From an uncultured Clostridia bacterium (GTDB lineage: Bacteria; Bacillota_I; Bacilli_A; RF39; UBA660), in the NCBI GenBank assembly GCA_947165135.1, contig CAMUZE010000005.1, positions 4,101 to 68,100 of the forward strand: a stretch of 64,000 bases of DNA. Direction: 5' to 3'. Made by a program: the position numbers and the translations under genes. The notes below the pieces were generated by a model. That model was given only the letters and a program-made list of their open reading frames with translations, was not told the origin of the DNA and searched no databases. How positions within the stretch are numbered: the stretch's first letter is position 1; each line of letters opens with the position of its first letter. Positions 1 through 64,000 of this stretch are shown here, in pieces.

Positions 1-1268
1 AAAATTATAGAAGTACAAATAATATTTTGGTTGCTGCGAACTCAGTTATTAGAAATAATACAGAGGGAAGAGTGTTAAAACTTTGGACTGATGTTGGAGA
101 TGGCGAAAAAATTGATTACATTAGGGTGGAAGATGAAGTAAAAGAAAGTGAATTTGTAATTAATAAAATAAAAGATGCGGTATCTCTAGGTTACAATTAC
201 AGCGATTTTGCAGTACTTTATAGAACGAATGCACAAAGTAGAATTGTTGAAGAAGCATTTGTAAGAGCAAATATCCCATATAATATAATTGGTAGTTATT
301 ATTTCTATAGTAGAAAAGAAATAAAAGATCTAATAGCATATCTAAATTTAATATATAATACTAATGATTCAGTAAGTCTAGAAAGAGTAATAAATACTCC
401 TAAAAGGAAAATAGGACCTAAATCTATAGAAAATATTAGAAACATTGCTTTAGAGAAAAATATTAGTATGTTTGATGCTATAGAAGAAGGAAAAGAATTG
501 GAGTTTAAAAATCTAATATTAGAATTAAAAAATGATTCTAACAATATGAGCTTATCTGAATTAATTGAAGATGTACTTGAAAAAACTGGATTAAGAAGAG
601 AATATGAAATAGATAAGTCAATTGAAAATGAAACAAGAATTGAAAGTTTAAATGAATTTAAGAGTGTAGCAGTTGCTTTTGAAGAAAATGGAATATATGA
701 TTTAGCAACATTCTTGGAAAACATTATGCTTGTTAGTGATAGAGGACAATATAATGAAAACAAAGATAATGTTAGTTTAATGACATTGCATTCTGCTAAA
801 GGATTAGAATTTAAAGTTGTATTTATTCTAGGAATGGAAGAAGGAATATTTCCACACTCAAGAAGTTTTGAAAGCTTAAGTGAATTAGAAGAAGAAAGAA
901 GACTTTGTTATGTAGGAATAACAAGAGCAAAAATGAAACTATATTTACTTAGTGCATATAGAAGGACTTTATATGGAAGAACCGAGTCAACAATAGAGAG
1001 TAGATTTATTAAAGAAATAGATCCTAATGTATTAAATATAATTAATTTATCTAGTTCTAAAAAAGAAGAAAAGAAGATTAATATTGACGATATGTATGTT
1101 GATAATAATGATGTTGAAATTAAAAAAGGTGATAATGTTAAACATACAATATTTGGTGAAGGTGTTGTTACAAAAGTAAATGGTGATTTAGCAACAATTG
1201 CATTTAAATATGGAATAGGGGTAAAAACAATCGCTATTAACCACAAATATTTATCTAAAATTAATTAA
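1..1268 (+). CDS. pcrA: ATP-dependent DNA helicase, PcrA/UvrD family, C-terminal part (gene starts upstream of the window)
   Basis: The frame is open from base 3 and reads NYRSTNNILVAANSVI, a conserved UvrD/PcrA motif. Later motifs are LMTLHSAKGLEF and RRLCYVGITRAK (helicase motifs V/VI), plus the C-terminal GDxVxHxxFGxG tail. The listed start at 27 is an internal codon. Confidence 0.88.
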   Translation, partial: NYRSTNNILVAANSVIRNNTEGRVLKLWTDVGDGEKIDYIRVEDEVKESEFVINKIKDAVSLGYNYSDFAVLYRTNAQSRIVEEAFVRANIPYNIIGSYYFYSRKEIKDLIAYLNLIYNTNDSVSLERVINTPKRKIGPKSIENIRNIALEKNISMFDAIEEGKELEFKNLILELKNDSNNMSLSELIEDVLEKTGLRREYEIDKSIENETRIESLNEFKSVAVAFEENGIYDLATFLENIMLVSDRGQYNENKDNVSLMTLHSAKGLEFKVVFILGMEEGIFPHSRSFESLSELEEERRLCYVGITRAKMKLYLLSAYRRTLYGRTESTIESRFIKEIDPNVLNIINLSSSKKEEKKINIDDMYVDNNDVEIKKGDNVKHTIFGEGVVTKVNGDLATIAFKYGIGVKTIAINHKYLSKIN

Positions 1269-1297
1269 AAGTTTAATAAAACTATTAAACTTTTTTT
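1267..1297 (+). terminator. Rho-independent terminator after pcrA
   Basis: 12-bp AT-rich stem aaaagtttaata / tattaaactttt with a 4-nt loop, followed by a T-run. Confidence 0.6.
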
Positions 1298-1302
1298 AAA
1301 TA

Positions 1303-1311
1303 TGTTATAAT
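1303..1311 (+). promoter_or_regulatory. Extended -10 promoter element (TGtTATAAT) for the 856-aa ORF
   Basis: TG at 1303-1304 and TATAAT at 1306-1311, about 25 nt upstream of the ATG at 1337. Confidence 0.5.
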
Positions 1312-1336
1312 TTACTATAGTAGAGGTTAGTGTGAT

Positions 1337-3907
1337 ATGTCATTAATAACAAGATTAAAAAGAAGAAAAGCTCAAAGAAAAGGAAATGCCTTTATTAAAA
1401 CATTTAAAGGTAAAAGTGAAAATGAAATAAAACAACTTTTTTTAGATTCAAGAGAATTTGCAAATAATGAAGTTGTATTAAGTCATTTATTTTTCACATA
1501 TCCATCAATGATTAGTGTTCTACCTATTGATTATCAAAAGAAGATGATTAATAGTAATTTTACAATGTTTAAGTATGGTTCTGATGAAGCAAAAAGATCA
1601 TTGGTAAGTGATTGGTTAAAAACAAATAAATTTATTATTAATAGTAGATCCTTGAATTTACCTCAAGAAGAGTATGATGAATACATTTGTATGTATTTTA
1701 ATCAGCCAGAAGATGTATCAAAACTATATATGGAGGATTTAACTCAAGTTTTAAGTATTCTTATAAAATATGATGTAAAAGCAACAGAAGACATTGTTGA
1801 ATCTATGAAAGATAAATTAACAGATAGACAATGGGATTTTATATTAAAAGCAGATAAATCATTTATAAAATACGCTAATCAAAATGTTCAAAAAAAATAT
1901 AGCGAAGATGAAGAATTTAGTAAATATATTAGCGGTGATGCTAGGGATAATTATATTAAAAAGCAATTAGAGAAATTAAAGGAGAATCCTTCTTTATTAT
2001 CATCATTAACATTAGATGTTCAAAAAGAATATATCAATAATAATCCATATATGATAAATACTATAGATGAAGATATATTGATAGAATTATTAAAATATAA
2101 TATATCTTTAATTAGATTTGTAAATATACCTGCACTTAAAAATAAAGAAATAATATATGATGTATTGGAAAATTCAAAGTCTAAAGGAATAAATGGAATA
2201 ATAGATATATTCATAGATAAAGGAATGCTTAATGCTAAGGGTAAATTATATAGATTTGATAAAAAAAGTAATAATTTAAGTTATCAATATAGTAAAAGAT
2301 TAATAAAAATAATTCAAAGTTTATCAAGTGAACAAATAATTTCACTAATAAATATTGATGTCAATTATGCTCTCCCATATATTGTTCCTCTATATACTGA
2401 TAATTTGTCTAAAGATGAAATAGAAAAAATTGTATTAGAAGCAAATTCTAGATGTTTAAATCTATTTAGTGCATATTATAATGAAGAAATATATTCTAAA
2501 TATTATAAATCAATTAATAAGATTTATAGTGAATATCTATCTAATATAGAACTATATGATTATACTAGTGATTATAATTCGCCATTTGATTTATTCAAAT
2601 TATTATTTAATAGAACTATTCTACAAACTAATAGTTCTGAAAAGATAAATTTTTATATAGGTTTACAGCTTTTATATAAAGGAAAAGAAACAGATGATAG
2701 TATGAAAATGTCATCTGAACAATTTGTAAGTCTGATAAAGAATGCTTATGGAGTAGATATAGAAGTTGGAACGGATGTATATGATTATGGATCACTTGAA
2801 CTATTTGATAAAAAACTATCATTTATTCCAAATGAGTTATTAGATGAGTTTAAAAAATATAATTTTGTTAATGTATCAACACTACTTTATATAGTAAAAA
2901 ATGATAAGAATAAAGAATTATTTGCTTATTATTTTGAAATATTAAAAACAATTTTTAGACAAAGTAAAGAAACGTTGTTTAAAGCCATAGAAAACTTTAC
3001 GTACTATAAAGAACTTTTAGAGGATATAAAAGATAAAGATTTAACTGAAAGAGAAATTGATAATTTAATTGATATTTTGTCTACCGCTGGTAACCATTTA
3101 AATGTTAAGAAAAAAGAAGAATTATCATCGAGTGATTTGTTGTTATTAAAGCAGTTGGTTAATGATTTAACTGAAACAAAAGATGAAGAAATATATAAAA
3201 ATTTATTTTGTTCGTATTTTTATAACAAGCCATATAATACAATGGGCAATATAGGTTGGTTAGAAGTAACAACTTTAACACAACTTTGTGATATATTTGA
3301 ATCATCAGTTTTGTCAAGTATTAAAGAGGATGGGAAAAATGTATTTGATGAACAGGAGATTAACTTTTTCACAATGTTAAAACTTATGATAACTGCTAAT
3401 GACACAGAACTATTACTTTCATTTATAGAAAATGTAGTAAATGGAAAGATTAAGAGAAATATTGTACCAATCATTTCGTTATTTGAAAAAATTAAAAAAT
3501 ATAGAGTAGATATCATAAATAGTCAAGTAGTAACCTTAGATGACATTGAAGCATTATATGTAAGCAATCCTTCGGCGGTTAATAAAAAAGAGGTTAATGG
3601 TGTAATAATATATTCATTCAATGACCAAGATTTTAAAATATTGTCATCTTATTCTAATGATGGAATACATTTTGTTTGTAAATATATTTCAGAGCTCACA
3701 AGAAATTGTTATGGATATAGTAAACTTTTAAAAGATGGGTCAGTAAGATTTTCAACTTATGAAAATGAAACAATAATAAAATTCAATAAAGATAGACTAT
3801 CGACAAAATTAAATCCTGATTTTGTGGTTGTACTTGGCAATGTCGGTGATGATTTAATAAATGTTGCTAAAAAACACAATTTGAGAATAATAAATATTAA
3901 TAATTAG
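1337..3907 (+). CDS. Large hypothetical cytoplasmic protein (856 aa), no recognisable domain
   Basis: Long uninterrupted ORF with its own extended -10 element. No TM segment or signal peptide, Lys/Glu/Asn-rich, and no motif I can assign. Confidence 0.75.
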   Translation: MSLITRLKRRKAQRKGNAFIKTFKGKSENEIKQLFLDSREFANNEVVLSHLFFTYPSMISVLPIDYQKKMINSNFTMFKYGSDEAKRSLVSDWLKTNKFIINSRSLNLPQEEYDEYICMYFNQPEDVSKLYMEDLTQVLSILIKYDVKATEDIVESMKDKLTDRQWDFILKADKSFIKYANQNVQKKYSEDEEFSKYISGDARDNYIKKQLEKLKENPSLLSSLTLDVQKEYINNNPYMINTIDEDILIELLKYNISLIRFVNIPALKNKEIIYDVLENSKSKGINGIIDIFIDKGMLNAKGKLYRFDKKSNNLSYQYSKRLIKIIQSLSSEQIISLINIDVNYALPYIVPLYTDNLSKDEIEKIVLEANSRCLNLFSAYYNEEIYSKYYKSINKIYSEYLSNIELYDYTSDYNSPFDLFKLLFNRTILQTNSSEKINFYIGLQLLYKGKETDDSMKMSSEQFVSLIKNAYGVDIEVGTDVYDYGSLELFDKKLSFIPNELLDEFKKYNFVNVSTLLYIVKNDKNKELFAYYFEILKTIFRQSKETLFKAIENFTYYKELLEDIKDKDLTEREIDNLIDILSTAGNHLNVKKKEELSSSDLLLLKQLVNDLTETKDEEIYKNLFCSYFYNKPYNTMGNIGWLEVTTLTQLCDIFESSVLSSIKEDGKNVFDEQEINFFTMLKLMITANDTELLLSFIENVVNGKIKRNIVPIISLFEKIKKYRVDIINSQVVTLDDIEALYVSNPSAVNKKEVNGVIIYSFNDQDFKILSSYSNDGIHFVCKYISELTRNCYGYSKLLKDGSVRFSTYENETIIKFNKDRLSTKLNPDFVVVLGNVGDDLINVAKKHNLRIININN

Positions 3908-3918
3908 TAGGAGGAAAT

Positions 3919-4077
3919 ATGTTAGATAAAATAAAAGAAAGAATAGAGAAAAAAAAGAGAGATAAACAACCATTGGTTGAATATGTGAAAATATTTAGCA
4001 AATTACCTAAAGCTAATGAAATATTTAAAAGCAATGATAGTTTTCAAAAATTAAAAGTAAAAGATGTCTTTGAATAG
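3919..4077 (+). CDS. Small hypothetical protein (52 aa), not in the supplied ORF track
   Basis: ATG at 3919 lies 5 nt after a strong AGGAGG (3909-3914). It reads MLDKIKERIEKKKRDKQPLVEYVKIFSKLPKANEIFKSNDSFQKLKVKDVFE, stops at TAG 4075-4077, and is followed by a hairpin. Confidence 0.5.
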   Translation: MLDKIKERIEKKKRDKQPLVEYVKIFSKLPKANEIFKSNDSFQKLKVKDVFE

Positions 4078-4090
4078 GCATCTTTTTATT
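4059..4090. terminator. Possible bidirectional terminator between convergent genes
   Basis: Stem aaaagatg / catctttt with a 12-nt loop, lying between the stop at 4077 (+) and the stop at 4086 (-). The large loop makes it weak. Confidence 0.35.
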
Positions 4091-4661
4091 CTACTATTTC
4101 ATTATTAACGAATTTTATATCCAAAAATTTTCTGCTAGATAAATAATCACAGAAATGTACGAATCTTTGATATTTGCTTTTCGGTGATTCTAAAATTTCA
4201 TTACCTTGATAATCTTTTGTCCATGGCCCCATATGTGTTTTAACACAGTCACATATAAATTCTATATCATCTTTTTTTAATGATAATTTATCTTTGTTAT
4301 CTTTTATAAAATTACTAATTAATATTGGATGGTCAAAACAAGTATATTCATTTTTATTAAGCCCACATTTAAGTCCATCATGGACTATAAGAGAAAATAT
4401 TAATAAATCTTTTTCTCTTTCAGTAAAATTATTTAATGATTCATTATTAAATAATTCTATTGCAATTCGTACTGCTGCTTTAGTATGTCTTACTAATCCG
4501 GACTTACCTAAAGAGAATTCGGGGTGATATTTTCCAGTGGTACTGGCAGGTATTTCATAAAAATACTTAGGTAATAAATCTAATATTGTGATTAAGCTAT
4601 TCTTAATATCTTCATTTTTGATATAATTTATTTCTTTATTAAAATAATTGTGCATAGACAC
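4086..4661 (-). CDS. HD-domain phosphohydrolase family protein
   Basis: KYHPEF...VRHTKAAV followed by the LIVHDGLK (HD dyad) and a later THMGPW. Size is typical of stand-alone HD proteins. Confidence 0.65.
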   Translation of the reverse strand: MSMHNYFNKEINYIKNEDIKNSLITILDLLPKYFYEIPASTTGKYHPEFSLGKSGLVRHTKAAVRIAIELFNNESLNNFTEREKDLLIFSLIVHDGLKCGLNKNEYTCFDHPILISNFIKDNKDKLSLKKDDIEFICDCVKTHMGPWTKDYQGNEILESPKSKYQRFVHFCDYLSSRKFLDIKFVNNEIVE

Positions 4662-4780
4662 CTCTAAAAAGATTATATAATATTTAAGTGTGTTTTTCTA
4701 TAATTAAAGAGTTTCTTTCATAAAAATATAGATAAATGAATATTTATATGGTAGAATATTATTAGAAAAATGGAGGAAAT

Positions 4781-5275
4781 ATGAGAACCATACCAACTAA
4801 AAATTATTTTCTAGTATTAGGTGTTTCTGTTCTAATAATAATTCTTACTTTATATTTAAGAGCATTTTATTTAAGTTATAAGGCATATAATGGTGATGTT
4901 AGTTATTTCACATTTAAAAAAGTAAGCCAAATAACTAAAGATGATTTTGATTTTATATTAACAGAATCTACAAATAATATATTGTATGTAGGATATAATT
5001 CTAGTAAACTTTATTCTATTGAAAAGAAACTATATAGAGAATTTGAAAAGAATGATTTATTAGATAGAGTTATTTATTGGAATGTTGATGATTATTTAGA
5101 AAATAATGATTATATACAAATTTTAAAGAACAAATTTCCAGATGTGGATATATATAGTGCGCCAGCAATTATAGTTATTGTTAATGGTGAAGCAAAAGAA
5201 TCTATAAAGATTGATGAAGATTCAATTAAAGATAAAAAAATAAAGAAAATAGTAGAAAGAAACCAATTAAATTAG
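4781..5275 (+). CDS. Membrane-anchored hypothetical protein (possible thioredoxin-like fold without CxxC)
   Basis: GGAGG RBS and one N-terminal TM (LVLGVSVLIIILTLYL). The soluble part shows a beta-alpha pattern but no redox motif. Confidence 0.6.
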   Translation: MRTIPTKNYFLVLGVSVLIIILTLYLRAFYLSYKAYNGDVSYFTFKKVSQITKDDFDFILTESTNNILYVGYNSSKLYSIEKKLYREFEKNDLLDRVIYWNVDDYLENNDYIQILKNKFPDVDIYSAPAIIVIVNGEAKESIKIDEDSIKDKKIKKIVERNQLN

Positions 5276-5367
5276 TTTCTTTTTCTTTACGCCAACATTT
5301 AACTATTTTATTGAGTTTTACATTTGTTTTATGTTAATATATAATTGTATAATAATAGGAGTGAGTT

Positions 5368-7044
5368 ATGAAGAAAAATATTATTTTAACAATATATGGC
5401 TCAACCCTTATTTATGATTTTAGAGAGTTAAATGGGGAAGAGAAAAAATTAGTTAATAAAAATGTTATTTCTAATAACACTCTTTTTTATACAATAAATT
5501 ATTTTAAAAAGAACTTGGATAATATAATATCAATTTTAGTTAACAATAATAATTACTATGATAGTGTAATTGTTAAGAAATTAGTGACATTTAAATATGT
5601 TGCCTATATAATGATGAGATTAAGAATACAATACTTAAAATTAGATTTTGCTTCAACTTTAGCACTAGATGATTATGAATTGTTTAGAGAAGTAGAAACA
5701 TTAAAACAAATAGATTGCTATTATATGCCAAATTTTATAGAGAAAAAGTTCGAAGAAAAAAATGTAATAGTTAATTTGTATAATTACAATAAAGTATCAG
5801 ACAGATTTATGTTACAACAAGATTCTTTAGATTATGAAACATTATATTATAGAAAAGTACTAGATATAAAAGAGGATTATCCTGGATTATTAGAAGATAT
5901 TAAAGAGTTTTTAAGAATTAATTATAATTTAAAAACTATAAATATTTATGTTTTTTCAAAGGAATTAATCTCTAATATAATAGATTTAGTTAAAAATGAT
6001 GAAGCTAGAGATGTAATAGTTTTCTTACATCAAAAAGATGATAGAGGAGGTTTTATAACTAGTAATTTTGACTGGTTAAAGAAACTTAATAAAACATGTA
6101 GAAATGAATATAAATGTGAATTTCGAATTGTTTATTCAAATTCATTCATTAAAAACAATTTATTTAAACAATTAACATTTAATAATTTAAAACTAATTAC
6201 AAGTTTATGTATATATATTAGTGTCGTTTCACTAATTATTATTAAATCATATGAATATATTGATAAAATTAATATTGATAAATTAAATGTCGATATCATA
6301 AATAGTACGTACGCTGCAAATAATAATAAAGAATTAGAACAATTAGAAGAAAGTAATTCTAATATTGAAAATGATATAATAGCTGATATTGAAGAGGAAA
6401 TTGCAGCAAACAAGGAAAAAAAGGTTACTAAAACTAGAGAAGAAATAATTGAAGATATGAAAAAGAAATATAAATTTGAAAAAGTCTTCGAAAATCTTAA
6501 AAAGATTAATAATGAAACAGTTGGGTATTTAGTTATTAATAATACAGAGATATCTTATCCAGTAGTTCAGCATTCAGATAATAATTATTATTTAAAACAT
6601 GATTTTTATAAAAAAAGCAAAAATGTTGGATGGATATTCATGGATTACAGAAATGATCCAAAAGATTTTGATGATAATACAATCATTTATGGACACTATT
6701 CTAGTGGATATGGAATTATGTTTGGAACACTTAAGAATATATTGACAACTAGTTGGAGAAGTAATAAAAACAATATGATTTTTACATTTGATACTCCAGA
6801 AGGAACAAAGAGATTTAAAATATTTGCAGGCTATAAAGTTGATTATACAACAGATTATTTAGTTACAAGTTTTGGAAATGAAAAAGATTTTAATAAATTT
6901 GTTGAAATGATAAGAGGAAGAAGTAATTTTACCACTGATGATGAGATAAATTATGGAGATAAAATTTTAACATTGTCAACATGTGCTGGTGGAGGAAACA
7001 GGAGACTAGTAATTCATGCAGTTTTATTAAAGGAGGAAGAATGA
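5368..7044 (+). CDS. Class B sortase catalytic domain fused to a ~275-aa N-terminal domain and a TM/coiled-coil linker
   Basis: The C-terminal ~185 aa carry sortase B hallmarks: NETVGYLVINNTEISYPVVQHSDNNYYLKHDF, IIYGH (His), LTLSTC (Cys) and NRRLVIHA (Arg). A TM segment lies near LITSLCIYISVVSLIIII, followed by an acidic coiled-coil linker. The N-terminal domain has no recognisable motif. Confidence 0.8.
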   Translation: MKKNIILTIYGSTLIYDFRELNGEEKKLVNKNVISNNTLFYTINYFKKNLDNIISILVNNNNYYDSVIVKKLVTFKYVAYIMMRLRIQYLKLDFASTLALDDYELFREVETLKQIDCYYMPNFIEKKFEEKNVIVNLYNYNKVSDRFMLQQDSLDYETLYYRKVLDIKEDYPGLLEDIKEFLRINYNLKTINIYVFSKELISNIIDLVKNDEARDVIVFLHQKDDRGGFITSNFDWLKKLNKTCRNEYKCEFRIVYSNSFIKNNLFKQLTFNNLKLITSLCIYISVVSLIIIKSYEYIDKINIDKLNVDIINSTYAANNNKELEQLEESNSNIENDIIADIEEEIAANKEKKVTKTREEIIEDMKKKYKFEKVFENLKKINNETVGYLVINNTEISYPVVQHSDNNYYLKHDFYKKSKNVGWIFMDYRNDPKDFDDNTIIYGHYSSGYGIMFGTLKNILTTSWRSNKNNMIFTFDTPEGTKRFKIFAGYKVDYTTDYLVTSFGNEKDFNKFVEMIRGRSNFTTDDEINYGDKILTLSTCAGGGNRRLVIHAVLLKEEE

Positions 7045-7679
7045 AGAGGGTATTAGCGATTTTGGCATTGCTTTTTCCAATGTTTATTAAAGCAGCCACG
7101 TGTGATTATAGCAAATTAAATGAGTATAACAAATTATCATCGAATGTTGATTATGAAGTGACAAGAGATAATAACTCAAATAGATATAAAATAACAATTA
7201 TGAATTTATATAATAATATGTATGTAAAATATAAAGGAGTTGCTTATACTTCTAATTCCAATAACGAAGCAGTTATAAATGGTATTGATGAAGGGGAAAA
7301 TTTAAGTATAATGTTATATGCTCCTTTATCCGATTGTGATCCATACTTAAAAACAATTAATGTTTCAACTCAGTACTATAATAGAATGTATAACGATAGT
7401 AGATGTATTAAATACAGAACTATATTGAATATATGTAAGTATGAATATTTATCATATAAAGCTACAGATTCTTTACTATCTTCTGCAATTAAGAATTATG
7501 AAAACTCATATAAAGAACCAGAAGAGGTAATAGAAGAAATAAAAGAAAAAACATTTTTAGAGAGTCTTGAAGACTTTATGATAAGCTGGGGCGTACAAAT
7601 CATATTGGTATTATTATCAAGTATAGTAACAATATCTATTTTCAAAGTTAAATATAGAAAAGTAAAACATGGAATTTAA
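7041..7679 (+). CDS. Secreted/tail-anchored 4-Cys protein, paralog 0 of the cassette family (212 aa)
   Basis: ATG at 7041 overlaps the sortase stop (ATGA) and follows AGGAGG. Signal peptide MKRVLAILALLFPMFIKA, four Cys (ATC, SDC, SRC..NIC), and a C-terminal TM plus basic tail (KVKYRKVKHGI). The track start at 6981 is an out-of-context extension. Confidence 0.7.
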   Translation: MKRVLAILALLFPMFIKAATCDYSKLNEYNKLSSNVDYEVTRDNNSNRYKITIMNLYNNMYVKYKGVAYTSNSNNEAVINGIDEGENLSIMLYAPLSDCDPYLKTINVSTQYYNRMYNDSRCIKYRTILNICKYEYLSYKATDSLLSSAIKNYENSYKEPEEVIEEIKEKTFLESLEDFMISWGVQIILVLLSSIVTISIFKVKYRKVKHGI

Positions 7680-7721
7680 TATTATTAATTCCGTGTTTTA
7701 ATATACTTTTTTTTATTATTT

Positions 7722-7730
7722 TGTTATAAT
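7722..7730 (+). promoter_or_regulatory. Extended -10 promoter (TGtTATAAT) of cassette 1
   Basis: TG at 7722-7723 and TATAAT at 7725-7730. The leader caatatgaaagtagg resembles the cassette 2 leader. Confidence 0.55.
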
Positions 7731-7751
7731 CAATATGAAAGTAGGATTATT

Positions 7752-8441
7752 ATGAAAAAAATAATAGCAATAATTTTTATGTTAATTATTAGTTTATCTT
7801 TCACAAAAGTAAAAGCATTATGTAATGATCTTGAAATAAATGATTTGGCAGAAAGATTCAATGCTATGTATATTGAACTTGACAATGGTGATATTGTTTT
7901 TAATGATTCGTCTCGCGTTGCTTATAGCAATGATTATTCATATGTCGTTTTTCTTTATCCATATTCAGAAAAATTAAAAGTTATTGTAACAGATTCTATT
8001 ACAAATAATAAGAGAGAAGTAAAAAAAGATAAAATCTTAGAAGCATTCTCTATACCATCATATATACACTATGAAAATAAAAAATATGATATAGAATTAT
8101 ATGGGGTAGATAATTCAGTGTGTAAAGGTGAGCTTTTAAAAACATTCAGTTTTGAAGTTCCAAAATTCAATGAGTATAGTATGTATGATCATTGTAAAAA
8201 TAACAAAGATGAAGATATTTGTAAAATGATGAATAATACAAGTGATATTAAACTAGAAGATTATGAAAAAATAGTAGAGAAAAGTAATGAAGATAATAAA
8301 ATAAAAAATATGTCTTTATTAGAACGATTAATATACTTTTCAAAAAAATATTGTCTATATGCTATAATTCCAATATTATTAATTTCAATATATTATACTA
8401 TCAAGATAAGTAAGTACAAAAAGAAGGTGGAAAACCAATAA
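7752..8441 (+). CDS. Secreted/tail-anchored 4-Cys protein, cassette 1 (229 aa)
   Basis: Signal peptide, conserved LNDLAE+FNA, PYS..LKV.V.DS, FNEYSMY..C.NNKDEDIC.MM, and a C-terminal TM plus KYKKKV tail. Roughly half the residues match 12838..13527 by eye. Confidence 0.8.
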   Translation: MKKIIAIIFMLIISLSFTKVKALCNDLEINDLAERFNAMYIELDNGDIVFNDSSRVAYSNDYSYVVFLYPYSEKLKVIVTDSITNNKREVKKDKILEAFSIPSYIHYENKKYDIELYGVDNSVCKGELLKTFSFEVPKFNEYSMYDHCKNNKDEDICKMMNNTSDIKLEDYEKIVEKSNEDNKIKNMSLLERLIYFSKKYCLYAIIPILLISIYYTIKISKYKKKVENQ

Positions 8442-11400
8442 TGAAAAGAAGGATAATATTATCATTAGCATTGTTTATTATTATTTTATTTCCAAATGTA
8501 TCATCAGCTTTGGAGAAAAAAACATACTCTCAAATATTGCAAGAAACGATTGATTTACAAAACGGAGAAGAAATTGGCCAAACTACTGAAACATGTATGG
8601 AATCCGATGATTCCGGTAAATATTATACTGCAAAGTGGAATGAAAATCTTGGTGATAAGGGAAGAGAACTTATTGGTGCTGTGTGGGCATGTAGACGTAA
8701 AGTGATATCTGTAGATACTAATCCTATTAAATATTCATATACTAGCACAAACAAAAACACAGCTGAAAGTAATGTAAAAAAAGATGTAGATGATAAAAAT
8801 GCTCAATATAAAATACCATCTTGCTGTAATTGGAAAGGAGATCCCAAAAAAGGTTATAGCTGTAGCGACAGTTCAGCGTGTAATCCTACAGTTTGTAGCA
8901 CTGTAACATGTACCTCAACAACATCATCTTCTGGTGGCGGAAGTGGAGGAAGTGGAGGAAGCGGAGGTGGCGGAGGTGGACGCGTCGTTATAAGAGTAGT
9001 TAGCCAGGCTCAAAAAATAATAACACCTATACCTATAAGAGAATTTACAACTTATTATAGCATTAAAGAGAGAATGAACTGTATTCCAGTTGATGGAGCC
9101 CTAGAAGAAATATGTGTTGCAGGTGATCCACCCGTAGGTGATGATGATTCTGGTGGAAATGGTGGTGGTGACTCTGGTAGTGGTTCTGGTGGTTCAACAA
9201 CCACTTATTGGACTTGTGAAGCAACTTGTCCAAATAGAATAGTAACTTTATCTGATTCAGAGTGTGATGAAGTTAAAGGTGGTCTGGATATAACTACTCC
9301 ACTATATGATATGGATATTGATGGTACCAAGTATGATGGTGATCCTATATATTGTCTACAGCCAGGGGCTAATGGACCTACAGCTGATGGACTTAAATAT
9401 ATTTTGGATACACAGTTAGATGTGGGTAGATGTCAAGACCAATATGTAGATAAAAATGATCAAAATGCAATTCAATGTGGACTTGCCCAAATATTGTATT
9501 TTGCTCATAATCATACAGTTAATAGTAAAGGTGAAGATGTTTGGACTCGTAAACCTGAATATACTGATGGAACAATCACACTAGCTTTAAGGCTTTGGAT
9601 GGCTGCTTATGCTAAAACTCCAAATGGTACTCCAACGTATCCATCTCAAATAACTGATCCTACATATACATACACAGATTCAGAAGGAATAGAAAATCCT
9701 GATGATTACGGAACATATCAAGCATTTAATGCCTCTTCTCCATTAGCTTGGGTACCTAGTGAAGATTATTATGATAAAACTGCTCAAAAAATAAAAAATG
9801 GTAAGAAATATGACACAAAAAATTCGCAAATATCTGAAACTAATAAAGATATTATATTTTGTGCGGACACTGAAAAAAGTGGAGAATGTGTAATAGATAA
9901 AGCTATTAAATTATTTCATGAAACCGAGAAAGTTAGTAAAGAAAACTTTTTAGGTGGGACAAATTTTAATAGAGAGGTACCTATTGTACAATATGAAGTT
10001 GATACTGGTATTTTTGAAGTAAAATTTGATAATAGAGATACAATTAGCAAGATAAAAGAAAATTGTGAAGATGTTAATGATCCTGAATGTCAAATAGAAG
10101 TAAGACTATTTTATGGTGATGAAGATGTAACTGACAAGAAAATAGATGGAGAAAATGTATTTAAATTTGAAAATATTAGTGATGGAATTCCATTCTGTGA
10201 TAAGAATTCATGTGTTGCTAAAATAATTAGAACAAAAGAATTCTGTATCGGTGGTGGATATGAAGAACTTAAGCTTGTCATAATATTTAAAAATTGGACA
10301 AGAAATTATGGATATGTTAGGTTATATACCGCTGCTAAGTCAGATCCAGAAAAGTATCAAAAAATGGTTTCATTTGGAATTAAACAAGAACAGTGTGAAT
10401 CTGAAAGTAGTGAATATAGGAATGGTAGAGTTGAAAAGCCAATCAAAATACCTTGTAATTGTACTCCAAATTCTTGTGATGATTTAAGTGCAACAGAAAG
10501 CCCTAGTAGTACAACTACATGTTTATCAAAGAAGACAATTAAAGATGCTAATATGAATTGTATTGTAAATTCATGTCCTCTTGATATTAATAATGAATTT
10601 GTTGTTACATCTAAGTATGGACTTAATCCACTTGTTTGTACAGTATATGAAAGAGATGAGAATGAACTATACTTGCCAGGAAAAACGACGGTATATTCTG
10701 GAATGCAATTCAGTTATGATTTGGCTAATGAATTAAAATCAAGTTTAAAATTAGATACCACTCATAAAATCACTGCGGTTGCAATGCAGAAAAAACAAAT
10801 AACATCTAAAATTAATTATGAATATTGGGAAAGAGAATACATAAGAAAACAAAACCTACTTTATTATTCATATTTAATGGGTTATAGTAATGAATATAAA
10901 AATGCGTTAATAACAGAAATAAATGATTGGATAAATGATTTAAATAATTGTAATTTTGTAAGTTCTGGAAAACAGAGCGATGCTATTCACAAGATAAATG
11001 TTGAAATATCTAACAAAGGAGATTGCAAAAATGATTCTTGTTCTAAAGTAAGTGTAAGATATGATGATTCTAATTATGGAATTGACAATCAATTAGCTGT
11101 ATCTACTGCGTTTAATAATGCAGAGATTAAAGACAGAGATGGAAGAAGCTATAGAAAATATTATAATATTACAAACAAAGGATTTGAAACAAGCCGCTCA
11201 GATGATAGTTCTATTCCATTAAATATGTATTATTGCACAAATTCGTCAAGAATCAATTGCTATGAATATGAAAATAAAAATACTGCTGTAGAAATAGTAA
11301 TGGCTAGTACTTCTAGTGGAAAAATAAAGAGTACAGCTAAATTCAAAAGGTATACGAGTTTGAGTGATTCAGAAGCTCAAGCAGGATTTACATATATAAG

Positions 11401-12337
11401 TGATGATACACTACGTAAGTATAATTGCAGCGGAAGCAATTGTTCTTATTCTGCATTAGATATTCCACAAAATGATTATGTAACAATAATTTATAACGTA
11501 GAGCATGATTATTATAATGATAAGAATTATAAAGCAGAAGCGTATACGGGCGTCGCTGTAGAAGAGGCACTAACAAGTGAAGAGCAAAAGGCAATAGCTG
11601 ACGGTTCTGCTAAATATGTTCCTCTAGATAAATACGTATATCCAATATCAGTTAATAGTAAAACTGGTGAATATCCAGTGTACTTCACTTTCAGTAATAT
11701 TAAAAACAGATATAGAAAAAGCTCAAACGGGACAACAATTATCGATGGGGATAAATATAGTAATAGTTGTTTTTACAAAGTATATAACATAACAACATCT
11801 TATGATTGTGATGTTATGGATGAAAATGGAAAAATGGATTTATCGAAGTGTCAGGATACTAAATATAAAGTAGTTAAAGGTGTGCCAGAAATAGATGAAA
11901 GTAAAGTACTTTGGGAGACAACTGATGATGGGACACAATATGGATTTATTTTCAGAACTGTTGCACTAGATGATTTATTTCCTAATTCTAAAGTAACTCA
12001 AAATGGTATTAGTTCTCGTGCATCAAGTATAAATTGGAGCGACAAAAAAAATGTAATAGAGGAAATTGAAAATGGTGCTGATACAATATTTAGTGATTCT
12101 GAAAAACTAGAATATAGTTATACTTTAACTCCACAAGGAATAAAGGAAATTAAAGAATATAATGATAATTCTTTAGATTCTGGTGGATATTTAAACTCAA
12201 CATTAATTAATTGTAAAATTGATAATGATGAAACTGGATTAAAAAAATTTAAAAATTGTAAGAGTACATTCTTAGAAGATATTAGAAATAAAAAATTCCC
12301 AGGTGTAGAAACAAACAAGGATGATGTTTTACAATGA
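8441..12337 (+). CDS. Giant secreted Cys-rich protein, cassette 1 (1298 aa), putative pilus-associated adhesin
   Basis: Start overlaps the upstream stop (TAATG). Sec signal peptide MKRRIILSLALFIIILFPNVSSA, two Gly/Ser linkers, many Cys, and no C-terminal TM or sorting motif. Colinear homology to 13524..16988. Confidence 0.85.
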   Translation: MKRRIILSLALFIIILFPNVSSALEKKTYSQILQETIDLQNGEEIGQTTETCMESDDSGKYYTAKWNENLGDKGRELIGAVWACRRKVISVDTNPIKYSYTSTNKNTAESNVKKDVDDKNAQYKIPSCCNWKGDPKKGYSCSDSSACNPTVCSTVTCTSTTSSSGGGSGGSGGSGGGGGGRVVIRVVSQAQKIITPIPIREFTTYYSIKERMNCIPVDGALEEICVAGDPPVGDDDSGGNGGGDSGSGSGGSTTTYWTCEATCPNRIVTLSDSECDEVKGGLDITTPLYDMDIDGTKYDGDPIYCLQPGANGPTADGLKYILDTQLDVGRCQDQYVDKNDQNAIQCGLAQILYFAHNHTVNSKGEDVWTRKPEYTDGTITLALRLWMAAYAKTPNGTPTYPSQITDPTYTYTDSEGIENPDDYGTYQAFNASSPLAWVPSEDYYDKTAQKIKNGKKYDTKNSQISETNKDIIFCADTEKSGECVIDKAIKLFHETEKVSKENFLGGTNFNREVPIVQYEVDTGIFEVKFDNRDTISKIKENCEDVNDPECQIEVRLFYGDEDVTDKKIDGENVFKFENISDGIPFCDKNSCVAKIIRTKEFCIGGGYEELKLVIIFKNWTRNYGYVRLYTAAKSDPEKYQKMVSFGIKQEQCESESSEYRNGRVEKPIKIPCNCTPNSCDDLSATESPSSTTTCLSKKTIKDANMNCIVNSCPLDINNEFVVTSKYGLNPLVCTVYERDENELYLPGKTTVYSGMQFSYDLANELKSSLKLDTTHKITAVAMQKKQITSKINYEYWEREYIRKQNLLYYSYLMGYSNEYKNALITEINDWINDLNNCNFVSSGKQSDAIHKINVEISNKGDCKNDSCSKVSVRYDDSNYGIDNQLAVSTAFNNAEIKDRDGRSYRKYYNITNKGFETSRSDDSSIPLNMYYCTNSSRINCYEYENKNTAVEIVMASTSSGKIKSTAKFKRYTSLSDSEAQAGFTYISDDTLRKYNCSGSNCSYSALDIPQNDYVTIIYNVEHDYYNDKNYKAEAYTGVAVEEALTSEEQKAIADGSAKYVPLDKYVYPISVNSKTGEYPVYFTFSNIKNRYRKSSNGTTIIDGDKYSNSCFYKVYNITTSYDCDVMDENGKMDLSKCQDTKYKVVKGVPEIDESKVLWETTDDGTQYGFIFRTVALDDLFPNSKVTQNGISSRASSINWSDKKNVIEEIENGADTIFSDSEKLEYSYTLTPQGIKEIKEYNDNSLDSGGYLNSTLINCKIDNDETGLKKFKNCKSTFLEDIRNKKFPGVETNKDDVLQ
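8924..8980 (+). repeat. Low-complexity GGN/AGY triplet run encoding SSSGGGSGGSGGSGGGGGG
   Basis: Imperfect gga-agt-gga/ggt-ggc reiteration, locally much more GC-rich than its surroundings. A second Gly/Ser run lies at about 9139..9205. Confidence 0.8.
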
Positions 12338-12516
12338 AACAAGCATTCTGGGCATATGCAGTAGTAGCATTTGGAGTAGTAATAGTAGTAGTAATGCTAT
12401 TTATACAAAGAATGACAATAACAACAGAAGAGAACTATTATTTAGAAAAAGAAATATTAGAGTCCTCCATGATAGACGCAGTAGATTATGGAACATATAA
12501 AAAACAGGAAAAATAG
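12334..12516 (+). CDS. 60-aa single-TM ORF (probable N-terminal half of a split ~138-aa gene), cassette 1
   Basis: ATGA overlap with the giant ORF. Reads MKQAFWAYAVVAFGVVIVVVMLF (TM). It terminates just after an A6 tract, and the -1 frame is open from 12501 into the next ORF. Confidence 0.6.
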   Translation: MKQAFWAYAVVAFGVVIVVVMLFIQRMTITTEENYYLEKEILESSMIDAVDYGTYKKQEK

Positions 12517-12518
12517 TA

Positions 12519-12752
12519 ATGTCAGAGCAAAAATTTGTAGAAGTATTTATAAGAAGATTTGCAGAAAGTGTAACAAATAATAAAACGTATCAATTAAACT
12601 TCTATGACATAAAAGAAGAACCACCAAAAGCTACTGTAAGGATAAGAACTGCAGCAGGATCAACAAATATAAATTCAGAATCATTTGATGTAAATTTAGA
12701 TACAACATTAAGTGGAATATTAGAAACCATTTATGGAACAAAAAGTAATTAA
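12519..12752 (+). CDS. 77-aa ORF (probable C-terminal half of the split gene), cassette 1
   Basis: ATG lies 2 nt after the upstream stop, with a weak AGGAAA 9 nt upstream. The product is soluble and beta-rich, and the ORF is followed by a strong terminator. Confidence 0.6.
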   Translation: MSEQKFVEVFIRRFAESVTNNKTYQLNFYDIKEEPPKATVRIRTAAGSTNINSESFDVNLDTTLSGILETIYGTKSN

Positions 12753-12785
12753 AAGTTTAGATTGATTTCTAAACTTTTTAATTTT
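12751..12785 (+). terminator. Rho-independent terminator of cassette 1
   Basis: 11-bp stem aaaagtttaga / tctaaactttt with a 6-nt loop and a T-rich tail. Confidence 0.8.
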
Positions 12786-12806
12786 ATGTACTTTATTTAT
12801 ATAATG

Positions 12807-12815
12807 TGATATAAT
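12807..12815 (+). promoter_or_regulatory. Extended -10 promoter (TGaTATAAT) of cassette 2
   Basis: TG at 12807-12808 and TATAAT at 12810-12815. The leader caaaattgaaagtagg is homologous to the cassette 1 leader. Confidence 0.55.
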
Positions 12816-12837
12816 CAAAATTGAAAGTAGGTGTCAC

Positions 12838-13527
12838 ATGAAAAAAATAAAAACATTATTTTTTGTATTATCACTTTTGATTTTTATGCCAAAATTATTT
12901 GCGGTATGTGATGATGCTGATTTAAATGATTTAGCAGAAAAATTTAATGCTGGATATATTGAAGATAGTGAACAAAAAATAAAACTTGAAGATGGGAGTT
13001 ATAAAGTATATAAAAAGGAATATGCTTATTTAATTGTATTTACTCCATATTCAAAAGATTTGAAAGTAGTGGTGAATGATTCAATTTTAAAAGAGAATCA
13101 AGAAGCAACTTATAGTGAAAGAAGAGGGACATATGTTATAGGATCTGATATTCATTATAAAGAGAAAGTATATACCGTTAATGTATATGGAAATGAAAAG
13201 TCTGCTTGTCCTAATCAATTATTGAAAACTTTAAGTTTTACAATACCACCTTTTAATGAATATAGTATGTACACATATTGTGAAAACAATAAAGACGAAG
13301 ATATATGTACTATGATGAAAGACACAAGCGATGTTACAATGAGTGAGTATAAAGAAATTGTTGCTGATAATATTGAAAATAAAAAGATAGAAAAAATGAA
13401 TTTTTTTGAAAAGGTACTATATTATATTTCAAAATATTGGATTTTTGTAGCAGTACCTGTATTATTGATTTCGACATATTATATTGTTACAATTATAGTA
13501 TATAAAAAGAAGGTGAACAAACGATGA
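12838..13527 (+). CDS. Secreted/tail-anchored 4-Cys protein, cassette 2 (229 aa)
   Basis: Paralog of 7752..8441 with the same length, the same Cys pattern (AVC, SAC, YC.NNKDEDIC), and a C-terminal TM plus YKKKVNKR tail. Confidence 0.8.
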   Translation: MKKIKTLFFVLSLLIFMPKLFAVCDDADLNDLAEKFNAGYIEDSEQKIKLEDGSYKVYKKEYAYLIVFTPYSKDLKVVVNDSILKENQEATYSERRGTYVIGSDIHYKEKVYTVNVYGNEKSACPNQLLKTLSFTIPPFNEYSMYTYCENNKDEDICTMMKDTSDVTMSEYKEIVADNIENKKIEKMNFFEKVLYYISKYWIFVAVPVLLISTYYIVTIIVYKKKVNKR

Positions 13528-16500
13528 AAAAGAAAGTATTATTTTTACTACTACTATTAGTTTTATTATTTGGATACAAAACGTTTGTTTTTGCTGATGA
13601 AACAGAATATACTACAGCAGTTTGTACTGATGATGAAAGCGGTAAAGTACACATAAGATGGGACAAACAGAAAGAACATGTTGGTGCTGTATATGTATGT
13701 TATTATCCTGTTGTATCAGCATTTGAAACAGTAACAGGTGAATTTGATACTGAAGCTGAGGCTGAAGCATACGCTCATGAGATACAAGGTGGATATACAA
13801 TACCTCATTGCTGTCATACAACTGATGTAAAAGAAACTGGATGTTCTGGTGCTGTTTGTAAGGAACCAGAATGTAAAGTTGACCCTATCACTAGAACATA
13901 TAGGCCAAGTTTGGGTGGTGCATCTATACTTGCAGGTGGAAGTGTAACTTTAAGTGTATCTAATATGCCTCCAAATTGTAGTGTTAGTTGGAGTTCTAAT
14001 GCTCCAGGTGGAACCTTTAGTTCAAGTACTGTTGGAACATATACAGTAACCGCATCATTATCATGTGGGCCAGTATTAAGTGCAACAGTTACAGTAGCAG
14101 ATCCATTATCAGGTGCAAATACTGAAGCAGCAATGAAGAATTATTCTACATCAAATAAAATAAAAGCAGTTGATTCTGTGAGTAGTTCTTCTGGTACTGT
14201 AACAGTAATAACTGGATATTCTGTAAATTGTGAGGTACCTCATGTAACTTATGACAAAACAAAATGCTATCCTGGAGATAAAGAAATAATATCAATTAGT
14301 TATGAAATAAATTTAAAAGATGACAAATATGAAGGAGATTCTGTATATTGTTTACAACCCGGTGCAACTGGGCCAGGACCTGATAGTACAGGTCTTCCAT
14401 ATATAGAAGATATGAATTTTGATATTTCTGTATGTCAGGATCAATATACTAACAAGAATGATAAGAATGCTGTACAATGTGGACTTGCACAACTACTTTA
14501 TCAAACTTATAATTGTGATAGAACAACAGGAAAATGCACACCAAAAGGAGAATATTCAAATGGAGTTATAACACTTGCTTTGAGACTTTGGATGGCTGCA
14601 TATGGAAAAGATACGTATTCTTTGGGTACAACATCTGAACTTGAAGACAATCCATTATTAGATTGGATACCTAGAGAAGATTATTATCAAGTCACTGCAG
14701 ACCTTATTAAGAACGGATGCGCTAAAACAGGTAAAAAATGTTATGATACAAGCTATGATGCACTTCAAAAAGATAAAGTATTAGGTAGAATTGGATGTAC
14801 AAAATCTGAAAGTGCTAAAAAGAGTACTGATCCAAGTTTTAAGTGTGATATAGATAAAGCCATAGAACTATTCCATAATACAGAAAATGTGAAAAAGCAA
14901 GATTTTTTAGGCGGAATTAACTTCGATAAAAAAGTTCCTGTATTCAAATATGAAGAAGATCAAGGAATTATTAAAGTTGAATTTGATGAAATTGAAGATG
15001 TTGAAGAAATAAATGTAGATTGTAAACCTGGAGAACCCGGATGTACATTAAAAATTAGATTTTATTATGGGGATATAGATGTAACCGATTTGGTTGAATT
15101 AGGCGAATGGTCATGCGAGAAGAATACATGTACTGCTAAAGTAATTGGTACAAAATTCTGTTTAAAATATAAGACACCAGGTGTAACAGTTTTAAGAGCT
15201 GTACTTGAAATATCAAACTGGAAAAGAAATAATGGTTATGTAAGATTCTATACTCATGCAACATCACCTAATAAATATCAAAAGATGATATCATTTGGTC
15301 TTCTATTAGAAGAATGTGAAGAAGCACAGGAGGCACAAAAGAAGTTATATATTCCGGGTGAGGTTAGAATAGATTGTCCTTGTGATGATAAGTGTGATGA
15401 TTTAAGTTCGAAAGAAACTGATAATAAAGAATGTAGTGGATATAGTAAAATTACTGATGCAAATATGAACTGTATTGTTAATGCTTGCTTCAAGATAGAT
15501 ACATATAAATATAATGTTTCATCAAAATATATTGTTAACCCACTAGTTTGTACATTATACGAAAGACAAGAAAATGAATTCTATCTACCAGAAAAAACAA
15601 GCGTATATGCAGGTATGCAATTTAGTTATGACCTTGGGGCAACACTAGGAATAAAGACAATATCTAGTAACATGGATCCTAGTCCAAAACTAACAAGTAT
15701 TGTTAAACAAAGAAAACAAGTTACATCTGAGATTAATTATTCGTTCTGGAAATCAGAATATGATAGAAAATTAAATAGACTATCTTATGCTTATGAACAA
15801 GGTTATAGTGATGAATATAAGAAACAATTAAAAGCTGAAATTAACGAATGGTTATTTGACCTTAAGAATTGTAATTTATATACTCCAGTTCAAACAGGAG
15901 CTAGTGATACACGTTCACATGCTATTAATAATATTTTAAGCAGTGCAAATTGTAGTGGAGAAAAATGTTTAAATATGGACATTACTTATGGTGATGTAAA
16001 ATATGGTAAGGATGTTGATCCTCTAGTTGATATTAGTGAGGTTTTAACTAGCGATGGATATGAGCTATATTATTGTAAAAACAATGGAAACGAAGATAAA
16101 TGTTATAGATTTGATAAAAATAATGCAGTTGAAGTTAAGGAAAATAATAAAGTTGAAACTGTAGATTATTATAGTGGAAAAGTAAAAATCCCAACTAATG
16201 ATTATGCTACTATAGTAATTGATATTGAACATGATTTCTATCAAGCAACTAAATATAAAACAAGAGCATATACTGGTGTTGTTGAAAAAGGTGAAATAAC
16301 AAAAGGAGAAACTAAAAAATATACACCATTAAGCGATTATTCTTACCCTGTATCTGGTAGTAGCAAAACAGGCGAATATCCTGTTAATATCAAAATATCA
16401 AATATAGGTAATTTAGGTAGAAAATCAACGAACTATGCATATGCATGTAAATATCAAGTTTACAATAGAACAACTGCTTATGATTGTGCTGCATTAGATA

Positions 16501-16988
16501 AAAATGGAAATATCGACCTTTCTAAATGTCAAGATGCAAATTATAAAGTAGAAAATGGTATTCCAAAAATCGATGATAGTCAAATTAGTTGGAGTTCAAC
16601 CGATAGTAAAAACAATGGATTTGTATTTAAAAATGTTGATTTAAGTAATTTATTCCCTAATGGTTTAGATAGTTTAAATTCAGATGTTAACTGGACAGGT
16701 AAAGAAGAAGATATCAAAGAAATTGAAAATACAGCTGATACAATATTTACTGATGAGTCTTACTTACAATATAGTTACACAATAACTCCACAAGGAATGA
16801 AAGAAATTAAAGATTACAACACTAATAATTTAAGTGATGGAGGATATTTAAATTCAACATTATTAGATTGTAGTGTTATAAATGATGATACTGGATTACA
16901 ACAATTTAGAAATTGTAAGAGTACATTCTTAGAGGAAATTAGAAGTTATGCTGGAGTAACTGTTAATAAGGAAGGTGGTTCAAAATGA
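13524..16988 (+). CDS. Giant secreted Cys-rich protein, cassette 2 (1154 aa), putative pilus-associated adhesin
   Basis: ATGA overlap with the upstream gene and signal peptide MKKKVLFLLLLLVLLFGYKTFVFA. An Ig-like beta-rich segment (GGSVTLSVS..TYTVTASL..TVTVADP) replaces the Gly/Ser linkers of copy 1. It shares the conserved YCLQPGA.GP core and C-terminal domain with copy 1. Confidence 0.85.
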   Translation: MKKKVLFLLLLLVLLFGYKTFVFADETEYTTAVCTDDESGKVHIRWDKQKEHVGAVYVCYYPVVSAFETVTGEFDTEAEAEAYAHEIQGGYTIPHCCHTTDVKETGCSGAVCKEPECKVDPITRTYRPSLGGASILAGGSVTLSVSNMPPNCSVSWSSNAPGGTFSSSTVGTYTVTASLSCGPVLSATVTVADPLSGANTEAAMKNYSTSNKIKAVDSVSSSSGTVTVITGYSVNCEVPHVTYDKTKCYPGDKEIISISYEINLKDDKYEGDSVYCLQPGATGPGPDSTGLPYIEDMNFDISVCQDQYTNKNDKNAVQCGLAQLLYQTYNCDRTTGKCTPKGEYSNGVITLALRLWMAAYGKDTYSLGTTSELEDNPLLDWIPREDYYQVTADLIKNGCAKTGKKCYDTSYDALQKDKVLGRIGCTKSESAKKSTDPSFKCDIDKAIELFHNTENVKKQDFLGGINFDKKVPVFKYEEDQGIIKVEFDEIEDVEEINVDCKPGEPGCTLKIRFYYGDIDVTDLVELGEWSCEKNTCTAKVIGTKFCLKYKTPGVTVLRAVLEISNWKRNNGYVRFYTHATSPNKYQKMISFGLLLEECEEAQEAQKKLYIPGEVRIDCPCDDKCDDLSSKETDNKECSGYSKITDANMNCIVNACFKIDTYKYNVSSKYIVNPLVCTLYERQENEFYLPEKTSVYAGMQFSYDLGATLGIKTISSNMDPSPKLTSIVKQRKQVTSEINYSFWKSEYDRKLNRLSYAYEQGYSDEYKKQLKAEINEWLFDLKNCNLYTPVQTGASDTRSHAINNILSSANCSGEKCLNMDITYGDVKYGKDVDPLVDISEVLTSDGYELYYCKNNGNEDKCYRFDKNNAVEVKENNKVETVDYYSGKVKIPTNDYATIVIDIEHDFYQATKYKTRAYTGVVEKGEITKGETKKYTPLSDYSYPVSGSSKTGEYPVNIKISNIGNLGRKSTNYAYACKYQVYNRTTAYDCAALDKNGNIDLSKCQDANYKVENGIPKIDDSQISWSSTDSKNNGFVFKNVDLSNLFPNGLDSLNSDVNWTGKEEDIKEIENTADTIFTDESYLQYSYTITPQGMKEIKDYNTNNLSDGGYLNSTLLDCSVINDDTGLQQFRNCKSTFLEEIRSYAGVTVNKEGGSK

Positions 16989-17167
16989 AACAAGCATTCT
17001 GGGCATATGCAGTAGTAGCATTTGGAGTAGTAATAGTAGTAGTAATGCTATTTATACAAAGAATGACAATAACAACAGAAGAGAACTATTATTTAGAAAA
17101 AGAAATATTAGAGTCCTCCATGATAGACGCAGTAGATTATGGAACATATAAAAAACAGGAAAAATAG
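16985..17167 (+). CDS. 60-aa single-TM ORF, cassette 2 (identical to 12334..12516)
   Basis: Identical nucleotide and protein sequence, and the same ATGA coupling to the giant ORF. Confidence 0.6.
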   Translation: MKQAFWAYAVVAFGVVIVVVMLFIQRMTITTEENYYLEKEILESSMIDAVDYGTYKKQEK

Positions 17168-17169
17168 TA

Positions 17170-17403
17170 ATGTCAGAGCAAAAATTTGTAGAAGTATTTA
17201 TAAGAAGATTTGCAGAAAGTGTAACAAATAATAAAACGTATCAATTAAACTTCTATGACATAAAAGAAGAACCACCAAAAGCTACTGTAAGGATAAGAAC
17301 TGCAGCAGGATCAACAAATATAAATTCAGAATCATTTGATGTAAATTTAGATACAACATTAAGTGGAATATTAGAAACCATTTATGGAACAAAAAGTAAT
17401 TAA
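17170..17403 (+). CDS. 77-aa ORF, cassette 2 (identical to 12519..12752)
   Basis: Identical nucleotide and protein sequence. Confidence 0.6.
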   Translation: MSEQKFVEVFIRRFAESVTNNKTYQLNFYDIKEEPPKATVRIRTAAGSTNINSESFDVNLDTTLSGILETIYGTKSN

Positions 17404-17436
17404 AAGTTTAGATTGATTTCTAAACTTTTTAATTTA
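17402..17436 (+). terminator. Rho-independent terminator of cassette 2
   Basis: Same hairpin as 12751..12785. Confidence 0.8.
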
Positions 17437-17442
17437 TATATG

Positions 17443-17472
17443 TTGAATTGTATATTAATTTTGTGTTATACT
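17443..17472 (+). promoter_or_regulatory. Sigma-A-type promoter of the Tad core operon
   Basis: -35 TTGAAT (17443-17448), 18-nt spacer containing a TG, and -10 TATACT (17467-17472). Confidence 0.55.
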
Positions 17473-17509
17473 TAAGTAGAATAGAAATAATAGGATGGTG
17501 GAAAAAAGA

Positions 17510-18340
17510 ATGAGTAACATTTTATATGGAATCAAAAGATTCATAAAGAACAAAAATACTGTGACAATTATAGCAATAGTGGCTTCACTTGTTATAATTT
17601 ATTTTGCGTATAATGCAAGAATTAAAAAGGCAACTGAGCCACAATTAGTACCATATGCTTTACAAGATTTAGCACCTAGAACATTGATAACATCTGAAAT
17701 GGTAGGGACAAGAAAAGTACCAGGAAGCGTAATAACTCCAAATGTTATTACAAGTAAAAATTCAATTATAGGAATGTATGTAAGTAATAAAGTTCAAATT
17801 CCAAAAGATAGTTTGTTCTATAGAAATACGTTGTTGACTTGGGATGAATTACCATCAAGTTTATATGAAAATATTCCTGAAGGTAATACAATTGTTGCAT
17901 TACCTGTGTCAAGTGAAACAACATATGGAAACTCTATATTTGAAGGAAACTATATAGATTTATATTATTCTGGTAGAGATACAGATGGAAAAATATTAGT
18001 TGGAAAATTTATTGAAAGTATTAAAGTATTAGCAGTAACTGATAGTGCATTTAATAATATATTTGAAAAGAGTTCTGATGTTGCGCAACCTGCATATTTA
18101 GTATTCTCTGTTCCAGAAGAAATGCACCTATTATTAAGAAAAGCTTTGTATTTAAATGGAAATATATATCCGGTGCCAAGAAATGCTGAGTATTCAAAAA
18201 ATCCTAAAAACACAAGAATTAGTAGTTCATATATTGAAAATTTAATATTAAATCAAACTGTTAATGTTACCTCAAAAGATTTGAGTGGAGTAAGTATTAA
18301 AGAAATTGAAAATAAACAAACTCAAGGAGGTGAACAATAA
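17510..18340 (+). CDS. CpaB/RcpC-like pilus assembly protein, paralog 1
   Basis: N-terminal TM, a SAF-like segment (LAPRTLITSEMVGTRKVPGSVI..IIGMYV..IPKDSLF), then GNTIVALPVSSETTYGNSIFEGNYIDLYY, typical of CpaB. The ATG at 17510 has a GGTGGA RBS. The track start at 17495 lacks one. Confidence 0.7.
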   Translation: MSNILYGIKRFIKNKNTVTIIAIVASLVIIYFAYNARIKKATEPQLVPYALQDLAPRTLITSEMVGTRKVPGSVITPNVITSKNSIIGMYVSNKVQIPKDSLFYRNTLLTWDELPSSLYENIPEGNTIVALPVSSETTYGNSIFEGNYIDLYYSGRDTDGKILVGKFIESIKVLAVTDSAFNNIFEKSSDVAQPAYLVFSVPEEMHLLLRKALYLNGNIYPVPRNAEYSKNPKNTRISSSYIENLILNQTVNVTSKDLSGVSIKEIENKQTQGGEQ

Positions 18341-19092
18341 TGTTAAAAAGAGTATTAGGAAATAAAGGACTTGTAACATTAATTGCAATGGTAGTATGTA
18401 TAGTTATTCTATTTTTTGCCTATAAGTATAGAGTTGATAGAGAAATAAAAGCAACATCTGTACCATATGCAATTGCCGATATTCCTGCAAGAACAGAAAT
18501 AACAGAAGAATTAGTTGGAACTGTTAAAGTTGCATCTTCAATGGTTACAAGTACAGTAATTACAAATAAAAATAATGTTATTGGAAAATATGTTAATTAT
18601 AATACATACATTCCAGCGGGAAGCTTGTTTTATTCACCTTCAGTTGTGACGTGGGATTATATGCCAGATTCAGCATGGAGAAACATGTATAATGATTATA
18701 CAATCGTTTCACTTCCAGTTAGTAGTACAACTACTTATGGTAACTCAATTTTTCCAGGAGATAAGATAGATTTATATTATCATACTACTGACAATGGGAA
18801 ATTAGTTTATGGCAAGTTAATCGAAGGTATTGAGGTTTTAGCTGTAAAAGATAGCGATGGAAGTCATATATTCAAGAAGAGTTCTGATCAAAGAGATGCA
18901 GCTGCATTAATTTTCTCAGTTCCAGAAGACTTACATATTTTATTAAGACAAGCAATTTATATTTCAGGAACAAGTAGTTTAGTTCCAGTGCCAAGAAATG
19001 CTAATTATAATCCAACTACTACAATAAGTAGCGAATATTTAAAATCATTAATTAAAAATCAAACAAAAGAAGTACCACTTGATAGTGAATAA
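18340..19092 (+). CDS. CpaB/RcpC-like pilus assembly protein, paralog 2
   Basis: Same architecture as paralog 1 (IPARTEITEELVGTVKV.., YTIVSLPVSSTTTYGNSIFPGDKIDLYY). AGGAGGTGA RBS and a TAATG overlap with the upstream gene. Confidence 0.7.
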   Translation: MLKRVLGNKGLVTLIAMVVCIVILFFAYKYRVDREIKATSVPYAIADIPARTEITEELVGTVKVASSMVTSTVITNKNNVIGKYVNYNTYIPAGSLFYSPSVVTWDYMPDSAWRNMYNDYTIVSLPVSSTTTYGNSIFPGDKIDLYYHTTDNGKLVYGKLIEGIEVLAVKDSDGSHIFKKSSDQRDAAALIFSVPEDLHILLRQAIYISGTSSLVPVPRNANYNPTTTISSEYLKSLIKNQTKEVPLDSE

Positions 19093-19132
19093 ATAATATA
19101 AAGAGAAAAAAGATAATAGAAAGGGTAGAATA

Positions 19133-20272
19133 ATGGATGATGTTGTTTTTTCGCAAATAGATTTTGGTGTGCTTGTTCCATTACTTCAAGATGATGATGT
19201 AACAGATATTTCATATTCGAATGGTGGCCAGTTATGGATAAAAACATTAACTCAAGGTGTAAAACCATGTCATGTTGATGGGCTAAACAATGAAGTTATG
19301 GAAAAATTAGCATTTCAATGCTCTAACGTCATGGGAAAAACATTTAATATGGCGCATCCATTATTAGATGCCGAGAGTGCTGAGCTGCGTCTTAATTTCG
19401 TACATGAATCTATCGCAACTAATGGAATTGCTGTACTTATTAGGAAAACGCCAGCAAAAATAAGATTAAAAAAAGAGAAACTAATTGAAGAAGATTATGT
19501 ATCTGTTAACTTACATGACTTTTTAATAACTTGTGTTACTGGACACTGCAATATACTTGTTAGTGGAGAAACTGGTTCAGGTAAAACAGAGCTGATTAAA
19601 TACTTAGCAAGTCATATTAAGGAAGATGAAAAAATAATTACTATTGAAGATACATTAGAGCTTCATTTAGATAAAATTTATCCAACAAGAGATATTGTGG
19701 CAATGAAAACAAATAATATTGCTTCATATTCTGATGTTCTTGTTGCGTGTATGCGTCAGAACCCAAGATGGATTTTACTATCAGAGGTCCGTTCTGCAGA
19801 AGCTGTTATGGCTGTACGTAACTCAATCTCATCAGGACACAATATTTTGTCTACAATACACTCAGATAAAGCATCAAGTATACCTATGCGTTTATATTCA
19901 CTTTTAGAAACAAGCCAAGATATTGATCAATTTGTAAAAGGTATGCATAGATATATACAATTGGGAATACATGTTAAAGGTTTCTTTTCAAAGAAATATA
20001 ACAGATTCCAAAGAGAAATAACGCAAGTAGTTGAGTTTTATGTAGATGATGTTGAAAATATAGCAAAAGTTAATGTATTATATGCGAGGGATTTAATGGG
20101 AAATGAAACATATAATAATCCAACTTCACACCTGATAGATTATTTGGCATCTCAAGGAGTTCAAATGAGAGAAGATCCATTTATTCCTAAGGATTCAGGA
20201 TTACAGACTTCAACTGAAAGTAATCCTGTTGAAAATAGTCAACCCAGCAGTGTAGAAGTTTTAGATATATAA
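19133..20272 (+). CDS. tadA: CpaF/TadA-type secretion ATPase (VirB11/T2SSE superfamily)
   Basis: Walker A GETGSGKTE, Asp box ITIEDTLEL, Walker B region RQNPRWILLSEVR, and His box GHNILSTIH. It sits next to two T2SSF-type membrane proteins. Confidence 0.85.
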   Translation: MDDVVFSQIDFGVLVPLLQDDDVTDISYSNGGQLWIKTLTQGVKPCHVDGLNNEVMEKLAFQCSNVMGKTFNMAHPLLDAESAELRLNFVHESIATNGIAVLIRKTPAKIRLKKEKLIEEDYVSVNLHDFLITCVTGHCNILVSGETGSGKTELIKYLASHIKEDEKIITIEDTLELHLDKIYPTRDIVAMKTNNIASYSDVLVACMRQNPRWILLSEVRSAEAVMAVRNSISSGHNILSTIHSDKASSIPMRLYSLLETSQDIDQFVKGMHRYIQLGIHVKGFFSKKYNRFQREITQVVEFYVDDVENIAKVNVLYARDLMGNETYNNPTSHLIDYLASQGVQMREDPFIPKDSGLQTSTESNPVENSQPSSVEVLDI

Positions 20273-20284
20273 AGGAGGTAAAGT

Positions 20285-21184
20285 ATGTATATAGAAATAT
20301 TTGTAATAGCTGCAATTTTGATATTTGTATTCATATATAGAAAAAATAGCGGAAATAATTCTTATAAGTTTATTACTAAAAACCTCGATAGTGCATATGG
20401 TAAAATATCACCATATTCCTTCAAGGTCGTACGTGAAAAAGCAAAAGAATTAGGCCAAGAATACACCTCTAGACAATATGCTATACAAGTTGCAGTATTT
20501 GGAATAGCAGCTGCATTCATTTCATATTTATATTTTTATAGCATTATTTGGAGTATTGTGTATGCTGTAGCAACGATTGCTGTAATTCCATATTTAACTT
20601 ATATGAGATGTAAAAAAGCATATAGTGAATTTATATTTGAACAGATTCAAGTATATACTACAAACGTAATTATGGAATTTAATACTACTCAATCATTTGT
20701 TAAAGCATTAGAAGGTGTAAGAGATTCAGGAGTTTTAGAAGATCCAGTGCTATCTGATGTGAATGAGATGATAAGAATGTCTTATGAAAATGGGACTATA
20801 GATGAAGCAGTAAGATTTATGAATGAAAAATATGATTATTATGTAATCAAAAATATGCATCAACTATTTTTACAAATAACTAAAGAAGGTTCAAAAGATT
20901 CTGGAGAAGCATTAGAAGGAATGCTTCAAGACATAGATATGCTTGTTGAAAGTGTATATAGAGATAGAATTGATAGAACAACATTCTATAAACAATTCTG
21001 TACATTTGGTGTAGCACTTTACCTACTTGTATTAATGGTTCAATTATTGCTTGGGGAATCAAGCTATATGACACTACTTGATGAGTGGTATGTACAATTA
21101 TTACTTCATGGGGTAATATTAATAAATACATACTTCTTACTAACAGGTATCAAATATTACCATGAGGATGTGGGTGCTGAATAA
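20285..21184 (+). CDS. tadB: TadB-like platform protein (T2SSF family)
   Basis: N-terminal TM, a pair of central TMs, a cytoplasmic helical domain and C-terminal TMs. Its position directly after the ATPase supports the call. Confidence 0.65.
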   Translation: MYIEIFVIAAILIFVFIYRKNSGNNSYKFITKNLDSAYGKISPYSFKVVREKAKELGQEYTSRQYAIQVAVFGIAAAFISYLYFYSIIWSIVYAVATIAVIPYLTYMRCKKAYSEFIFEQIQVYTTNVIMEFNTTQSFVKALEGVRDSGVLEDPVLSDVNEMIRMSYENGTIDEAVRFMNEKYDYYVIKNMHQLFLQITKEGSKDSGEALEGMLQDIDMLVESVYRDRIDRTTFYKQFCTFGVALYLLVLMVQLLLGESSYMTLLDEWYVQLLLHGVILINTYFLLTGIKYYHEDVGAE

Positions 21185-21981
21185 TGGAAATATTTTTAGT
21201 AGGAATAATATTAATTTTCTTGTTTAATTACCTGGGAACATTTAATTTTAACAAGTTTGTTGATGATAATAAAGTAGTATTTGGAAAATTAAAAGAAGAT
21301 GATTATGATTTCTTAGTTATTTCTAAATATGGTGAAAAAGTTGATCCAAATGAAAGATATCAAAAGAGAGTAAAAACTGCTATAATTACATTCTTTATAG
21401 CATTTGTTATTGCACTAACAAGTATAAAGAGTATAAATATGGCAATTAAAATTGTTTTGGTTCTAGCAGCAACATATTTTATGTTTAAAGATGATTATAA
21501 TAAAGTTAAAAGATTTTATAAACAACATTTACATGAAATAAATCTAAAATTACCATATTATTTGAAGAGTTTAGAGATTTTAATTCAACATTATACAGTA
21601 CCAGTTGCAATTACAAGAAGTTTAGAATCTGCTCCTGAAATGTTTAAACCAGGGTTAAGAGATTTAATTTCAGCAATTGATGCAGGTGATTCAACAATTG
21701 AGCCATATATGGCATTTGCAAGACGTTATCCTGTTAGAGATTCAATGAGAATGATGAGACTTCTTTATAGACTTGGTCTTGGTAGCCAAGAAAGAAAACA
21801 AGATCAATTGATTGTATTCTCAAGAACAATCTCAACATTACAAAATAAATCAAGAGAAACAAAATATAAAGAACGTTTAGAAAAAATGGAAAAGAAAACT
21901 ATGACAATGCTTGTAGCAACAGGTGCAGGAGTTATGGTTATTCTAGTCCTTTCAATATTACAAATATTTATGGCAGTGTAA
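21184..21981 (+). CDS. tadC: TadC-like platform protein (T2SSF family)
   Basis: Same topology class as the TadB-like ORF, with a TAATG overlap. The helical domain contains PYYLKSLEILIQ..GLRDLISAIDAGDS.. Confidence 0.65.
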   Translation: MEIFLVGIILIFLFNYLGTFNFNKFVDDNKVVFGKLKEDDYDFLVISKYGEKVDPNERYQKRVKTAIITFFIAFVIALTSIKSINMAIKIVLVLAATYFMFKDDYNKVKRFYKQHLHEINLKLPYYLKSLEILIQHYTVPVAITRSLESAPEMFKPGLRDLISAIDAGDSTIEPYMAFARRYPVRDSMRMMRLLYRLGLGSQERKQDQLIVFSRTISTLQNKSRETKYKERLEKMEKKTMTMLVATGAGVMVILVLSILQIFMAV

Positions 21982-22010
21982 ATTAAGTTATAATTAATGT
22001 GTAAAACATA

Positions 22011-22040
22011 TTGATTTAGCAAATAATAATATTGTATAAT
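22011..22040 (+). promoter_or_regulatory. Strong sigma-A-type promoter in front of the pilin-like gene
   Basis: -35 TTGATT (22011-22016), 18-nt spacer ending in TG, -10 TATAAT (22035-22040), then an AAGGAGG RBS. Confidence 0.65.
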
Positions 22041-22074
22041 TTAATTAGATAATAAAGGAGGAATTAATTAAAAA

Positions 22075-22359
22075 ATGAAAGAAGCGAGTGGAGAATTAAA
22101 TATGACAGTTGTTACTATAGTAGCAGTTGCTGCTGTAGGAGCACTATTCTATGTATTTATTTGGCCAGTAATCCAAAGAAGCATTGTATCACAAACTTGT
22201 AAAACATATGGAAATGACTGGAGTGCAGTAGAAGTCGATGGTGAAGCTGATATAAACACTGGATCAAACGCAAAAGTAAAAGTTTGGATGTGTTGTCCAG
22301 CTGATGCTAGTGGCAATGTTGATAAGACTAGCAGTAGTTGTGTAAAAGCTGAACAATAA
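22075..22359 (+). CDS. Small pilin-like protein (94 aa), candidate major pilin
   Basis: Short charged leader MKEASG, then a ~22-aa hydrophobic helix (LNMTVVTIVAVAAVGALFYVFIW) and a small Cys-containing globular part. It has its own promoter and terminator and occupies the flp position after tadC. The canonical Flp G/xxxxEY motif is absent. Confidence 0.5.
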   Translation: MKEASGELNMTVVTIVAVAAVGALFYVFIWPVIQRSIVSQTCKTYGNDWSAVEVDGEADINTGSNAKVKVWMCCPADASGNVDKTSSSCVKAEQ

Positions 22360-22380
22360 AATATTTAGTAAAAATAAAAT

Positions 22381-22417
22381 GCTATAAATGTCATGTGTGG
22401 CATTTATAGTTTTTTTA
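22381..22417 (+). terminator. Rho-independent terminator after the pilin-like gene
   Basis: Stem ctataaatg / catttatag with a 10-nt loop, followed by a T7 run. Confidence 0.75.
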
Positions 22418-22442
22418 AAGATATGAAAAGAGGAAGTGAAAT

Positions 22443-22931
22443 ATGAGAGAGGCAATCGGAAGTACTTGGTTAATTGGAATTGTAATAACATTTATTGCAA
22501 TATTTTCAGGATTTTTAGCCTATTCAATTAGTTATACTAAGGCATTTAGAGTTAAAAATGAAATAATTAACATTATTGAAAAGAATGAAGGATTTAAATC
22601 ATCCCCTAATGATTTAACAAATATAACTGATACTGAGTTAAAAGAAGATAATACTACTGCTGCAAAAGCATTTAGATTTATTAAATCTATTGGATATGAT
22701 TATGCAAAATTTGATTCCTCATCTAATCCTTGTAAAGAAGGCACACTACAAACTGGTGGATATTGTCTTGCTAAATATTGTCCAACTAATGGTGAGACAA
22801 GTAGAATATATTATAAAGTTACAACTTATATTTCATTATCAATACCAATTATAAATGTTGGAATTAATTTGCCTATTTCTGGTGAGACTAAGGCGTTGTA
22901 TAATGATAATGGCGGATTTGATTGTGAGTAG
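22443..22931 (+). CDS. TadE/pseudopilin-like protein (162 aa)
   Basis: The leader MREAIGS resembles the pilin leader MKEASGE. It is followed by a hydrophobic helix (TWLIGIVITFIAIFSGFLAY) and a Cys-containing globular domain. Confidence 0.45.
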   Translation: MREAIGSTWLIGIVITFIAIFSGFLAYSISYTKAFRVKNEIINIIEKNEGFKSSPNDLTNITDTELKEDNTTAAKAFRFIKSIGYDYAKFDSSSNPCKEGTLQTGGYCLAKYCPTNGETSRIYYKVTTYISLSIPIINVGINLPISGETKALYNDNGGFDCE

Positions 22932-22944
22932 GAGAGTGATGTAA

Positions 22945-23916
22945 ATGAATGTAATGGTTTATAACAAATTTAAAGACTTATTATTAGGACTAAAATTAGA
23001 TGTTATGAAATCAATGGAAGGTGTATTTAATGTTGATGAAATAATTGATACATTTGCAAACTTCTATTACGATAAAATGATTTTAGATATTACAGCTATA
23101 CGTGATTATCAAAATACAGATAATTTACAGAAATTGGCGATGAATATTAACATGGAAAATGTAATATTACTTTTAGATGATAATGAACAAACAAATACTA
23201 AAGGTTATTTATCTAAATTAATATCACTTGGTATTTATAATTTTACTCGTAATGCTGATGGAATTAATTATTTACTTGTCCATCCCCATACATATAGAGA
23301 TGTGGTAAGTATTCATAATTTGGAAGATGTTGATATTCCACCTGCACCAACAGAAACACAAGCCTCTGCTACTACACAAGAAACAGCAGTTGTAAACAAT
23401 GTAGTAAATGCAAGAATGCAAATAATTGGATTTAAGGATGCAACTACACATGCTGGTGCTACAACTCTTGTGTATATGCTCAAAAAGGCATTACAGGGTA
23501 CTAAGAATGTTGCTGCTATAGAGGTAAATAGAGTTGATTTCTTGTATTTTAATGATAAAGAATTGATTAGTACAACAACAACTGATTTACCAAAAGAATT
23601 AATGAAAAAGAATTCATATGATTATGTATTTGTAGATTTAAATGATTATGATGATTTATCAATATGTAATCAAGTGTATTATTTAATTGAACCATCTACG
23701 ATTATGATTAATAAAATGTTAAGAAGAGATAAGAACATTTTAGCGACACTTAAAAACGAAAAAATTATTTTGAATAAATGTATATTGTCAAATGAAGATG
23801 TAGCAGCTTTTGAATTTGAGACTAAATTAAAAGTCGTATGTGCTATACCACCATGTGATGATAGACAAAATGATTTAAAGGATATTAAGAAATTTGTAAA
23901 CAAGATTGGTTTATAA
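22945..23916 (+). CDS. TadZ/CpaE-like protein: receiver-like N-domain plus ParA/MinD-like domain with degenerate P-loop
   Basis: The N-terminal alternating beta-alpha pattern (VMVYN, MILDITA, VILLLDD, GIYNF) is CheY-like. The C-terminal IIGFKDATTHAGATTLVYML stands where ParA has GxKGGxGKTT, and YVFVDLND is Walker-B-like. Confidence 0.45.
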   Translation: MNVMVYNKFKDLLLGLKLDVMKSMEGVFNVDEIIDTFANFYYDKMILDITAIRDYQNTDNLQKLAMNINMENVILLLDDNEQTNTKGYLSKLISLGIYNFTRNADGINYLLVHPHTYRDVVSIHNLEDVDIPPAPTETQASATTQETAVVNNVVNARMQIIGFKDATTHAGATTLVYMLKKALQGTKNVAAIEVNRVDFLYFNDKELISTTTTDLPKELMKKNSYDYVFVDLNDYDDLSICNQVYYLIEPSTIMINKMLRRDKNILATLKNEKIILNKCILSNEDVAAFEFETKLKVVCAIPPCDDRQNDLKDIKKFVNKIGL

Positions 23917-23970
23917 GTCAATTTTATTGACAAAATAACTAAAATTATATAAAATTTATATAGAGGAGAG

Positions 23971-24345
23971 ATGTATATGTTTAATTTAGTTAGTATTTTA
24001 GCAAATAAGGTGAGTAGTGTTGCTGAATTCTGTAATTCTGCTTCTGGAATCTTAAGAATAGTAGGATGGGTATATGTTGGTATTGAAATCGTTGTACCAA
24101 TCATCTTAATATTCATGGGTATGTTTGACCTAGCAAAAGCAGTTACTGAAAAAGATGAAAATAAAATTAAATCAGCTCAACAATTATTGGTAAAAAGAGC
24201 AATTGCTGCAGCATTAGTTTTCTTAGTAGCTGCATTAGTTGGTTTAATCATGAGAATAGTAGGTAACGATGACTATAAGAAATGTTCTTATTGTATGACT
24301 GCTCCATGGGCAGATAAATGTAAAGATACAGATCCATTTAAATAG
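23971..24345 (+). CDS. Small two-TM membrane protein with Cys-rich C-tail (124 aa)
   Basis: Two hydrophobic helices (ILRIVGWVYVGIEIVVPIILIFMGMF and AIAAALVFLVAALVGLIMRIV) flank an amphipathic loop. The C-terminus is KKCSYCMTAPWADKCKD. A TTGACA lies upstream at 23927-23932. Confidence 0.6.
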   Translation: MYMFNLVSILANKVSSVAEFCNSASGILRIVGWVYVGIEIVVPIILIFMGMFDLAKAVTEKDENKIKSAQQLLVKRAIAAALVFLVAALVGLIMRIVGNDDYKKCSYCMTAPWADKCKDTDPFK

Positions 24346-24354
24346 TATTTTATT

Positions 24355-24376
24355 AAGAAGCGTAATGCTTCTTTTT
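24355..24376 (+). terminator. Rho-independent terminator closing the pilus locus
   Basis: Stem aagaagc / gcttctt with a 5-nt loop and a T-run. Confidence 0.6.
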
Positions 24377-24379
24377 AAA

Positions 24380-24408
24380 TTGAAAAAAAACATATATAGT
24401 GATATAAT
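24380..24408 (+). promoter_or_regulatory. Sigma-A-type promoter of the LtaS-like gene
   Basis: -35 TTGAAA (24380-24385), 17-nt spacer, and extended -10 TGaTATAAT (TATAAT at 24403-24408). Confidence 0.65.
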
Positions 24409-24427
24409 GTTCTCACGAGGAATTATT

Positions 24428-26461
24428 ATGAAAAAAAAGAATAATATGGGATTTAAAGATAAATTATTAAAATATTTTTCTACAAATATTTTATTTTTAT
24501 TGTTCGTTGTTATTTCTTTTTTAATGAGTTTTATAATGAAAGTTGTTACTATAGGATTTCCTATCAACTTAAAATCATTTTTAGGTGATATAGCAGCACT
24601 TTTATTTATAGGTTCATTTAGTTATTTAATTAAGCCAAAAAGAAGATATATTTATTTTTTGCCTTGGCTTATTTTCTTTGTTCTTTTAACTATTGGTAAT
24701 ACAATTTATTATCAATTTTATCAATCATTTTTATCAATTAATTTAATAGCTACTGCATCGATGATAACTGATGTTAAATGGGCAGCATATGATAAAGTAA
24801 AAACATGGCATTTCTTTTATGTATTTGGATTAATTATATTTATTTTTGTTAATAAATTTTTGAAAAAAATAAAATACTATGAAAAATATGATAAAAACGA
24901 AAATGATAAGAAAAACTTTGCTTACACTCTATTTATATCAATTATAATGCTAATATATATTACATTTACTGTTCCATCTATAGATACAATTAGACTACAA
25001 AAGCAATGGAATAGGGAATATATTGTACAAAAGTATGGATTATATTTATATCATGCAAATGACATAATACAGAGTATTCAACCGCGTCTAAATGAGTATT
25101 ATGGATATGATGAAGCATCATTAAGGTTTAGAAATTATTATGCTTGTAAATTTGAAAGAAAAAAAGAGGTAAATGAATATACAGATTATTTTAAAGGAAA
25201 AAATGTATTATTTATACATGCAGAAAGTGTTCAAAACTTTTTAGTTGATTTGAAGATAAATGGTAAATATGTAACACCTAATTTAAATAAACTAGTACAT
25301 GAGGGGATGTATTTTAGTAAATTCTATCCTCAAATAAGTGTTGGAACTTCATCTGATACAGAATTCACTTTAAATACAGGACTATTGCCTTCATCTAGTG
25401 GAACGGTATTTGTTAATTATTATGATAGAAAGTATTATCCTATGCCTAAGTATTTTCATGATTTAGGATACTATACATTTAGTGCTCATGCTAATTACGC
25501 TGAATATTGGAATAGAAAAGTAGTACATAAAGTGTTAGGATATCAAGATTTTTATTCAAAAGAGTATTATAGTATTCCTGAAGATACCAATGATATGGAT
25601 TGGGTAGGACTTGGACTTTCTGATAAATCATTTTTTAAACAATTAACTCCAATTATTAAAAATATTAAAGAATCAAAAAGTCCATTTATGGGAACAATCA
25701 TTACGCTTTCTAATCATTCTCCATTCGGTGATTTGGAAAAATATGGTGAATTTGAAGTAACTATGAATTATGAATATATAAATGAAGATGGTAAGAAAGA
25801 ACACGGGGTAGCACCATATTTAGAAGGAACTACATTAGGTGATTATATAAGAAGTGCACATTACGCAGATGAAGCCTTAGGAGAGTTTATTGAATTATTA
25901 AAAGAAAATAATATATTAGATAATACAGTAATTGTATTTTATGGAGATCATGAAGCTAGACTTCCTAAAAATGAATTTGATTTATTCTTTAATTATGACC
26001 CTACTACTGATAGTATTAAAGATAGTGATGATCCAACATATATTAGTATGGAAAATTATAATTATGACCTATTAAAGAATACACCACTTATTATATGGTC
26101 TAATGAAGAAAAATATGAAAAAGTAATTGATTACACAATGGGTATGTATGATGTTCTCCCAACTATAGCTAATATGTTTGGATTTGAAGAAAAATATGCT
26201 TTAGGTCATGATGTATTTAGTTCTAATGAAAAAATAGTTGTATTTCCTAATGGTAATGTTTTAACTGATAAAGTATATTATAGTAATCTTAAAGATGAAT
26301 ATATTGTATTTGAGAATAAAATAATTACTAGTGACTATATAGATAGAATAAAAGAATATTCAACTGAAATATTAGAAGTATCAAATGGTATAGTAATTTA
26401 TAATTTAATACAAAATGAGGAAGATAAGATAGGAGAATGTAATAATGAAAAAAAGAACTGA
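24428..26461 (+). CDS. ltaS: Lipoteichoic acid synthase family protein (LtaS-like sulfatase-fold enzyme)
   Basis: N-terminal polytopic membrane part plus an extracellular sulfatase-like domain (FIHAESVQNF, GTSSDTEFTLNTGL, LSNHSPF, YGDHE). The ATG at 24428 has a GAGGAA RBS. The track start at 24365 lies upstream of the predicted promoter. Confidence 0.8.
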   Translation: MKKKNNMGFKDKLLKYFSTNILFLLFVVISFLMSFIMKVVTIGFPINLKSFLGDIAALLFIGSFSYLIKPKRRYIYFLPWLIFFVLLTIGNTIYYQFYQSFLSINLIATASMITDVKWAAYDKVKTWHFFYVFGLIIFIFVNKFLKKIKYYEKYDKNENDKKNFAYTLFISIIMLIYITFTVPSIDTIRLQKQWNREYIVQKYGLYLYHANDIIQSIQPRLNEYYGYDEASLRFRNYYACKFERKKEVNEYTDYFKGKNVLFIHAESVQNFLVDLKINGKYVTPNLNKLVHEGMYFSKFYPQISVGTSSDTEFTLNTGLLPSSSGTVFVNYYDRKYYPMPKYFHDLGYYTFSAHANYAEYWNRKVVHKVLGYQDFYSKEYYSIPEDTNDMDWVGLGLSDKSFFKQLTPIIKNIKESKSPFMGTIITLSNHSPFGDLEKYGEFEVTMNYEYINEDGKKEHGVAPYLEGTTLGDYIRSAHYADEALGEFIELLKENNILDNTVIVFYGDHEARLPKNEFDLFFNYDPTTDSIKDSDDPTYISMENYNYDLLKNTPLIIWSNEEKYEKVIDYTMGMYDVLPTIANMFGFEEKYALGHDVFSSNEKIVVFPNGNVLTDKVYYSNLKDEYIVFENKIITSDYIDRIKEYSTEILEVSNGIVIYNLIQNEEDKIGECNNEKKN

Positions 26462-27059
26462 TAGAAAGATATTAATAATATTCATATTTGTTGGAATTAT
26501 ACTTTTTAGTTATTTGGGATATAGAGTATATAATGATTTCTTTAAAAGTAAAAATACTCATAAACCAATTGATTCTATAGAACTTTATGAATATACACTA
26601 AGTAATAATGATACATCGATATATAAAGATAATTTTAAGGCTCTATCAAAGGTTTTAAATAATAAACCGATTGATTATAGTGAATATGCTAAATTAATCT
26701 CTAAACTCTTTATAATTGACTTATATACGCTTGATAATAAAATGGGTAGTACTGATATTGGTGGATTAGAATTTATTCACAAAGATTTAAGAGATAATTT
26801 TAAAGATAATATGGGTTCTTCTTTATATAAATTTATGGAAACTAATCTAGACGGTCAGAGAAAACAAGAATTACCAGAAGTAAGTGATGTTGAAATAATA
26901 GATATAGATGACACAAAGTATACATATAAAGATAATACTTATGATGGTTATATAGTTAATGCAAAATGGACGTATGTTAAAAATTTGGGCTATCAAAACA
27001 CAATGAAATTAACTATCATTAAAGATAAAGACATTTTATATATTGTTAAAGGAGAGTAA
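26445..27059 (+). CDS. Membrane-anchored hypothetical protein (204 aa)
   Basis: Overlaps the end of the LtaS-like gene and has a single N-terminal TM. No motif recognised. Confidence 0.6.
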   Translation: MKKRTDRKILIIFIFVGIILFSYLGYRVYNDFFKSKNTHKPIDSIELYEYTLSNNDTSIYKDNFKALSKVLNNKPIDYSEYAKLISKLFIIDLYTLDNKMGSTDIGGLEFIHKDLRDNFKDNMGSSLYKFMETNLDGQRKQELPEVSDVEIIDIDDTKYTYKDNTYDGYIVNAKWTYVKNLGYQNTMKLTIIKDKDILYIVKGE

Positions 27060-27088
27060 AAAAGATATTCCTATTGAATATCTTTTTT
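27058..27088. terminator. Bidirectional terminator between convergent operons
   Basis: Stem aaaaaagatattc / gaatatctttttt with a 5-nt loop. It overlaps the stop of the LCP gene. Confidence 0.6.
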
Positions 27089-28948
27089 CTTAACATATAT
27101 TGTTAATGATTTAACAAGTTCTAATATAGTATCTTTATGTTCTTTTTGACTATGGAAACTATATTCATTAAAATTATTTAAAGATACTGTCTCTTTTGTA
27201 TCAATATCTATAAATTTAAGTGTAAGCCCATTTGAACTTGCATAATTTTTTATTTGATCAACTGAATATCCTGACATGCTTTTAAGTACACTTATTCTGC
27301 TCTCACTATAGCTTCCTTGACCAACTACAGTGTCTTGATATGGGTTATTTAAATCAAATGATGCTTTTTTAACTAATGTAGCTTTTGATTTTCCTAAATT
27401 AATATTTATTTCTTTTTTTATATCATTAATGCTTCCTTTGTATGGAATTGTTACAGCAGGGTAACTTTTAGATGAAGGATCATAAACATATTTATATACA
27501 CTATATCCTTTTAATTGCATTCTTTGTATATTTACGAGATTTGTACTATCATTAATAATTATAGATTTTCCTAAACTATATAGCGATAATACATCGTTCG
27601 TTTTTATATTTGTTTGAAAATTTGGTTTTATTATTGTAAGAATATCAACTGCTTGATTTGGATCTGTCATTTTAGTAGAGGCTTTAATTATTCCCATAAT
27701 AACTTTCATTTGTATTTTTCCCCTTGTATAATCACTTCTACTACCTTCTGTATAAGTAGGACAATATTGTGCCATTTTCTTTCCTGGATTACTTCCATCG
27801 TTTGGTTTATGTCTATTTCTTGATAATGCTAGTGCCTGTTCACCATTTAAATGTTGTTTGCCTTTTTCAACAAATACTGTATTACTTCCCCAAGAACGAG
27901 AACTATTTTGTTCACATATTGAGTAAGGTACATCAACATCGATTCCTCCAACTGCTTCAACTAATTGAACAACTCCTTTGAAATTTATTTTTGCATAATA
28001 ATCAATATTAACTCCAAATAGATTTTCAATTGTTTTAACAGCACATGAAGATGAACTTCCCCAAGTAGTAGTATTTATTCTTCTATAGTTACCATTAGAA
28101 CATGCTGTTTTTAAATACATATCTCTAGGGACAGATGTAAGAGTAGCTCTTAAAGTTTTTGGATTAAAAGTAACTAGTAATAGTACATCTCCATTATATC
28201 CTGATGTAACACCATCTTTTGATGAATCGACCCCAATTAATAACATTGTAAACGGTTTTGTTAAAGTTGCATTCTCATCTTTTATGTCTTCTTCATTTGA
28301 TTCATATATTTTTGATTTTTCATATAATACTTTTGTTTCATCTTCAATATCTTCATATCCTTCCATAGAGTAGAACATATCTACATAGTTTCTACTAAAG
28401 AATGCTGCTTCTATTTCGCCATCTTTAAGAGCATATAATAGTTCTATTGTTGATGGGTATTCTTTAATAGTATTATTATCTGATAATTTTAATTCTTTTA
28501 TTATCTCATTAGGAAGAATATTTCCTTCTATATCTTTTTTATCATTAACTAAACCTATTGTTTTATTTTTTAAATCTTTATAACTATCATATGATTTATT
28601 ATAAGTTACTAAAACAGAGTAATACTCATTTGTATTTTCACTATATGAATTAATTGATTCATATATTTTATTTAGATAATAGTATCCAAATGCTTCTACA
28701 CCAATAATTATTATTGTAACAATTACTGAGACTATAAATCCTGTCCAATTTTTCTTTTTTATCCCTCTAAATAATAAGTAAGACATAAATAGTAATAGGT
28801 ATAAAAGAATAACTATTCCGTAATATCTATAGAATGTTTCAACACCTTTATATAGTATTAAACTATAACTGAAAAATGAAAAACTAATTATTTGAACTAT
28901 AAGTAAAACTGATGATATAAAAAATTTAAATATTCTTTTTAACTTCAC
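27071..28948 (-). CDS. LytR-CpsA-Psr (LCP) family cell-wall glycopolymer ligase with extra domains
   Basis: N-terminal TMs and a periplasmic-binding-protein-like segment. The LCP core reads LLIGVDS..GDVLLLVTFNPKT..LTSVPRDMY..FGVNIDYYAKINFKGVVQLVEAVGGIDVDVP..LNGEQALALSRNRH. Confidence 0.8.
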   Translation of the reverse strand: MKLKRIFKFFISSVLLIVQIISFSFFSYSLILYKGVETFYRYYGIVILLYLLLFMSYLLFRGIKKKNWTGFIVSVIVTIIIIGVEAFGYYYLNKIYESINSYSENTNEYYSVLVTYNKSYDSYKDLKNKTIGLVNDKKDIEGNILPNEIIKELKLSDNNTIKEYPSTIELLYALKDGEIEAAFFSRNYVDMFYSMEGYEDIEDETKVLYEKSKIYESNEEDIKDENATLTKPFTMLLIGVDSSKDGVTSGYNGDVLLLVTFNPKTLRATLTSVPRDMYLKTACSNGNYRRINTTTWGSSSSCAVKTIENLFGVNIDYYAKINFKGVVQLVEAVGGIDVDVPYSICEQNSSRSWGSNTVFVEKGKQHLNGEQALALSRNRHKPNDGSNPGKKMAQYCPTYTEGSRSDYTRGKIQMKVIMGIIKASTKMTDPNQAVDILTIIKPNFQTNIKTNDVLSLYSLGKSIIINDSTNLVNIQRMQLKGYSVYKYVYDPSSKSYPAVTIPYKGSINDIKKEININLGKSKATLVKKASFDLNNPYQDTVVGQGSYSESRISVLKSMSGYSVDQIKNYASSNGLTLKFIDIDTKETVSLNNFNEYSFHSQKEHKDTILELVKSLTIYVKKKDIQ

Positions 28949-28963
28949 ATTAACAACTTCTTT

Positions 28964-30325
28964 CTATTTATCTTTTTTATTTGATTTTTTTATTCTTTCT
29001 TTTTCTTCTTTATCTTTTTTTAGTTTTTCTAATTTTTCACGTTTTTTCTTATCTTTAGATACCTTATTTATTAGTATACCAATTAATACAAGTATTATTA
29101 ATATTGTTTCAACTATTAGAATTGATAATAGTTTTGTATATTTTTTAATAGATTCTTTATACGGTCTTACTTCTTCATCTGTATATCTAATAATTGTATT
29201 TGTTTTTGAATCATATGTGTAATAATCTTCATTTCCAGAATCTAAGTCTTTACCATGAATTATATAGTATTCACTATTTTCTCTTTTTAATGCTTCAAAT
29301 ATTACATTATCTATTTCAACTGAAGTACTGATATATTCATCTAAAACTAAATTCATTTTTAATGGATACAATTTTATTTTATCCAAATTTGCTTCATCGT
29401 ACTTATAAAATTTATACATTTCTTCATCATATATAAACAGATTAGTATCACCATTTTCATCTTTTAGACCTATTAATGTATAATCTGTAACTTCATTATA
29501 AAACCCAGGTACTTTTTGATTATTAATTGTCAATTCTTTTTTATCATAATTATCAGGAGCTTCTAAGTTAGATTCTCTTTTTACTACAACATATTCTTTG
29601 TCATCAATTGTAATTTTAATTGGATTTGGATCAGTAACACTAACTATCACTATATATTTTTTAACACTACCATTTTGAGCTGTTACTGTTATTATGAATT
29701 TATTATCACCTTCGGATACATTGAAAGTTCCAGTGCCATCTACATCCGATTTTGAATCTTCTGCTTTAGCACTTATCTTTATACTAGTAGTATTTGCATT
29801 AGCATTAACTGTATATTCTGTTACATCTTTTTTAAAAGTAGGGGATAATGTTAAATCACCAATGCTTAAAGAAGATAAATAATTATTTTTTGACAAAGAT
29901 GCTTGATAATCACTTTGAGTTATTACTTTAATTGTTTTACTATTTTTTGTAACTGATAAATTCTTTTCTGACCATGTAAGAACATCCACATTTTTAACAC
30001 CAACTGTACTTGATCCGGTTGCGATAGCTTTAAATTTATAAGTATATGTTTTAGATTTTAGTTTTCCATCTCCTGCATCTGCGACTGTGCTATCACCTGA
30101 AGATAATTTAAATTTACTTGAATTGTAATCTATTGTCCATCTCCAACTTCCAAGTAACTCACTTGATGATACTTTTACAGTCACTGTTATAGTATCTCCA
30201 ACTATAACCTGATTCTTATTTGATGATACACTTATTTTTGCACTTGCTGCGTAAACTTTATTAAATGAAATAAATGACATAAATAAGCCGATTAACAAAG
30301 CAATAATTATTTTTCTATTTTTCAT
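28964..30325 (-). CDS. Membrane-anchored surface protein with cohesin-like and cadherin-like beta-sandwich domains
   Basis: Signal peptide and a cohesin-like N-domain (VGDTITVTVKVSSSELLGSWRWTIDYNSSKFKL). A cadherin-like module follows (LSSLSIGDLTLSPTFKKDVTEYTV...ITVTAQNGSVKKYIVIV), then a C-terminal TM and Lys-rich tail. Confidence 0.6.
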   Translation of the reverse strand: MKNRKIIIALLIGLFMSFISFNKVYAASAKISVSSNKNQVIVGDTITVTVKVSSSELLGSWRWTIDYNSSKFKLSSGDSTVADAGDGKLKSKTYTYKFKAIATGSSTVGVKNVDVLTWSEKNLSVTKNSKTIKVITQSDYQASLSKNNYLSSLSIGDLTLSPTFKKDVTEYTVNANANTTSIKISAKAEDSKSDVDGTGTFNVSEGDNKFIITVTAQNGSVKKYIVIVSVTDPNPIKITIDDKEYVVVKRESNLEAPDNYDKKELTINNQKVPGFYNEVTDYTLIGLKDENGDTNLFIYDEEMYKFYKYDEANLDKIKLYPLKMNLVLDEYISTSVEIDNVIFEALKRENSEYYIIHGKDLDSGNEDYYTYDSKTNTIIRYTDEEVRPYKESIKKYTKLLSILIVETILIILVLIGILINKVSKDKKKREKLEKLKKDKEEKERIKKSNKKDK

Positions 30326-30334
30326 AACTCCTCC

Positions 30335-32485
30335 TTATAACTTTTTAGCACCTTTAATATGTTTTTGAACTTGAAGTAAATCAAGTATTGTTATATCATT
30401 ATCACCTGATGTATCTCCTGCAAGTAGGGAAGCACCAGTTAATTTTTTAGCACCTTTAATATGTTTTTGAACTTGAAGTAAATCAAGTATTGTTATATTC
30501 CCATCTCCAGATGTGTCACCCTTAACTGATAATATATATATTTTAGTATCATCTTGAGTTGATATTTCTAATTTATAATTAGTTGCAATGATATCAGTAT
30601 CTTTTAATTGCTCTCCACTACTATTAGTAGCATTAACTTTAGTTGCTCCAGCAGCAATTAAACTATTTTTTATATTATTAATTGTTGTGCCATTTTTGAT
30701 TTTTGTAATAATATTATCTGTTGTAGTATATCCAGTTTTAGTAACAATTTCATGTATACTCATCTTTATGTCTGCTTTTTTAATTGTGATTGAATATTTC
30801 TTTTCTTCTTGTGTTTCACTTGTAACAATAATTGTTATTTCAGTTTCGTCATCTTTTAATTCATATTCTCCTGTTCCATTAATAGTTGAAGTTGGTGCTT
30901 CTGTTTCTGCATTAATGGTTATTTTATTTGTGCCTAATGGTACAAAAACTTCATATTCAATTATATCTTGATCAAAAGAAGGAGATAGTTCATAACCAGA
31001 AACTTCTAGTGATTTTAAATCATTATTTGTATTTCCACTTTTTGGAAGAGAAGTATATAAAGGCATATCATTATATATAGGTATTTCAAATATGAACGTT
31101 TGATTTAATACATTAGACTTTTTATATGAATTATATGTCTGATTCCCCTCAGTAGCTGGTGCTTGAATATTTGTCATATATTGATGAGTATATTTTTTAA
31201 ATTGTGCATTTGGTCCAACGTTAAATTTTTGATAATATAAAGTACCTTGTCCCTTACTAACATAACCATTTGCTAAGAAAGAACTACCTTCAGTAATTGC
31301 TGTTTCAATATTATTCCATAATTCGCCATCTCTATCTATTAATTTGGCAGCATATGCAAGACCTCTTGTTACAGCTGAGTAATTAACTCCATCAATAGTA
31401 ACTTCATAAGCTCCTATATTGAAAAAATTATAATATCCACTATATTTTTTACCTTTCCAAGTAAATTCACCACCACTAGTTGAGCCACTTCCATCCGCTC
31501 CAACTTCTAATCTAATTCTACTAGCTATATGAACAGGACTGATTTTATTTGTCTTTCCTGCATTGAACATAGGAATTGTATATTCATCGGCGGATAATTT
31601 GGAAGTTCCAAATATTGATTTAACAAGTAATGGATATGTTTCTTCTAATGATTCTTCATATGATAAGTTTTCAAACATAAATATTCTTTCTTCTGTTAAC
31701 CAGTTTCTTGGATCCATGTAAAAAGCAATAACGCCTTTATTTACTTTAAACCATGTTTTTCCTTCTGCTGGTTTTGAAGATGTTCTATAATTATCATTTT
31801 CTGTTTGCATGTAGCATATTCCTAATTCAGATGCTACAGAAGATGAAAAATTTAGATTTGTTTTTCCTGCTTTAAATACCCAGTTTGGATATTTTTGATG
31901 TAGGTAAGTAAGATAAGGTATGTGATCATCCGGAAAACCTTCTGATTTTAAAGTTTGTTCATATTCCTCATCCTTAGCAGTAATATCTTCTTTTTTAACA
32001 ACATAATCTTTACTTATCCATCCAACTGAACCATTATAATAATTTATCTTATACCAATTATCTTTAGTATCGAGTATTGTAACATTAACACCTAAAGATA
32101 ATCTTTCAATTACACCATAGTTAGTTCCGGCACCTTTTCTAACCGCAACATTATTTCCACTAACACGTGCTGTCCAATCAGAAACATTAATTCCATTAAA
32201 TGAATTATCTACATAAGTAACATATTTACTACATATATATGCATCTTTTTCTTTATAAGTTATCTTTAACCATTTCGCATCGCAACCTTCACCAGGGTAA
32301 AGAGTTTTATCAACGACACTAATATTTGTTCCTTTACTTAATGTCGCAATAATACTACCATTTGTACTTGACTCACTTCTAATTCTAACTGATGAACTAT
32401 TAATTACTGCATCATAACTCGCATTAACTAAAGGTATATATGATAAAAATAATAATAGTGCTATAAAAATAAAATATTTTTTCAT
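30335..32485 (-). CDS. Peptidoglycan hydrolase: SH3b repeats, GH73-type N-acetylglucosaminidase, cadherin-like module and C-terminal dockerin
   Basis: The start at 32485 follows GGAGG (the track start at 32542 is an extension) and gives signal peptide MKKYFIFIALLLFLSYIPLVNA. SH3b-like repeats (VRIRSESSTNGSII.., VAVRKGAGTNYGVI..WYKINY) and a glucosaminidase core (ISPVHIASRIRLEVG, YYNFFNIGAY) follow. Two dockerin F-hand repeats read GDTSGDGNITILDLLQVQKHI and GDTSGDNDITILDLLQVQKHI. Confidence 0.75.
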   Translation of the reverse strand: MKKYFIFIALLLFLSYIPLVNASYDAVINSSSVRIRSESSTNGSIIATLSKGTNISVVDKTLYPGEGCDAKWLKITYKEKDAYICSKYVTYVDNSFNGINVSDWTARVSGNNVAVRKGAGTNYGVIERLSLGVNVTILDTKDNWYKINYYNGSVGWISKDYVVKKEDITAKDEEYEQTLKSEGFPDDHIPYLTYLHQKYPNWVFKAGKTNLNFSSSVASELGICYMQTENDNYRTSSKPAEGKTWFKVNKGVIAFYMDPRNWLTEERIFMFENLSYEESLEETYPLLVKSIFGTSKLSADEYTIPMFNAGKTNKISPVHIASRIRLEVGADGSGSTSGGEFTWKGKKYSGYYNFFNIGAYEVTIDGVNYSAVTRGLAYAAKLIDRDGELWNNIETAITEGSSFLANGYVSKGQGTLYYQKFNVGPNAQFKKYTHQYMTNIQAPATEGNQTYNSYKKSNVLNQTFIFEIPIYNDMPLYTSLPKSGNTNNDLKSLEVSGYELSPSFDQDIIEYEVFVPLGTNKITINAETEAPTSTINGTGEYELKDDETEITIIVTSETQEEKKYSITIKKADIKMSIHEIVTKTGYTTTDNIITKIKNGTTINNIKNSLIAAGATKVNATNSSGEQLKDTDIIATNYKLEISTQDDTKIYILSVKGDTSGDGNITILDLLQVQKHIKGAKKLTGASLLAGDTSGDNDITILDLLQVQKHIKGAKKL
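30342..30498 (-). repeat. Two perfect 55-bp direct repeats (30342..30396 and 30444..30498), the internal dockerin duplication
   Basis: tttttagcacctttaatatgtttttgaacttgaagtaaatcaagtattgttatat occurs twice, 102 bp apart. Each copy encodes ITILDLLQVQKHIKGAKKL. Confidence 0.9.
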
Positions 32486-32664
32486 ATATACCTCCATAAT
32501 TCTACTTATAATAATTATAACAAATATTAGCATATTTTTCATTAATAGGAGATTATTATTTCAATACTTTACATAAAAAATAATTAATAAATCAAAAATG
32601 GGTAAATTAAAAAGAGTAGAAAAGTAAAATAATATGTTTTATAATATTCATAGGACGTGATAAT

Positions 32665-33726
32665 ATGAGTTTTATTGTAAATGGTCATAATATTTTTGTA
32701 ATAGTGGCGGTATGTTTTTTTGCATCGTTATTATTTGTCGAAATAATGAAGAGAGTGGCAAAATTTTTAAAGATACTTGATGTACCAAATGAAAAAAGAA
32801 AAATACAAAAAAAACCAGTTCCTTTATTAGGGGGACTTGGTATATTTGGAGCATTTTTACTTGGCTATATGTTATTTGCACCTAAGAATAATTTAATGCT
32901 TTCTGTTCTCATTGGTTCATTTTTGATTATGTTACTCGGATTATTTGATGATATGACTAAATGTAAAACTCCAATGCCTAATAAATATAAAGTTTTAGTC
33001 CAATTAATAGTAGCAGCAATAGTAGTATTTTATGGAGGACTAAAACTTGCAAAAGTTAATGTGTTTGGATTAAGTATTAATTTTGCAAGTATACCTGTTC
33101 TTAGTGAAATTTTAACAATGTTAATTATTGTCGCAACAATTAATGCAATAAACTTAATAGATGGTCTTGATGGACTTTGTGGAGGTATAGCATCAATATA
33201 TTTCTTAACAATTGCAATAATAGGGTTTATATTAAATAAATTTGGTGGACTAGATGTTATATTATCATTAATTATGTTGGGGGCAACTCTTGGATATTTA
33301 TTTCATAATTTTCCACCAGCAAAGATTTATCAAGGTGATGCTGGAAGTACATTCTTAGGGTTTATGATATCCGTAATTTTATTAATTGGATTTAAAGCAA
33401 CAACATTTACTTCACTTGTAATTCCAATGTTAATATTAGCTATTCCAATTATGGATACATTATTTGCAATAATAAGAAGAAAATTAAAAGGACAATCAAT
33501 TGATCATGCAGATAAAGAACATTTACATCATCAATTATTAAAACATTTTTCTAAAAAGAGTTCTTTACTTGTAATATATGGAATTAATTTATTATTCTCA
33601 CTTACTACTATATTCTATGTTTTAGGTGAGAAGATTGAAGTGCTAGTTTGTTATGTCATATTAATCTTTATAGTATTATTTTTAATATTAAAAACAGATA
33701 TAATATTTGATAGAACAAAAAAATAA
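32665..33726 (+). CDS. tagO: Undecaprenyl-phosphate GlcNAc-1-phosphate transferase (MraY/WecA/TagO family)
   Basis: Polytopic membrane protein with LGLFDDM, NAINLIDGLDGL and QGDAGSTFLGF motifs. It sits at the head of the teichoic acid cluster. Confidence 0.75.
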   Translation: MSFIVNGHNIFVIVAVCFFASLLFVEIMKRVAKFLKILDVPNEKRKIQKKPVPLLGGLGIFGAFLLGYMLFAPKNNLMLSVLIGSFLIMLLGLFDDMTKCKTPMPNKYKVLVQLIVAAIVVFYGGLKLAKVNVFGLSINFASIPVLSEILTMLIIVATINAINLIDGLDGLCGGIASIYFLTIAIIGFILNKFGGLDVILSLIMLGATLGYLFHNFPPAKIYQGDAGSTFLGFMISVILLIGFKATTFTSLVIPMLILAIPIMDTLFAIIRRKLKGQSIDHADKEHLHHQLLKHFSKKSSLLVIYGINLLFSLTTIFYVLGEKIEVLVCYVILIFIVLFLILKTDIIFDRTKK

Positions 33727-33756
33727 AATATTTTAAAAATTAAATGGGTGATAAAT

Positions 33757-34728
33757 ATGAATGTCGGAATTTTAGGGTGTGGAGCCTATGGAATAGCGCT
33801 TGCAAGTATTGCAAACAGAAACAATCATCGTGTAACTTTATGGAGTTATAGCGAGGATGAAAAAAAAATAATAACAAGCACATTAAAAAGTCCTAAGCTA
33901 AATAATTATATAATTCCAAAAGAATTAAAGTTTACAACAGATTTAAGTGAAACTGTTAAAAATAAAGATTTAATTATAATAGCAGTCCCAGCTTTTTCAT
34001 TTGAAGAAACTGTCAAAAAAATGAGCTTATATTTGGATGTTAAAACACCTGTTCTTATCGCAACTAAAGGAATTCAACAAGATACATGTTTGTTTTTGCA
34101 TGATGTTTTCAAGAAGAACTCAAAAAATAAAAAAATTGCTGTAATATCAGGCCCTACGTTTGCAAATGATATTATAAAGGAAGTACCAATAGGCTTTTCT
34201 TTGGCGACTAAAAGCAATAAAGTTGAAAAAATAGTTAGAAAATGTTTTGAAAATAATAAAACAAAATTTAGAAGAACAAGGGATATTGTTGGAGTTGAAA
34301 TATGTTCTAGTGTTAAAAATGTTATAGCAATAGCATCAGGAATATTAGAAGGAATGGGTGTAACTGATTCGACAAGAGCACTATTTTTGACTGAAAGTTT
34401 AAATGATATAAAAGAATTAATTCATGAACTAGGAGGCCGTAAAAAAACAATTCTTTCTTTTGCGGGATTTGGTGATATTTTGATGACCTGTACATCTAAG
34501 ACTTCGAGAAATTTTAGTTTTGGGTATTTAATTGGTAATGGCGCTAGCCAGGAAGAAATTGATAATTACTTACAAAGCACAACTGTTGAGGGCATGTACA
34601 CTCTAATGTCAATTCATAAATTGGTTAGAAGTAAAAAGGTTAAAATGCCAATAATTAATTTAATCCATAATGTTATTATTGGAAAGAGAGATAAAGAAGA
34701 AATACTTAAATTTTTAATTAAAAAATAG
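33757..34728 (+). CDS. gpsA: NAD(P)H-dependent glycerol-3-phosphate dehydrogenase
   Basis: Rossmann motif ILGCGAYGIALA, plus ATKGI, ISGPTFA and SVKNVIAIASG, typical of GpsA. The ATG at 33757 has a GGGTGA RBS. The track start at 33748 is a GTG inside the RBS. Confidence 0.8.
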   Translation: MNVGILGCGAYGIALASIANRNNHRVTLWSYSEDEKKIITSTLKSPKLNNYIIPKELKFTTDLSETVKNKDLIIIAVPAFSFEETVKKMSLYLDVKTPVLIATKGIQQDTCLFLHDVFKKNSKNKKIAVISGPTFANDIIKEVPIGFSLATKSNKVEKIVRKCFENNKTKFRRTRDIVGVEICSSVKNVIAIASGILEGMGVTDSTRALFLTESLNDIKELIHELGGRKKTILSFAGFGDILMTCTSKTSRNFSFGYLIGNGASQEEIDNYLQSTTVEGMYTLMSIHKLVRSKKVKMPIINLIHNVIIGKRDKEEILKFLIKK

Positions 34729-34742
34729 TTAGGAGAAAAATT

Positions 34743-37151
34743 ATGTTAAAAAGTTTATCAAGAATAAAAAACATCATAACGCGATCAAATTTTTTTAAAT
34801 ATTATAATAATTGTCAAATCGATAATAAGATAATTTTATTACAATCTTTTGGTGGTACAAATATATTTGGTAACCCATATTACTTATTACTTGAACTATG
34901 TAAAGAAAAATATAATAATTATAATAAATATATTGCAGTTTTAGCCAATAAAAAAGGTGATATAGAAAAACTAATTAGAGATAAATGTTTAAAAAACACT
35001 TATGTTATAATTATCGGAACAAGAAAATATAACAAAATCTTAGCAACAGCCAAATATCTAATCAATAATTCAACCTTTCCATCATATTTTATAAAAAAGG
35101 AAGGTCAAATATATGTAAATACTTGGCATGGAACTCCATTAAAAAATTTAGGAAAAAATATTATTGATGATCCAAATGAGATAGGTAATACACAAAGAAA
35201 TTTTATTATGGCAGATTATCTATTATATCCAAATGAGTTTACATACGAAAAAATGACAGAAGACTATATGATTAAAAATTATTTTACTGGAAAATACATC
35301 TTGGCCGGATATCCAAGAAATGATATATTCTTTAATGATAAAAGCGAAATAGATAAAATAAAAGCTGATAATAATTTGAATAACAAAAAAATAGTTGTTT
35401 ATATGCCTACATGGAGAGGAAATTTAAGCCATAATAAAAACCTACAACAAAATAAAGATGTAATTAGTATTCTTGATAAGTTATCATCCAAATTAGATAA
35501 AGACACCGTATTATTTGTAAAATTACACGCTCTTACTTCATCTTATGTTAACTTTAATAAATATAATAATATTTTTCCATTTCCTAATAACTATGAAACA
35601 TATGAATTTTTAAGGATAGCTGATTGTTTAATAACTGATTATTCTAGTGTTTTCTTTGATTTTATGAATACAGGCAAAAAAATAGTCTTATTTGGTTATG
35701 ATAAAGATCAATATAAAAAAGAAAAAGGAATGTACATAGATTATGATTCTTTACCTTATCCACAAGTTAATAATGTAGAAGAGCTGGCAAAAGAATTAAA
35801 AATATTAAGTAAATTTAATAGTTATGAATCTTTTAGTAAAAAATATAATAAATATGATACTATTAATTCAAGTGAGTTAATATGTGACTTTATATTTAAT
35901 GGAAAAGAAAGTAGTAAAATTAAAATTATAGATGGTAAAAAAGTATCTAATAATAAAGAAAATATTTTAATATATCCAGGCGGATTTGTTAAAAATGGAA
36001 TTACTACTGCTTTAAGAAATCTTGTTAATGTAATAGATAGAGATAAATATAATTATATCTTAACTTTTTATATTAAAAACTTAGAAAAAAATAAACAAAT
36101 AATAAGAGATTATAATAACATTGATTATATTCCCATTCGCGGGAGACTTTGCTGCGGATTATTCGAAGGTATAATATATATTTTAAATAGTAAGTTTAAA
36201 ATAAAAACAAAATTTATTGATAATATAATGGATGGAGTATACAAAAGAGAAGCCAAAAGACTTTATGGAAATATAAAATTTAAATATGTAATTCATTATA
36301 CTGGGTATGTGAATAATATAATGGGTATTTTTAGAAATATGGATGCCAAAAAAGTAATTTATATTCATAATGATATGGGCAAAGAGGTTAAAATTAAAAA
36401 GAATGTTAATGAACATGATTATAAGATAGCACTTGCTGCATGTGACAAAATAGTTTGTATTAGAGAAACATCTAAAGAAGAAATACTTAGATTTGAACCT
36501 AATTTGGATAAAAGTAAGTTAGTTGTGGCTCACAATATTAATGATATAGAGGGTATAAAAAAGAAAGCAAAACAAGATATTGAATTTCAAAAAAATACGG
36601 AATGTAGTGTTTCTCTTGATGAACTTAAAAGAATACTGAATAATAAATCTATAAATAAAATTATTAACATAGGTAGATTTTCAAAAGAGAAGGGCCAAGA
36701 AAGATTAATAAATGCTTTTGAAAAATTTGCCAAGGACAATAAAGATACCTATCTGATTATTATTGGTGGGTATGGCATTTTATACAATAAGATTAAATAT
36801 ATGGTTGAAAACTGTAGTAGTAAAAGAATTATTTTGATTTCAAGTATTAATAATCCATTTTCTATTTTAAGTAAGTGTGACATGTTCATATTGTCTTCAT
36901 TCTATGAGGGCCTTCCAATGACCATTATGGAAGCATTAATACTAGATAAACTTGTACTATCTACCGACATTCCTGGGCCAAAAGAATTTTTAGAAAAAGG
37001 ATATGGGATATTACTTAATAATAGTGAAGAAGGCATTTATAAAGGACTTATTGATTATAAAAAGGGAGTACTGAAACCTAAAATAAAATTTGATGCTTAT
37101 AAGTTTAATAGTGATGCTTTAGAAGAATTTTATAAAGTTATAGATAAATAG
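34743..37151 (+). CDS. Bifunctional CDP-glycerol glycerophosphotransferase (TagF-like) / GT4-type glycosyltransferase fusion (802 aa)
   Basis: The N-half has WHGTPLKNLG, GYPRND, YMPTWRG and ITDYSSVFFDF. The C-half has IGRFSKEKGQERLI, IIIGGYG and SSFYEGLPMTIMEALI, a GT4/GT-B signature. Confidence 0.7.
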   Translation: MLKSLSRIKNIITRSNFFKYYNNCQIDNKIILLQSFGGTNIFGNPYYLLLELCKEKYNNYNKYIAVLANKKGDIEKLIRDKCLKNTYVIIIGTRKYNKILATAKYLINNSTFPSYFIKKEGQIYVNTWHGTPLKNLGKNIIDDPNEIGNTQRNFIMADYLLYPNEFTYEKMTEDYMIKNYFTGKYILAGYPRNDIFFNDKSEIDKIKADNNLNNKKIVVYMPTWRGNLSHNKNLQQNKDVISILDKLSSKLDKDTVLFVKLHALTSSYVNFNKYNNIFPFPNNYETYEFLRIADCLITDYSSVFFDFMNTGKKIVLFGYDKDQYKKEKGMYIDYDSLPYPQVNNVEELAKELKILSKFNSYESFSKKYNKYDTINSSELICDFIFNGKESSKIKIIDGKKVSNNKENILIYPGGFVKNGITTALRNLVNVIDRDKYNYILTFYIKNLEKNKQIIRDYNNIDYIPIRGRLCCGLFEGIIYILNSKFKIKTKFIDNIMDGVYKREAKRLYGNIKFKYVIHYTGYVNNIMGIFRNMDAKKVIYIHNDMGKEVKIKKNVNEHDYKIALAACDKIVCIRETSKEEILRFEPNLDKSKLVVAHNINDIEGIKKKAKQDIEFQKNTECSVSLDELKRILNNKSINKIINIGRFSKEKGQERLINAFEKFAKDNKDTYLIIIGGYGILYNKIKYMVENCSSKRIILISSINNPFSILSKCDMFILSSFYEGLPMTIMEALILDKLVLSTDIPGPKEFLEKGYGILLNNSEEGIYKGLIDYKKGVLKPKIKFDAYKFNSDALEEFYKVIDK

Positions 37152-37171
37152 ATACTAAACGTATCTTTTTA
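37150..37171 (+). terminator. Weak hairpin / possible terminator
   Basis: 6-bp stem agatac / gtatct with a 5-nt loop and a T-run. Confidence 0.35.
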
Positions 37172-37233
37172 TTTGATTAATATATTGAAATATATTAAAA
37201 TTAATAGTGTAAGAGTTATTTTGGAGGATTCAA

Positions 37234-38340
37234 ATGTCTATATTTTATTATTTAATAAAATTTGTATGTAAGTTTTTATATTTTTTTATGAAACTAAAAA
37301 AAACTGATAATAATAAAATCTTGTTTATAAGTAGATTAGATTCAAAAAAATCATTAGATTTCAGTCTTATTGAAAAAAAATTAACTGAAGAAAACAAAAA
37401 TATCAAATGTGTATTTTTATGTAAGAGAGTTACATCTTTTACAGCTGATTTTATTGGCAATATAAAATATACGTTAAGCTGTCTAAGCAATCTGGCTAAT
37501 TCTAGAGTATGTATTACTGATTCTTTTGTGCCTGCAATATCAGTGTGTAAACATAAAAAGAATTTAAAAATAATACAAATTTGGCATTCAATGGGTGCTA
37601 TTAAAAAGTTTGCACTTCAAACAATAGGCAACAAATCAGGCAGAGATGAAAAGACCTCATTAATATTAAATATGCATAAAGGCTATGATTATATTATCTC
37701 TGGAAGTAAAGCAATGACTAAATATTTTGCCAAAGCATTTGGCTATTCAACAAAGCATTTTTTAAATTTTGGATTACCTAGAATTGACTATTTATTAAAT
37801 AATGAAAAAGATTTAAAAAAGAAAATAATTAAAGAATATCCTATTCTAAAAAGTAAGAAAACAATATTATATGCACCAACCTTTAGAACTACTAATGATG
37901 ATAAAACAGTTGACTTAATAGAGTGCTTTGATTTAAATAAATATAATTTAATTGTTAAAGCTCATGCAAGGCAAGAATTAAAATTTAATAATAATGTATT
38001 AACATGTGACAAATTTAGTGCACTGGATTTAATAAGTGTAAGTGATTATATAATTACAGATTATAGTGGCATAGCGATAGAGGCAGCAATACTTGATAAA
38101 AAAACATTATATTATGTGTATGACTACGATGAATATAAAAAAAATAATGGATTAAATATTGATTTATATAAAGAGATGCCAGGATGTGTATTTAATGATG
38201 CTAAAAAATTATATAAATATATTGAAAAAGATAAATATGATATGAAAAAAATATATAATTATAAAAACAAATTTATAGATGTTCAAGATGGCAGTAGTAC
38301 TAAAAAAATAGTAGATTTTGTAATTAAATGTATGGAGTAA
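37234..38340 (+). CDS. CDP-glycerol glycerophosphotransferase family protein (TagB/TagF-like)
   Basis: IWHSMGAIKKF, GLPRIDYL, YAPTFR and ITDYSGIAIEA. GGAGG RBS. Confidence 0.7.
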   Translation: MSIFYYLIKFVCKFLYFFMKLKKTDNNKILFISRLDSKKSLDFSLIEKKLTEENKNIKCVFLCKRVTSFTADFIGNIKYTLSCLSNLANSRVCITDSFVPAISVCKHKKNLKIIQIWHSMGAIKKFALQTIGNKSGRDEKTSLILNMHKGYDYIISGSKAMTKYFAKAFGYSTKHFLNFGLPRIDYLLNNEKDLKKKIIKEYPILKSKKTILYAPTFRTTNDDKTVDLIECFDLNKYNLIVKAHARQELKFNNNVLTCDKFSALDLISVSDYIITDYSGIAIEAAILDKKTLYYVYDYDEYKKNNGLNIDLYKEMPGCVFNDAKKLYKYIEKDKYDMKKIYNYKNKFIDVQDGSSTKKIVDFVIKCME

Positions 38341-38344
38341 AAAT

Positions 38345-39592
38345 ATGAAAGTAAAAAAGTATTTAATAGATATAATTAGAAAAAATGTATTTTTGAGAGA
38401 ATTTGGCAAAAAAATAAAGACATTAATGCAAAAAAGAAACTATATGAAGTTTTATAAAAAATTTGATGTTGATGATAAACTATGTGTATTTGAGGCGTTT
38501 AATGGTAGAAAATATTGTGATAGTCCTAAAGCAATATACTTAAGAATGCTAAATGATAAAAAGTATAAAGATTTTAAATTTGTATGGGCATTTAATAATC
38601 CAGAAGAATTTAAATATTTAGAAAAAAATAGAAATACAAAAGTAGTAAAATATTTAAGCAAAGAATATAATGAAGTATATGCTAGTGCAAAGTATTTTTT
38701 TACTCCATCTAGACTTCCTGATTATATTACACCAAAGAAAAGTCAAAATTATATTCAATTTTGGCATGGGACCCCACTAAAAAGACTGGGCTTTGATATA
38801 GAAGTTAAAGGAGAAAACGCAGTACATACTGTTAAGGAGTGGACTCATTTATATGAATATGATGCTTCTAGGTATACTTATATGATATCTCCATCAAGAT
38901 TTGTTACTGAAAAATACATTAGTGCTTTTAATTTGAAAAAGTTAGGTAAAGATAAATGTATTTTAGAAACAGGATATCCAAGAAATGATGCACTGTTTAC
39001 ATTCAACGAAAAATATGTTGATAAATTAAAAAAAGAATTAGATATTCCAAATGATAAAAAAATTATATTATATGCACCAACATGGAGAGATAATCAATAT
39101 AAAACAGGAACGGGTTATAGTTATAATTTGGCAATTGATTTTGATAAATTTAAAGAAAAATTTAGTGATGAATATATAGTTTTATTTAGAACACATTACT
39201 TGGTTGCTGAATCAATTGATTTAACTAAATATAAAGGTTTTATTTATAATGTTTCTGATTACAGTGATATTAATGATTTGTATATTTTAGCGAATATAAT
39301 TATTACTGATTATTCTAGTGTATTTTTTGATTATGCTAATTTAAAAAGACCTATGTTGTTCTATATGTATGATCTAGATGAATATAAAAACAACATGCGA
39401 GATTTTTATATAGATTTAGATGAACTCCCTGGGCCAATTGTTGAAAAGGAAGAAGATTTATATAAAGAAATAAAAAATATAGGTAATTATTGGAATAAGT
39501 ATTGTGACAAGTATGAAAAATTTAATAAGAGATTTAATTATCTAGATGATAAGGATTCAAGTAAAAGAGTATTAGACATAATTATCAAATAA
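38345..39592 (+). CDS. CDP-glycerol glycerophosphotransferase family protein (TagF-like)
   Basis: FWHGTPLKRLG, GYPRND, YAPTWRD and ITDYSSVFFDY. Confidence 0.75.
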   Translation: MKVKKYLIDIIRKNVFLREFGKKIKTLMQKRNYMKFYKKFDVDDKLCVFEAFNGRKYCDSPKAIYLRMLNDKKYKDFKFVWAFNNPEEFKYLEKNRNTKVVKYLSKEYNEVYASAKYFFTPSRLPDYITPKKSQNYIQFWHGTPLKRLGFDIEVKGENAVHTVKEWTHLYEYDASRYTYMISPSRFVTEKYISAFNLKKLGKDKCILETGYPRNDALFTFNEKYVDKLKKELDIPNDKKIILYAPTWRDNQYKTGTGYSYNLAIDFDKFKEKFSDEYIVLFRTHYLVAESIDLTKYKGFIYNVSDYSDINDLYILANIIITDYSSVFFDYANLKRPMLFYMYDLDEYKNNMRDFYIDLDELPGPIVEKEEDLYKEIKNIGNYWNKYCDKYEKFNKRFNYLDDKDSSKRVLDIIIK

Positions 39593-39647
39593 AGATAATG
39601 GGTTTAAAATAAATATATTATATGTTATAATTTTTTTGGAGGTAAAA

Positions 39648-40121
39648 ATGAAAAGAGTATTAACATATGGAACGTTCGACCTATTACATTATGGACATAT
39701 TAGACTATTACAAAGAGCCAAAGCTTTAGGAGATTACTTAATTGTTGCTTTATCAACTGAAGAATTTAATGAGCTAAAAGGGAAAAAAACATACCACAAC
39801 TATGAGACAAGAAAAATGATGTTAGAAGCAATTAGATATGTTGATTTGGTAATTCCAGAAGAAAATTGGGAGCAAAAAATTAATGATGTTGAGAAATATC
39901 AGGTGGATATAGTGGTAATGGGAAGTGATTGGGCTGGAAGCGATAAGTTTGAATACCTAAATGATTATTGCGAAGTGGTGTATTTAGATAGAACTGAAGG
40001 TATTTCCACCACAAAGATAAAACATGATTTAGGACTTCAATCACCAATTAATGGCGTTAATCAGATACCAGAGCCAGCATCGTATAAAAAATCAAATAAA
40101 AAAGTAAAACCTTTTAAATAA
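39648..40121 (+). CDS. tagD: Glycerol-3-phosphate cytidylyltransferase
   Basis: TYGTFDLLHYGHIRLL (HxGH) and RTEGISTT motifs. The ATG at 39648 follows GGAGG. About 30 extra C-terminal residues compared with typical TagD. Confidence 0.85.
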   Translation: MKRVLTYGTFDLLHYGHIRLLQRAKALGDYLIVALSTEEFNELKGKKTYHNYETRKMMLEAIRYVDLVIPEENWEQKINDVEKYQVDIVVMGSDWAGSDKFEYLNDYCEVVYLDRTEGISTTKIKHDLGLQSPINGVNQIPEPASYKKSNKKVKPFK

Positions 40122-40130
40122 GGTTTTTTA
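40106..40130 (+). terminator. Possible terminator/attenuator overlapping the tagD stop
   Basis: Stem aaaacct / aggtttt with an 8-nt loop and a T-run. Confidence 0.4.
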
Positions 40131-40184
40131 ATTGCTTATATGAAGGGGTTGTGTTAAAATTAAATTGTATCTGAAGGAGTAATT

Positions 40185-40973
40185 ATGAAGAGATTTATAA
40201 ATGATTTAAAAAAATATAAAAATTATATTTTATATGCTACATGGGCAGAATTAAAAACAGAAGTTATTAATTCTTATTTAGGGTGGTCTTGGATGATTTT
40301 AGAACCACTTGCTTTCATGTTTATTTATATGTTTATAGGAGAGGTTGTATTTAAATATAGTGTTCAATATTATCCTATCTTTGTATTTATAGGTCTTTCT
40401 ATATGGAACTTCTTTAATAAAAATGTAGTTTTTTCAATAAAATTAGTTTCGATGAACAGAGATACCGTGACAAAAGTATATTTACCCAAATTTGTATTAT
40501 TGTTAGTTAAAATGGGAGTTAATTTCTTTAAAATGATTATTTCATTCCTCATGGTTGCAATATTTATGGCAATATATAAAGTGCCAATTACATGGAATGT
40601 GCTTTGGTTCTTACCAATATTAATATGTGTAGTTGTATTTACTTTTGGTGTATCAACTATAACATTACATTTTGGAGTTTTTGCAGAAGATTTAACTAAT
40701 TTAACTAATATATTTATGAGAATGCTATTCTATATGACCGGTATTTTCTATGACTTAAGTACTAAAGTTCATAATACATTATATAGAACAATATTACTTG
40801 AATTTAATCCACTTGCAAACTTTATTTATAATATGAGAAATGTACTTATATATAGCCATGGACCTGTTGGAATGTGGACACTTCTTTGGTTCCTAGTTGG
40901 TATATTATTAAGTATATTAGGTATTCATACAATTTATAAATATGAAAATACATATGTAAAGGTGATGAGATAA
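40185..40973 (+). CDS. tagG: Teichoic acid ABC-2 type transporter permease
   Basis: Six-TM ABC-2 topology, directly upstream of and overlapping the ATPase gene, within the teichoic acid cluster. Confidence 0.7.
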   Translation: MKRFINDLKKYKNYILYATWAELKTEVINSYLGWSWMILEPLAFMFIYMFIGEVVFKYSVQYYPIFVFIGLSIWNFFNKNVVFSIKLVSMNRDTVTKVYLPKFVLLLVKMGVNFFKMIISFLMVAIFMAIYKVPITWNVLWFLPILICVVVFTFGVSTITLHFGVFAEDLTNLTNIFMRMLFYMTGIFYDLSTKVHNTLYRTILLEFNPLANFIYNMRNVLIYSHGPVGMWTLLWFLVGILLSILGIHTIYKYENTYVKVMR

Positions 40974-41713
40974 TGAAGAAGAATAAAGAAATAGCAATAT
41001 CAGTTAATGATTTACATGTGTACTATAGAGATTTAAATAGGTTCTCATTTAAAAGAGGACTAAAATCTAAGGGTAGTGGGAAACTATTTAAAGCAATTAA
41101 TGGTGTATCTTTCGAAGTTCCTAAAGGTGAGATCCTTGGAATATGTGGAAAAAATGGTGCTGGGAAATCAACCTTATTAAGAGCAATATCTGGTATATTC
41201 TCTCCAGATAGTGGAAGTATTAATCTGCATGGAAATAGTGTTTCATTGTTATCAATTGGTGTAGGATTTCAAAAGCAGTTAACTGGTTATGAAAATATTT
41301 ATTTATCAGGAATGTTACTTGGATATACTAAGGAAGTAATTGATACTAAAGTAGATGAAATAATTGAATTCTCTGAACTTGGAGATGCAATAGATAAGCC
41401 TGTTAGAGGTTACTCAAGTGGTATGTATTCTAAATTAGCATTCTCAATTACTGCTATATTAGAAACAGATATAATTTTAATAGATGAAGTGCTTAGTGTA
41501 GGAGATGTTCATTTTAAAGAAAAAAGTTATAATAAGATGAAAGAACTTATTAGTGATGAATCACGTACTGTCGTAATAGTATCACATAGTACAAATACAA
41601 TAGTTGAACTATGTGATAGAGTTATTTGGTTAAATGATGGTGTTATCAAAGATGAAGGAGATCCTAAGAAGATAATGTCTAAGTATGAAGAATTCATGAG
41701 AGAGGAAGCGTAA
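40973..41713 (+). CDS. tagH: Teichoic acid ABC transporter ATP-binding protein
   Basis: Walker A GKNGAGKST, signature YSSGMYSKL, and Walker B ILIDEVLSVGD. Confidence 0.75.
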   Translation: MKKNKEIAISVNDLHVYYRDLNRFSFKRGLKSKGSGKLFKAINGVSFEVPKGEILGICGKNGAGKSTLLRAISGIFSPDSGSINLHGNSVSLLSIGVGFQKQLTGYENIYLSGMLLGYTKEVIDTKVDEIIEFSELGDAIDKPVRGYSSGMYSKLAFSITAILETDIILIDEVLSVGDVHFKEKSYNKMKELISDESRTVVIVSHSTNTIVELCDRVIWLNDGVIKDEGDPKKIMSKYEEFMREEA

Positions 41714-41740
41714 AATCACTTATTATCAAGTGATTTTTTT
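41713..41740 (+). terminator. Rho-independent terminator after tagH
   Basis: Stem aaatcactt / aagtgattt with a 6-nt loop and a T-run. Confidence 0.7.
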
Positions 41741-41812
41741 GTAAACAAAAATGTAATATTGTTGTAAATATAATAATAAATATTTATAATATATTTACTC
41801 AAAGGTGATATT

Positions 41813-42871
41813 ATGATTTATGATATTATTGTAATTGGAGCAGGTCCTGCAGGAAGTACATTCGCAAGAGAAACTGCTAAAAGTAAAAAGAAAATATTGG
41901 TTATAGATAATGAAAACATTAATAATAAAAAGCCTTGCGGAGGTCTTTTAGCACCAGATGCTCAAAAAGAACTAGCTCATTATGATTTGGTATTACCTTC
42001 TAGTGTGCTTGTGAGCCCTCAAATTTTTTCGGTTAAAACAATAGACTTAAATTTTAAATTAATTAGGCATTATCAAAGATATTATTTAAATATGGATAGG
42101 TACTTATTTGACAAGTATCTTGTTTCACTTATTCCAAATAATGTAAATATTGTCAACGGAAGATGTATAGATGTTGTAAAGGACAATGACTTATTTACAG
42201 TAACTGTTTCTTGCAAAAACAAAGTAAAAAAATATAAATCAAAATTTATAATTGGGGCAGACGGATGTTCATCAATTGTTAGAAAAAAGTTTTTTAAAGA
42301 TAATACTATGAAATATATAGCTATTCAAGAATGGTACAAATGCAATGATAAAAGTAATTCATTTTATTCATGCATATTTGATAGAAAAACGTCTAGTAGT
42401 TGTTCTTGGCTAATACATAAAAATGAATATCTAATATATGGTGGGGCATTTGATATAAAGAATGCTAAAGAAAATTTTGAAATTCAAAAAGAAAAGTTGT
42501 TTAAATTCTTAAAATTAAATATAAATAAAGTATATAAAAAAGAAGCCTGTCTAGTTTATAGACCACGCCATTTTTTTGATTTTGTGACGGGAAAGAATGG
42601 TGCATATTTAATAGGAGAAGCAGCAGGATTTATTAGCCCTAGTTCATTTGAGGGAATAAGTAGTGCTTTTAAAAGTGCTAGCATACTTGCTGATATATTT
42701 AATAAAACAGATGATGATAAAAAAATTAAAAGACTTTATAGATCAAAAACTAATTCTTTAAAAATAAAATTAATGCTTAAGGTATTAAAAAGATGGTTTA
42801 TGTATACTCAATTTACTAGATTTATAATAATGAAATTAAATATTATGAGTATTAAAATAAAAAATAAATGA
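41813..42871 (+). CDS. FAD-dependent oxidoreductase (geranylgeranyl-reductase-like)
   Basis: IVIGAGPAGSTFA dinucleotide motif, plus GADGCSSIVRK and LIGEAAGFISPSSFEGIS. Confidence 0.65.
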   Translation: MIYDIIVIGAGPAGSTFARETAKSKKKILVIDNENINNKKPCGGLLAPDAQKELAHYDLVLPSSVLVSPQIFSVKTIDLNFKLIRHYQRYYLNMDRYLFDKYLVSLIPNNVNIVNGRCIDVVKDNDLFTVTVSCKNKVKKYKSKFIIGADGCSSIVRKKFFKDNTMKYIAIQEWYKCNDKSNSFYSCIFDRKTSSSCSWLIHKNEYLIYGGAFDIKNAKENFEIQKEKLFKFLKLNINKVYKKEACLVYRPRHFFDFVTGKNGAYLIGEAAGFISPSSFEGISSAFKSASILADIFNKTDDDKKIKRLYRSKTNSLKIKLMLKVLKRWFMYTQFTRFIIMKLNIMSIKIKNK

Positions 42872-42893
42872 TATAATGATTTAGGTGATGCAT

Positions 42894-43466
42894 ATGAATA
42901 TATATGATTTTGATAATACAATTTATAAAGGTGATACAAATAGAGATATAATTGTTTACTCAATAAAAAGACATCCAATAAATGTTATAATTTCACTGAT
43001 TAAATTAAAAAAACTTTATAAAAAATATAAAAAAGGATTAATAGAATTTAAAGATGTTAAGGAAGTAATGTTATCGTTTCTATTTAAAATAAATAATTTA
43101 GATGAATATTTAGATAAATTTGTTGATAAGCATCTTAAGAATATAAAGCCTTGGTATTATGATCAACAAAAAGAAGATGATGTAATTATAAGCGCTTCAT
43201 ATGAAATATGGATTAAAAAGTTTTGTGATAGACTAGGAATTAAAAATGTAATTGCTACCAAAACAGATGAAAATGGTAAAATAGTTGGTAAGAATTTAAA
43301 AGGCGAAGAAAAAGTAATCGAATTTAAAAAGCAATTTAATGATGCTAAAGTAGAATGTGCATATAGTGATGCCAAAATAGATTTACCAATGTTAGGATTA
43401 GCTAAAAATCCATATGTGGTAAAAGGTAATGAAATAATCCCATATACTAAAAAATATAAATTTTAA
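42894..43466 (+). CDS. HAD-superfamily phosphatase (HAD-IB-like)
   Basis: Motif I IYDFDNTIY (DxDxT), then ISASYE and YSDAKIDLPML. The ATG at 42894 lies 5 nt after AGGTGA. Confidence 0.55.
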   Translation: MNIYDFDNTIYKGDTNRDIIVYSIKRHPINVIISLIKLKKLYKKYKKGLIEFKDVKEVMLSFLFKINNLDEYLDKFVDKHLKNIKPWYYDQQKEDDVIISASYEIWIKKFCDRLGIKNVIATKTDENGKIVGKNLKGEEKVIEFKKQFNDAKVECAYSDAKIDLPMLGLAKNPYVVKGNEIIPYTKKYKF

Positions 43467-43511
43467 TGTCAACCAAAAAAGGTTGACATATTTTATTTTT
43501 TAGTGTATATT
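43466..43511 (+). promoter_or_regulatory. Terminator hairpin whose 3' arm supplies the -35 box of the rpsP promoter
   Basis: Stem atgtcaacc / ggttgacat with a 6-nt loop. TTGACA (43483-43488), a 17-nt spacer, and TATATT (43506-43511). Confidence 0.55.
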
Positions 43512-43537
43512 ATTTATCGTTAAAGGAGGAGGAAAGT

Positions 43538-43807
43538 ATGGCAGTTAAAATTAGACTTAAAAGAATGGGAGCTAAAAAAAGACCTTACTATCGTTTAGTA
43601 GTAGCAGATTCTCGTGCTAAAAGAGATGGTAATGTTATTGAATCTATAGGAACTTATATGCCACTTGAAGCAGAAAAATACAATGTAAATAAAGAAGCTG
43701 TTTTAAATTGGTTAGGGAAGGGAGCACAACCTACAGATACAGCAAGAAACATTTTAAGTGAAGTAGGTATTATGGAAGAATTCCATAATTCTAAAAAGAA
43801 TAAATAA
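43538..43807 (+). CDS. rpsP: 30S ribosomal protein S16
   Basis: [31 protein letters not shown] is the canonical S16 N-terminus. Confidence 0.95.
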
Positions 43808-44049
43808 TGAATTTAGTTGAATTTTCTGAATTAATAGTAAAAAAACTTGTTAAAGAACCAGATCTTGTTAAAGTTCAAGAATTTGACAGTGAAGATGACA
43901 CTACTATTGAAATACTTGTATCTGAAAGCGATATGGGTAGAGTAATTGGTAAAAAAGGTAAAATTGCTACAAGTATTAAAACTTTAATTCAAGCTAAAGC
44001 CTATAATGATGGTAATAAAAAAGTTAAAGTAAACATAGATTCATTCTAA
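43807..44049 (+). CDS. KH-domain RNA-binding protein (YlqC-like)
   Basis: GRVIGKKGKIATSIKTL (GxxG KH motif), in the conserved position after rpsP. Confidence 0.8.
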   Translation: MNLVEFSELIVKKLVKEPDLVKVQEFDSEDDTTIEILVSESDMGRVIGKKGKIATSIKTLIQAKAYNDGNKKVKVNIDSF

Positions 44050-45152
44050 GAACTAATAGTTCTTTTTTTTTGTAAAAATTTAAATTTTATTAAAGATAAT
44101 ATAATTATAGATAAAACTATTCCAGCAAAAATAATTGGAATATAAATATAATTATATGATTCATTAAAATTGTTGCTTGCAAATATAAAATTTGGTATTG
44201 CAAATGATATTGCAATTATAATTAAATTTAAAATTTTATTTTTATTCTTATTAAAATTAAATGTTTCCTTAATTGCACTAAATATATATGTAAGCATCAT
44301 ATTAGCAGTATTAATAATAAATAGAAACCATGCTGAAATACTTATATTTTCAAGAGAATCAAGAGCTGAAAATAACTTAATTCTTTTCAATGTGGAATAA
44401 ATTGGATAATCAAATAATTCTGTAATTTTAGTGCCATTTACTCCAATACAAGTGAAAGTAGATACAAAGATTATAATAAAAGATATTGTAATCATTAAAT
44501 AATAATATTTATTAAATTTTTCTTTGTTAGATATATCTTTGTATGGAATAATATTTAAATAAATAATTGGTGAAGAAAAATAAAACATAAATATTATAGA
44601 AGATGTAATAATATTTTTAAAACTAGCATTAATTAATGGAAAGTAATTCACTAAATCTATATAACTTACCAAACTTCCAAAATCAAAAAAGAATATCAAA
44701 ATAGATATAAAAAATGTTATATATGATACTCTAATAACAGTACTAAATCCCTTTGAGGCAGTATAATAAGTTAAAGATAATAATAATAAAGATATTATAT
44801 ATTTTGGCGTTGAAACTAAATATTGATTCGATAAAAAAGTAGTAAGTCTATATGTAATTAATATATATCCAAATATTGAACATAATATTGATATTATATT
44901 TATAATAATTGATATTTTAGGAAAAAGATATTTTATTTTTCCAGTTATTGATAATTCCTCTTTTTTTTTATAAAAACTCAAAAACAGTTTTGCAACTATT
45001 AATGATAATATATATCCAATAATAATTGAAATTAAAGAATCATTTTTTGAATTATTAATAATATATGAACTAAATATTCCATAAAAAGTTGAACAGCATA
45101 AAGAAATAAGAATTGTTGATAATATAAAACTATTTATTTTTTCATTTTTCAT
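44046..45152 (-). CDS. Spore germination protein, GerAB/amino-acid-permease-like subunit
   Basis: ~10-TM polytopic protein that overlaps the Ger(x)C gene (ATGA) within a germinant receptor operon. Confidence 0.7.
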   Translation of the reverse strand: MKNEKINSFILSTILISLCCSTFYGIFSSYIINNSKNDSLISIIIGYILSLIVAKLFLSFYKKKEELSITGKIKYLFPKISIIINIISILCSIFGYILITYRLTTFLSNQYLVSTPKYIISLLLLSLTYYTASKGFSTVIRVSYITFFISILIFFFDFGSLVSYIDLVNYFPLINASFKNIITSSIIFMFYFSSPIIYLNIIPYKDISNKEKFNKYYYLMITISFIIIFVSTFTCIGVNGTKITELFDYPIYSTLKRIKLFSALDSLENISISAWFLFIINTANMMLTYIFSAIKETFNFNKNKNKILNLIIIAISFAIPNFIFASNNFNESYNYIYIPIIFAGIVLSIIILSLIKFKFLQKKRTISS

Positions 45153-46189
45153 TTTCTTATTTCTCCAATTGAATCTATTTTAGTATTAACATTAATATTA
45201 GTATCAATGTTTTTAACTTCATATTTATTCTTACTATGTTTATATATATAAGATGTGATACCTATAAAATCATTATTATTTTCCTTGGATATATTTACAA
45301 GATCAATAATAGATTTTTTAATATATTCATTTGTTATCTTACTTAGTTTATCAATATCTTTTGGATAATTTAAATCATATTTACAATTATAACTATTTAT
45401 TTTTGTATTTAGTGAAATATCAAAATTAAATGTTTTATCTTTCCAATCATATTTTGTTTTTGAACTATTAACTGCTAGAGAAAAAATATCATTATCACAT
45501 GGAATTGTAACAACTGTTTTATTTAATTTATTAGTAATTATATTTAATAAAATACTATTATTATCATCTAAAAATATTTTTTTATTATTACTAAAAGTAA
45601 CCAAACCATTTAAGTAGATAACTTTTTTCTCATTGTTTTTTATTATTTGTATATTAGGATAAATTGGATCTATTCCATATTCAACTTTTTTGTATACTAA
45701 ATCTAAAAATGAAAGTGGAGTAGATGAGGAAAATACTTTATTATTAAATTCAATTAAGTCTTTTAAATAAAAAGAACTTCCTTCATCCTCATATATATTT
45801 AAAATATCTTTTTTATATTTGTCTTCTATATAATAAACATAGAAATTCATTTTGGATTTTGTATCTCTTAAAAAATAATCAATATAATTATCACTATTTT
45901 TAACGGCAGATTCGGTTAATATTAAAACTTTCATGTGTGAAGTAAATATATCCTTATTTGATAATTTTGATATTTCATAAATACATTCATCTGTAGAATA
46001 ACATGTTGTTGTATATACTTTTATTTTTGTTTTATCTTCATTTTCAACAACTTGACTGGTAATTTCATATTTATTATCTTTATAATCAATTAACATGCCA
46101 CTTATTATTACTAAATCATTTATTTCAACATAATCATAGCAGCCACTTAATAAAAGAATAAAGCTAAATACTATTAATACTTTTTTCAT
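45149..46189 (-). CDS. Spore germination lipoprotein, Ger(x)C family
   Basis: Lipobox LLLSGC, a size of ~346 aa, and its position next to the A and B subunits. Confidence 0.7.
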   Translation of the reverse strand: MKKVLIVFSFILLLSGCYDYVEINDLVIISGMLIDYKDNKYEITSQVVENEDKTKIKVYTTTCYSTDECIYEISKLSNKDIFTSHMKVLILTESAVKNSDNYIDYFLRDTKSKMNFYVYYIEDKYKKDILNIYEDEGSSFYLKDLIEFNNKVFSSSTPLSFLDLVYKKVEYGIDPIYPNIQIIKNNEKKVIYLNGLVTFSNNKKIFLDDNNSILLNIITNKLNKTVVTIPCDNDIFSLAVNSSKTKYDWKDKTFNFDISLNTKINSYNCKYDLNYPKDIDKLSKITNEYIKKSIIDLVNISKENNNDFIGITSYIYKHSKNKYEVKNIDTNINVNTKIDSIGEIRK

Positions 46190-46233
46190 ATATCACCTAA
46201 TATTATTGTTAACAAAATTTAGAAATATAATCA

Positions 46234-46258
46234 CAAAAAAAGCAAGCTTTGCTTGCTT
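46234..46258 (-). terminator. Rho-independent terminator (minus strand) inside the ger gene string
   Basis: On the minus strand, aagcaagc / gcttgctt with a 3-nt loop followed by T7. It overlaps the stop of 46257..46706. Confidence 0.6.
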
Positions 46259-46706
46259 ATAAAGTATATATTGTTTTATAAATAAAAGGAAAAATTGTAA
46301 TCATTAGTAATCCTATGAAATATAAAACAAAAGGTATTAATAATGAATAACTTTTATTTCTAAAATTATTATTTTTATTTCGAATAACAGATAGGGCTGT
46401 CGCTACAACAAAAAAAATTAAAGCGACTCCTAAATATATATATAAATTAATAGCATTATCATACATTAATGGGCTTTTAAATACTTTAGATAAAGATGAT
46501 ACAATCATTATTATCCATCCAGTCATACCATGTGAAAATAATATAAAAGTTTCGCCATCATTTCCAGCAAAAAATCCACATAAAAAGAAAAATAGTCCAA
46601 AGTAAAACAGCAATGGTATTGAACTTGATATAAAGTTTGTTAAACCTAGAAGTATCATGGCTAGAGTAATCATATAAAGCGTAATTTTTACTTTTTTTTC
46701 TTTCAT
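46257..46706 (-). CDS. Four-TM membrane protein (149 aa) inserted between ger A and C genes
   Basis: Four hydrophobic helices and no recognisable motif. Confidence 0.6.
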   Translation of the reverse strand: MKEKKVKITLYMITLAMILLGLTNFISSSIPLLFYFGLFFFLCGFFAGNDGETFILFSHGMTGWIIMIVSSLSKVFKSPLMYDNAINLYIYLGVALIFFVVATALSVIRNKNNNFRNKSYSLLIPFVLYFIGLLMITIFPFIYKTIYTL

Positions 46707-46743
46707 ATTCTTTATCTCTTATTTTTATGTAATTATATCATAT

Positions 46744-48129
46744 TTAAATATTTTTGTCAGTATTTTGATTTAATAATCCATGTTTGATAAGAGCATTTTT
46801 AGATTTAAATATACCAAAAGAAATTATATATGGTCTATTAAATGTTTTAACACTGCATAATTTAGTTAAGATAAATAAAAATCCAAATACTATTCCAATA
46901 AGTCCAAAAAAACAAGAGAGTAGCATTACTAGGTATCTATAAAGTCTAATTGAAGATTGAAAATCTTGATATGAAAAAAATATAGAACTTATCGCTGTGA
47001 TAGCGATAACTATAACCATAATTGGAGATACAATTCCTGCTGCTACAGCTGCATCACCAAGTACTAAAGCACCCAGTATTGAAAGAGATGTTCCTCTTGT
47101 GGTCGGGGTGAGTGCATCTGCCTCATATAATAATTCAAATGTTATCATCAGTAAGAATGCTTCAATTAATGCTGGAAAAGGTACGCCTGAGCGTTGAAGT
47201 GAAAAATTAATTAATAAATCTGTTGGTAACATTTGTTGATCATATGTAATTAATGATAAGTATATTGCTGGTGCAAATATTGTTATGAGTAAAGCCAAAA
47301 TTCTTATTAATTTAACAAAATATACATAGAATTTTTTTTGATAATTATCTTCATTATTATAAAAATAATCTATAAAGAAAGTCGGCACTATTAAAACATT
47401 ACTAGAGTTTTCAGAAATTATACATATTTTTCCTTCAGTTAAATTTTTAGCGACATTATCGGGTTTTTCTGTTGATTTGATTGTTGGAATAATAGTTTTA
47501 TTTTCTTGCTTTATTAATTCTTTTATATAATATGTGTCTAGTATTTTATCTGTTTTAATAATTTTTATTTTATCTATCACATCATTTAATAATTCTTTAT
47601 CAACTATGTCATTTAAATAAATAATTCCTATTTTTGTTTTAGTTTTATCACCAATAGTTAATTCATTAATATATAAATCTTCTGATTTAATTCTTCTTCT
47701 AATTAATCCAATATTCATATTATAATTTTCATTAAAAGAATCCTTTGGACCTTTAATTGTTGGTTCACTAGTTGGTTCACTGATTGCTCTATCTAACTGT
47801 GCTCTTGTCTCTATAGCAATTATTTCATCTTTATATATTATAATCGTAAAGCCATTAAATAAATATTCAAATACTTGTGATTCATTAATTTCTATAAAAC
47901 TAATAGATGGTATATAATTAATAATATCTTTTTTTAAGGATGAAACAATTTCATTTTTTAATAAACTTCTTTTCGCTAAATAATCTAAAATAAATTTATT
48001 TGATTGGCTTGAATCAGAAACAGTTTGAATATTTATAATATATAATTTATTTAAACCAAAAGAAATCTCCTTTAATTGAAGATCTGGCATATATTGTTTT
48101 CTTTCATTTAATATATCAATTATACTCAT
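46744..48129 (-). CDS. Spore germination protein, GerA (A-subunit) family
   Basis: Soluble N-domain plus a C-terminal membrane domain, with PFPALIEAFLLMITFELLYEA and GTSLSILGALVLGDAAV, typical of GerAA/GerKA. Confidence 0.8.
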   Translation of the reverse strand: MSIIDILNERKQYMPDLQLKEISFGLNKLYIINIQTVSDSSQSNKFILDYLAKRSLLKNEIVSSLKKDIINYIPSISFIEINESQVFEYLFNGFTIIIYKDEIIAIETRAQLDRAISEPTSEPTIKGPKDSFNENYNMNIGLIRRRIKSEDLYINELTIGDKTKTKIGIIYLNDIVDKELLNDVIDKIKIIKTDKILDTYYIKELIKQENKTIIPTIKSTEKPDNVAKNLTEGKICIISENSSNVLIVPTFFIDYFYNNEDNYQKKFYVYFVKLIRILALLITIFAPAIYLSLITYDQQMLPTDLLINFSLQRSGVPFPALIEAFLLMITFELLYEADALTPTTRGTSLSILGALVLGDAAVAAGIVSPIMVIVIAITAISSIFFSYQDFQSSIRLYRYLVMLLSCFFGLIGIVFGFLFILTKLCSVKTFNRPYIISFGIFKSKNALIKHGLLNQNTDKNI

Positions 48130-48202
48130 ATTTTTATTATTATCTTTTCTTGAACAAATATTCTTCAGATAGTATAATTATTATTATAATTGGAGTGGTA
48201 GT

Positions 48203-49342
48203 ATGGCATTTTTCGTATTTGTAATTTTTTTAATTTTTGTTATAATGACTTTTATATTGTATAAGTATATTTTAGATATTTATAAATCTTTTAAACCTAT
48301 TAAAAAGAAAAAAGTTAATATAATCTTATTTATTATTTCAGCTTTTCTTTTTATAGGATCTGTATTATTAATTTTCAATAGTAAAATAGGTGGAGTTTTA
48401 TCAATTTTTTTAATATATGTAATTATGATGTATTTCTTTATTTCTATAATCGATTTATTTTTAAAAAAGAATAAAATATGGAAGAAAGTATACTTATTTA
48501 TACCATTATTATTTAGTTTACTATTTACATCTTATGGACTTTATAATATGAAGAATATAGTTAAAACAGAATATACTGTTTATGGTGATAAATTAAATAA
48601 TGATTATAAAGCTATTTTATTATCAGATTTGCATTATGGAGTTAGTTTAAATGATAATGAATTAAAAAAATATTGTGATGAAATAAGTAAATTGAATCCT
48701 GATTTTGTTTTTCTTGGTGGAGACATTGTAGATGAAAGAACTAGCGGGGAAGAAATGAAAAGTGCCATTAATATATTGAGTTCTATTAATAGTAAATATG
48801 GTATTTATTATATTTATGGTAATCATGATAAAAACATGTATTCTAATAATAAAACATTTACTCCTGAAGAATTAGAAAGAACAATTAGGGATAACAATAT
48901 AATAATATTAGAAGAAGATAAAAAGTATATAAATGATGATGTTATATTAATTGGAAGAGGTTATGACGTTAGAAAAAATCTTGATGAAATAATTAGTGAT
49001 GAGGACAGTAGCTTTTATTCAATATTAATTGATCATGTGCCTTTAGAATACAAATCTAATAGAGAAAAAGGAATTAACTTGGAACTATCTGGTCATACAC
49101 ACAATGGTCAAATATTTCCGCTAGGATTAATGCAAAAGTTATATAATTTGATTGCAAGTGATGATGATAAAACAGATAGTGAAATAAATAATATACATAA
49201 TTTATCAGATTTGGTATATGGTATTTATCAAAAAGATGATTTTACAGCTATAGTTACTTCTGGAATAGGGGGATGGGCTATACCTATAAGAACTGAATCA
49301 AGAAGTGAATACGTAGTTATTAATATCAAAAGTAAAAAATAG
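48203..49342 (+). CDS. Membrane-anchored metallophosphoesterase
   Basis: Four N-terminal TMs followed by calcineurin-like motifs: SDLHYG, GGDIVD, GNHD and SGHTHNGQ. Confidence 0.75.
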   Translation: MAFFVFVIFLIFVIMTFILYKYILDIYKSFKPIKKKKVNIILFIISAFLFIGSVLLIFNSKIGGVLSIFLIYVIMMYFFISIIDLFLKKNKIWKKVYLFIPLLFSLLFTSYGLYNMKNIVKTEYTVYGDKLNNDYKAILLSDLHYGVSLNDNELKKYCDEISKLNPDFVFLGGDIVDERTSGEEMKSAINILSSINSKYGIYYIYGNHDKNMYSNNKTFTPEELERTIRDNNIIILEEDKKYINDDVILIGRGYDVRKNLDEIISDEDSSFYSILIDHVPLEYKSNREKGINLELSGHTHNGQIFPLGLMQKLYNLIASDDDKTDSEINNIHNLSDLVYGIYQKDDFTAIVTSGIGGWAIPIRTESRSEYVVINIKSKK

Positions 49343-49385
49343 TACATTATTAATTATTAAGCATATTTTATTATTAGGAGGATAT

Positions 49386-49952
49386 TTGCCTATGTTTAAT
49401 AATTATAAGGAAATTGTTACTAAAACAATTATTGGAAAAGGAAAAAAAACATTTAAAAATGAATATGAATTAGTAACAGATAATAAAGTTGATACTGTTT
49501 TGGGCTGCTGGGTTATCAATCATAAAATAAAGGGAGTTAAAGAAGGGGAATATATTAAAATTAATGGAAGCTATGATGTTAATATTTGGTATAGTTATGA
49601 TGATAATACTAAAACAAATGTGGCATCAAACAATATTAATTATGAAGAAAAAGTAAGAGTTAGAGTTAGAGATGAGAATACTGATAATGATGATGATCAA
49701 GTAATAATAAGAAGCTTAAAAAATCCAACATGCACAGATGTTTCAAGCGATGGTAATACAATAAAATATACTATTTCCAAAGAACTTGGAATTGAAATTG
49801 TTGGAGATACTAAGATTAGAATACCAATTTCAAATAATGAAGATGCATATGATTTAATTATAGATGAAAATGAAGTAAGTGATGAAATTGATAAATCTAT
49901 AAACCCTAATTACTTAGAAGAAAAAGAAAAAAATATTGTAAACAACGCATAA
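49386..49952 (+). CDS. cotE: Spore coat morphogenetic protein CotE
   Basis: YKEIVTKTIIGKGKK, GCWVINHK, DVNIWYSYDDNTKT, EIVGDTK, INPNYL and an acidic tail match my recollection of B. subtilis CotE. The start is either TTG at 49386 or ATG at 49392, after AGGAGG. Confidence 0.75.
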   Translation: MPMFNNYKEIVTKTIIGKGKKTFKNEYELVTDNKVDTVLGCWVINHKIKGVKEGEYIKINGSYDVNIWYSYDDNTKTNVASNNINYEEKVRVRVRDENTDNDDDQVIIRSLKNPTCTDVSSDGNTIKYTISKELGIEIVGDTKIRIPISNNEDAYDLIIDENEVSDEIDKSINPNYLEEKEKNIVNNA

Positions 49953-49983
49953 AAATTGTAAAATGTAATTAGGAGGAAACCTT

Positions 49984-50247
49984 ATGAAGTATTTGTATAT
50001 TGTCTTATTTGCAGCCATATTATTATTAGTTTTAAAATTTGTTTTCAATGTTTCATTAAAGACTATTGGAGAATTAATATTAAATATTGTAATTGGTATT
50101 ATAGTTTTATGGCTAGTAAATAAATTTGGTGGTGCTTTGGGAATTCCTAACATTCCAATTAATGTTATTACTGCTTTAGTTGTTGGAGTATTTGGATTAC
50201 CAGGCGTTATAGTGTTAATACTACTATTCTATTTCAAGATAGTTTAG
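49984..50247 (+). CDS. bofA: Pro-sigma-K processing inhibitor BofA
   Basis: 87-aa two-TM protein with VNKFGGALGIPNIPINVITALVVGVFGLPGV, the conserved BofA core. Confidence 0.75.
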   Translation: MKYLYIVLFAAILLLVLKFVFNVSLKTIGELILNIVIGIIVLWLVNKFGGALGIPNIPINVITALVVGVFGLPGVIVLILLFYFKIV

Positions 50248-50252
50248 AAAAG

Positions 50253-50278
50253 ACAACTTTACATAAAGTTGTTTTTTA
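50253..50278 (+). terminator. Rho-independent terminator after bofA
   Basis: Stem acaacttt / aaagttgt with a 4-nt loop and T6. Confidence 0.7.
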
Positions 50279-50295
50279 TTTATAATAAAATTTAA

Positions 50296-51192
50296 GTGAT
50301 TAATATGGATAAAAAAAGAAGAAGAGAAGAAGAAAAAATGTTTAATAAAGTACACCAAAATCATGACTTGAGCAGATTTGATGAGGCAATAAAAGTGTTG
50401 TGGAATAATAATGATTTTTTATATGGCCGAAGAGTTAAAAGTTTTGATTGGATAGTTGATACTTTAAAGTACATGGTTGAAAATAAGAGAAAAGAAAAAA
50501 TAGAAGAATATAGTTATGATTTTATACATTATAGTCATATGATATGCTATTTTTCATTAATAAAAAAAGCCATTGCTTTTATAAGAAGAAATATAGAAAA
50601 TGATGCATTACATAGATATGCATTTATACAAAGTTTATTTGATGTAAATGGATTTAGTGGTGGAGAAAAAAATGATGGAGCTTATAGGGATAATCTAATA
50701 GTAGCACCTGGAATTGACGTTGTTCTTGGAAATAGTTGCTGTAGACATAAGGCTGGTATGCTGAAAAGTATATTAGATGATTTTGATGATGCATTAACGG
50801 TATCCGTTGGTGATGATGAAAACGAAAGTTCTAATCATGAAATTGTTTCTGTAAATCGTGATGGAAAAATATTATTTTTGGATTCAACAATTCCCCATAT
50901 ATACATTCCAGTTGATGATTTACAAATATTGGATAGTAGGGGTGTTCATTATATTAAATCTGTTCCAGAATATATTATGAATGAAAATTTTAAAAAAATA
51001 GATGAGTATTATGAATATTTTAGAAATCTATATAATAATTCACATATGTCTTTTGAAAAATATTCAAAATTATATGATGAATTATTTAATCTTTATACAT
51101 TTTATATAAATAATAAAGAATTATTAGATGGATTTATGGAAGAAATAGATTATGAGCAAAATGAGATTAAACTTGCTCTTGGAAGGAAATAA
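50296..51192 (+). CDS. Hypothetical protein with transglutaminase-like / papain-fold Cys-His-Asp signature
   Basis: GNSCCRHKAGMLKSIL ... SNHEIVSV ... ILFLDST has the spacing of the transglutaminase-like core (G.C..fA ... H.w.ev ... lD.t). The start is uncertain (50296, 50305 or 50338). Confidence 0.4.
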   Translation: MINMDKKRRREEEKMFNKVHQNHDLSRFDEAIKVLWNNNDFLYGRRVKSFDWIVDTLKYMVENKRKEKIEEYSYDFIHYSHMICYFSLIKKAIAFIRRNIENDALHRYAFIQSLFDVNGFSGGEKNDGAYRDNLIVAPGIDVVLGNSCCRHKAGMLKSILDDFDDALTVSVGDDENESSNHEIVSVNRDGKILFLDSTIPHIYIPVDDLQILDSRGVHYIKSVPEYIMNENFKKIDEYYEYFRNLYNNSHMSFEKYSKLYDELFNLYTFYINNKELLDGFMEEIDYEQNEIKLALGRK

Positions 51193-51194
51193 TA

Positions 51195-51590
51195 ATGAAA
51201 GAAAAAGTAATTGAAGAATATAACAAAGACAATGGATTCATGAAACATAACGATTTTAAAATAATTGAATTAGATAATAATCATGCAAAATTAGAATATA
51301 AAATTAAAAAAAATGGTTTGAATCCAATTGGAATAGTACATGGAGGATTACTTTTTGGATTATGTGATACTGCTGCTGGAGTACTTGCAAGTATGAATGG
51401 TAAGTTCCCATTAACAATTAGTTGTAATGTAAATTATTTAAAGCCAGCAAAAGGTAAAAAAATATTTGCAATTGCTAAAAAATTAAAAGAAGGTAAAACA
51501 ATAGGATATTATAGTGTAGAATTATTTGATGATAATAACTCTCTAATCACATCAGCAACAATTAATATGTTTTATAGTGATATTAAGTAA
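51195..51590 (+). CDS. PaaI-family hotdog-fold thioesterase
   Basis: NPIGIVHGGLLFGLCDTAAG motif and a size of 131 aa. Confidence 0.7.
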   Translation: MKEKVIEEYNKDNGFMKHNDFKIIELDNNHAKLEYKIKKNGLNPIGIVHGGLLFGLCDTAAGVLASMNGKFPLTISCNVNYLKPAKGKKIFAIAKKLKEGKTIGYYSVELFDDNNSLITSATINMFYSDIK

Positions 51591-51657
51591 ATGTTGTTGG
51601 AACTAGTATAAAATGTTAAAATATCATTAGAATAAATTATTATAGAAAGGAGCAGTT

Positions 51658-53607
51658 ATGTTTAAGTTAGTAAGTAATTATACCCCTTCAGGTGATCAGC
51701 CAAAAGCAATAGATGAACTTGTCAAAGGTATAAACGAAGGAAAAAAAGATCAAGTATTACTAGGCGCTACTGGAACTGGTAAAACATTTACTATGGCAAA
51801 TGTTATAGCAAGAGTTAATAAACCAACTCTGGTTTTAGCACATAATAAAACTTTAGCAGGGCAATTGTATGCAGAATTTAAAGAATTATTTCCTGAAAAT
51901 AAAGTAGAATATTTTGTTTCATATTATGACTATTATCAACCAGAAGCATATGTTCCATCAAAAGATTTATATATAGAAAAAGATTCATCTATTAATGATG
52001 AAATAGATGAGCTTAGACATGCTGCTTGTTCTGCAATAATTAATAGAGATGATACAATAATAGTATCTAGTGTATCTTGTATATATAATATTGGTGAAAA
52101 AGATGAATACATTAATAAAATGCTTAATTTGAGTGTTGGAGATAATATTGACAGAGATATTATTTTAGAAAAATTAGTCGGAATGCAATATGAAAGAAAT
52201 GATATTGATTTTAAACGTGGAACTTTTAGAGTTAAAGGAGACACTATAGAATTAATTCCAATAGGTGAAAAGAAACAAGGTATTAGAGTAGAAATGTTTG
52301 GAGATGAAATAGATAAAATAAGTTTATTTGATCCATTAACTGGTAAAATAAATTCTAGTGTTAAAACTATTAGTATATTTCCAGCAAGTTTATTTGTAAC
52401 TAGTGATGAAAAATTACTAGAGGCTACAAAAAGAATAGAAAATGAATTAAAAGATAGATTAACTGAACTTCATAATGAAGGCAAACTTTTAGAAGAACAA
52501 AGACTAAAAGAAAGAACAATGTATGATTTAGAGATGATAAAAGAAACAGGGTTTTGTCATGGTATAGAAAACTATAGTAGACATTTATCTTTAAGAGATA
52601 AAGGCCAAACTCCTACAACATTAATAGATTTCTTTCCAAAAGATTTCTTACTTATCGTTGATGAGAGTCACGTTACTCTTCCACAAGTAAGAGGTATGTA
52701 TAATGGAGACCATATGAGAAAACAAACTCTTGTTGATTATGGTTTTCGTCTTCCCTCCGCAATGGATAATAGGCCATTAAAGTTTGATGAATTTAGAAGT
52801 AAACTAAATCAGACAATATATGTTTCAGCAACCCCTGGAGAGTATGAACTTTCATTAACTGATAAACCAGTTGAACAAATAATTAGACCAACTGGACTAT
52901 TAGATCCACTTATTGAAGTTAGAAGTACTAAGAATCAAATTGATAATATAATTGAAGAAATAAATAAGAGAATTGAGGCTAATGAAAGGGTGTTAATTAC
53001 TACATTAACAATACGTATGAGTGAAGAATTAACATCTTATTTAAAAGAACTTGGTTATAAAGTAACATATTTACATAATGAAATAAAAACACTAGAAAGA
53101 TTAAATATAATACGTAATCTAAGACTTGGAAAGATAGATATAATTGTTGGAATTAACCTACTTCGTGAAGGGCTTGATATTCCTGAAGTATCATTAATAT
53201 GCATAATGGATGCAGATAAACAAGGTTTTTTAAGGAGTGATAGGAGCCTAATTCAAACTATTGGTAGAGCAGCAAGAAATGCAAATGGTAAAGTAATAAT
53301 GTATGCAGATTATATTAGTGAGGCAATGAAGATTGCAATAGATGAAACTGAAAGACGTAGAAAAATACAAGAAGAATATAATAGGAAACATAATATTATT
53401 CCTAAAACAATAATTAAGAATATTTCTGATGCTATAACAAATGAAGTTGAAGAAGAAAAAATAGAAAAACAAAAATACTCTAAGAAAGAATTAAATAATA
53501 TGATTATTAGATTAGAAACCGAAATGAAAGAAGCCGCTTCAAAATTAGATTTTGAAAGGGCAACTGAGCTTAGAGATATAATATTTGAGTTAAAAGATTT
53601 AAAATGA
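51658..53607 (+). CDS. uvrB: Excinuclease ABC subunit B
   Basis: [30 protein letters not shown], helicase C motifs, and the C-terminal UVR motif FERATELRD. Confidence 0.95.
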
Positions 53608-53861
53608 TATTTAAATCTTTTTTTAATTATGTTAAAATTGTTGTAGGGAAGTTGAATATGAAAAAAAGGGAAGATAAAGTTAATTATATACTTTTATGGG
53701 TATTTTTTTCACTTGGATATTTTTTTGGATTTTTATTAGTTCCAATATTTTTGTATCCAATTATTAAATATAATGAAAAATATTTAACAGATTCAATGAG
53801 AAGTGGAATGATATGCGGATTTATTGCATCTGTATTAATAATAATACTTTTATCTATATAA
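53604..53861 (+). CDS. Small two-TM membrane protein
   Basis: ATGA overlap with uvrB. An alternative start is at 53658 (MKKRED..). Two hydrophobic helices. Confidence 0.45.
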
Positions 53862-53870
53862 CTTTTTACA

Positions 53871-53899
53871 TTGACAATATCCTTATAAAATCTTAAAAT
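53871..53899 (+). promoter_or_regulatory. Sigma-A-type promoter of rny
   Basis: -35 TTGACA (53871-53876), 17-nt spacer, -10 TAAAAT (53894-53899). An 8-bp leader hairpin agaagtaa/ttacttct follows. Confidence 0.55.
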
Positions 53900-53944
53900 A
53901 TTATTAGAAGTAATGTTTTACTTCTGGAAAGATGGAGGAGTCGT

Positions 53945-55498
53945 ATGAATAATTTAGCGTTCTCCATTTTGCTTGTAGTAGTTGGATTATTTGTGGGAGC
54001 AATTGCTGTTATAATAATTAATAAAATAAGAGGAAATGCTGCACAAAAAGAAGCTGATAAACTAATTCAAAATGCTAAAAGAGAAGCTGAAAAAGCTAAA
54101 AGAGATGGCATTTTAGAATTAAAAGAAGAAAGTTATAAGTTAAAAAATCAAACTGATGCTGAGATTAAAGAAAAGAAAAAAGAACTTAATGAACTTAGTG
54201 ACAGAATTGATAACAGAGAAAAAAGTTTAGACAAACGTGATGAATTATTAACTGAAAGAGAAAAAAATCTAGACCAAAAAGATAAAGATTTATTAGCAAA
54301 ACAAAAAGAAATTCAAGAAAAAGATGCAAAAATGGAGAGTATTATAAAAGAGCAAATAGCTCTTTTAGAAAAGATCTCTGGTTTTTCTAAGGAAAAAGCT
54401 AGAGAAATGGTACTTAAAAAAGTAGAAGAAGAGATGTCAAAAGAAATATCTGTCTACTTAAAGGAAAGAGAAGATGAAGCAAAACTAGAAGCTGATAGAA
54501 AAGCAAAAGATTTATTAGTTTCAAGTATGCAAAGGTATGCAAATGATGTTACTAGTGAACAAACAGTAACTACAGTAGAACTTCCTAATGATGAAATGAA
54601 AGGAAGAATTATTGGTAGAGAAGGTAGAAACATTAGAACACTTGAATCTGTTACAGGAGTAGATTTAATTATTGATGATACTCCTGAAGTAATTGTGTTA
54701 TCATCATTTGATCCATTAAGACGTGAAATTGCAAAAGTAACTTTGGAGACATTAATTAAAGATGGACGTATACATCCAGCAAGAATTGAAGAATTATATG
54801 ATAAGGTATGCGAAGATTATAAAAAATTAATTCGTGAAAAAGGTGAAGAAGCTTTATTTGAACTGGGTATTTCTAAAGTTGACCCAGAAATGGTAGAAAT
54901 GATTGGAAAACTTGCATTTAGAACAAGTTATGGCCAAAATGCTTTAAATCATAGTAAAGAAGTTGCTCATTTAGCAGGACTAATGGCTAGTGAACTTGGA
55001 GAAAATGTATCACTTGCAAAACGTGCTGGTTTATTACATGATATTGGAAAAGCAATAGATTTTGAAATGGAAGGTAGTCATGTTGAAATCGGAGCAGATT
55101 TAGCTAAGAAACACAATGAAGATAAAGTTGTTATTAATGCAATTGAATCTCACCATGGAGATAAGAAAGCAGAATATGTTATTTCAGAATTAGTTGCAAT
55201 AGCAGATGCACTTAGCGCTGCTAGACCAGGAGCTCGTAATGATTCATTAGAAAATTATGTAAAGAGACTTGAAGAACTTGAAGAAATTGGAAATTCAATG
55301 GAAGGCGTTGAAAAATCTTATGCAATGCAAGCAGGAAGAGAAGTAAGAGTAATTGTTAAACCTGATCAAATTGATGACTTAGCAAGTTATAAAGTTGCCC
55401 GTGAAATTAAAGATAAGATTGAAGAAACAATGCAATATCCTGGAACAATTAAAGTTGTTGTAATTCGTGAAACAAGAGCTGAAGAAGTTGCTAAATAG
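53945..55498 (+). CDS. rny: Ribonuclease Y
   Basis: N-terminal TM, a long Lys/Glu coiled coil, KH motif GRIIGREGRNIR, and HD domain LLHDIGKA..ESHHG. Confidence 0.95.
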   Translation: MNNLAFSILLVVVGLFVGAIAVIIINKIRGNAAQKEADKLIQNAKREAEKAKRDGILELKEESYKLKNQTDAEIKEKKKELNELSDRIDNREKSLDKRDELLTEREKNLDQKDKDLLAKQKEIQEKDAKMESIIKEQIALLEKISGFSKEKAREMVLKKVEEEMSKEISVYLKEREDEAKLEADRKAKDLLVSSMQRYANDVTSEQTVTTVELPNDEMKGRIIGREGRNIRTLESVTGVDLIIDDTPEVIVLSSFDPLRREIAKVTLETLIKDGRIHPARIEELYDKVCEDYKKLIREKGEEALFELGISKVDPEMVEMIGKLAFRTSYGQNALNHSKEVAHLAGLMASELGENVSLAKRAGLLHDIGKAIDFEMEGSHVEIGADLAKKHNEDKVVINAIESHHGDKKAEYVISELVAIADALSAARPGARNDSLENYVKRLEELEEIGNSMEGVEKSYAMQAGREVRVIVKPDQIDDLASYKVAREIKDKIEETMQYPGTIKVVVIRETRAEEVAK

Positions 55499-55510
55499 CA
55501 ACTTTTTTTA
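55486..55510 (+). terminator. Rho-independent terminator after rny
   Basis: Stem agttgc / gcaact with a 6-nt loop and T7. Confidence 0.6.
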
Positions 55511-55527
55511 TTTTTTAAAAAAAAGTA

Positions 55528-55556
55528 TTGACAAGTGTAAAAAATACACATATAAT
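55528..55556 (+). promoter_or_regulatory. Consensus sigma-A promoter with palindromic operator GTGTA-N5-TACAC in the spacer
   Basis: TTGACA (55528-55533), 17-nt spacer, TATAAT (55551-55556). The palindrome at 55535..55549 lies between the two boxes. Confidence 0.7.
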
Positions 55557-55580
55557 TAAATTACAAAGAAGGAGGAAAAT

Positions 55581-56249
55581 ATGGAACTAAAAAATAAGTT
55601 ATATAAAAATATTGGTATTCATGTTATTACTGCTTTGTTTACTGTAGAGAAAGGAATTACTAAAGTATTATTGATTAGAAGAACTAATGAACCTTATAAA
55701 GGATGCTGGTCACTTCCAAGTGGAGCAATGTATAATAATGAACTAATTAAAGTTGCAGCTCTTAGAGAACTAAAAGAAAAAACAGGAATTGAACTTGATG
55801 ATTTATCTCCTTTTAGAACATTCGATGCACTTGATAGAAGTCCTCTTCAAAGAATGATTGGTGTTGGATATATTGGAATTATTGATAATAAAAGAGTAGA
55901 AGTTCTAAAAAGTACAAATAAAACATCTAATGCTGATTGGTTCTCCTTAGATAATATTCCTACACTTGCATATGATCATAATGAAATATTAAATTATGCA
56001 ATAGAAAAATTAAAAGAAAAAATAATTACTACAGATATTTTAAAATCATTCTTTCCAAATGGATTTACACTTCCAGAACTTCAAGATGTATATGAATCAA
56101 TATTAAACATAAAGATTGATAGAAGAAATTTTAGAAAAAAAATGTTAAGTGTAATAATTGATACTGGAAAAGAAATAAAATATCTCGGACGTAAGAAAGC
56201 TAAAGTATATAAATTTGATTACAGAAAGAAGGACATAAGCATATTTTAA
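55581..56249 (+). CDS. Nudix-domain transcriptional regulator (NrtR-like)
   Basis: Near-complete Nudix box GAMYNNELIKVAALRELKEKTGI (the second Glu of the EE pair is Lys). The C-terminal FTLPELQDVYESILNIKIDRRNFRKKM is typical of the NrtR winged-helix domain. Confidence 0.65.
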   Translation: MELKNKLYKNIGIHVITALFTVEKGITKVLLIRRTNEPYKGCWSLPSGAMYNNELIKVAALRELKEKTGIELDDLSPFRTFDALDRSPLQRMIGVGYIGIIDNKRVEVLKSTNKTSNADWFSLDNIPTLAYDHNEILNYAIEKLKEKIITTDILKSFFPNGFTLPELQDVYESILNIKIDRRNFRKKMLSVIIDTGKEIKYLGRKKAKVYKFDYRKKDISIF

Positions 56250-56274
56250 AATATGCTTTATATATAAAATCATA

Positions 56275-56291
56275 TGTGTATAAAATACACA
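56275..56291 (+). promoter_or_regulatory. Second copy of the GTGTA-N5-TACAC palindrome, upstream of 56305
   Basis: tGTGTAtaaaaTACACa lies 14 nt upstream of the ATG and overlaps the RBS-proximal leader. Confidence 0.55.
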
Positions 56292-56304
56292 TTAAGGAGG
56301 GTAT

Positions 56305-57132
56305 ATGATTTATATTAGAAAAAATGGAGAAGTACTAGAAAAGTATGAGATGGTGTATGACAAACAGAAACTTGAAGAACTGATGATTAGAATTGCTAAG
56401 AATTGTGGTGAAAGACATGATGTTAAAAGAGAAATGGAATTTAGTTATTTTCCTAAAGAAAATAGTTGGAGGTATGATTATATTTTAGGAGATGTTGAAA
56501 AAACATTAGCATATGTAGAGAATGTAAAATATAAGAAGAATGGTAAAACGACAACACACTGGTATGAATATGATGATGAAGTAGTAGATTTATATGATTG
56601 TAATTTTACATTATATTTTGTTCCACCTATAGTAGATTTTATTAAAAGTTTAATTGAAGGTTCAGAAGCATCTATTGCAGCATTATTTAACAGGGATCTT
56701 TCATCAATTGAAAATCTTCCAACAGTAGAAGAAAAAATAGCGTATTATAATGGTATACTATCAAAGTATCAAGAAGAGTTAATAAGAAAAAGAAAAGAAA
56801 AAATAGAAGAACTAAGTAAAAAATGTGGTGATATTAATAGTAATTCTGCAAAATTAATAAAAGAATTAGCGGCGTTAGAAAAAAATAGTAGATATGCCAT
56901 GAAAAATATAAAATTCCAATATGATAGTTATATGGATATTAGAGATTTAAATAAAAATCAACAGCTAGTAGAACCATATATAGAAGAATTATTATCATTA
57001 ATAAAATTTAGGTTAGTTGATACAATTGAATTATCTGAAGTTCAAAGAATTAATTCATTTTTCACAGCTGGATGTACAAATATGCAAAATTCAGAAGTAT
57101 TAAAAAGAGTTTTAAAAAATAGTAATAATTAA
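56305..57132 (+). CDS. Hypothetical protein (275 aa), coiled-coil rich
   Basis: AGGAGG RBS. No recognisable motif. Confidence 0.65.
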   Translation: MIYIRKNGEVLEKYEMVYDKQKLEELMIRIAKNCGERHDVKREMEFSYFPKENSWRYDYILGDVEKTLAYVENVKYKKNGKTTTHWYEYDDEVVDLYDCNFTLYFVPPIVDFIKSLIEGSEASIAALFNRDLSSIENLPTVEEKIAYYNGILSKYQEELIRKRKEKIEELSKKCGDINSNSAKLIKELAALEKNSRYAMKNIKFQYDSYMDIRDLNKNQQLVEPYIEELLSLIKFRLVDTIELSEVQRINSFFTAGCTNMQNSEVLKRVLKNSNN

Positions 57133-57152
57133 TAATAAAATGGAGGTTATTT

Positions 57153-57722
57153 ATGATTAATTTATATATTGATTTTGATGGGGTTCTAGTTGATACAATA
57201 AATGAAACTTATAAAATGATTGCTGATTTAGGTATTAGTCTTAGTGATACTGAAAGAGTTAATAAATTTTATAGAGAATTAGACTGGAATACAGTTCTTT
57301 CAAATACTAAAGAAATAAATGATGCCTTTGAAAATATAAGATTATTAGAAGAAAGTGGTTTATATAAGCCTTGTATATTAACAACAGTTCATTCTTGTAA
57401 TGAAATGAGAGCAAAAGTATCATTCATAAGAAGCAAAAATAAAAGTATCAATATAATATGTGTCCCAAAAGGAATAGAAAAATGTGATATGGTAGATCCT
57501 AGAAATTCAATATTAATTGATGATTATGGTGGTAACCTAAAAACATGGATTGAAAATGAAGGAATAGGTATTAAATTTTCACAAGAACAAAGCGGTAAAT
57601 ATATAACAATTAATTCATTAAATGAACTTCTAAAATCAAAAGAAGTGTTATGCTTAATATCAAAACATATCAAAAACGAAAACTCTTTAAAGCTAGTTAA
57701 TAAAGTAAGAAGTTATTGTTAA
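57153..57722 (+). CDS. HAD-superfamily 5'(3')-deoxyribonucleotidase-like protein
   Basis: Motif I YIDFDGVLVDT, a size of ~190 aa, and a later LIDDYGGNL. Confidence 0.45.
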   Translation: MINLYIDFDGVLVDTINETYKMIADLGISLSDTERVNKFYRELDWNTVLSNTKEINDAFENIRLLEESGLYKPCILTTVHSCNEMRAKVSFIRSKNKSINIICVPKGIEKCDMVDPRNSILIDDYGGNLKTWIENEGIGIKFSQEQSGKYITINSLNELLKSKEVLCLISKHIKNENSLKLVNKVRSYC

Positions 57723-57729
57723 TAATAAA

Positions 57730-57761
57730 ATAAGATATTATCAAATATCTTATTTTTTTGT
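57730..57761 (+). terminator. Rho-independent terminator
   Basis: Stem ataagatat / atatcttat with a 6-nt loop and T6, followed by TGtTATAAT for the next gene. Confidence 0.7.
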
Positions 57762-57783
57762 TATAATAATTTTGGTGAATAAT

Positions 57784-58536
57784 ATGAAAATACTAATAAC
57801 AGGTGCTTCTAGTGGGATGGGAGCAGACTTTGCAAGAGAACTTTCAAATAAAGAAAATGAATTAATTTTAGTTGCAAGAAGTAAAGAAAAATTAGAATCA
57901 TTAAAAAAAGAATTAAATTGTAAAGTAGAATTAGAAATAATGGATTTAAGTATAGAAGAAAATGTTTATAAATTATATGATAAATATAAAAATAAAATAG
58001 ATTTTCTAATTAATAATGCTGGTTTTGGAGCATACGGAAAATTCTATGAAACTAATTTAGATAATGAACTAAATATGATAGATTTAAATATTAAAACATA
58101 TCATATTCTAACAAAATTATTTTTAAAAGATTTTGTAAAAAAAGATAAGGGACGCATATTAAATGTTGCTTCAAGTGCTGCATTCGAACCAGGTCCTTTA
58201 ATGGCCACTTATTATGCTACTAAATCATATGTATATAATCTTACTCTTGGAATATATGAAGAACTTAGACATGATAATAGTAATGTTAAAATACATGTAT
58301 TGTGTCCAGGTCCAGTAGATACTGGATTTAATGATAGAGCAAATGTTAAGTTTGGAGTTAAGTCATTACCAAGTATAGATGTAGTTAAATATACATTAAA
58401 AATGATTAAAAAGAATAAGACAATAATAATACCAGGATTAATGATGAAATTAGGAATATTTGGTACAAGATTTGTATCTAGAAAGGGTATAGCTAAGATA
58501 ACATATAATATTCAAAAATCAAAATCTTTACAATAA
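57784..58536 (+). CDS. Short-chain dehydrogenase/reductase (SDR) family oxidoreductase
   Basis: ILITGASSGMG, NNAG, and the YxxxK element YYATKSY. The ATG at 57784 is preferred over the TTG at 57772. Confidence 0.8.
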   Translation: MKILITGASSGMGADFARELSNKENELILVARSKEKLESLKKELNCKVELEIMDLSIEENVYKLYDKYKNKIDFLINNAGFGAYGKFYETNLDNELNMIDLNIKTYHILTKLFLKDFVKKDKGRILNVASSAAFEPGPLMATYYATKSYVYNLTLGIYEELRHDNSNVKIHVLCPGPVDTGFNDRANVKFGVKSLPSIDVVKYTLKMIKKNKTIIIPGLMMKLGIFGTRFVSRKGIAKITYNIQKSKSLQ

Positions 58537-58573
58537 TTAAATAAAATAATATAATTTTATATGTGGTGATAAT

Positions 58574-58828
58574 ATGAAAATTGTAAAAATTAATTCTTTG
58601 GGTTGTCCATCTTGTATTATCATGAACAAAGTTATTAATCAGATTAAAGATGAATATGATATTGAAATAGAAGAATATGATTATGATTTTGATGAGGAAG
58701 AAGTGGCAAAGTTTAATATAGGAAAGATACTTCCAGTATTTATATTTTTTAAAGATGGAAAAGAAATTGCTAGATTAAATGGAGAACATAAAAAAGAAGA
58801 ATTTGAAAATATATTAAAAGGTGAATAA
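58574..58828 (+). CDS. Small thioredoxin/glutaredoxin-like protein
   Basis: GCPSC active-site motif near the N-terminus, 84 aa. Confidence 0.65.
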   Translation: MKIVKINSLGCPSCIIMNKVINQIKDEYDIEIEEYDYDFDEEEVAKFNIGKILPVFIFFKDGKEIARLNGEHKKEEFENILKGE

Positions 58829-58829
58829 T

Positions 58830-60041
58830 ATGAAAAAAATAATATATACTATAATATTTTTATTATTAATTTTTCCAACAATAGTTTTTGGAAAAGAAAA
58901 AGAGTTAAACATTTATTTATTCTACGGAGATGGATGCCCTCATTGTGCTGAAGAGGAAGCATTTTTAAAAGAGTATTTAAAAGATAAAGATTATATTAAA
59001 CTACATAAATATGAAGTTTGGTATGATGAAAATAATGCAAAAAAATATGAGGATATTCATAATTTGTTAGAAGATAGAGGCAGTGGTATTCCATATTTAA
59101 TAATTGGAAGTAATTCAATTACTGGTTATTCTAGTGATATCACACCAGAAAGAATTAAAAATACAGTAAATTATTATAAAAATATTAATTATAAAGATGA
59201 AGTTGGAATATATTTGGGTGTTGTAGATCCTAATGAGGCGGGTAATGAAAATGCTCATATGGAAGGCGATGATACTAAGTATGATGAAAGCGAATATGAC
59301 TTGCCAATAATAGGAAAAAAAGATGTAAAAGAGTTTCCAATAATATTAAGTGCTATATTAATTGGACTTGTAGATGGATTTAATCCATGTGCAATGTGGA
59401 TACTCATATTCTTAATATCAATGCTACTTGGAATGAAAGATAAAAAGAGAATGTGGACTCTTGGTATAACATTCTTAACTGCTTCTGCATTAGTATATTT
59501 CTTATTTCTAGTGTCTTGGTTAAATCTTGCAATATTCTTAAACAAAATAATATATATAAGACTTGGTATAGCAATGGTAGCTATAATATTTGGAGTTGTT
59601 TCTGTACTTAAATTCATAAATAGAAAAGATGATGATGGATGCGAAGTTGTCGATACTAAGAATAGAAAGAGAATAATTAATGCTATTAAAAAAATAGTGA
59701 AAGAAAAATCATTCTTTTTAGCAATATTAGGTATTATTTTATTAGCAGTATCAGTAAACATTATAGAATTGTTATGTTCTTTAGGACTTCCTGTTATGTT
59801 TACTCAAATACTTGCAATTAATAATGTTGGAAAAGGGATGTCTTTAATTTATTCATTAATATATGTACTATTCTTTTTAATAGATGATATTGTAGTATTT
59901 ATAATTGCTATGAAGACATTAGAGATAAAAGCTATATCTAATAAATTTGGAAAGTATTCTCATTTAATAGGTGGAATAATAATGTTAATTATTGGCCTAC
60001 TTATGATATTTAAACCAGAGTGGTTAATGTTTAATTTTTAA
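58830..60041 (+). CDS. Membrane thiol-disulfide oxidoreductase: extracytoplasmic thioredoxin-like domain fused to a DsbD/CcdA-like transmembrane domain
   Basis: Signal/anchor sequence, then GDGCPHCAEEE. A polytopic part follows with GLVDGFNPCAMWIL and a second conserved Cys region (ELLCSLGLPV). The ATG at 58830 lies 5 nt after AAAGGTGA. Confidence 0.6.
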   Translation: MKKIIYTIIFLLLIFPTIVFGKEKELNIYLFYGDGCPHCAEEEAFLKEYLKDKDYIKLHKYEVWYDENNAKKYEDIHNLLEDRGSGIPYLIIGSNSITGYSSDITPERIKNTVNYYKNINYKDEVGIYLGVVDPNEAGNENAHMEGDDTKYDESEYDLPIIGKKDVKEFPIILSAILIGLVDGFNPCAMWILIFLISMLLGMKDKKRMWTLGITFLTASALVYFLFLVSWLNLAIFLNKIIYIRLGIAMVAIIFGVVSVLKFINRKDDDGCEVVDTKNRKRIINAIKKIVKEKSFFLAILGIILLAVSVNIIELLCSLGLPVMFTQILAINNVGKGMSLIYSLIYVLFFLIDDIVVFIIAMKTLEIKAISNKFGKYSHLIGGIIMLIIGLLMIFKPEWLMFNF

Positions 60042-60084
60042 AACAAAAAATTATCGTTTACATATAATATGTTAGGTGATATAT

Positions 60085-60321
60085 GTGAATGATAATTTTT
60101 TAAATAGGATAGAAGAGAAGACAAAAGTAAGTAAAGACACTATTATTGATCTTGCAAGAAAATTACAAGAAGGTAACTTTAAAGATGAAAATACTTTAAG
60201 GGAAATAATTCATAAACTATCTGATATAACAGGAAAAGATGTATCAGAAGAAAAAGAAAATAAAATAATAAGTATGATTGTTAATGATAAGGTACCTAAA
60301 GATTTAGACAAATACATTTAA
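60085..60321 (+). CDS. spoVIF: Stage VI sporulation protein F-like
   Basis: NFLNRIEEKTKV..NFKDENTLREIIHKLSDITGKDVSEEKENKII matches my recollection of SpoVIF. The GTG at 60085 lies 5 nt after AGGTGA. The track start at 60076 is inside the RBS. Confidence 0.6.
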   Translation: MNDNFLNRIEEKTKVSKDTIIDLARKLQEGNFKDENTLREIIHKLSDITGKDVSEEKENKIISMIVNDKVPKDLDKYI

Positions 60322-60345
60322 AAAGATTCACTATTGTGAATCTTC
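60322..60345. terminator. Bidirectional terminator between convergent genes
   Basis: Stem aagattcac / gtgaatctt with a 4-nt loop, with A/T runs on both sides. Confidence 0.7.
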
Positions 60346-60348
60346 CTT

Positions 60349-61599
60349 TTATTTATAGAATTCTTTTTGTATTTTATTTGTTGACCATAATATCTGATGT
60401 ATTGGTTTATTAATAATTAGATCAAATTCTCCAATGTATTCATAAACAGTAGGCTTAAATTTTAATTTAAATTCGTTTAATTCTTTATATGGATTATTTT
60501 CTGTAAAATCTCCAGTAATACCATTTAAATCAACAAAATAATAACCAGCTTTTTTATATTCTTCAATTATCTTATAAAACATAAATGTCTTAAAATTGGC
60601 AAGTTTAAACTCATTTTTTTGACCTGTAATTAATATTGTGACTCTTCCTTGATGCTTGATAACAAGTGCTGCACCATATGTTTCTTCTAATACATTTTCT
60701 TGCATCTTTTGATTTATTAAGGCTATATCAGAAGATATATCATTTAATGTTCTATCAGAAGCCATTTTTTGTTCAAATAAATTTGTATCTTGAGGATTAT
60801 CCTTAAATATATCATTTATTCTCTCATTATTTTCTTGTTCATCAATAAATTTCTTTTGTAAAAACTTTACATATTTATCATAATCTAAATTTAGTATCAG
60901 TAAATCAACCATATCACTTGGTTTTAAACTATCAAATAAAGCTTCATAATATTGTACTGTTTTACTATCTTTATCTTCTACGTACGAATAGAAAGTATTT
61001 ATATCTTCTTTTTGTCCGGAAACAAAATATATTCCTTTTTCTTCATGATTCTCCATATCTTTTTTAACATCATCATCTAATAAATTTAAATCATATGTAG
61101 TCAAATTAATAACAGGAGTAAATTTTGGAAGCAAAGATTCAAAATATAAATTATCTTTCAATTTATCATATCCAAGTGATTTAAGCGTCAACATCAATTT
61201 TTCACTTTTAGAATTAATAACTTTAGTTTTATTTTCTAAATCTACAGTAGCATAAGTTACTTCTGGATTTATTTTAATAAATGCATAACCTTTGGCAAAG
61301 AAAAAATCTTTAATTGCTTTAGTAAAATCCCTTAATAAATTTGTGTCATAATAATTAACTAAGAAACCACGAGGTGCATATCCATATTTAATGCTTGGAG
61401 CGATGTTTTTATATAATATTAAACTGCCGGCAACTATTTGTTCATTTTCATAACCGCCAACATACATAACAGAATATTCACTATTCTGCATTAAATCCCC
61501 ATATTCTTTTGATTGAAAAAAGTTTTTAAGAATATGTTTACATGCAAATTCATTAAACGTTTCTTTATCTATTTCAATAACCTTCATATTTTGCTTCAC
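60349..61599 (-). CDS. FemAB-family peptidoglycan interpeptide-bridge aminoacyltransferase
   Basis: ~416 aa with two GNAT-like halves separated by a coiled-coil insert. Contains YGYAPRGFL and the C-terminal YKELNEFKLKFKP, typical of the FemA/FemX/MurM family. Confidence 0.7.
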   Translation of the reverse strand: MKQNMKVIEIDKETFNEFACKHILKNFFQSKEYGDLMQNSEYSVMYVGGYENEQIVAGSLILYKNIAPSIKYGYAPRGFLVNYYDTNLLRDFTKAIKDFFFAKGYAFIKINPEVTYATVDLENKTKVINSKSEKLMLTLKSLGYDKLKDNLYFESLLPKFTPVINLTTYDLNLLDDDVKKDMENHEEKGIYFVSGQKEDINTFYSYVEDKDSKTVQYYEALFDSLKPSDMVDLLILNLDYDKYVKFLQKKFIDEQENNERINDIFKDNPQDTNLFEQKMASDRTLNDISSDIALINQKMQENVLEETYGAALVIKHQGRVTILITGQKNEFKLANFKTFMFYKIIEEYKKAGYYFVDLNGITGDFTENNPYKELNEFKLKFKPTVYEYIGEFDLIINKPIHQILWSTNKIQKEFYK

Positions 61600-61676
61600 C
61601 CTTTTTACATATTTATTATAGCATATTATTTTAAAAAATAGTATAATGAATATTAGAAAATAGTAAAGGAGATATT

Positions 61677-62915
61677 ATGAGCAAAATAGTTGATATTAAA
61701 GCAAGAGAAATATTAGATTCAAGAGGCTATCCAACAGTAGAGGTGGAAGTAAAAACTGAAAAAGGTTTTATAGGTATTGCGGCAGTTCCAAGTGGGGCTT
61801 CAACAGGAAGTAGAGAGGCACTAGAATTACGTGATAATGATGAGAGATATTGCGGTAAAGGTGTTTTAAAAGCTGTAAACAATGTAAATACTTTAATAAA
61901 AGAAGCAGTAGTTGGTATGGAAGTTACACATCAAAAAGAAATCGACATGAAAATGGTGGAATTAGATGGTACTGAAAATAAAAGTAGATTAGGTGCAAAT
62001 GCTACATTAGGAGTATCTTTGGCTTGTATTAAAGCTTCTGCTTTGGAAAGTGGTAAAGAAGTTTATGAATATTTAAATTCAAGAGAAAAACATATTCCAA
62101 GATTAATGTTTAACATTGTTAATGGCGGTATGCACGCTAAGAATAATTTAGATATTCAAGAATTTATGATTGTTCCTAAAAGAGAATCTTTTAAAGAAGG
62201 ACTTAGATGTGCAAGTGAAGTATTTCATTCATTAAAGAAATTATTAGATAATGAAGGACTTACAACTTCTGTTGGAGATGAAGGTGGATTTGCTCCAAAT
62301 TTAGAAACAAACAAAACAGCGTTAAGTTATATTATTAAAGCAATTGAAACTGCAGGTTATGTTCCTGGAAAAGACGTGTTTATTGCACTAGATGTTGCAG
62401 CTAGTTCATTATATAATGAACAAACACAGACATATAAAATAGAAGATAAAATGATGAGTAAAGAAGAACTTCTTGATTACTATTTAGATTTAGTTAAGAA
62501 TTATCCAATTATTTCAATAGAAGATCCATTCGATGAAAATGATTATGAAGGATTTAAATTAATTACTGATAGGTTAGGTAAAGAAATAAATATAGTTGGT
62601 GATGATTTATTTGTTACAAATAAAAAAGAATTAGAAAATGGTATTAAAAATGGATTGTGTAATTCAATATTAATTAAACCAAATCAAATCGGAACATTCT
62701 ATGAGATGTTAGAAACAGTAGTAATGGCAAAACAACACAATTATACTTGTATTATGTCACATAGAAGTGGAGAAACAACAGATACATTTATAATTGATGC
62801 TGCAGTTGCTCTTGGAATACCTTTTATTAAGACTGGTTCAGTTTCTAGAGGTGAAAGAATTTGTAAATTTAATAGACTTTTAAAAATAGAAGAACAGATT
62901 AATGAGAATAAATAG
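61677..62915 (+). CDS. eno: Enolase (phosphopyruvate hydratase)
   Basis: [30 protein letters not shown] and SHRSGETTD. Confidence 0.95.
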
Positions 62916-62971
62916 TTCTTGTTTATTAAAAAAAAATATAGTATAATACTTTTTGCGAAGGAGAGAAGAAG

Positions 62972-63184
62972 ATGGAAACAGTACTATTAGTAATATCAGT
63001 ATTAATTATAGTAATAGTTCTTTTACAAAGTAATAAAGCAAGTGATGCAAGTCAAATTATTTCCGGTGGAAATAATGTGCTTTTAGGAAAAACAAAAGAA
63101 AGAGGACTTGAAGTTGTTATAACAAGATTAACTTATTTTTTAGGTTTTGCATTTATAATAATTTCAGCAATTTTATCATTTTAA
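62972..63184 (+). CDS. secG: Preprotein translocase subunit SecG
   Basis: 70-aa two-TM protein with a VLLQS.KA N-terminal signature, in the conserved eno-secG-rnr neighbourhood of Firmicutes. Confidence 0.65.
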   Translation: METVLLVISVLIIVIVLLQSNKASDASQIISGGNNVLLGKTKERGLEVVITRLTYFLGFAFIIISAILSF

Positions 63185-63192
63185 AAAATATA

Positions 63193-63226
63193 AAAAAGTT
63201 CACAAATAGTATGTGAACTTTTTTTA
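63193..63226 (+). terminator. Rho-independent terminator after secG
   Basis: 12-bp stem aaaaagttcaca / tgtgaacttttt with a 7-nt loop and a T-run. Confidence 0.8.
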
Positions 63227-63257
63227 TTATATGCTAAAATAGTTATAGAGGTAGAAT

Positions 63258-64000
63258 ATGAAAGAAAAAATATTTGATGTGATTAAAAATGCAGAAAAAG
63301 CTTTAAACCCTACAGAGATAATGGATGTTATTAAGCCTGATAATACAGTTAGTGATTACGAAGAATTATTAGAATGTTTAAGAAAATTGTGTCAAGAAGG
63401 AATTATTAGATTAACAAGTGGCAATGGCTATGTAATAAATGAATTATTGGTCGGTAAGATGGATATGCATGCTAAAGGCAATGGTCATGTTTTAGTTCAT
63501 GATGGAGAAGATATATTAGTTAATAAAATTAATATGAATGGTGCTTTAGATAAAGATACCGTTTTAGTTGATTACACAAATAAAGAACATACTGAAGGAA
63601 GAGTTGTCAGAGTACTTAAACGTTCTTTAGGACGTGGAGTAGGAGAAGTAGTTAATAATAATGGCGTGTTTAGTATTAAACCTTTAGATGACCTTCCATA
63701 TCATATTGAAATTGAAAAAACAGACATTAATTTAGTAGATGGACTTTTAGTACACCTTGATTACGTGAAAGATATTGCAAAAGGACAAGTCCTTGCAAAA
63801 ATAGATTATGTTATTGGACATAAAAATGCAGTTGGAAAAGAAACTGCATTTGCAGTTATAGGTAGTGAATTTAATAGAAGATCCGGTTTCCCAGATGAAG
63901 TGTTAGAAGAAGCAAAAAGTTTTAATACTTCACTAACAGAAGAAGAAATTAATGAGGGGTTAAAATCTGGAAGAATAGATTTAAGAGGGGAAACAATTGT
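63258..64000 (+). CDS. rnr: Ribonuclease R, N-terminal part (continues beyond the window)
   Basis: N-terminal winged-helix-like segment, then cold-shock/OB-like segments (GKMDMHAKGNGHVLV, TVLVDYTNKEHTEGRVVRVLKR). It sits after secG, and the ORF is open to base 64000. Confidence 0.65.
   Translation, partial: MKEKIFDVIKNAEKALNPTEIMDVIKPDNTVSDYEELLECLRKLCQEGIIRLTSGNGYVINELLVGKMDMHAKGNGHVLVHDGEDILVNKINMNGALDKDTVLVDYTNKEHTEGRVVRVLKRSLGRGVGEVVNNNGVFSIKPLDDLPYHIEIEKTDINLVDGLLVHLDYVKDIAKGQVLAKIDYVIGHKNAVGKETAFAVIGSEFNRRSGFPDEVLEEAKSFNTSLTEEEINEGLKSGRIDLRGETI

Follow-up and report, generated by a model that had tools for sequence, protein, structure and literature searches.

Two tandem, diverged copies of a three-gene module for giant cysteine-rich exported proteins in a sortase- and Tad-like locus of uncultured Bacilli

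Results

Layout of the locus

The window, meaning the whole 64,000-nt stretch of DNA that was analyzed, carries a chromosomal, syntenic locus of about 20 genes whose hosts are uncultured low-GC Bacilli MAGs of rumen and gut samples. In order, genes for a PedC-like oxidoreductase, a class B sortase, and p232 are followed by one or two modules, after which come a CpaB pair, the ATPase of CpaF type, a pair of membrane proteins, and small pilin-like proteins. In the window, positions 7722 to 17435 hold two tandem copies of a three-gene module (p229, giant, and DUF5411), each with its own promoter. The features are as follows.

4781-5275 (+), PedC-like (thioredoxin-fold) membrane-anchored protein; PF20207 found on the L001 and L004 orthologues; present in 14 related loci
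5368-7044 (+), sortase gene; class B sortase domain at aa 345-540, long N-terminal region with one TM segment
7041-7679 (+), p232 (true length 212 aa); signal peptide, Cys-containing domain, C-terminal TM segment, invariant KHGI end
7671-7712 (+), weak terminator-like hairpin and T-run 3' of p232; GGAATT-N10-AATTCC, -6 kcal/mol, z -1.8
7722-7751 (+), cassette 1 promoter and leader; extended -10 TGTTATAAT at 7722-7730, RBS GAAAGTAGG at 7737-7745
7752-8441 (+), p229a (229 aa); signal peptide, 4 conserved Cys, C-terminal TM segment, Lys-rich tail
8441-12337 (+), giant A (1298 aa), with 43 Cys and a signal peptide; N-terminal third variable and rich in Gly/Ser, core conserved
12333-12784 (+), 452-nt repeat, DUF5411 plus terminator; 100% identical to 16984-17435
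12334-12752 (+), DUF5411 gene, copy 1; 60-aa N-half 12334-12516, 77-aa C-half 12519-12752, lesion within 12499-12505
12754-12779 (+), cassette 1 terminator hairpin and T-run; -10.8 kcal/mol, z -3.06
12807-12837 (+), cassette 2 promoter and leader; extended -10 TGATATAAT at 12807-12815, RBS GAAAGTAGG at 12823-12831
12838-13527 (+), p229b (229 aa)
13524-16988 (+), giant B (1154 aa), with 43 Cys and a signal peptide; an Ig-like insert spans roughly aa 130-195
16985-17403 (+), DUF5411 gene, copy 2, with the identical frameshift; 60 aa 16985-17167, 77 aa 17170-17403
17405-17430 (+), cassette 2 terminator hairpin and T-run; -10.8 kcal/mol, z -3.2
17495-19092 (+), two CpaB/RcpC-like proteins (281 and 250 aa); PF16976, TIGR03177
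19133-20272 (+), CpaF/TadA/VirB11-type secretion ATPase; PF00437, E 6e-29
20285-21981 (+), two 3-TM membrane proteins (299 and 265 aa), by topology a candidate TadB/TadC-like platform
22075-22931 (+), s94 and s162, small proteins that resemble pilins by eye; a hydrophobic helix comes after a short MKEAxG leader

The tandem promoter-to-terminator duplication described in an earlier, sequence-only reading of this DNA is borne out by the ORF coordinates, the promoter/leaders, and the terminators. The two cassettes share a promoter/leader extending from TGnTATAATCAA to GAAAGTAGG (7722-7745 and 12807-12831) that is kept between the paralogues and in the sister genome L001, and the pattern TGnTATAAT ... 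AGTAGG(T/A)G lies 5' of p229 in nearly all related loci as a phylogenetic footprint. Genes within a module overlap at their junctions (TAATG or ATGA), and the start of p232 likewise overlaps the end of the sortase gene via ATGA. That reading had also proposed surveying cassette copy number in relatives; among 17 distinct loci plus the window, one module was found in 10 loci and two in 6 genomes, copy number differed between close relatives, and every locus had at least one giant.

The p229 and giant proteins

The two p229 proteins align without gaps at 45% identity (E 3e-69), close to the half that had been estimated by eye, and p229b is 82% identical to its L001 orthologue. They had been called tail-anchored, but because an N-terminal signal peptide is present besides the C-terminal TM segment, p229 is instead a type-I membrane protein. 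Its distant paralogue p232 was recognized by profile comparison (hhalign probability 96.8%, E 2.8e-10 against the p229 family, C-terminal alignment); both p229 and p232 have a C-terminal TM segment and a basic tail, yet neither carries a recognizable LPXTG or NPQTN motif.

As had been proposed, the giants are colinear with a divergent N-terminal part: giants A and B are 37% identical over their whole length (E 0.0), with the N-terminal 260 or so residues weakly conserved and the C-terminal two thirds well conserved. Their family comprises 308 clusters among 1.84 billion representatives. The giants have 37 to 68 cysteines each, of which 34 are invariant, alongside invariant motifs that include YC[LIV]QPG, ALR[LM]W, and YAGMQFSYD. 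Swappable Ig-like, Flg_new, or Gly/Ser inserts occupy the N-terminal third; one giant bears InlB-type Flg_new repeats, and the Ig-like insert of giant B gave a weak Big_3 match and local Foldseek matches to Rib and LigA Ig-like domains. Apart from this local insert, Pfam, PDB-sequence, and Foldseek searches returned no match to the giants, whose structure model is of low quality (pLDDT 65.8, pTM 0.41) and gave no significant match in the PDB.

Two adhesin- or pilin-related assignments of the giants were rejected. The C terminus shows no sorting signal, since the hydrophobic segment is N-terminal only and the tail is polar; a sortase-anchored surface protein or sortase-assembled pilin would have an LPXTG-like motif, a hydrophobic segment, and a basic tail there. 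Thioester-domain (TED) adhesins combine a Cys motif with a Gln-containing motif of the TQxA[IV]W type; the giants have an invariant [YF]C[LIV]Q, but the later ALR[LM]W lacks the Gln, and no Pfam TED match was obtained. These exported, Cys-rich proteins (signal peptides, 34 invariant Cys) share their locus with a PedC-like gene, and we infer that they are disulfide-rich, surface-exposed proteins and possibly adhesins.

One DUF5411 gene per module, split by a frameshift in this assembly

The sequence-only reading had counted four genes per cassette, but there are three: the gene at the DUF5411 position is single in every relative (134 to 492 aa), and the alignments identify the 60-aa and 77-aa ORFs as the two parts into which a 1-nt deletion divides a single DUF5411 gene. 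The 60-aa ORF matches positions 1-58 of PF17424 (66.2 bits) and the 77-aa ORF positions 63-132 (81.0 bits) of a 134-position HMM with a gathering score of 30 bits, while orthologues, among them intact ones of 139 aa, cover positions 1-133 unbroken. In the roughly 120 homologue clusters listed, DUF5411 is continuous, or incomplete on very short contigs, and only the window copy is split. The lesion reads TATAAAA-AACAGG in the window versus TATAGAACAACAGG in the intact gene, and compared with the L023 allele, which is intact and otherwise 100% identical, the window differs by G>A and delC, two clustered changes within A-rich sequence. The giants and p229s are found in all three sources, but the 60-aa and 77-aa products are confined to the NCBI/ENA copy of the 73,910-nt contig and absent from Logan.

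Because both small ORFs come from a single gene, the fixed stoichiometry that had been attributed to separate 60-aa and 77-aa products is wrong. Of the junctions for which coupling had been claimed, the TAATG and ATGA overlaps are confirmed, but the 2-nt gap is the frameshift lesion and not a coupling device. Should DUF5411 be required, neither module would work in the window genome with this frameshift present in each copy.

The N terminus of DUF5411 reads MK[EHQ][SA]xW[GA]Y and leads into a hydrophobic helix; a class III signal peptide or prepilin motif (short basic leader, Gly-1, Glu+5) was not found. In the AF2 model (pLDDT 79), a helix at residues 2-48 precedes a three-stranded sheet; the best Foldseek match in the PDB has an E-value of 0.04 and is not a pilin, and the PDB profile search was negative. 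The product thus described, an N-terminal membrane helix with a small alpha/beta ectodomain, is a bare 139-aa module when intact, and relatives fuse its C terminus, which faces outward, to InlB-type Flg_new repeats or a Peptidase_C39-like domain. A distant relative keeps DUF5411 beside CpaB while its p229-giant pair sits elsewhere in the locus, suggesting that DUF5411 belongs with the machinery.

Flanking genes

Judged by the matches of its ATPase and CpaB genes, the flanking region is of the Tad or type IV filament kind. The closest solved structure to the ATPase is CpaF (E 8e-21), although NCBIfam equivalog cutoffs for VirB11 and TadA are not reached. The CpaB-like pair matches PF16976 (E 8e-6 and 1.5e-5) at 26.2 and 25.3 bits, below the gathering score of 28.8, and TIGR03177 (E 4.7e-12) at 45.7 bits, under the cutoff of 71. 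The sortase protein has its hydrophobic segment at aa 273 and matches PF04203 (E 2e-12) and, slightly below the cutoff of 153.75, TIGR03064 (149.6 bits). In position and topology, with a cytoplasmic domain of roughly 145 aa flanked by their three TM segments, the candidate platform proteins fit TadB/TadC; they show about 90% column identity across loci, and a search for a T2SSF domain gave no Pfam match and no PDB profile match. The s94 leader is MKEA[ST]G-ELNMTV, and s94 and s162 showed neither a Pfam pilin match nor the Flp motif (G/XXXXEY). A GxGD-type motif of a TadV prepilin peptidase was absent from the ORFs of the window.

A conjugative type IV secretion system was rejected as an identity for the locus, which is chromosomal and syntenic and offers only the VirB11/CpaF-like ATPase and a weak T4SS_pilin match in its favor; the locus genes scanned gave no match to VirB4, VirD4, or a relaxase. 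The T4SS_pilin match lies on the L004 orthologue of s124.

Divergence and homogenization of the modules

The phylogeny groups the giants into orthologue pairs and paralogue clades with 100% NJ bootstrap and separates the duplications of the CAG-1000 clade, the X/Y pair of L004 and L008, and the A/B pair of the window and L001, indicating three or more independent module duplications within this lineage. The comparison also establishes the window duplication as real and old, older than the split from L001; both copies have separate orthologues in the independent L001 assembly, so the duplication is no assembly artifact.

Between the window and L001, the giants are 69 to 76% identical in amino acid sequence with a dN/dS of 0.17 to 0.19 and p229 has a dN/dS of 0.14 to 0.15, whereas the ATPase, platform, CpaB, and sortase genes are 92 to 97% identical with a dN/dS of 0.02 to 0.05, values that are rough because dS is near saturation. 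The giants are the fastest-evolving large genes of the locus, and p229 and its adjacent giant codiverge as a pair, several times faster than the machinery. The scan of dN/dS along the giants that the sequence-only reading had suggested yielded no 100-codon block above 1, all being below 0.45.

The DUF5411-plus-terminator segment behaves differently. The 452-nt blocks are identical in the window (a "100%" that may be overstated because metagenome assemblers can homogenize near-identical repeats), and L001 has its own identical pair of 474 nt that is 92.5% identical to the window block; identity within each genome and divergence between them point to gene conversion or possibly to repeat collapse in assembly. 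In other two-module genomes, the DUF5411 pairs are 74 to 83% identical. The identity of 12333-12784 and 16984-17435 had gone unremarked in the sequence-only reading.

Discussion

The locus is real and evolutionarily active, and we infer its function. The explanation we favor, with a probability of roughly 0.6, is that the three-gene modules are the variable payload of a conserved PedC-like/sortase/Tad-like locus, present here in two copies whose DUF5411 genes are homogenized by gene conversion. For their presentation or assembly the giants would rely on p229 and on a shared DUF5411 adaptor that may link them to the single downstream machinery, and gene conversion would keep the 3' DUF5411-plus-terminator segment identical within each genome. 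With a shared adaptor and a single machinery serving two modules, one cell would have two alternative surface specificities. The earlier picture of divergent modules on a common base fits the contrast between fast p229s and giants on the one hand and identical DUF5411 and conserved machinery on the other, and it is plausible but unproven; its adhesin and filament tip parts come without a fold or family match.

It is possible, though we doubt it, that the duplication is real while the 452-nt identity and the shared frameshift are artifacts of assembly or polishing, two near-identical DUF5411 copies that are both intact, and perhaps slightly different, in the organism having been collapsed into a single consensus that appears twice. 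The clustered changes relative to the natural L023 allele in an A-rich stretch, the restriction of the split products to the NCBI/ENA contig, the integrity relative to L001 of every locus gene other than DUF5411, and the L002 and L023 contigs that begin, end, or switch at the DUF5411 repeat are all consistent with such an error. However, the independent L001 assembly likewise has two identical copies of its own allele, as real concerted evolution predicts, and the lesion differs from a simple homopolymer miscount relative to known alleles.

It also seems rather unlikely that the giants, instead of being adhesins, are structural parts of an envelope-spanning apparatus or secreted cargo of a T2SS-like machine, with p229 as assembly factor or membrane receptor and the two copies as subfunctionalized structural paralogues and not as alternative binding specificities. 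Their presence in every locus, the conserved C-terminal two thirds with its invariant cysteines and motifs, the low dN/dS in every block, and the missing adhesin family or fold match are consistent with such a role, but fast evolution, swappable N-terminal inserts, and a copy number that varies among close relatives fit host- or substrate-facing proteins better than core machinery.

Acquisition of cassette 2 by horizontal transfer and homologous recombination, with DUF5411 and the promoter as homology arms, is improbable. Modules do move, since cassette order is inverted between L004 and L008 and the p229-giant pairs of L024 sit at a different place, and identical DUF5411 blocks are natural recombination substrates; nevertheless, giants A and B of the window and L001 are mutually closest among the sampled giants (100% bootstrap; 62% for p229), and GC content and skew are even across the region. 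Least probable is a split DUF5411 made functional, with regulated or phase-variable expression, through a -1 slip (A AAA AAC or AAA-TAG) or A6 transcriptional slippage. From 12501 on the -1 frame has no stop, a slip into it at any point of 12499-12513 gives a 139-aa product colinear with orthologues, and A6 and A5 runs adjoin the stop codon in this A-rich site; against this, the heptamer is outside the canonical register and nothing of this is conserved, the homologues, nearest alleles included, being in frame without the A-run.

The variable-payload reading extends, tentatively and with more doubt than confidence, to an undescribed surface organelle, a sortase and Tad-like hybrid in which interchangeable disulfide-bonded giants, with their coevolving p229 partners, dock via the shared DUF5411 adaptor. 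Gene conversion would then hold the adaptor identical, and the targets that the cell binds would vary through repeated duplication and shuffling of modules.

These observations matter in several ways. The locus is conserved across uncultured rumen and gut Bacilli and holds a family of giant exported proteins that is unannotated and has no relative in Pfam or the PDB, and the orphan family DUF5411 gains a concrete genomic role beside a CpaF-type motor. Fast p229-giant pairs, a homogenized DUF5411, and repeated duplication together make a testable prediction that sorts the parts into those exposed to the environment and those docking to the machinery. For annotation, the two small ORFs are to be read as a broken gene and not as new microproteins.

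A related arrangement was predicted by Miller et al. in 2022 as a "secretion-related" operon of Roseburia, Ruminococcus, and Eubacterium with CpaF, PilC/GspF, DUF5411, and an InlB-like protein, and this Clostridia operon of 8 to 9 genes is an uncharacterized computational prediction only (PMC9523054). In both cases, likewise uncharacterized, Gram-positive gut bacteria have DUF5411 next to membrane proteins and an ATPase of CpaF type, and the InlB-like protein has a counterpart in the Flg_new repeats on relatives' DUF5411 and on one giant. In contrast, the window locus has about 20 genes, belongs to uncultured Bacilli, includes in addition a PedC-like protein, a class B sortase, p232/p229, and, apparently as a further addition, the giants, and shows no detectable PilC/GspF domain.

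Tad or type IVc pilus systems consist of CpaF/TadA, TadB/C, TadZ, CpaB/RcpC, Flp, and TadV (PMC6668835, PMC11300603). The locus resembles them in its CpaF-nearest ATPase, its two CpaB-like genes, the two half-size 3-TM proteins at the TadB/TadC position, and the small proteins with a short leader and hydrophobic helix that come after the candidate platform genes; it departs from them in that the Flp motif, prepilin peptidase, and T2SSF domain were not found at the window locus. To our knowledge, described Tad loci lack a sortase, a PedC-like protein, and giant cysteine-rich payload modules.

In type IVa pili, large tip proteins of the PilY1/PilC type act with minor pilins. No sequence or fold similarity of the giants to these was found, but they too are large exported proteins other than pilins, and their genes neighbor those of small helix-anchored proteins and of a type IV filament ATPase. 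A further parallel is offered by Streptococcus sanguinis, whose type IV pili include the modular minor pilins PilB and PilC, with adhesive domains grafted onto a small N-terminal helix-plus-sheet module (PMC8179133, PMC9934059). Unlike PilB and PilC, DUF5411 has no class III signal peptide and no detectable pilin fold match, and the large protein of the window is a separate Sec-exported polypeptide; the concept is nonetheless similar, as the long DUF5411 variants bear C-terminal Flg_new or Peptidase_C39-like domains and the hosts are monoderm in both cases.

Two three-gene modules

From the sequence alone, this region had been described as a tandem duplicate of a four-gene adhesin cassette. 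The ORF layout proposed for both cassettes agrees with the ORF map, with gene junctions that are TAATG or ATGA overlaps, and the protein comparisons hold up as well. The two p229 proteins (four-cysteine membrane proteins of 229 aa), judged by eye to match at about half of their residues, are 45% identical over an ungapped alignment (E 3e-69), and the giants (predicted cysteine-rich exported proteins) are indeed colinear, with 37% identity end to end (E 0.0), poor conservation over the first ~260 residues and higher conservation in the remainder. The gene count did not survive: each cassette has three genes, the 60-aa and 77-aa ORFs being halves of one DUF5411 gene.

Features of the two cassettes (positions in the window, forward strand)
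7722-7745: promoter and leader, TGnTATAATCAA...GAAAGTAGG, 5' of cassette 1
7752-8441: p229a, cassette 1
8441-12337: giant A, 1298 aa, cassette 1
12334-12516: 60-aa ORF, cassette 1
12519-12752: 77-aa ORF, cassette 1
12754-12779: terminator 3' of cassette 1, AT-rich hairpin and T-run, -10.8 kcal/mol, z ~ -3
12807-12831: promoter and leader, TGnTATAATCAA...GAAAGTAGG, 5' of cassette 2
12838-13527: p229b, cassette 2
13524-16988: giant B, 1154 aa, cassette 2
16985-17167: 60-aa ORF, cassette 2
17170-17403: 77-aa ORF, cassette 2
17405-17430: terminator 3' of cassette 2, AT-rich hairpin and T-run, -10.8 kcal/mol, z ~ -3

The modules are thus independently promoted and bounded by terminators. The extended -10 element and RBS 5' of p229 are kept in almost all related genomes, even at ~35% protein identity, which is good comparative evidence that this predicted promoter is real. 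A consensus promoter scan was uninformative at 25% GC (92 matches versus 74 expected), and terminator scans overlook AT-rich hairpins, so that cross-genome conservation and folding were used instead. Rfam and tRNA scans found no RNA genes in the window.

A split DUF5411 gene in an identical 3' block

The 60-aa ORF corresponds to positions 1-58 and the 77-aa ORF to positions 63-132 of Pfam DUF5411 (PF17424, 134 positions). A single DUF5411 gene of 134-492 aa occupies this place in every related locus, including that of the sister genome (L001), where ...DYGTYRTTGKIVMSEQKF... lies within one frame, and the 77-aa product of the window is the sole split member among 124 DUF5411 homologue clusters. 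Save at one spot, a 633-nt metagenome contig (L023) matches the window repeat with 100% identity; at that spot it reads TATAGAACAACAGG and the window TATAAAA-AACAGG, that is, G>A plus the loss of a C. Since this allele is intact and otherwise identical, the 2-nt gap that had been taken for translational coupling is instead a frameshift lesion, the same in each cassette, with the deletion at 12499-12505 and 17150-17156. Shifting by -1 at any point of 12499-12513 would yield a restored 139-aa product, and the lack of conservation across homologues makes programmed frameshifting or recoding unlikely. An assembly or polishing error is still a serious possibility, as the NCBI/ENA version of the 73,910-nt contig is the sole record of the two fragments; Logan re-assemblies, too, contain the giants and p229s. 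Should the frameshift be genuine, neither module would have an intact DUF5411 in this strain, pointing to recent decay or an off state.

The lesion lies in a block (12333-12784 and 16984-17435) that is identical across 452 nt, a perfect identity to be read with the caveat that short-read metagenome assemblers may homogenise near-identical repeats. It spans from one base 5' of the DUF5411 start codon to just beyond the terminator, and identity falls off sharply at both edges. The two copies in the sister genome are likewise identical to each other, over 474 nt, but only 92.5% identical to the window block. DUF5411 copies therefore cluster by genome, whereas clustering by orthology is seen for p229 and the giants. 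The DUF5411 segment is common to the modules and homogenised within each genome, and this contrast in clustering is the signature that gene conversion of the 3' block, separately in the window and L001 lineages, would be expected to leave. DUF5411 pairs of the other two-module genomes are only 74-83% identical. In the L023 contig (1-633; ENA ERZ14209546, coverage 1.7x), the giant A 3' end, the intact DUF5411 and the sequence upstream of CpaB1 are contiguous: either the 452-nt repeats recombined and cassette 2 was lost, or the junction is an artefact of assembly-graph traversal.

Evolution of payload and base

One module is found in the ten loci with both flanks visible, and two modules in six genomes (the window, L001, L004/L006, L008, L009 and L016). 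In neighbor-joining trees with 200 bootstraps, four paralogues from CAG-1000 are monophyletic (100%), the A and B copies of the window and L001 are mutually closest (100% for giants, 62% for p229), and L004 and L008 share two older module types (98-100%), which stand in opposite order in the two genomes (L004 4826-15308 versus L008 9285-19099). These groupings imply that modules duplicated separately at least three times and were also rearranged. For surface-protein genes, tandem duplication as such is ordinary evolutionary behavior; what makes this case interesting is an uncharacterised system and a clean evolutionary split between payload and base.

The p229 tree agrees with that of the giants and, by this measure, each p229 co-evolves with the giant beside it. 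A distant relative (L024) carries its p229-giant pairs 5' of the genes for the PedC-like protein and the sortase and has DUF5411 beside CpaB, and L004 lacks a DUF5411 after its first giant and has two (140 and 338 aa) after its second; from these arrangements, DUF5411 behaves as a part of the machinery and p229-giant as a movable pair.

Divergence between the window and L001
Machinery proteins: aa identity 92-97%, dN/dS 0.02-0.05
p229: aa identity 77-82%, dN/dS 0.14-0.15
Giants: aa identity 69-76%, dN/dS 0.17-0.19

Within the giants, dN/dS peaks at 0.41-0.44 in giant B 101-200 (an Ig-like insert) and giant A 824-924, and it exceeds 1 in no 100-codon block of this comparison, in which dS is near saturation.

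A conserved Tad-like locus

A search with giant B recovered only 13 clusters at 90% identity, and a profile search with the giants recovered 308 clusters among 1.84 billion representatives, with no Pfam domain on these clusters except an occasional Flg_new insert. The related loci were found in uncultured MAGs that bear the labels Bacilli, Mollicutes/Mycoplasmatota, Erysipelotrichaceae or Clostridium sp. CAG:1000, with record titles that name goat omasum, Hadza gut and human-gut MAG collections (HGM, MGYG-HGUT). Among them the entire locus is syntenic, in the order UvrD/PcrA-type helicase, X856, PedC-like protein, class B sortase fusion, p232, one or two [p229 - giant - DUF5411] modules, CpaB, CpaB, CpaF-type ATPase, mem299, mem265, s94, s162, p323, s124 and LtaS-like protein. 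In both the window (27-3907) and the distant relative L024 (1-4707), genes for the helicase and an ~860-aa protein without a family match lie directly upstream, and this shared neighborhood argues for a chromosomal locus rather than a mobile island. A conjugative T4SS, a phage or a mobile island was rejected in view of the gene content and the conserved chromosomal synteny beside the helicase gene.

One conserved Tad-like machinery lies 3' of the modules. Among solved structures its ATPase is nearest to CpaF (E 8e-21), followed by FlaI and VirB11, and the CpaB matches are significant yet under curated cut-offs. Two membrane proteins, mem299 and mem265 (window 20285-21981), are TadB/TadC-like in size and topology (three TM segments) and are ~90% identical per column across genomes in which the giants are ~35% identical; profiles of these two and of s94 matched nothing in PDB or Pfam. 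The small proteins s94 and s162 begin with MKEAxG followed by a hydrophobic helix and look pilin-like by eye, and hhalign did not support paralogy of DUF5411 with s94 or s162, or of mem299 with mem265. Searches at the locus turned up neither a Flp motif or pilin family nor a prepilin peptidase. The likeness to Tad and type IV filament systems is that the locus would work as one with accessory large proteins, but several Tad hallmarks (Flp pilin, peptidase and T2SSF domain) went undetected here, and the locus should therefore be called Tad-like, not Tad. The only literature found to mention DUF5411 (Miller et al., PMC9523054) assigns it to a CpaF/PilC "secretion-related" operon of gut Clostridia that was predicted computationally and is uncharacterised, and our locus extends this predicted DUF5411-CpaF association to a different lineage, with extra components.

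After the pilin-like genes comes p323 (window 22945-23916), a 323-aa cytoplasmic protein with no Pfam match (~96% aa identity between the window and L001, dN/dS 0.03), which may be TadZ/CpaE-like, judging by eye from a degenerate ParA/MinD-like P-loop region (THAGATT). It is followed by s124 (window 23971-24345), a small two-TM hairpin protein with a cysteine-rich C terminus, whose L004 orthologue (L004 21911-22255) weakly matches PF18895 T4SS_pilin.

Putative surface proteins and their possible connection to the machinery

The giants have a Sec-type signal peptide, no further hydrophobic segment and 37-68 cysteines, 34 of them invariant in a 12-sequence alignment; invariant motifs include ALR[LM]W and [YF]C[LIV]Q[PQ][GS], the latter in 25 of the 25 giants examined (giant B aa 275-280, ~14346-14363, with a counterpart in giant A). 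This motif resembles the cysteine motif of thioester-domain adhesins, but their partner Gln motif is absent; with a second motif that lacks Gln and no Pfam match, the thioester reading was rejected. Giant B gave a weak AF2 model (pLDDT 65.8, pTM 0.41), for which Foldseek returned only local Ig-like similarity (Rib, LigA) in the insert and no significant match to the core; PDB sequence and profile searches with the giants were likewise without a significant match. A match to lambda gpJ (E 3e-3, probability 0.04) was dismissed.

In the predicted model of DUF5411 (pLDDT 79), a helix spanning 2-48 is joined by two short helices and a three-stranded sheet, a lollipop shape reminiscent of pilins, but Foldseek and PDB profile searches returned no solved pilin, and a class III signal peptide is absent. 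Long variants carry C-terminal Flg_new/InlB B-repeats or a Peptidase_C39-like domain, which shows that the DUF5411 C terminus points outward and that DUF5411 can act as a display anchor. DUF5411 genes with C-terminal fusions (355-492 aa) occur in L009, L010, L016, L019 and L021, several with extensions that hold no known domain.

Jointly, we give roughly even odds (about 0.5) to a mechanism in which the giants would be disulfide-stabilised surface proteins, with which the PedC-like oxidoreductase in the locus is consistent, each p229 would handle or tether its giant, DUF5411 would connect both to the CpaF-driven apparatus, and the second module would provide a second surface specificity. The PedC-like thioredoxin-fold gene (window 4781-5275) is kept in 14 related loci, those with the upstream region recovered. 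Because it adjoins genes for exported proteins with unusually many cysteines (the giants, with conserved cysteines also in p229 and s94), it suggests a dedicated disulfide-forming step.

Window 5368-7679 holds two genes. The first encodes a class B sortase domain fused to an ~270-aa N-terminal region and one TM segment, and an ATGA overlap couples it translationally to the second, p232 (212 aa, true start 7041), which encodes a distant p229 paralogue (hhalign 96.8%, E 3e-10). Both p232 and p229 carry a TM segment and a basic tail at the C terminus but no canonical sortase motif, and one may speculate that the sortase acts on both. In p232 the TM segment is followed by an invariant C-terminal RK[IV]KHGI, making this protein a candidate non-canonical sortase substrate.

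Follow-up and report, generated by a model that had tools for sequence, protein, structure and literature searches.

Two tandem cassettes and the operon downstream

The window, the whole 64-kb stretch of DNA analysed here, belongs to an uncultured low-GC lineage of gut Bacilli and carries two tandem gene cassettes, with a Tad-like pilus operon just downstream. Each cassette is composed of a promoter, genes for a 229-aa protein, a secreted protein of ~1200 aa and a DUF5411 protein, and a terminator, with DUF5411 as the closing gene. The lineages compared were the window genome (W), scaffolds S and X from two strains of a sister species, a third lineage (Z) and the distant L060. The features of the locus are as follows:

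7722..7730, + strand: putative extended -10 promoter element of cassette 1, TGTTATAAT (consensus match only; homologous to the cassette 2 element)
7752..8441, + strand: cassette 1 gene 1, ORF for a protein of 229 aa that has a signal-like segment at its N-terminus and a membrane anchor at its C-terminus
8441..12337, + strand: cassette 1 gene 2 (giant ORF 1), ORF for a 1298-aa Cys-rich secreted protein
12333..12784, + strand: repeat copy 1 (452 nt), with the frameshifted DUF5411 gene and the terminator hairpin
12334..12752, + strand: DUF5411 gene, copy 1, a 60-aa ORF (12334..12516) plus a 77-aa ORF (12519..12752); Pfam PF17424
12497..12505, + strand: frameshift site of copy 1, ATAAAAAAC (A6 run 12499..12504), where relatives have ATAGAACAAC
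12751..12784, + strand: terminator-like hairpin and T-rich tail, copy 1, closing the duplicated unit
12807..12815, + strand: putative extended -10 promoter element of cassette 2, TGATATAAT, conserved in S, X and Z-lineage contigs
12838..13527, + strand: cassette 2 gene 1, ORF for the 229-aa paralog
13524..16988, + strand: cassette 2 gene 2 (giant ORF 2), ORF for a 1154-aa secreted protein
16984..17435, + strand: repeat copy 2 (452 nt), with the frameshifted DUF5411 gene (16985..17403), an A6 run (17150..17155) and the terminator hairpin (17402..17429)
17443..17472, + strand: putative CpaB/Tad operon promoter, TTGAAT - 18 nt - TATACT with a preceding TG (consensus match only)
17495..24345, + strand: Tad-like pilus operon, from Pfam matches; two CpaB/RcpC-like genes, a T2SSE/CpaF-type ATPase, two polytopic membrane proteins, small pilin-like proteins and others

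The cassette 1 sequence TTGTTATAATCAATATGAAAGTAGG aligns with TGTGATATAATCAAAATTGAAAGTAGG, located 5' of cassette 2. Neither the cassette 1 229-aa protein nor giant ORF 1 matched a Pfam or NCBIfam family, and the name of adhesins given to the giant proteins in an earlier note is an interpretation; both giant ORFs gave no family match. The giant genes are the fastest-evolving of the locus, and the stop codon of giant ORF 1 overlaps the DUF5411 start (ATGA). One distant homolog of giant ORF 2 (P0128) carries PF09479.

The operon encodes a CpaF/TadA-type ATPase (PF00437 T2SSE, 101.4 bits) and two adjacent CpaB/RcpC-like paralogs that scored 26.2 and 25.3 bits against PF16976, under its 28.8 cut-off. 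For TadB/TadC (T2SSF), Flp-type pilin and prepilin peptidase, the 299-, 265-, 94- and 162-aa proteins gave no Pfam or NCBIfam match (E <= 0.1 / 0.01). Since the platform, pilin and peptidase roles are suggested by position and size only, the locus is named Tad-like here and is not filed as a Tad/Flp member. The operon proteins are 93-97% identical to their S orthologs, with the exception of the small pilin-like ones.

A predicted type IV pilus or T2SS-like operon with CpaF, PilC/GspF, a DUF5411 protein and an internalin-like protein was described in gut Clostridia by Miller et al. 2022 (PMC9523054). The window locus is similar in combining DUF5411 with a CpaF-type ATPase, polytopic platform-like proteins and a large surface protein. 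Its host, unlike the Roseburia, Ruminococcus and Eubacterium of that study, belongs to another class-level group (MAG labels Bacilli, 'Tenericutes' or 'Clostridium sp. CAG'), and tandem cassette duplication or homogenisation was not reported there (PMC9523054). A class B sortase-domain protein is encoded upstream in the window, a further difference from the operon of Miller et al.

The repeat and its disrupted DUF5411 gene

Self-comparison of the window confirmed the perfect 452-bp direct repeat that had been claimed at a spacing of 4651 bp: 12333..12784 and 16984..17435 are identical at 452 of 452 positions, these limits are exactly those of the maximal perfect run, and the flanks are clearly different. 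Identity begins one base 5' of the ATG at 12334 or 16985 and stops 6 nt past the 3' arm of the hairpin. At the same offset, matching downstream is chance-like, while upstream it is about 70-80%. The repeat occurs twice in the 64-kb window, and its 452 nt are far above chance, the longest exact repeat in shuffled sequence being 17-19 nt.

The copy 1 hairpin has an 11-bp AT-rich stem (12751-12761 / 12768-12778) and a 6-nt loop, followed by the T-rich tail; its folding gave a centroid energy of -10.4 kcal/mol (z = -3.1). A simple terminator scan, which demands at least three G-C pairs, did not flag the hairpin at 12751..12784.

The two small ORFs within the repeat had been regarded as a 60/77-aa module, a description that does not hold: judged by their profile matches, they are a single DUF5411 (PF17424) gene cut by a -1 frameshift. 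The 60-aa ORF matches profile positions 1-58 of 134 (66.2 bits) and the 77-aa ORF positions 63-132 (81.0 bits), against a gathering cut-off of 30. A single ORF of about 134-145 aa spanning the whole profile was absent from the window, where both copies are split. Restoring one base gave a 139-aa protein colinear with intact homologs. The homologs found (n = 120) are mostly full-length, of about 135-170 aa; the closest have 139 aa, and one of them, P0001, differs from the restored protein only at K56R and K57T. The window thus holds a disrupted member of a family of which close relatives encode an intact protein of 139 aa.

DNA alignments showed that the window gene differs from its relatives at this site by a G>A change and a deleted C, which create the A6 run. 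L076, a contig of 633 nt and low coverage assembled from a different sample, has AGAACAACA in frame at this site, as do S and X, and none of these alleles contains a homopolymer. In the Z lineage each gene is an intact ORF of 420 nt. A tract conserved or variable in length was not found in the relatives, and the A6 run is present in the window only. The sample of L076 contains a strain 99.92% identical to the window. L076 equals the window across the repeat except for these two changes, and the frameshift is therefore derived. These alignments indicate that it is strain-specific and inactivating, and it stands in both copies in the consensus assembly; it may have spread from one to the other by gene conversion, or may have been imposed on both by the assembly consensus.

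It is very improbable that the 60-aa and 77-aa ORFs are a true two-gene module, or that they are joined by recoding through programmed -1 frameshifting or transcriptional slippage on the A6 run. The 77-aa ORF does have its own AGGA Shine-Dalgarno-like sequence ~7 nt 5' of an ATG, which is the family-invariant Met63, and the shift is of -1 on an A-rich run. However, the closest homologs (83-99% identity) are single ORFs of 139-143 aa, most of the 120 matches are full-length, and the closest relatives lack the homopolymer. The site, T AAA AAA C, is not a canonical X XXY YYZ heptamer, an A6 run is short for slippage, and a C-terminal half made alone would have no membrane or export segment.

The AlphaFold model of DUF5411 (pLDDT 79) has a long N-terminal helix followed by a helix and a three-stranded sheet, and gave no significant match in the PDB. 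DUF5411 is a small bitopic membrane protein, recurrent in Tad/type-IV-pilus-like loci of Firmicutes, and we infer that it has a role in the pilus system.

DUF5411 within and between genomes

The S and X scaffolds are syntenic with the window (83.5% DNA identity, colinear over 25 kb) and contain the same two cassettes, with the same DUF5411 protein encoded twice; their repeats are perfect over 474 and 485 nt, respectively. In an alignment of the six copies from W, S and X the two copies of each genome were identical to each other, while 31-32 sites separated W from S/X. At one position both S copies have C and both X copies have T. The flanks in the same alignment group by position. Over ~420 nt, DUF5411 copies differ by 0-3 nt within W, S/X and Z, whatever their position, versus 29-39 nt between these lineages; the paralogs of one genome resemble each other more than orthologs from different genomes do.

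The remainder of the cassettes is very different. The two giant proteins are 46% identical to each other and the 229-aa proteins 44%, while the identity to the positional ortholog in S is 69% for giant 1, 76% for giant 2 and 77% for the cassette 1 229-aa protein (the giants being 44-46% identical to the other paralog). DNA identity between cassettes 1 and 2 is 30-70%; it climbs to ~81% over the final 200 nt of the giant ORF and is 100% in DUF5411. By these comparisons the cassette duplication is ancient, older than the divergence of the compared genomes.

Purifying selection without conversion could be put forward to explain identical copies, as DUF5411 is well conserved (the proteins of the window and S are 95% identical). 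The alleles of W and S, however, differ at 23 synonymous and five non-synonymous codons, with no difference between copies within any genome, and the 32 nt of non-coding sequence 3' of the stop codon are identical between the window copies as well. Because the between-lineage differences are mostly synonymous, constraint alone cannot explain the lack of differences within genomes; purifying selection on its own is refuted by the synonymous sites and retains a negligible probability. Of the earlier proposal of recent gene conversion or homogenising selection, conversion within diverged paralogous cassettes is supported: identity within genomes, divergence between them and positional flanks point to it.

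The pattern of concerted evolution is found in several lineages, and we infer recombination as the mechanism. Gene conversion of DUF5411 between old, diverged cassettes is the likely explanation, a known process of which this would be a clean but ordinary case. The DUF5411 segment would be repeatedly overwritten from copy to copy by non-reciprocal homologous recombination, the copies thereby staying identical inside a genome and drifting between genomes. Slow evolution under purifying selection would preserve enough identity for the segment to stay convertible. In L060, with a DUF5411 49% identical to that of the window, a perfect 467-nt repeat covers DUF5411 and the giants are 45% identical, which by these values is an independent recurrence of the pattern. 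Tandem cassettes are also present in L009, L021, L022 and L067, yet their DUF5411 copies are only 75-79% identical; conversion is therefore not obligatory in the system.

The limits of the identical tract differ at its two ends. Relative to the ATG, the 5' limit lies at -1 nt in W, -23 in S, -34 in X, at least -150 in Z and -48 in L060. The boundary exactly at the start codon, as described for the window, has no special meaning, because the 5' edge varies between lineages; it is a coincidence of this genome. Tracts would stop where the fast-diverging 3' end of the giant gene offers too little identity. The 3' limit lies just beyond the gene or the terminator in W, S, X, Z and L060. The promoter regions 5' of cassettes 1 and 2 are mutually homologous and mark the end of the unit, so that this limit, previously attributed to the terminator as such, is simply the end of the duplicated unit; it is fixed because homology stops there.

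All the sequences used are metagenome assemblies, the window probably too, and differences between repeat copies may have been erased. When a repeat exceeds the k-mer length and is exact or nearly so, the assembly graph holds it as one node passed twice, and small differences between copies, even a frameshift in one of them, can be lost. The genome itself could accordingly have copies that are similar but not identical, or a frameshift in just one of them, with identity imposed by short-read graph collapse or by polishing with multi-mapped reads. Assemblers do treat the repeat as unresolved, as shown by several fragmentary assemblies that are interrupted or stop there: L005 (4779 nt) extends from one repeat to the other, and many further contigs are short. 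L076, too, may have been assembled as a chimera through the repeat. Nevertheless, such an artefact is improbable. Within-genome identity recurs in independent assemblies of three lineages and in L060, and there were no position-specific variants in 19 gene copies. The assemblies did resolve differences just a few bases beyond the tract, such as the mismatch at -24 that is present in S and not in X. A few SNPs could be lost by collapse; a contrast of 29-39 differences between lineages with 0-3 within them could not be produced by it. Nor is the window assembly error-laden, since each of the 18 other genes is as long as its S ortholog despite 80 A/T runs of at least 6 in the 25-kb syntenic stretch. 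Both cassettes occur with unique flanks in three further independent assemblies, and on these assemblies it is unlikely that one cassette is an assembly duplication.

Similar patterns are known from other bacteria. In the Helicobacter pylori outer-membrane adhesin pairs babA/babB and homA/homB, as summarised in PMC2795765 (citing Pride & Blaser 2002 and Santoyo & Romero 2005), 3' segments cluster by strain and not by gene through intragenomic gene conversion, while 5' and middle segments diverge and generate diversity. The window shares with these adhesin paralogs a homogenised segment amid diverging paralogous sequence. Unlike in H. pylori, the homogenised block is a separate downstream gene with its terminator rather than part of the variable gene, and the paralogs, here in an uncultured low-GC gut Bacilli host, are adjacent in tandem and not dispersed. 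In classical bacterial concerted evolution (tufA/tufB and the rRNA operons, with a catalogue of long-lasting cases by Wang & Chen 2018), paralogs of one genome are closer than orthologs of different genomes, in several lineages (PMC6053082; PMC8022953), and the same excess of within-genome similarity recurs in several lineages here. Those are core, highly expressed and usually whole genes, whereas DUF5411 is an accessory pilus-locus gene, the other genes of its cassettes have diverged to about 45%, and conversion apparently carried a null allele.

A predicted deletion junction and the meaning of the pattern

The earlier note also proposed that recombination between the repeats would delete or amplify cassette 2. 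This holds in principle, and L076 presents exactly the predicted junction, from the 3' end of giant ORF 1 through an intact DUF5411 to the cpaB promoter; the contig may, however, be a chimeric assembly path. Its k-mer coverage is 1.7, compared with 2.85 for a single-copy contig of the same sample. As in RecA-mediated deletion or amplification between direct repeats, 452-nt repeats lie 4651 bp apart and the predicted product with one cassette and one intact repeat matches L076; in contrast to that process, deletion is here a prediction, and L076 may be an assembly chimera.

The identical DUF5411-terminator block might also be kept as a selected recombination handle, allowing reversible deletion and amplification, or exchange between strains, of surface-protein cassettes, and forming a cassette-switching system for pilus-associated giant proteins. 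Cassette 2 is bracketed by the direct repeats, species differ in cassette number (most loci have one cassette and a few have two), the giant genes evolve fastest, and the L076 junction is covered less, and not more, than would be expected of a two-copy repeat. On the other hand, any tandem duplication can delete or amplify without selection for it, several species retain two cassettes with the diverged DUF5411 copies noted above, no sample had both cassette arrangements, and the coverage argument amounts to about a dozen reads. A selected handle is improbable. It is likewise a long shot that gut Bacilli use such a handle to add, drop or exchange surface-protein cassettes before a shared Tad-like machine, with L076 as a real single-cassette variant and conversion toggling both cassettes. 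If it were so, copying a null or an intact DUF5411 allele would switch both cassettes off or on together.

Gene conversion as the likely source of the identical copies does not overturn current understanding; it adds a new and clear example of a known process, segmental concerted evolution, supported by comparison across genomes and seen here in gut bacteria of an uncultured lineage. The annotation is corrected in that two small 'genes' are one disrupted DUF5411 gene. Conversion would be limited to one slowly evolving gene lying between the fastest-evolving surface-protein genes of the locus, and it may copy a null allele into both paralogs together, with the loss of the redundancy of the duplication. 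DUF5411 would be the conserved partner of variable giant proteins in a Tad-like system, which offers a lead toward its function.

The DUF5411 gene and its locus

A gene of the DUF5411 family (PF17424) is the last gene of each of two tandem cassettes, which lie in the following context:

5368..7044, class B sortase domain protein (558 aa), directly upstream of the cassettes
6981..7679, probably 7041..7679 (212 aa as in sister-species scaffold S), 229-aa-like protein of 212/232 aa, upstream of the cassettes
Head of each cassette, promoter-like element TGnTATAAT, homologous between the cassettes
Each cassette, 229-aa protein with a signal-like N-terminus and a C-terminal anchor
Each cassette, Cys-rich giant secreted protein (1298 or 1154 aa), its stop overlapping the DUF5411 start
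3' end of each cassette, DUF5411 gene followed by a hairpin (repeat copies 12333..12784 and 16984..17435)
Downstream of the cassettes, two CpaB/RcpC-like genes with sub-threshold Pfam scores
Downstream of the cassettes, T2SSE ATPase, two polytopic membrane proteins and small pilin-like proteins

The repeat had been described in the earlier note as a module of 60-aa and 77-aa ORFs. The 60-aa ORF matches positions 1-58 of the 134-position DUF5411 profile and the 77-aa ORF, in the -1 frame relative to it, positions 63-132, both well over the curated cut-off, and putting one base back in the run 12499..12504 yields a protein of 139 aa. When this restored protein was searched against 5.8 billion proteins, 120 homologs were returned, most of them full-length (about 135-170 aa, with others of 190-240 aa in the list); the closest ones have its exact length of 139 aa and are colinear with it. 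Met63, from which the 77-aa ORF appears to start, is invariant in 17/17 aligned sequences. At the site of disruption, the relatives' DNA reads TATAGAACAACAGG and the window TATAAAA-AACAGG, that is, a G>A substitution plus a lost C. The two profile halves and the intact DNA of the relatives therefore identify the supposed module as a single disrupted DUF5411 gene, not two genes.

The AlphaFold model of DUF5411 (mean pLDDT 79) predicts a long N-terminal helix with a hydrophobic segment, followed by a helix packed on a three-stranded sheet. Foldseek comparison of this model with the PDB gave nothing at E <= 0.001, the profile gave only chance matches among PDB sequences, and there was no NCBIfam match. 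The family was previously described as a recurrent part of a predicted type IV pilus/T2SS-like operon of gut Clostridia, with CpaF, PilC/GspF and an internalin-like protein as neighbours (PMC9523054). In two of the retrieved contigs, L021 (10001..11068, 15019..16497) and L022 (10001..11083, 15074..16540), the DUF5411 domain forms the N-terminus of 355-492-aa ORFs, thus the family also exists fused to C-terminal extensions.

No family match was found for the giant proteins, so their earlier designation as adhesins was an inference only. The sortase domain occupies the C-terminal third of the 558-aa protein (TIGR03064, 149.6 bits, just under the NCBIfam cut-off of 153.75), preceded by about 340 aa of uncharacterised N-terminal extension, and an LPXTG-like signal was not evident in the cassette proteins. 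The 6981..7679 protein has a signal peptide and a C-terminal anchor, is 29% identical to the 229-aa cassette proteins, and may represent either a leftover or a third member of the cassette series that lacks a giant. Megablast of 7000..24000 against plasmid and phage collections produced no match and hence no sign of a mobile element. The closest genomes are MAGs that carry the labels uncultured Bacilli, 'Tenericutes/Mollicutes', Erysipelotrichaceae or 'Clostridium sp. CAG'. Exact-protein look-ups with the 77-aa, both 229-aa and the CpaB proteins retrieved nothing on record, and the look-up with the ATPase retrieved one contig, L085.

Copy identity within and between lineages

The earlier description of the repeat itself was accurate: 12333..12784 and 16984..17435 are identical at 452/452 positions (offset 4651), and extension from within the repeat returned exactly these limits. 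The longest exact repeats in shuffled windows were 17-19 nt, and a third copy was absent from the 64-kb window. In a separate region, the minus-strand ORF 30335..32542 contains a 55-nt exact direct repeat (30342..30396 and 30444..30498, offset 102 nt), through which a 735-aa secreted protein ends in two copies of a C-terminal motif (GDTSGDGNITILDLLQVQKHIKGAKKL); this motif pair looks like a dockerin-type calcium-binding pair.

Two metagenome scaffolds of a sister species, S and X (98.5% identical to each other), are syntenic with window positions 2378..27418 at 83.5% DNA identity and carry the same two cassettes. Each encodes the same intact DUF5411 protein twice, and the perfect repeats around the gene measure 474 nt in S and 485 nt in X. 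An alignment of all six copies shows no difference within the window lineage (W), within S or within X, as read from metagenome assemblies, which in all comparators can mask small differences between repeat copies. The window copies differ from those of S and X at 31-32 sites, and at one site both S copies have C and both X copies have T. The flanks group by position and not by genome. The codon differences between W and S comprise 23 synonymous and 5 non-synonymous changes. In a third lineage, Z, known from short contigs of eight samples, the genes before the cassette 2 promoter and before the cpaB promoter differ by 0-3 nt, and differ from those of W or S/X by 34-39 nt.

Outside DUF5411, the cassettes are an old duplication. 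The two giants of the window are 46% identical and the 229-aa pair 44%, and each giant shares 69-76% identity with its positional ortholog in S, against 44-45% with the other paralog. DNA identity between the window cassettes is 30-70%, increases to about 81% over the final 200 nt of the giant ORFs and reaches 100% in DUF5411. A distant lineage, L060, whose DUF5411 is 49% identical to that of the window, also has a perfect repeat of 467 nt over just DUF5411, between giants that are 45% identical. In four other tandem-cassette species the DUF5411 copies are only 75-79% identical. Copy identity is thus bimodal, either about 100% or clearly escaped, as a homology-dependent process predicts. The earlier note had proposed recent gene conversion or homogenising selection; recent gene conversion is supported by copies that are alike within genomes and unlike between them, with flanks grouped by position. 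Unlike DUF5411, the CpaB/RcpC-like tandem pair is not homogenised. These adjacent paralogs (17495..19092) are 52% identical, and each has a 93-95% identical ortholog in S.

The limits of the repeat had also been given special importance, which proved wrong. Identity in W starts 1 base ahead of the ATG (12334/16985) and stops 6 nt past an AT-rich hairpin with a T-rich tail (arms at 12751-12761 and 12768-12778) that folds better than its shuffles (z = -3.1); a simple terminator scan overlooked it for its few G-C pairs, and an Rfam search of 7000..18000 found no RNA element at E <= 1. Comparison between lineages showed that the 3' limit is constant: in W, S, X and L060 it falls just beyond the gene or terminator. 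Past this point copy 1 runs into the cassette 2 promoter, and copy 2 into the cpaB promoter, which is why homology ends there. The start-codon limit was not kept: the 5' limit lies 1 nt (W), 23 nt (S), 34 nt (X), 48 nt (L060) or at least 150 nt (Z) ahead of the ATG, and in Z the giant ORFs before both positions are identical over their final 50 codons. Giant-ORF tails containing GVTVNK are common to all copies except W copy 1, whose tail is divergent (…KKFPGVETNKDDVLQ). Since the 5' limit varies by lineage, its position at the start codon in W is a coincidence without special meaning.

The frameshift and the junction contig

The G>A change and the loss of C are the same in both window copies, as read from a consensus assembly that cannot tell whether both physical copies carry them. 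If both do, a null allele would have been copied into both paralogs by conversion. A 633-nt contig from another sample, L076 (ENA ERZ14209546 NODE_647050), equals the window across the repeat and both flanks, save for an intact AGAACA, and another contig of its sample matches the window at 99.92% identity over 3.8 kb. The presence of the intact sequence in so close a relative means that the window frameshift is very recent, or an error. A homopolymer sequencing error is unlikely: at this site the intact allele lacks a homopolymer, the alteration combines a substitution with a deletion, and 18/18 other genes keep their ortholog length in the 25-kb syntenic stretch, which contains 80 A/T runs of 6 or more. 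Programmed frameshifting or phase variation was ruled out, as the tract is not conserved in relatives.

The DUF5411 gene of a complete-chromosome MAG (L069, CP091739.1, 9907..10332) is frameshifted twice, in at least one case at a T run, in the manner of homopolymer miscalls, a caution that a split DUF5411 gene need not be biology every time. The ortholog of the 323-aa gene of the window (22945..23916) is intact in S and split into 159-aa and 146-aa ORFs in X (L004, 15952..16917), which is another strain-specific disruption in the pilus locus.

Recombination between the copies had been predicted to delete or amplify cassette 2. L076 aligns to window 12234..12784 and 17436..17514, with the giant ORF 1 3' end (W1-specific tail), the intact DUF5411 gene and the flank at the cpaB promoter (W2-specific) in that order, which is the exact junction predicted for cassette 2 loss. 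A two-copy repeat should show higher coverage than a single-copy contig. The k-mer coverage of L076 was 1.7, below the 2.85 of L085, a single-copy contig of the same strain and sample, and this hints at a real single-cassette strain. At such low depth a chimeric assembly path through the repeat is also a plausible source of the junction. Protein searches of ERZ14209546 with giant 2, and with giant 1 and both 229-aa proteins, found no fragments of either cassette and were uninformative.

Relation to known concerted evolution

The pattern in DUF5411 is that of segmental concerted evolution as known from babA/babB and homA/homB of H. pylori, in their 3' segments (PMC2795765), and, in general, of bacterial paralogs whose similarity gene conversion maintains (PMC6053082). 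Unlike in the known cases, homogenisation here affects an accessory gene in its own right, placed between surface-protein genes that evolve fast and have diverged strongly. Its paralogs are arranged in tandem within an uncharacterised Tad-like locus of uncultured gut Bacilli, and a null allele was apparently propagated. The DUF5411 repeat is a real feature and a new example of a known process.
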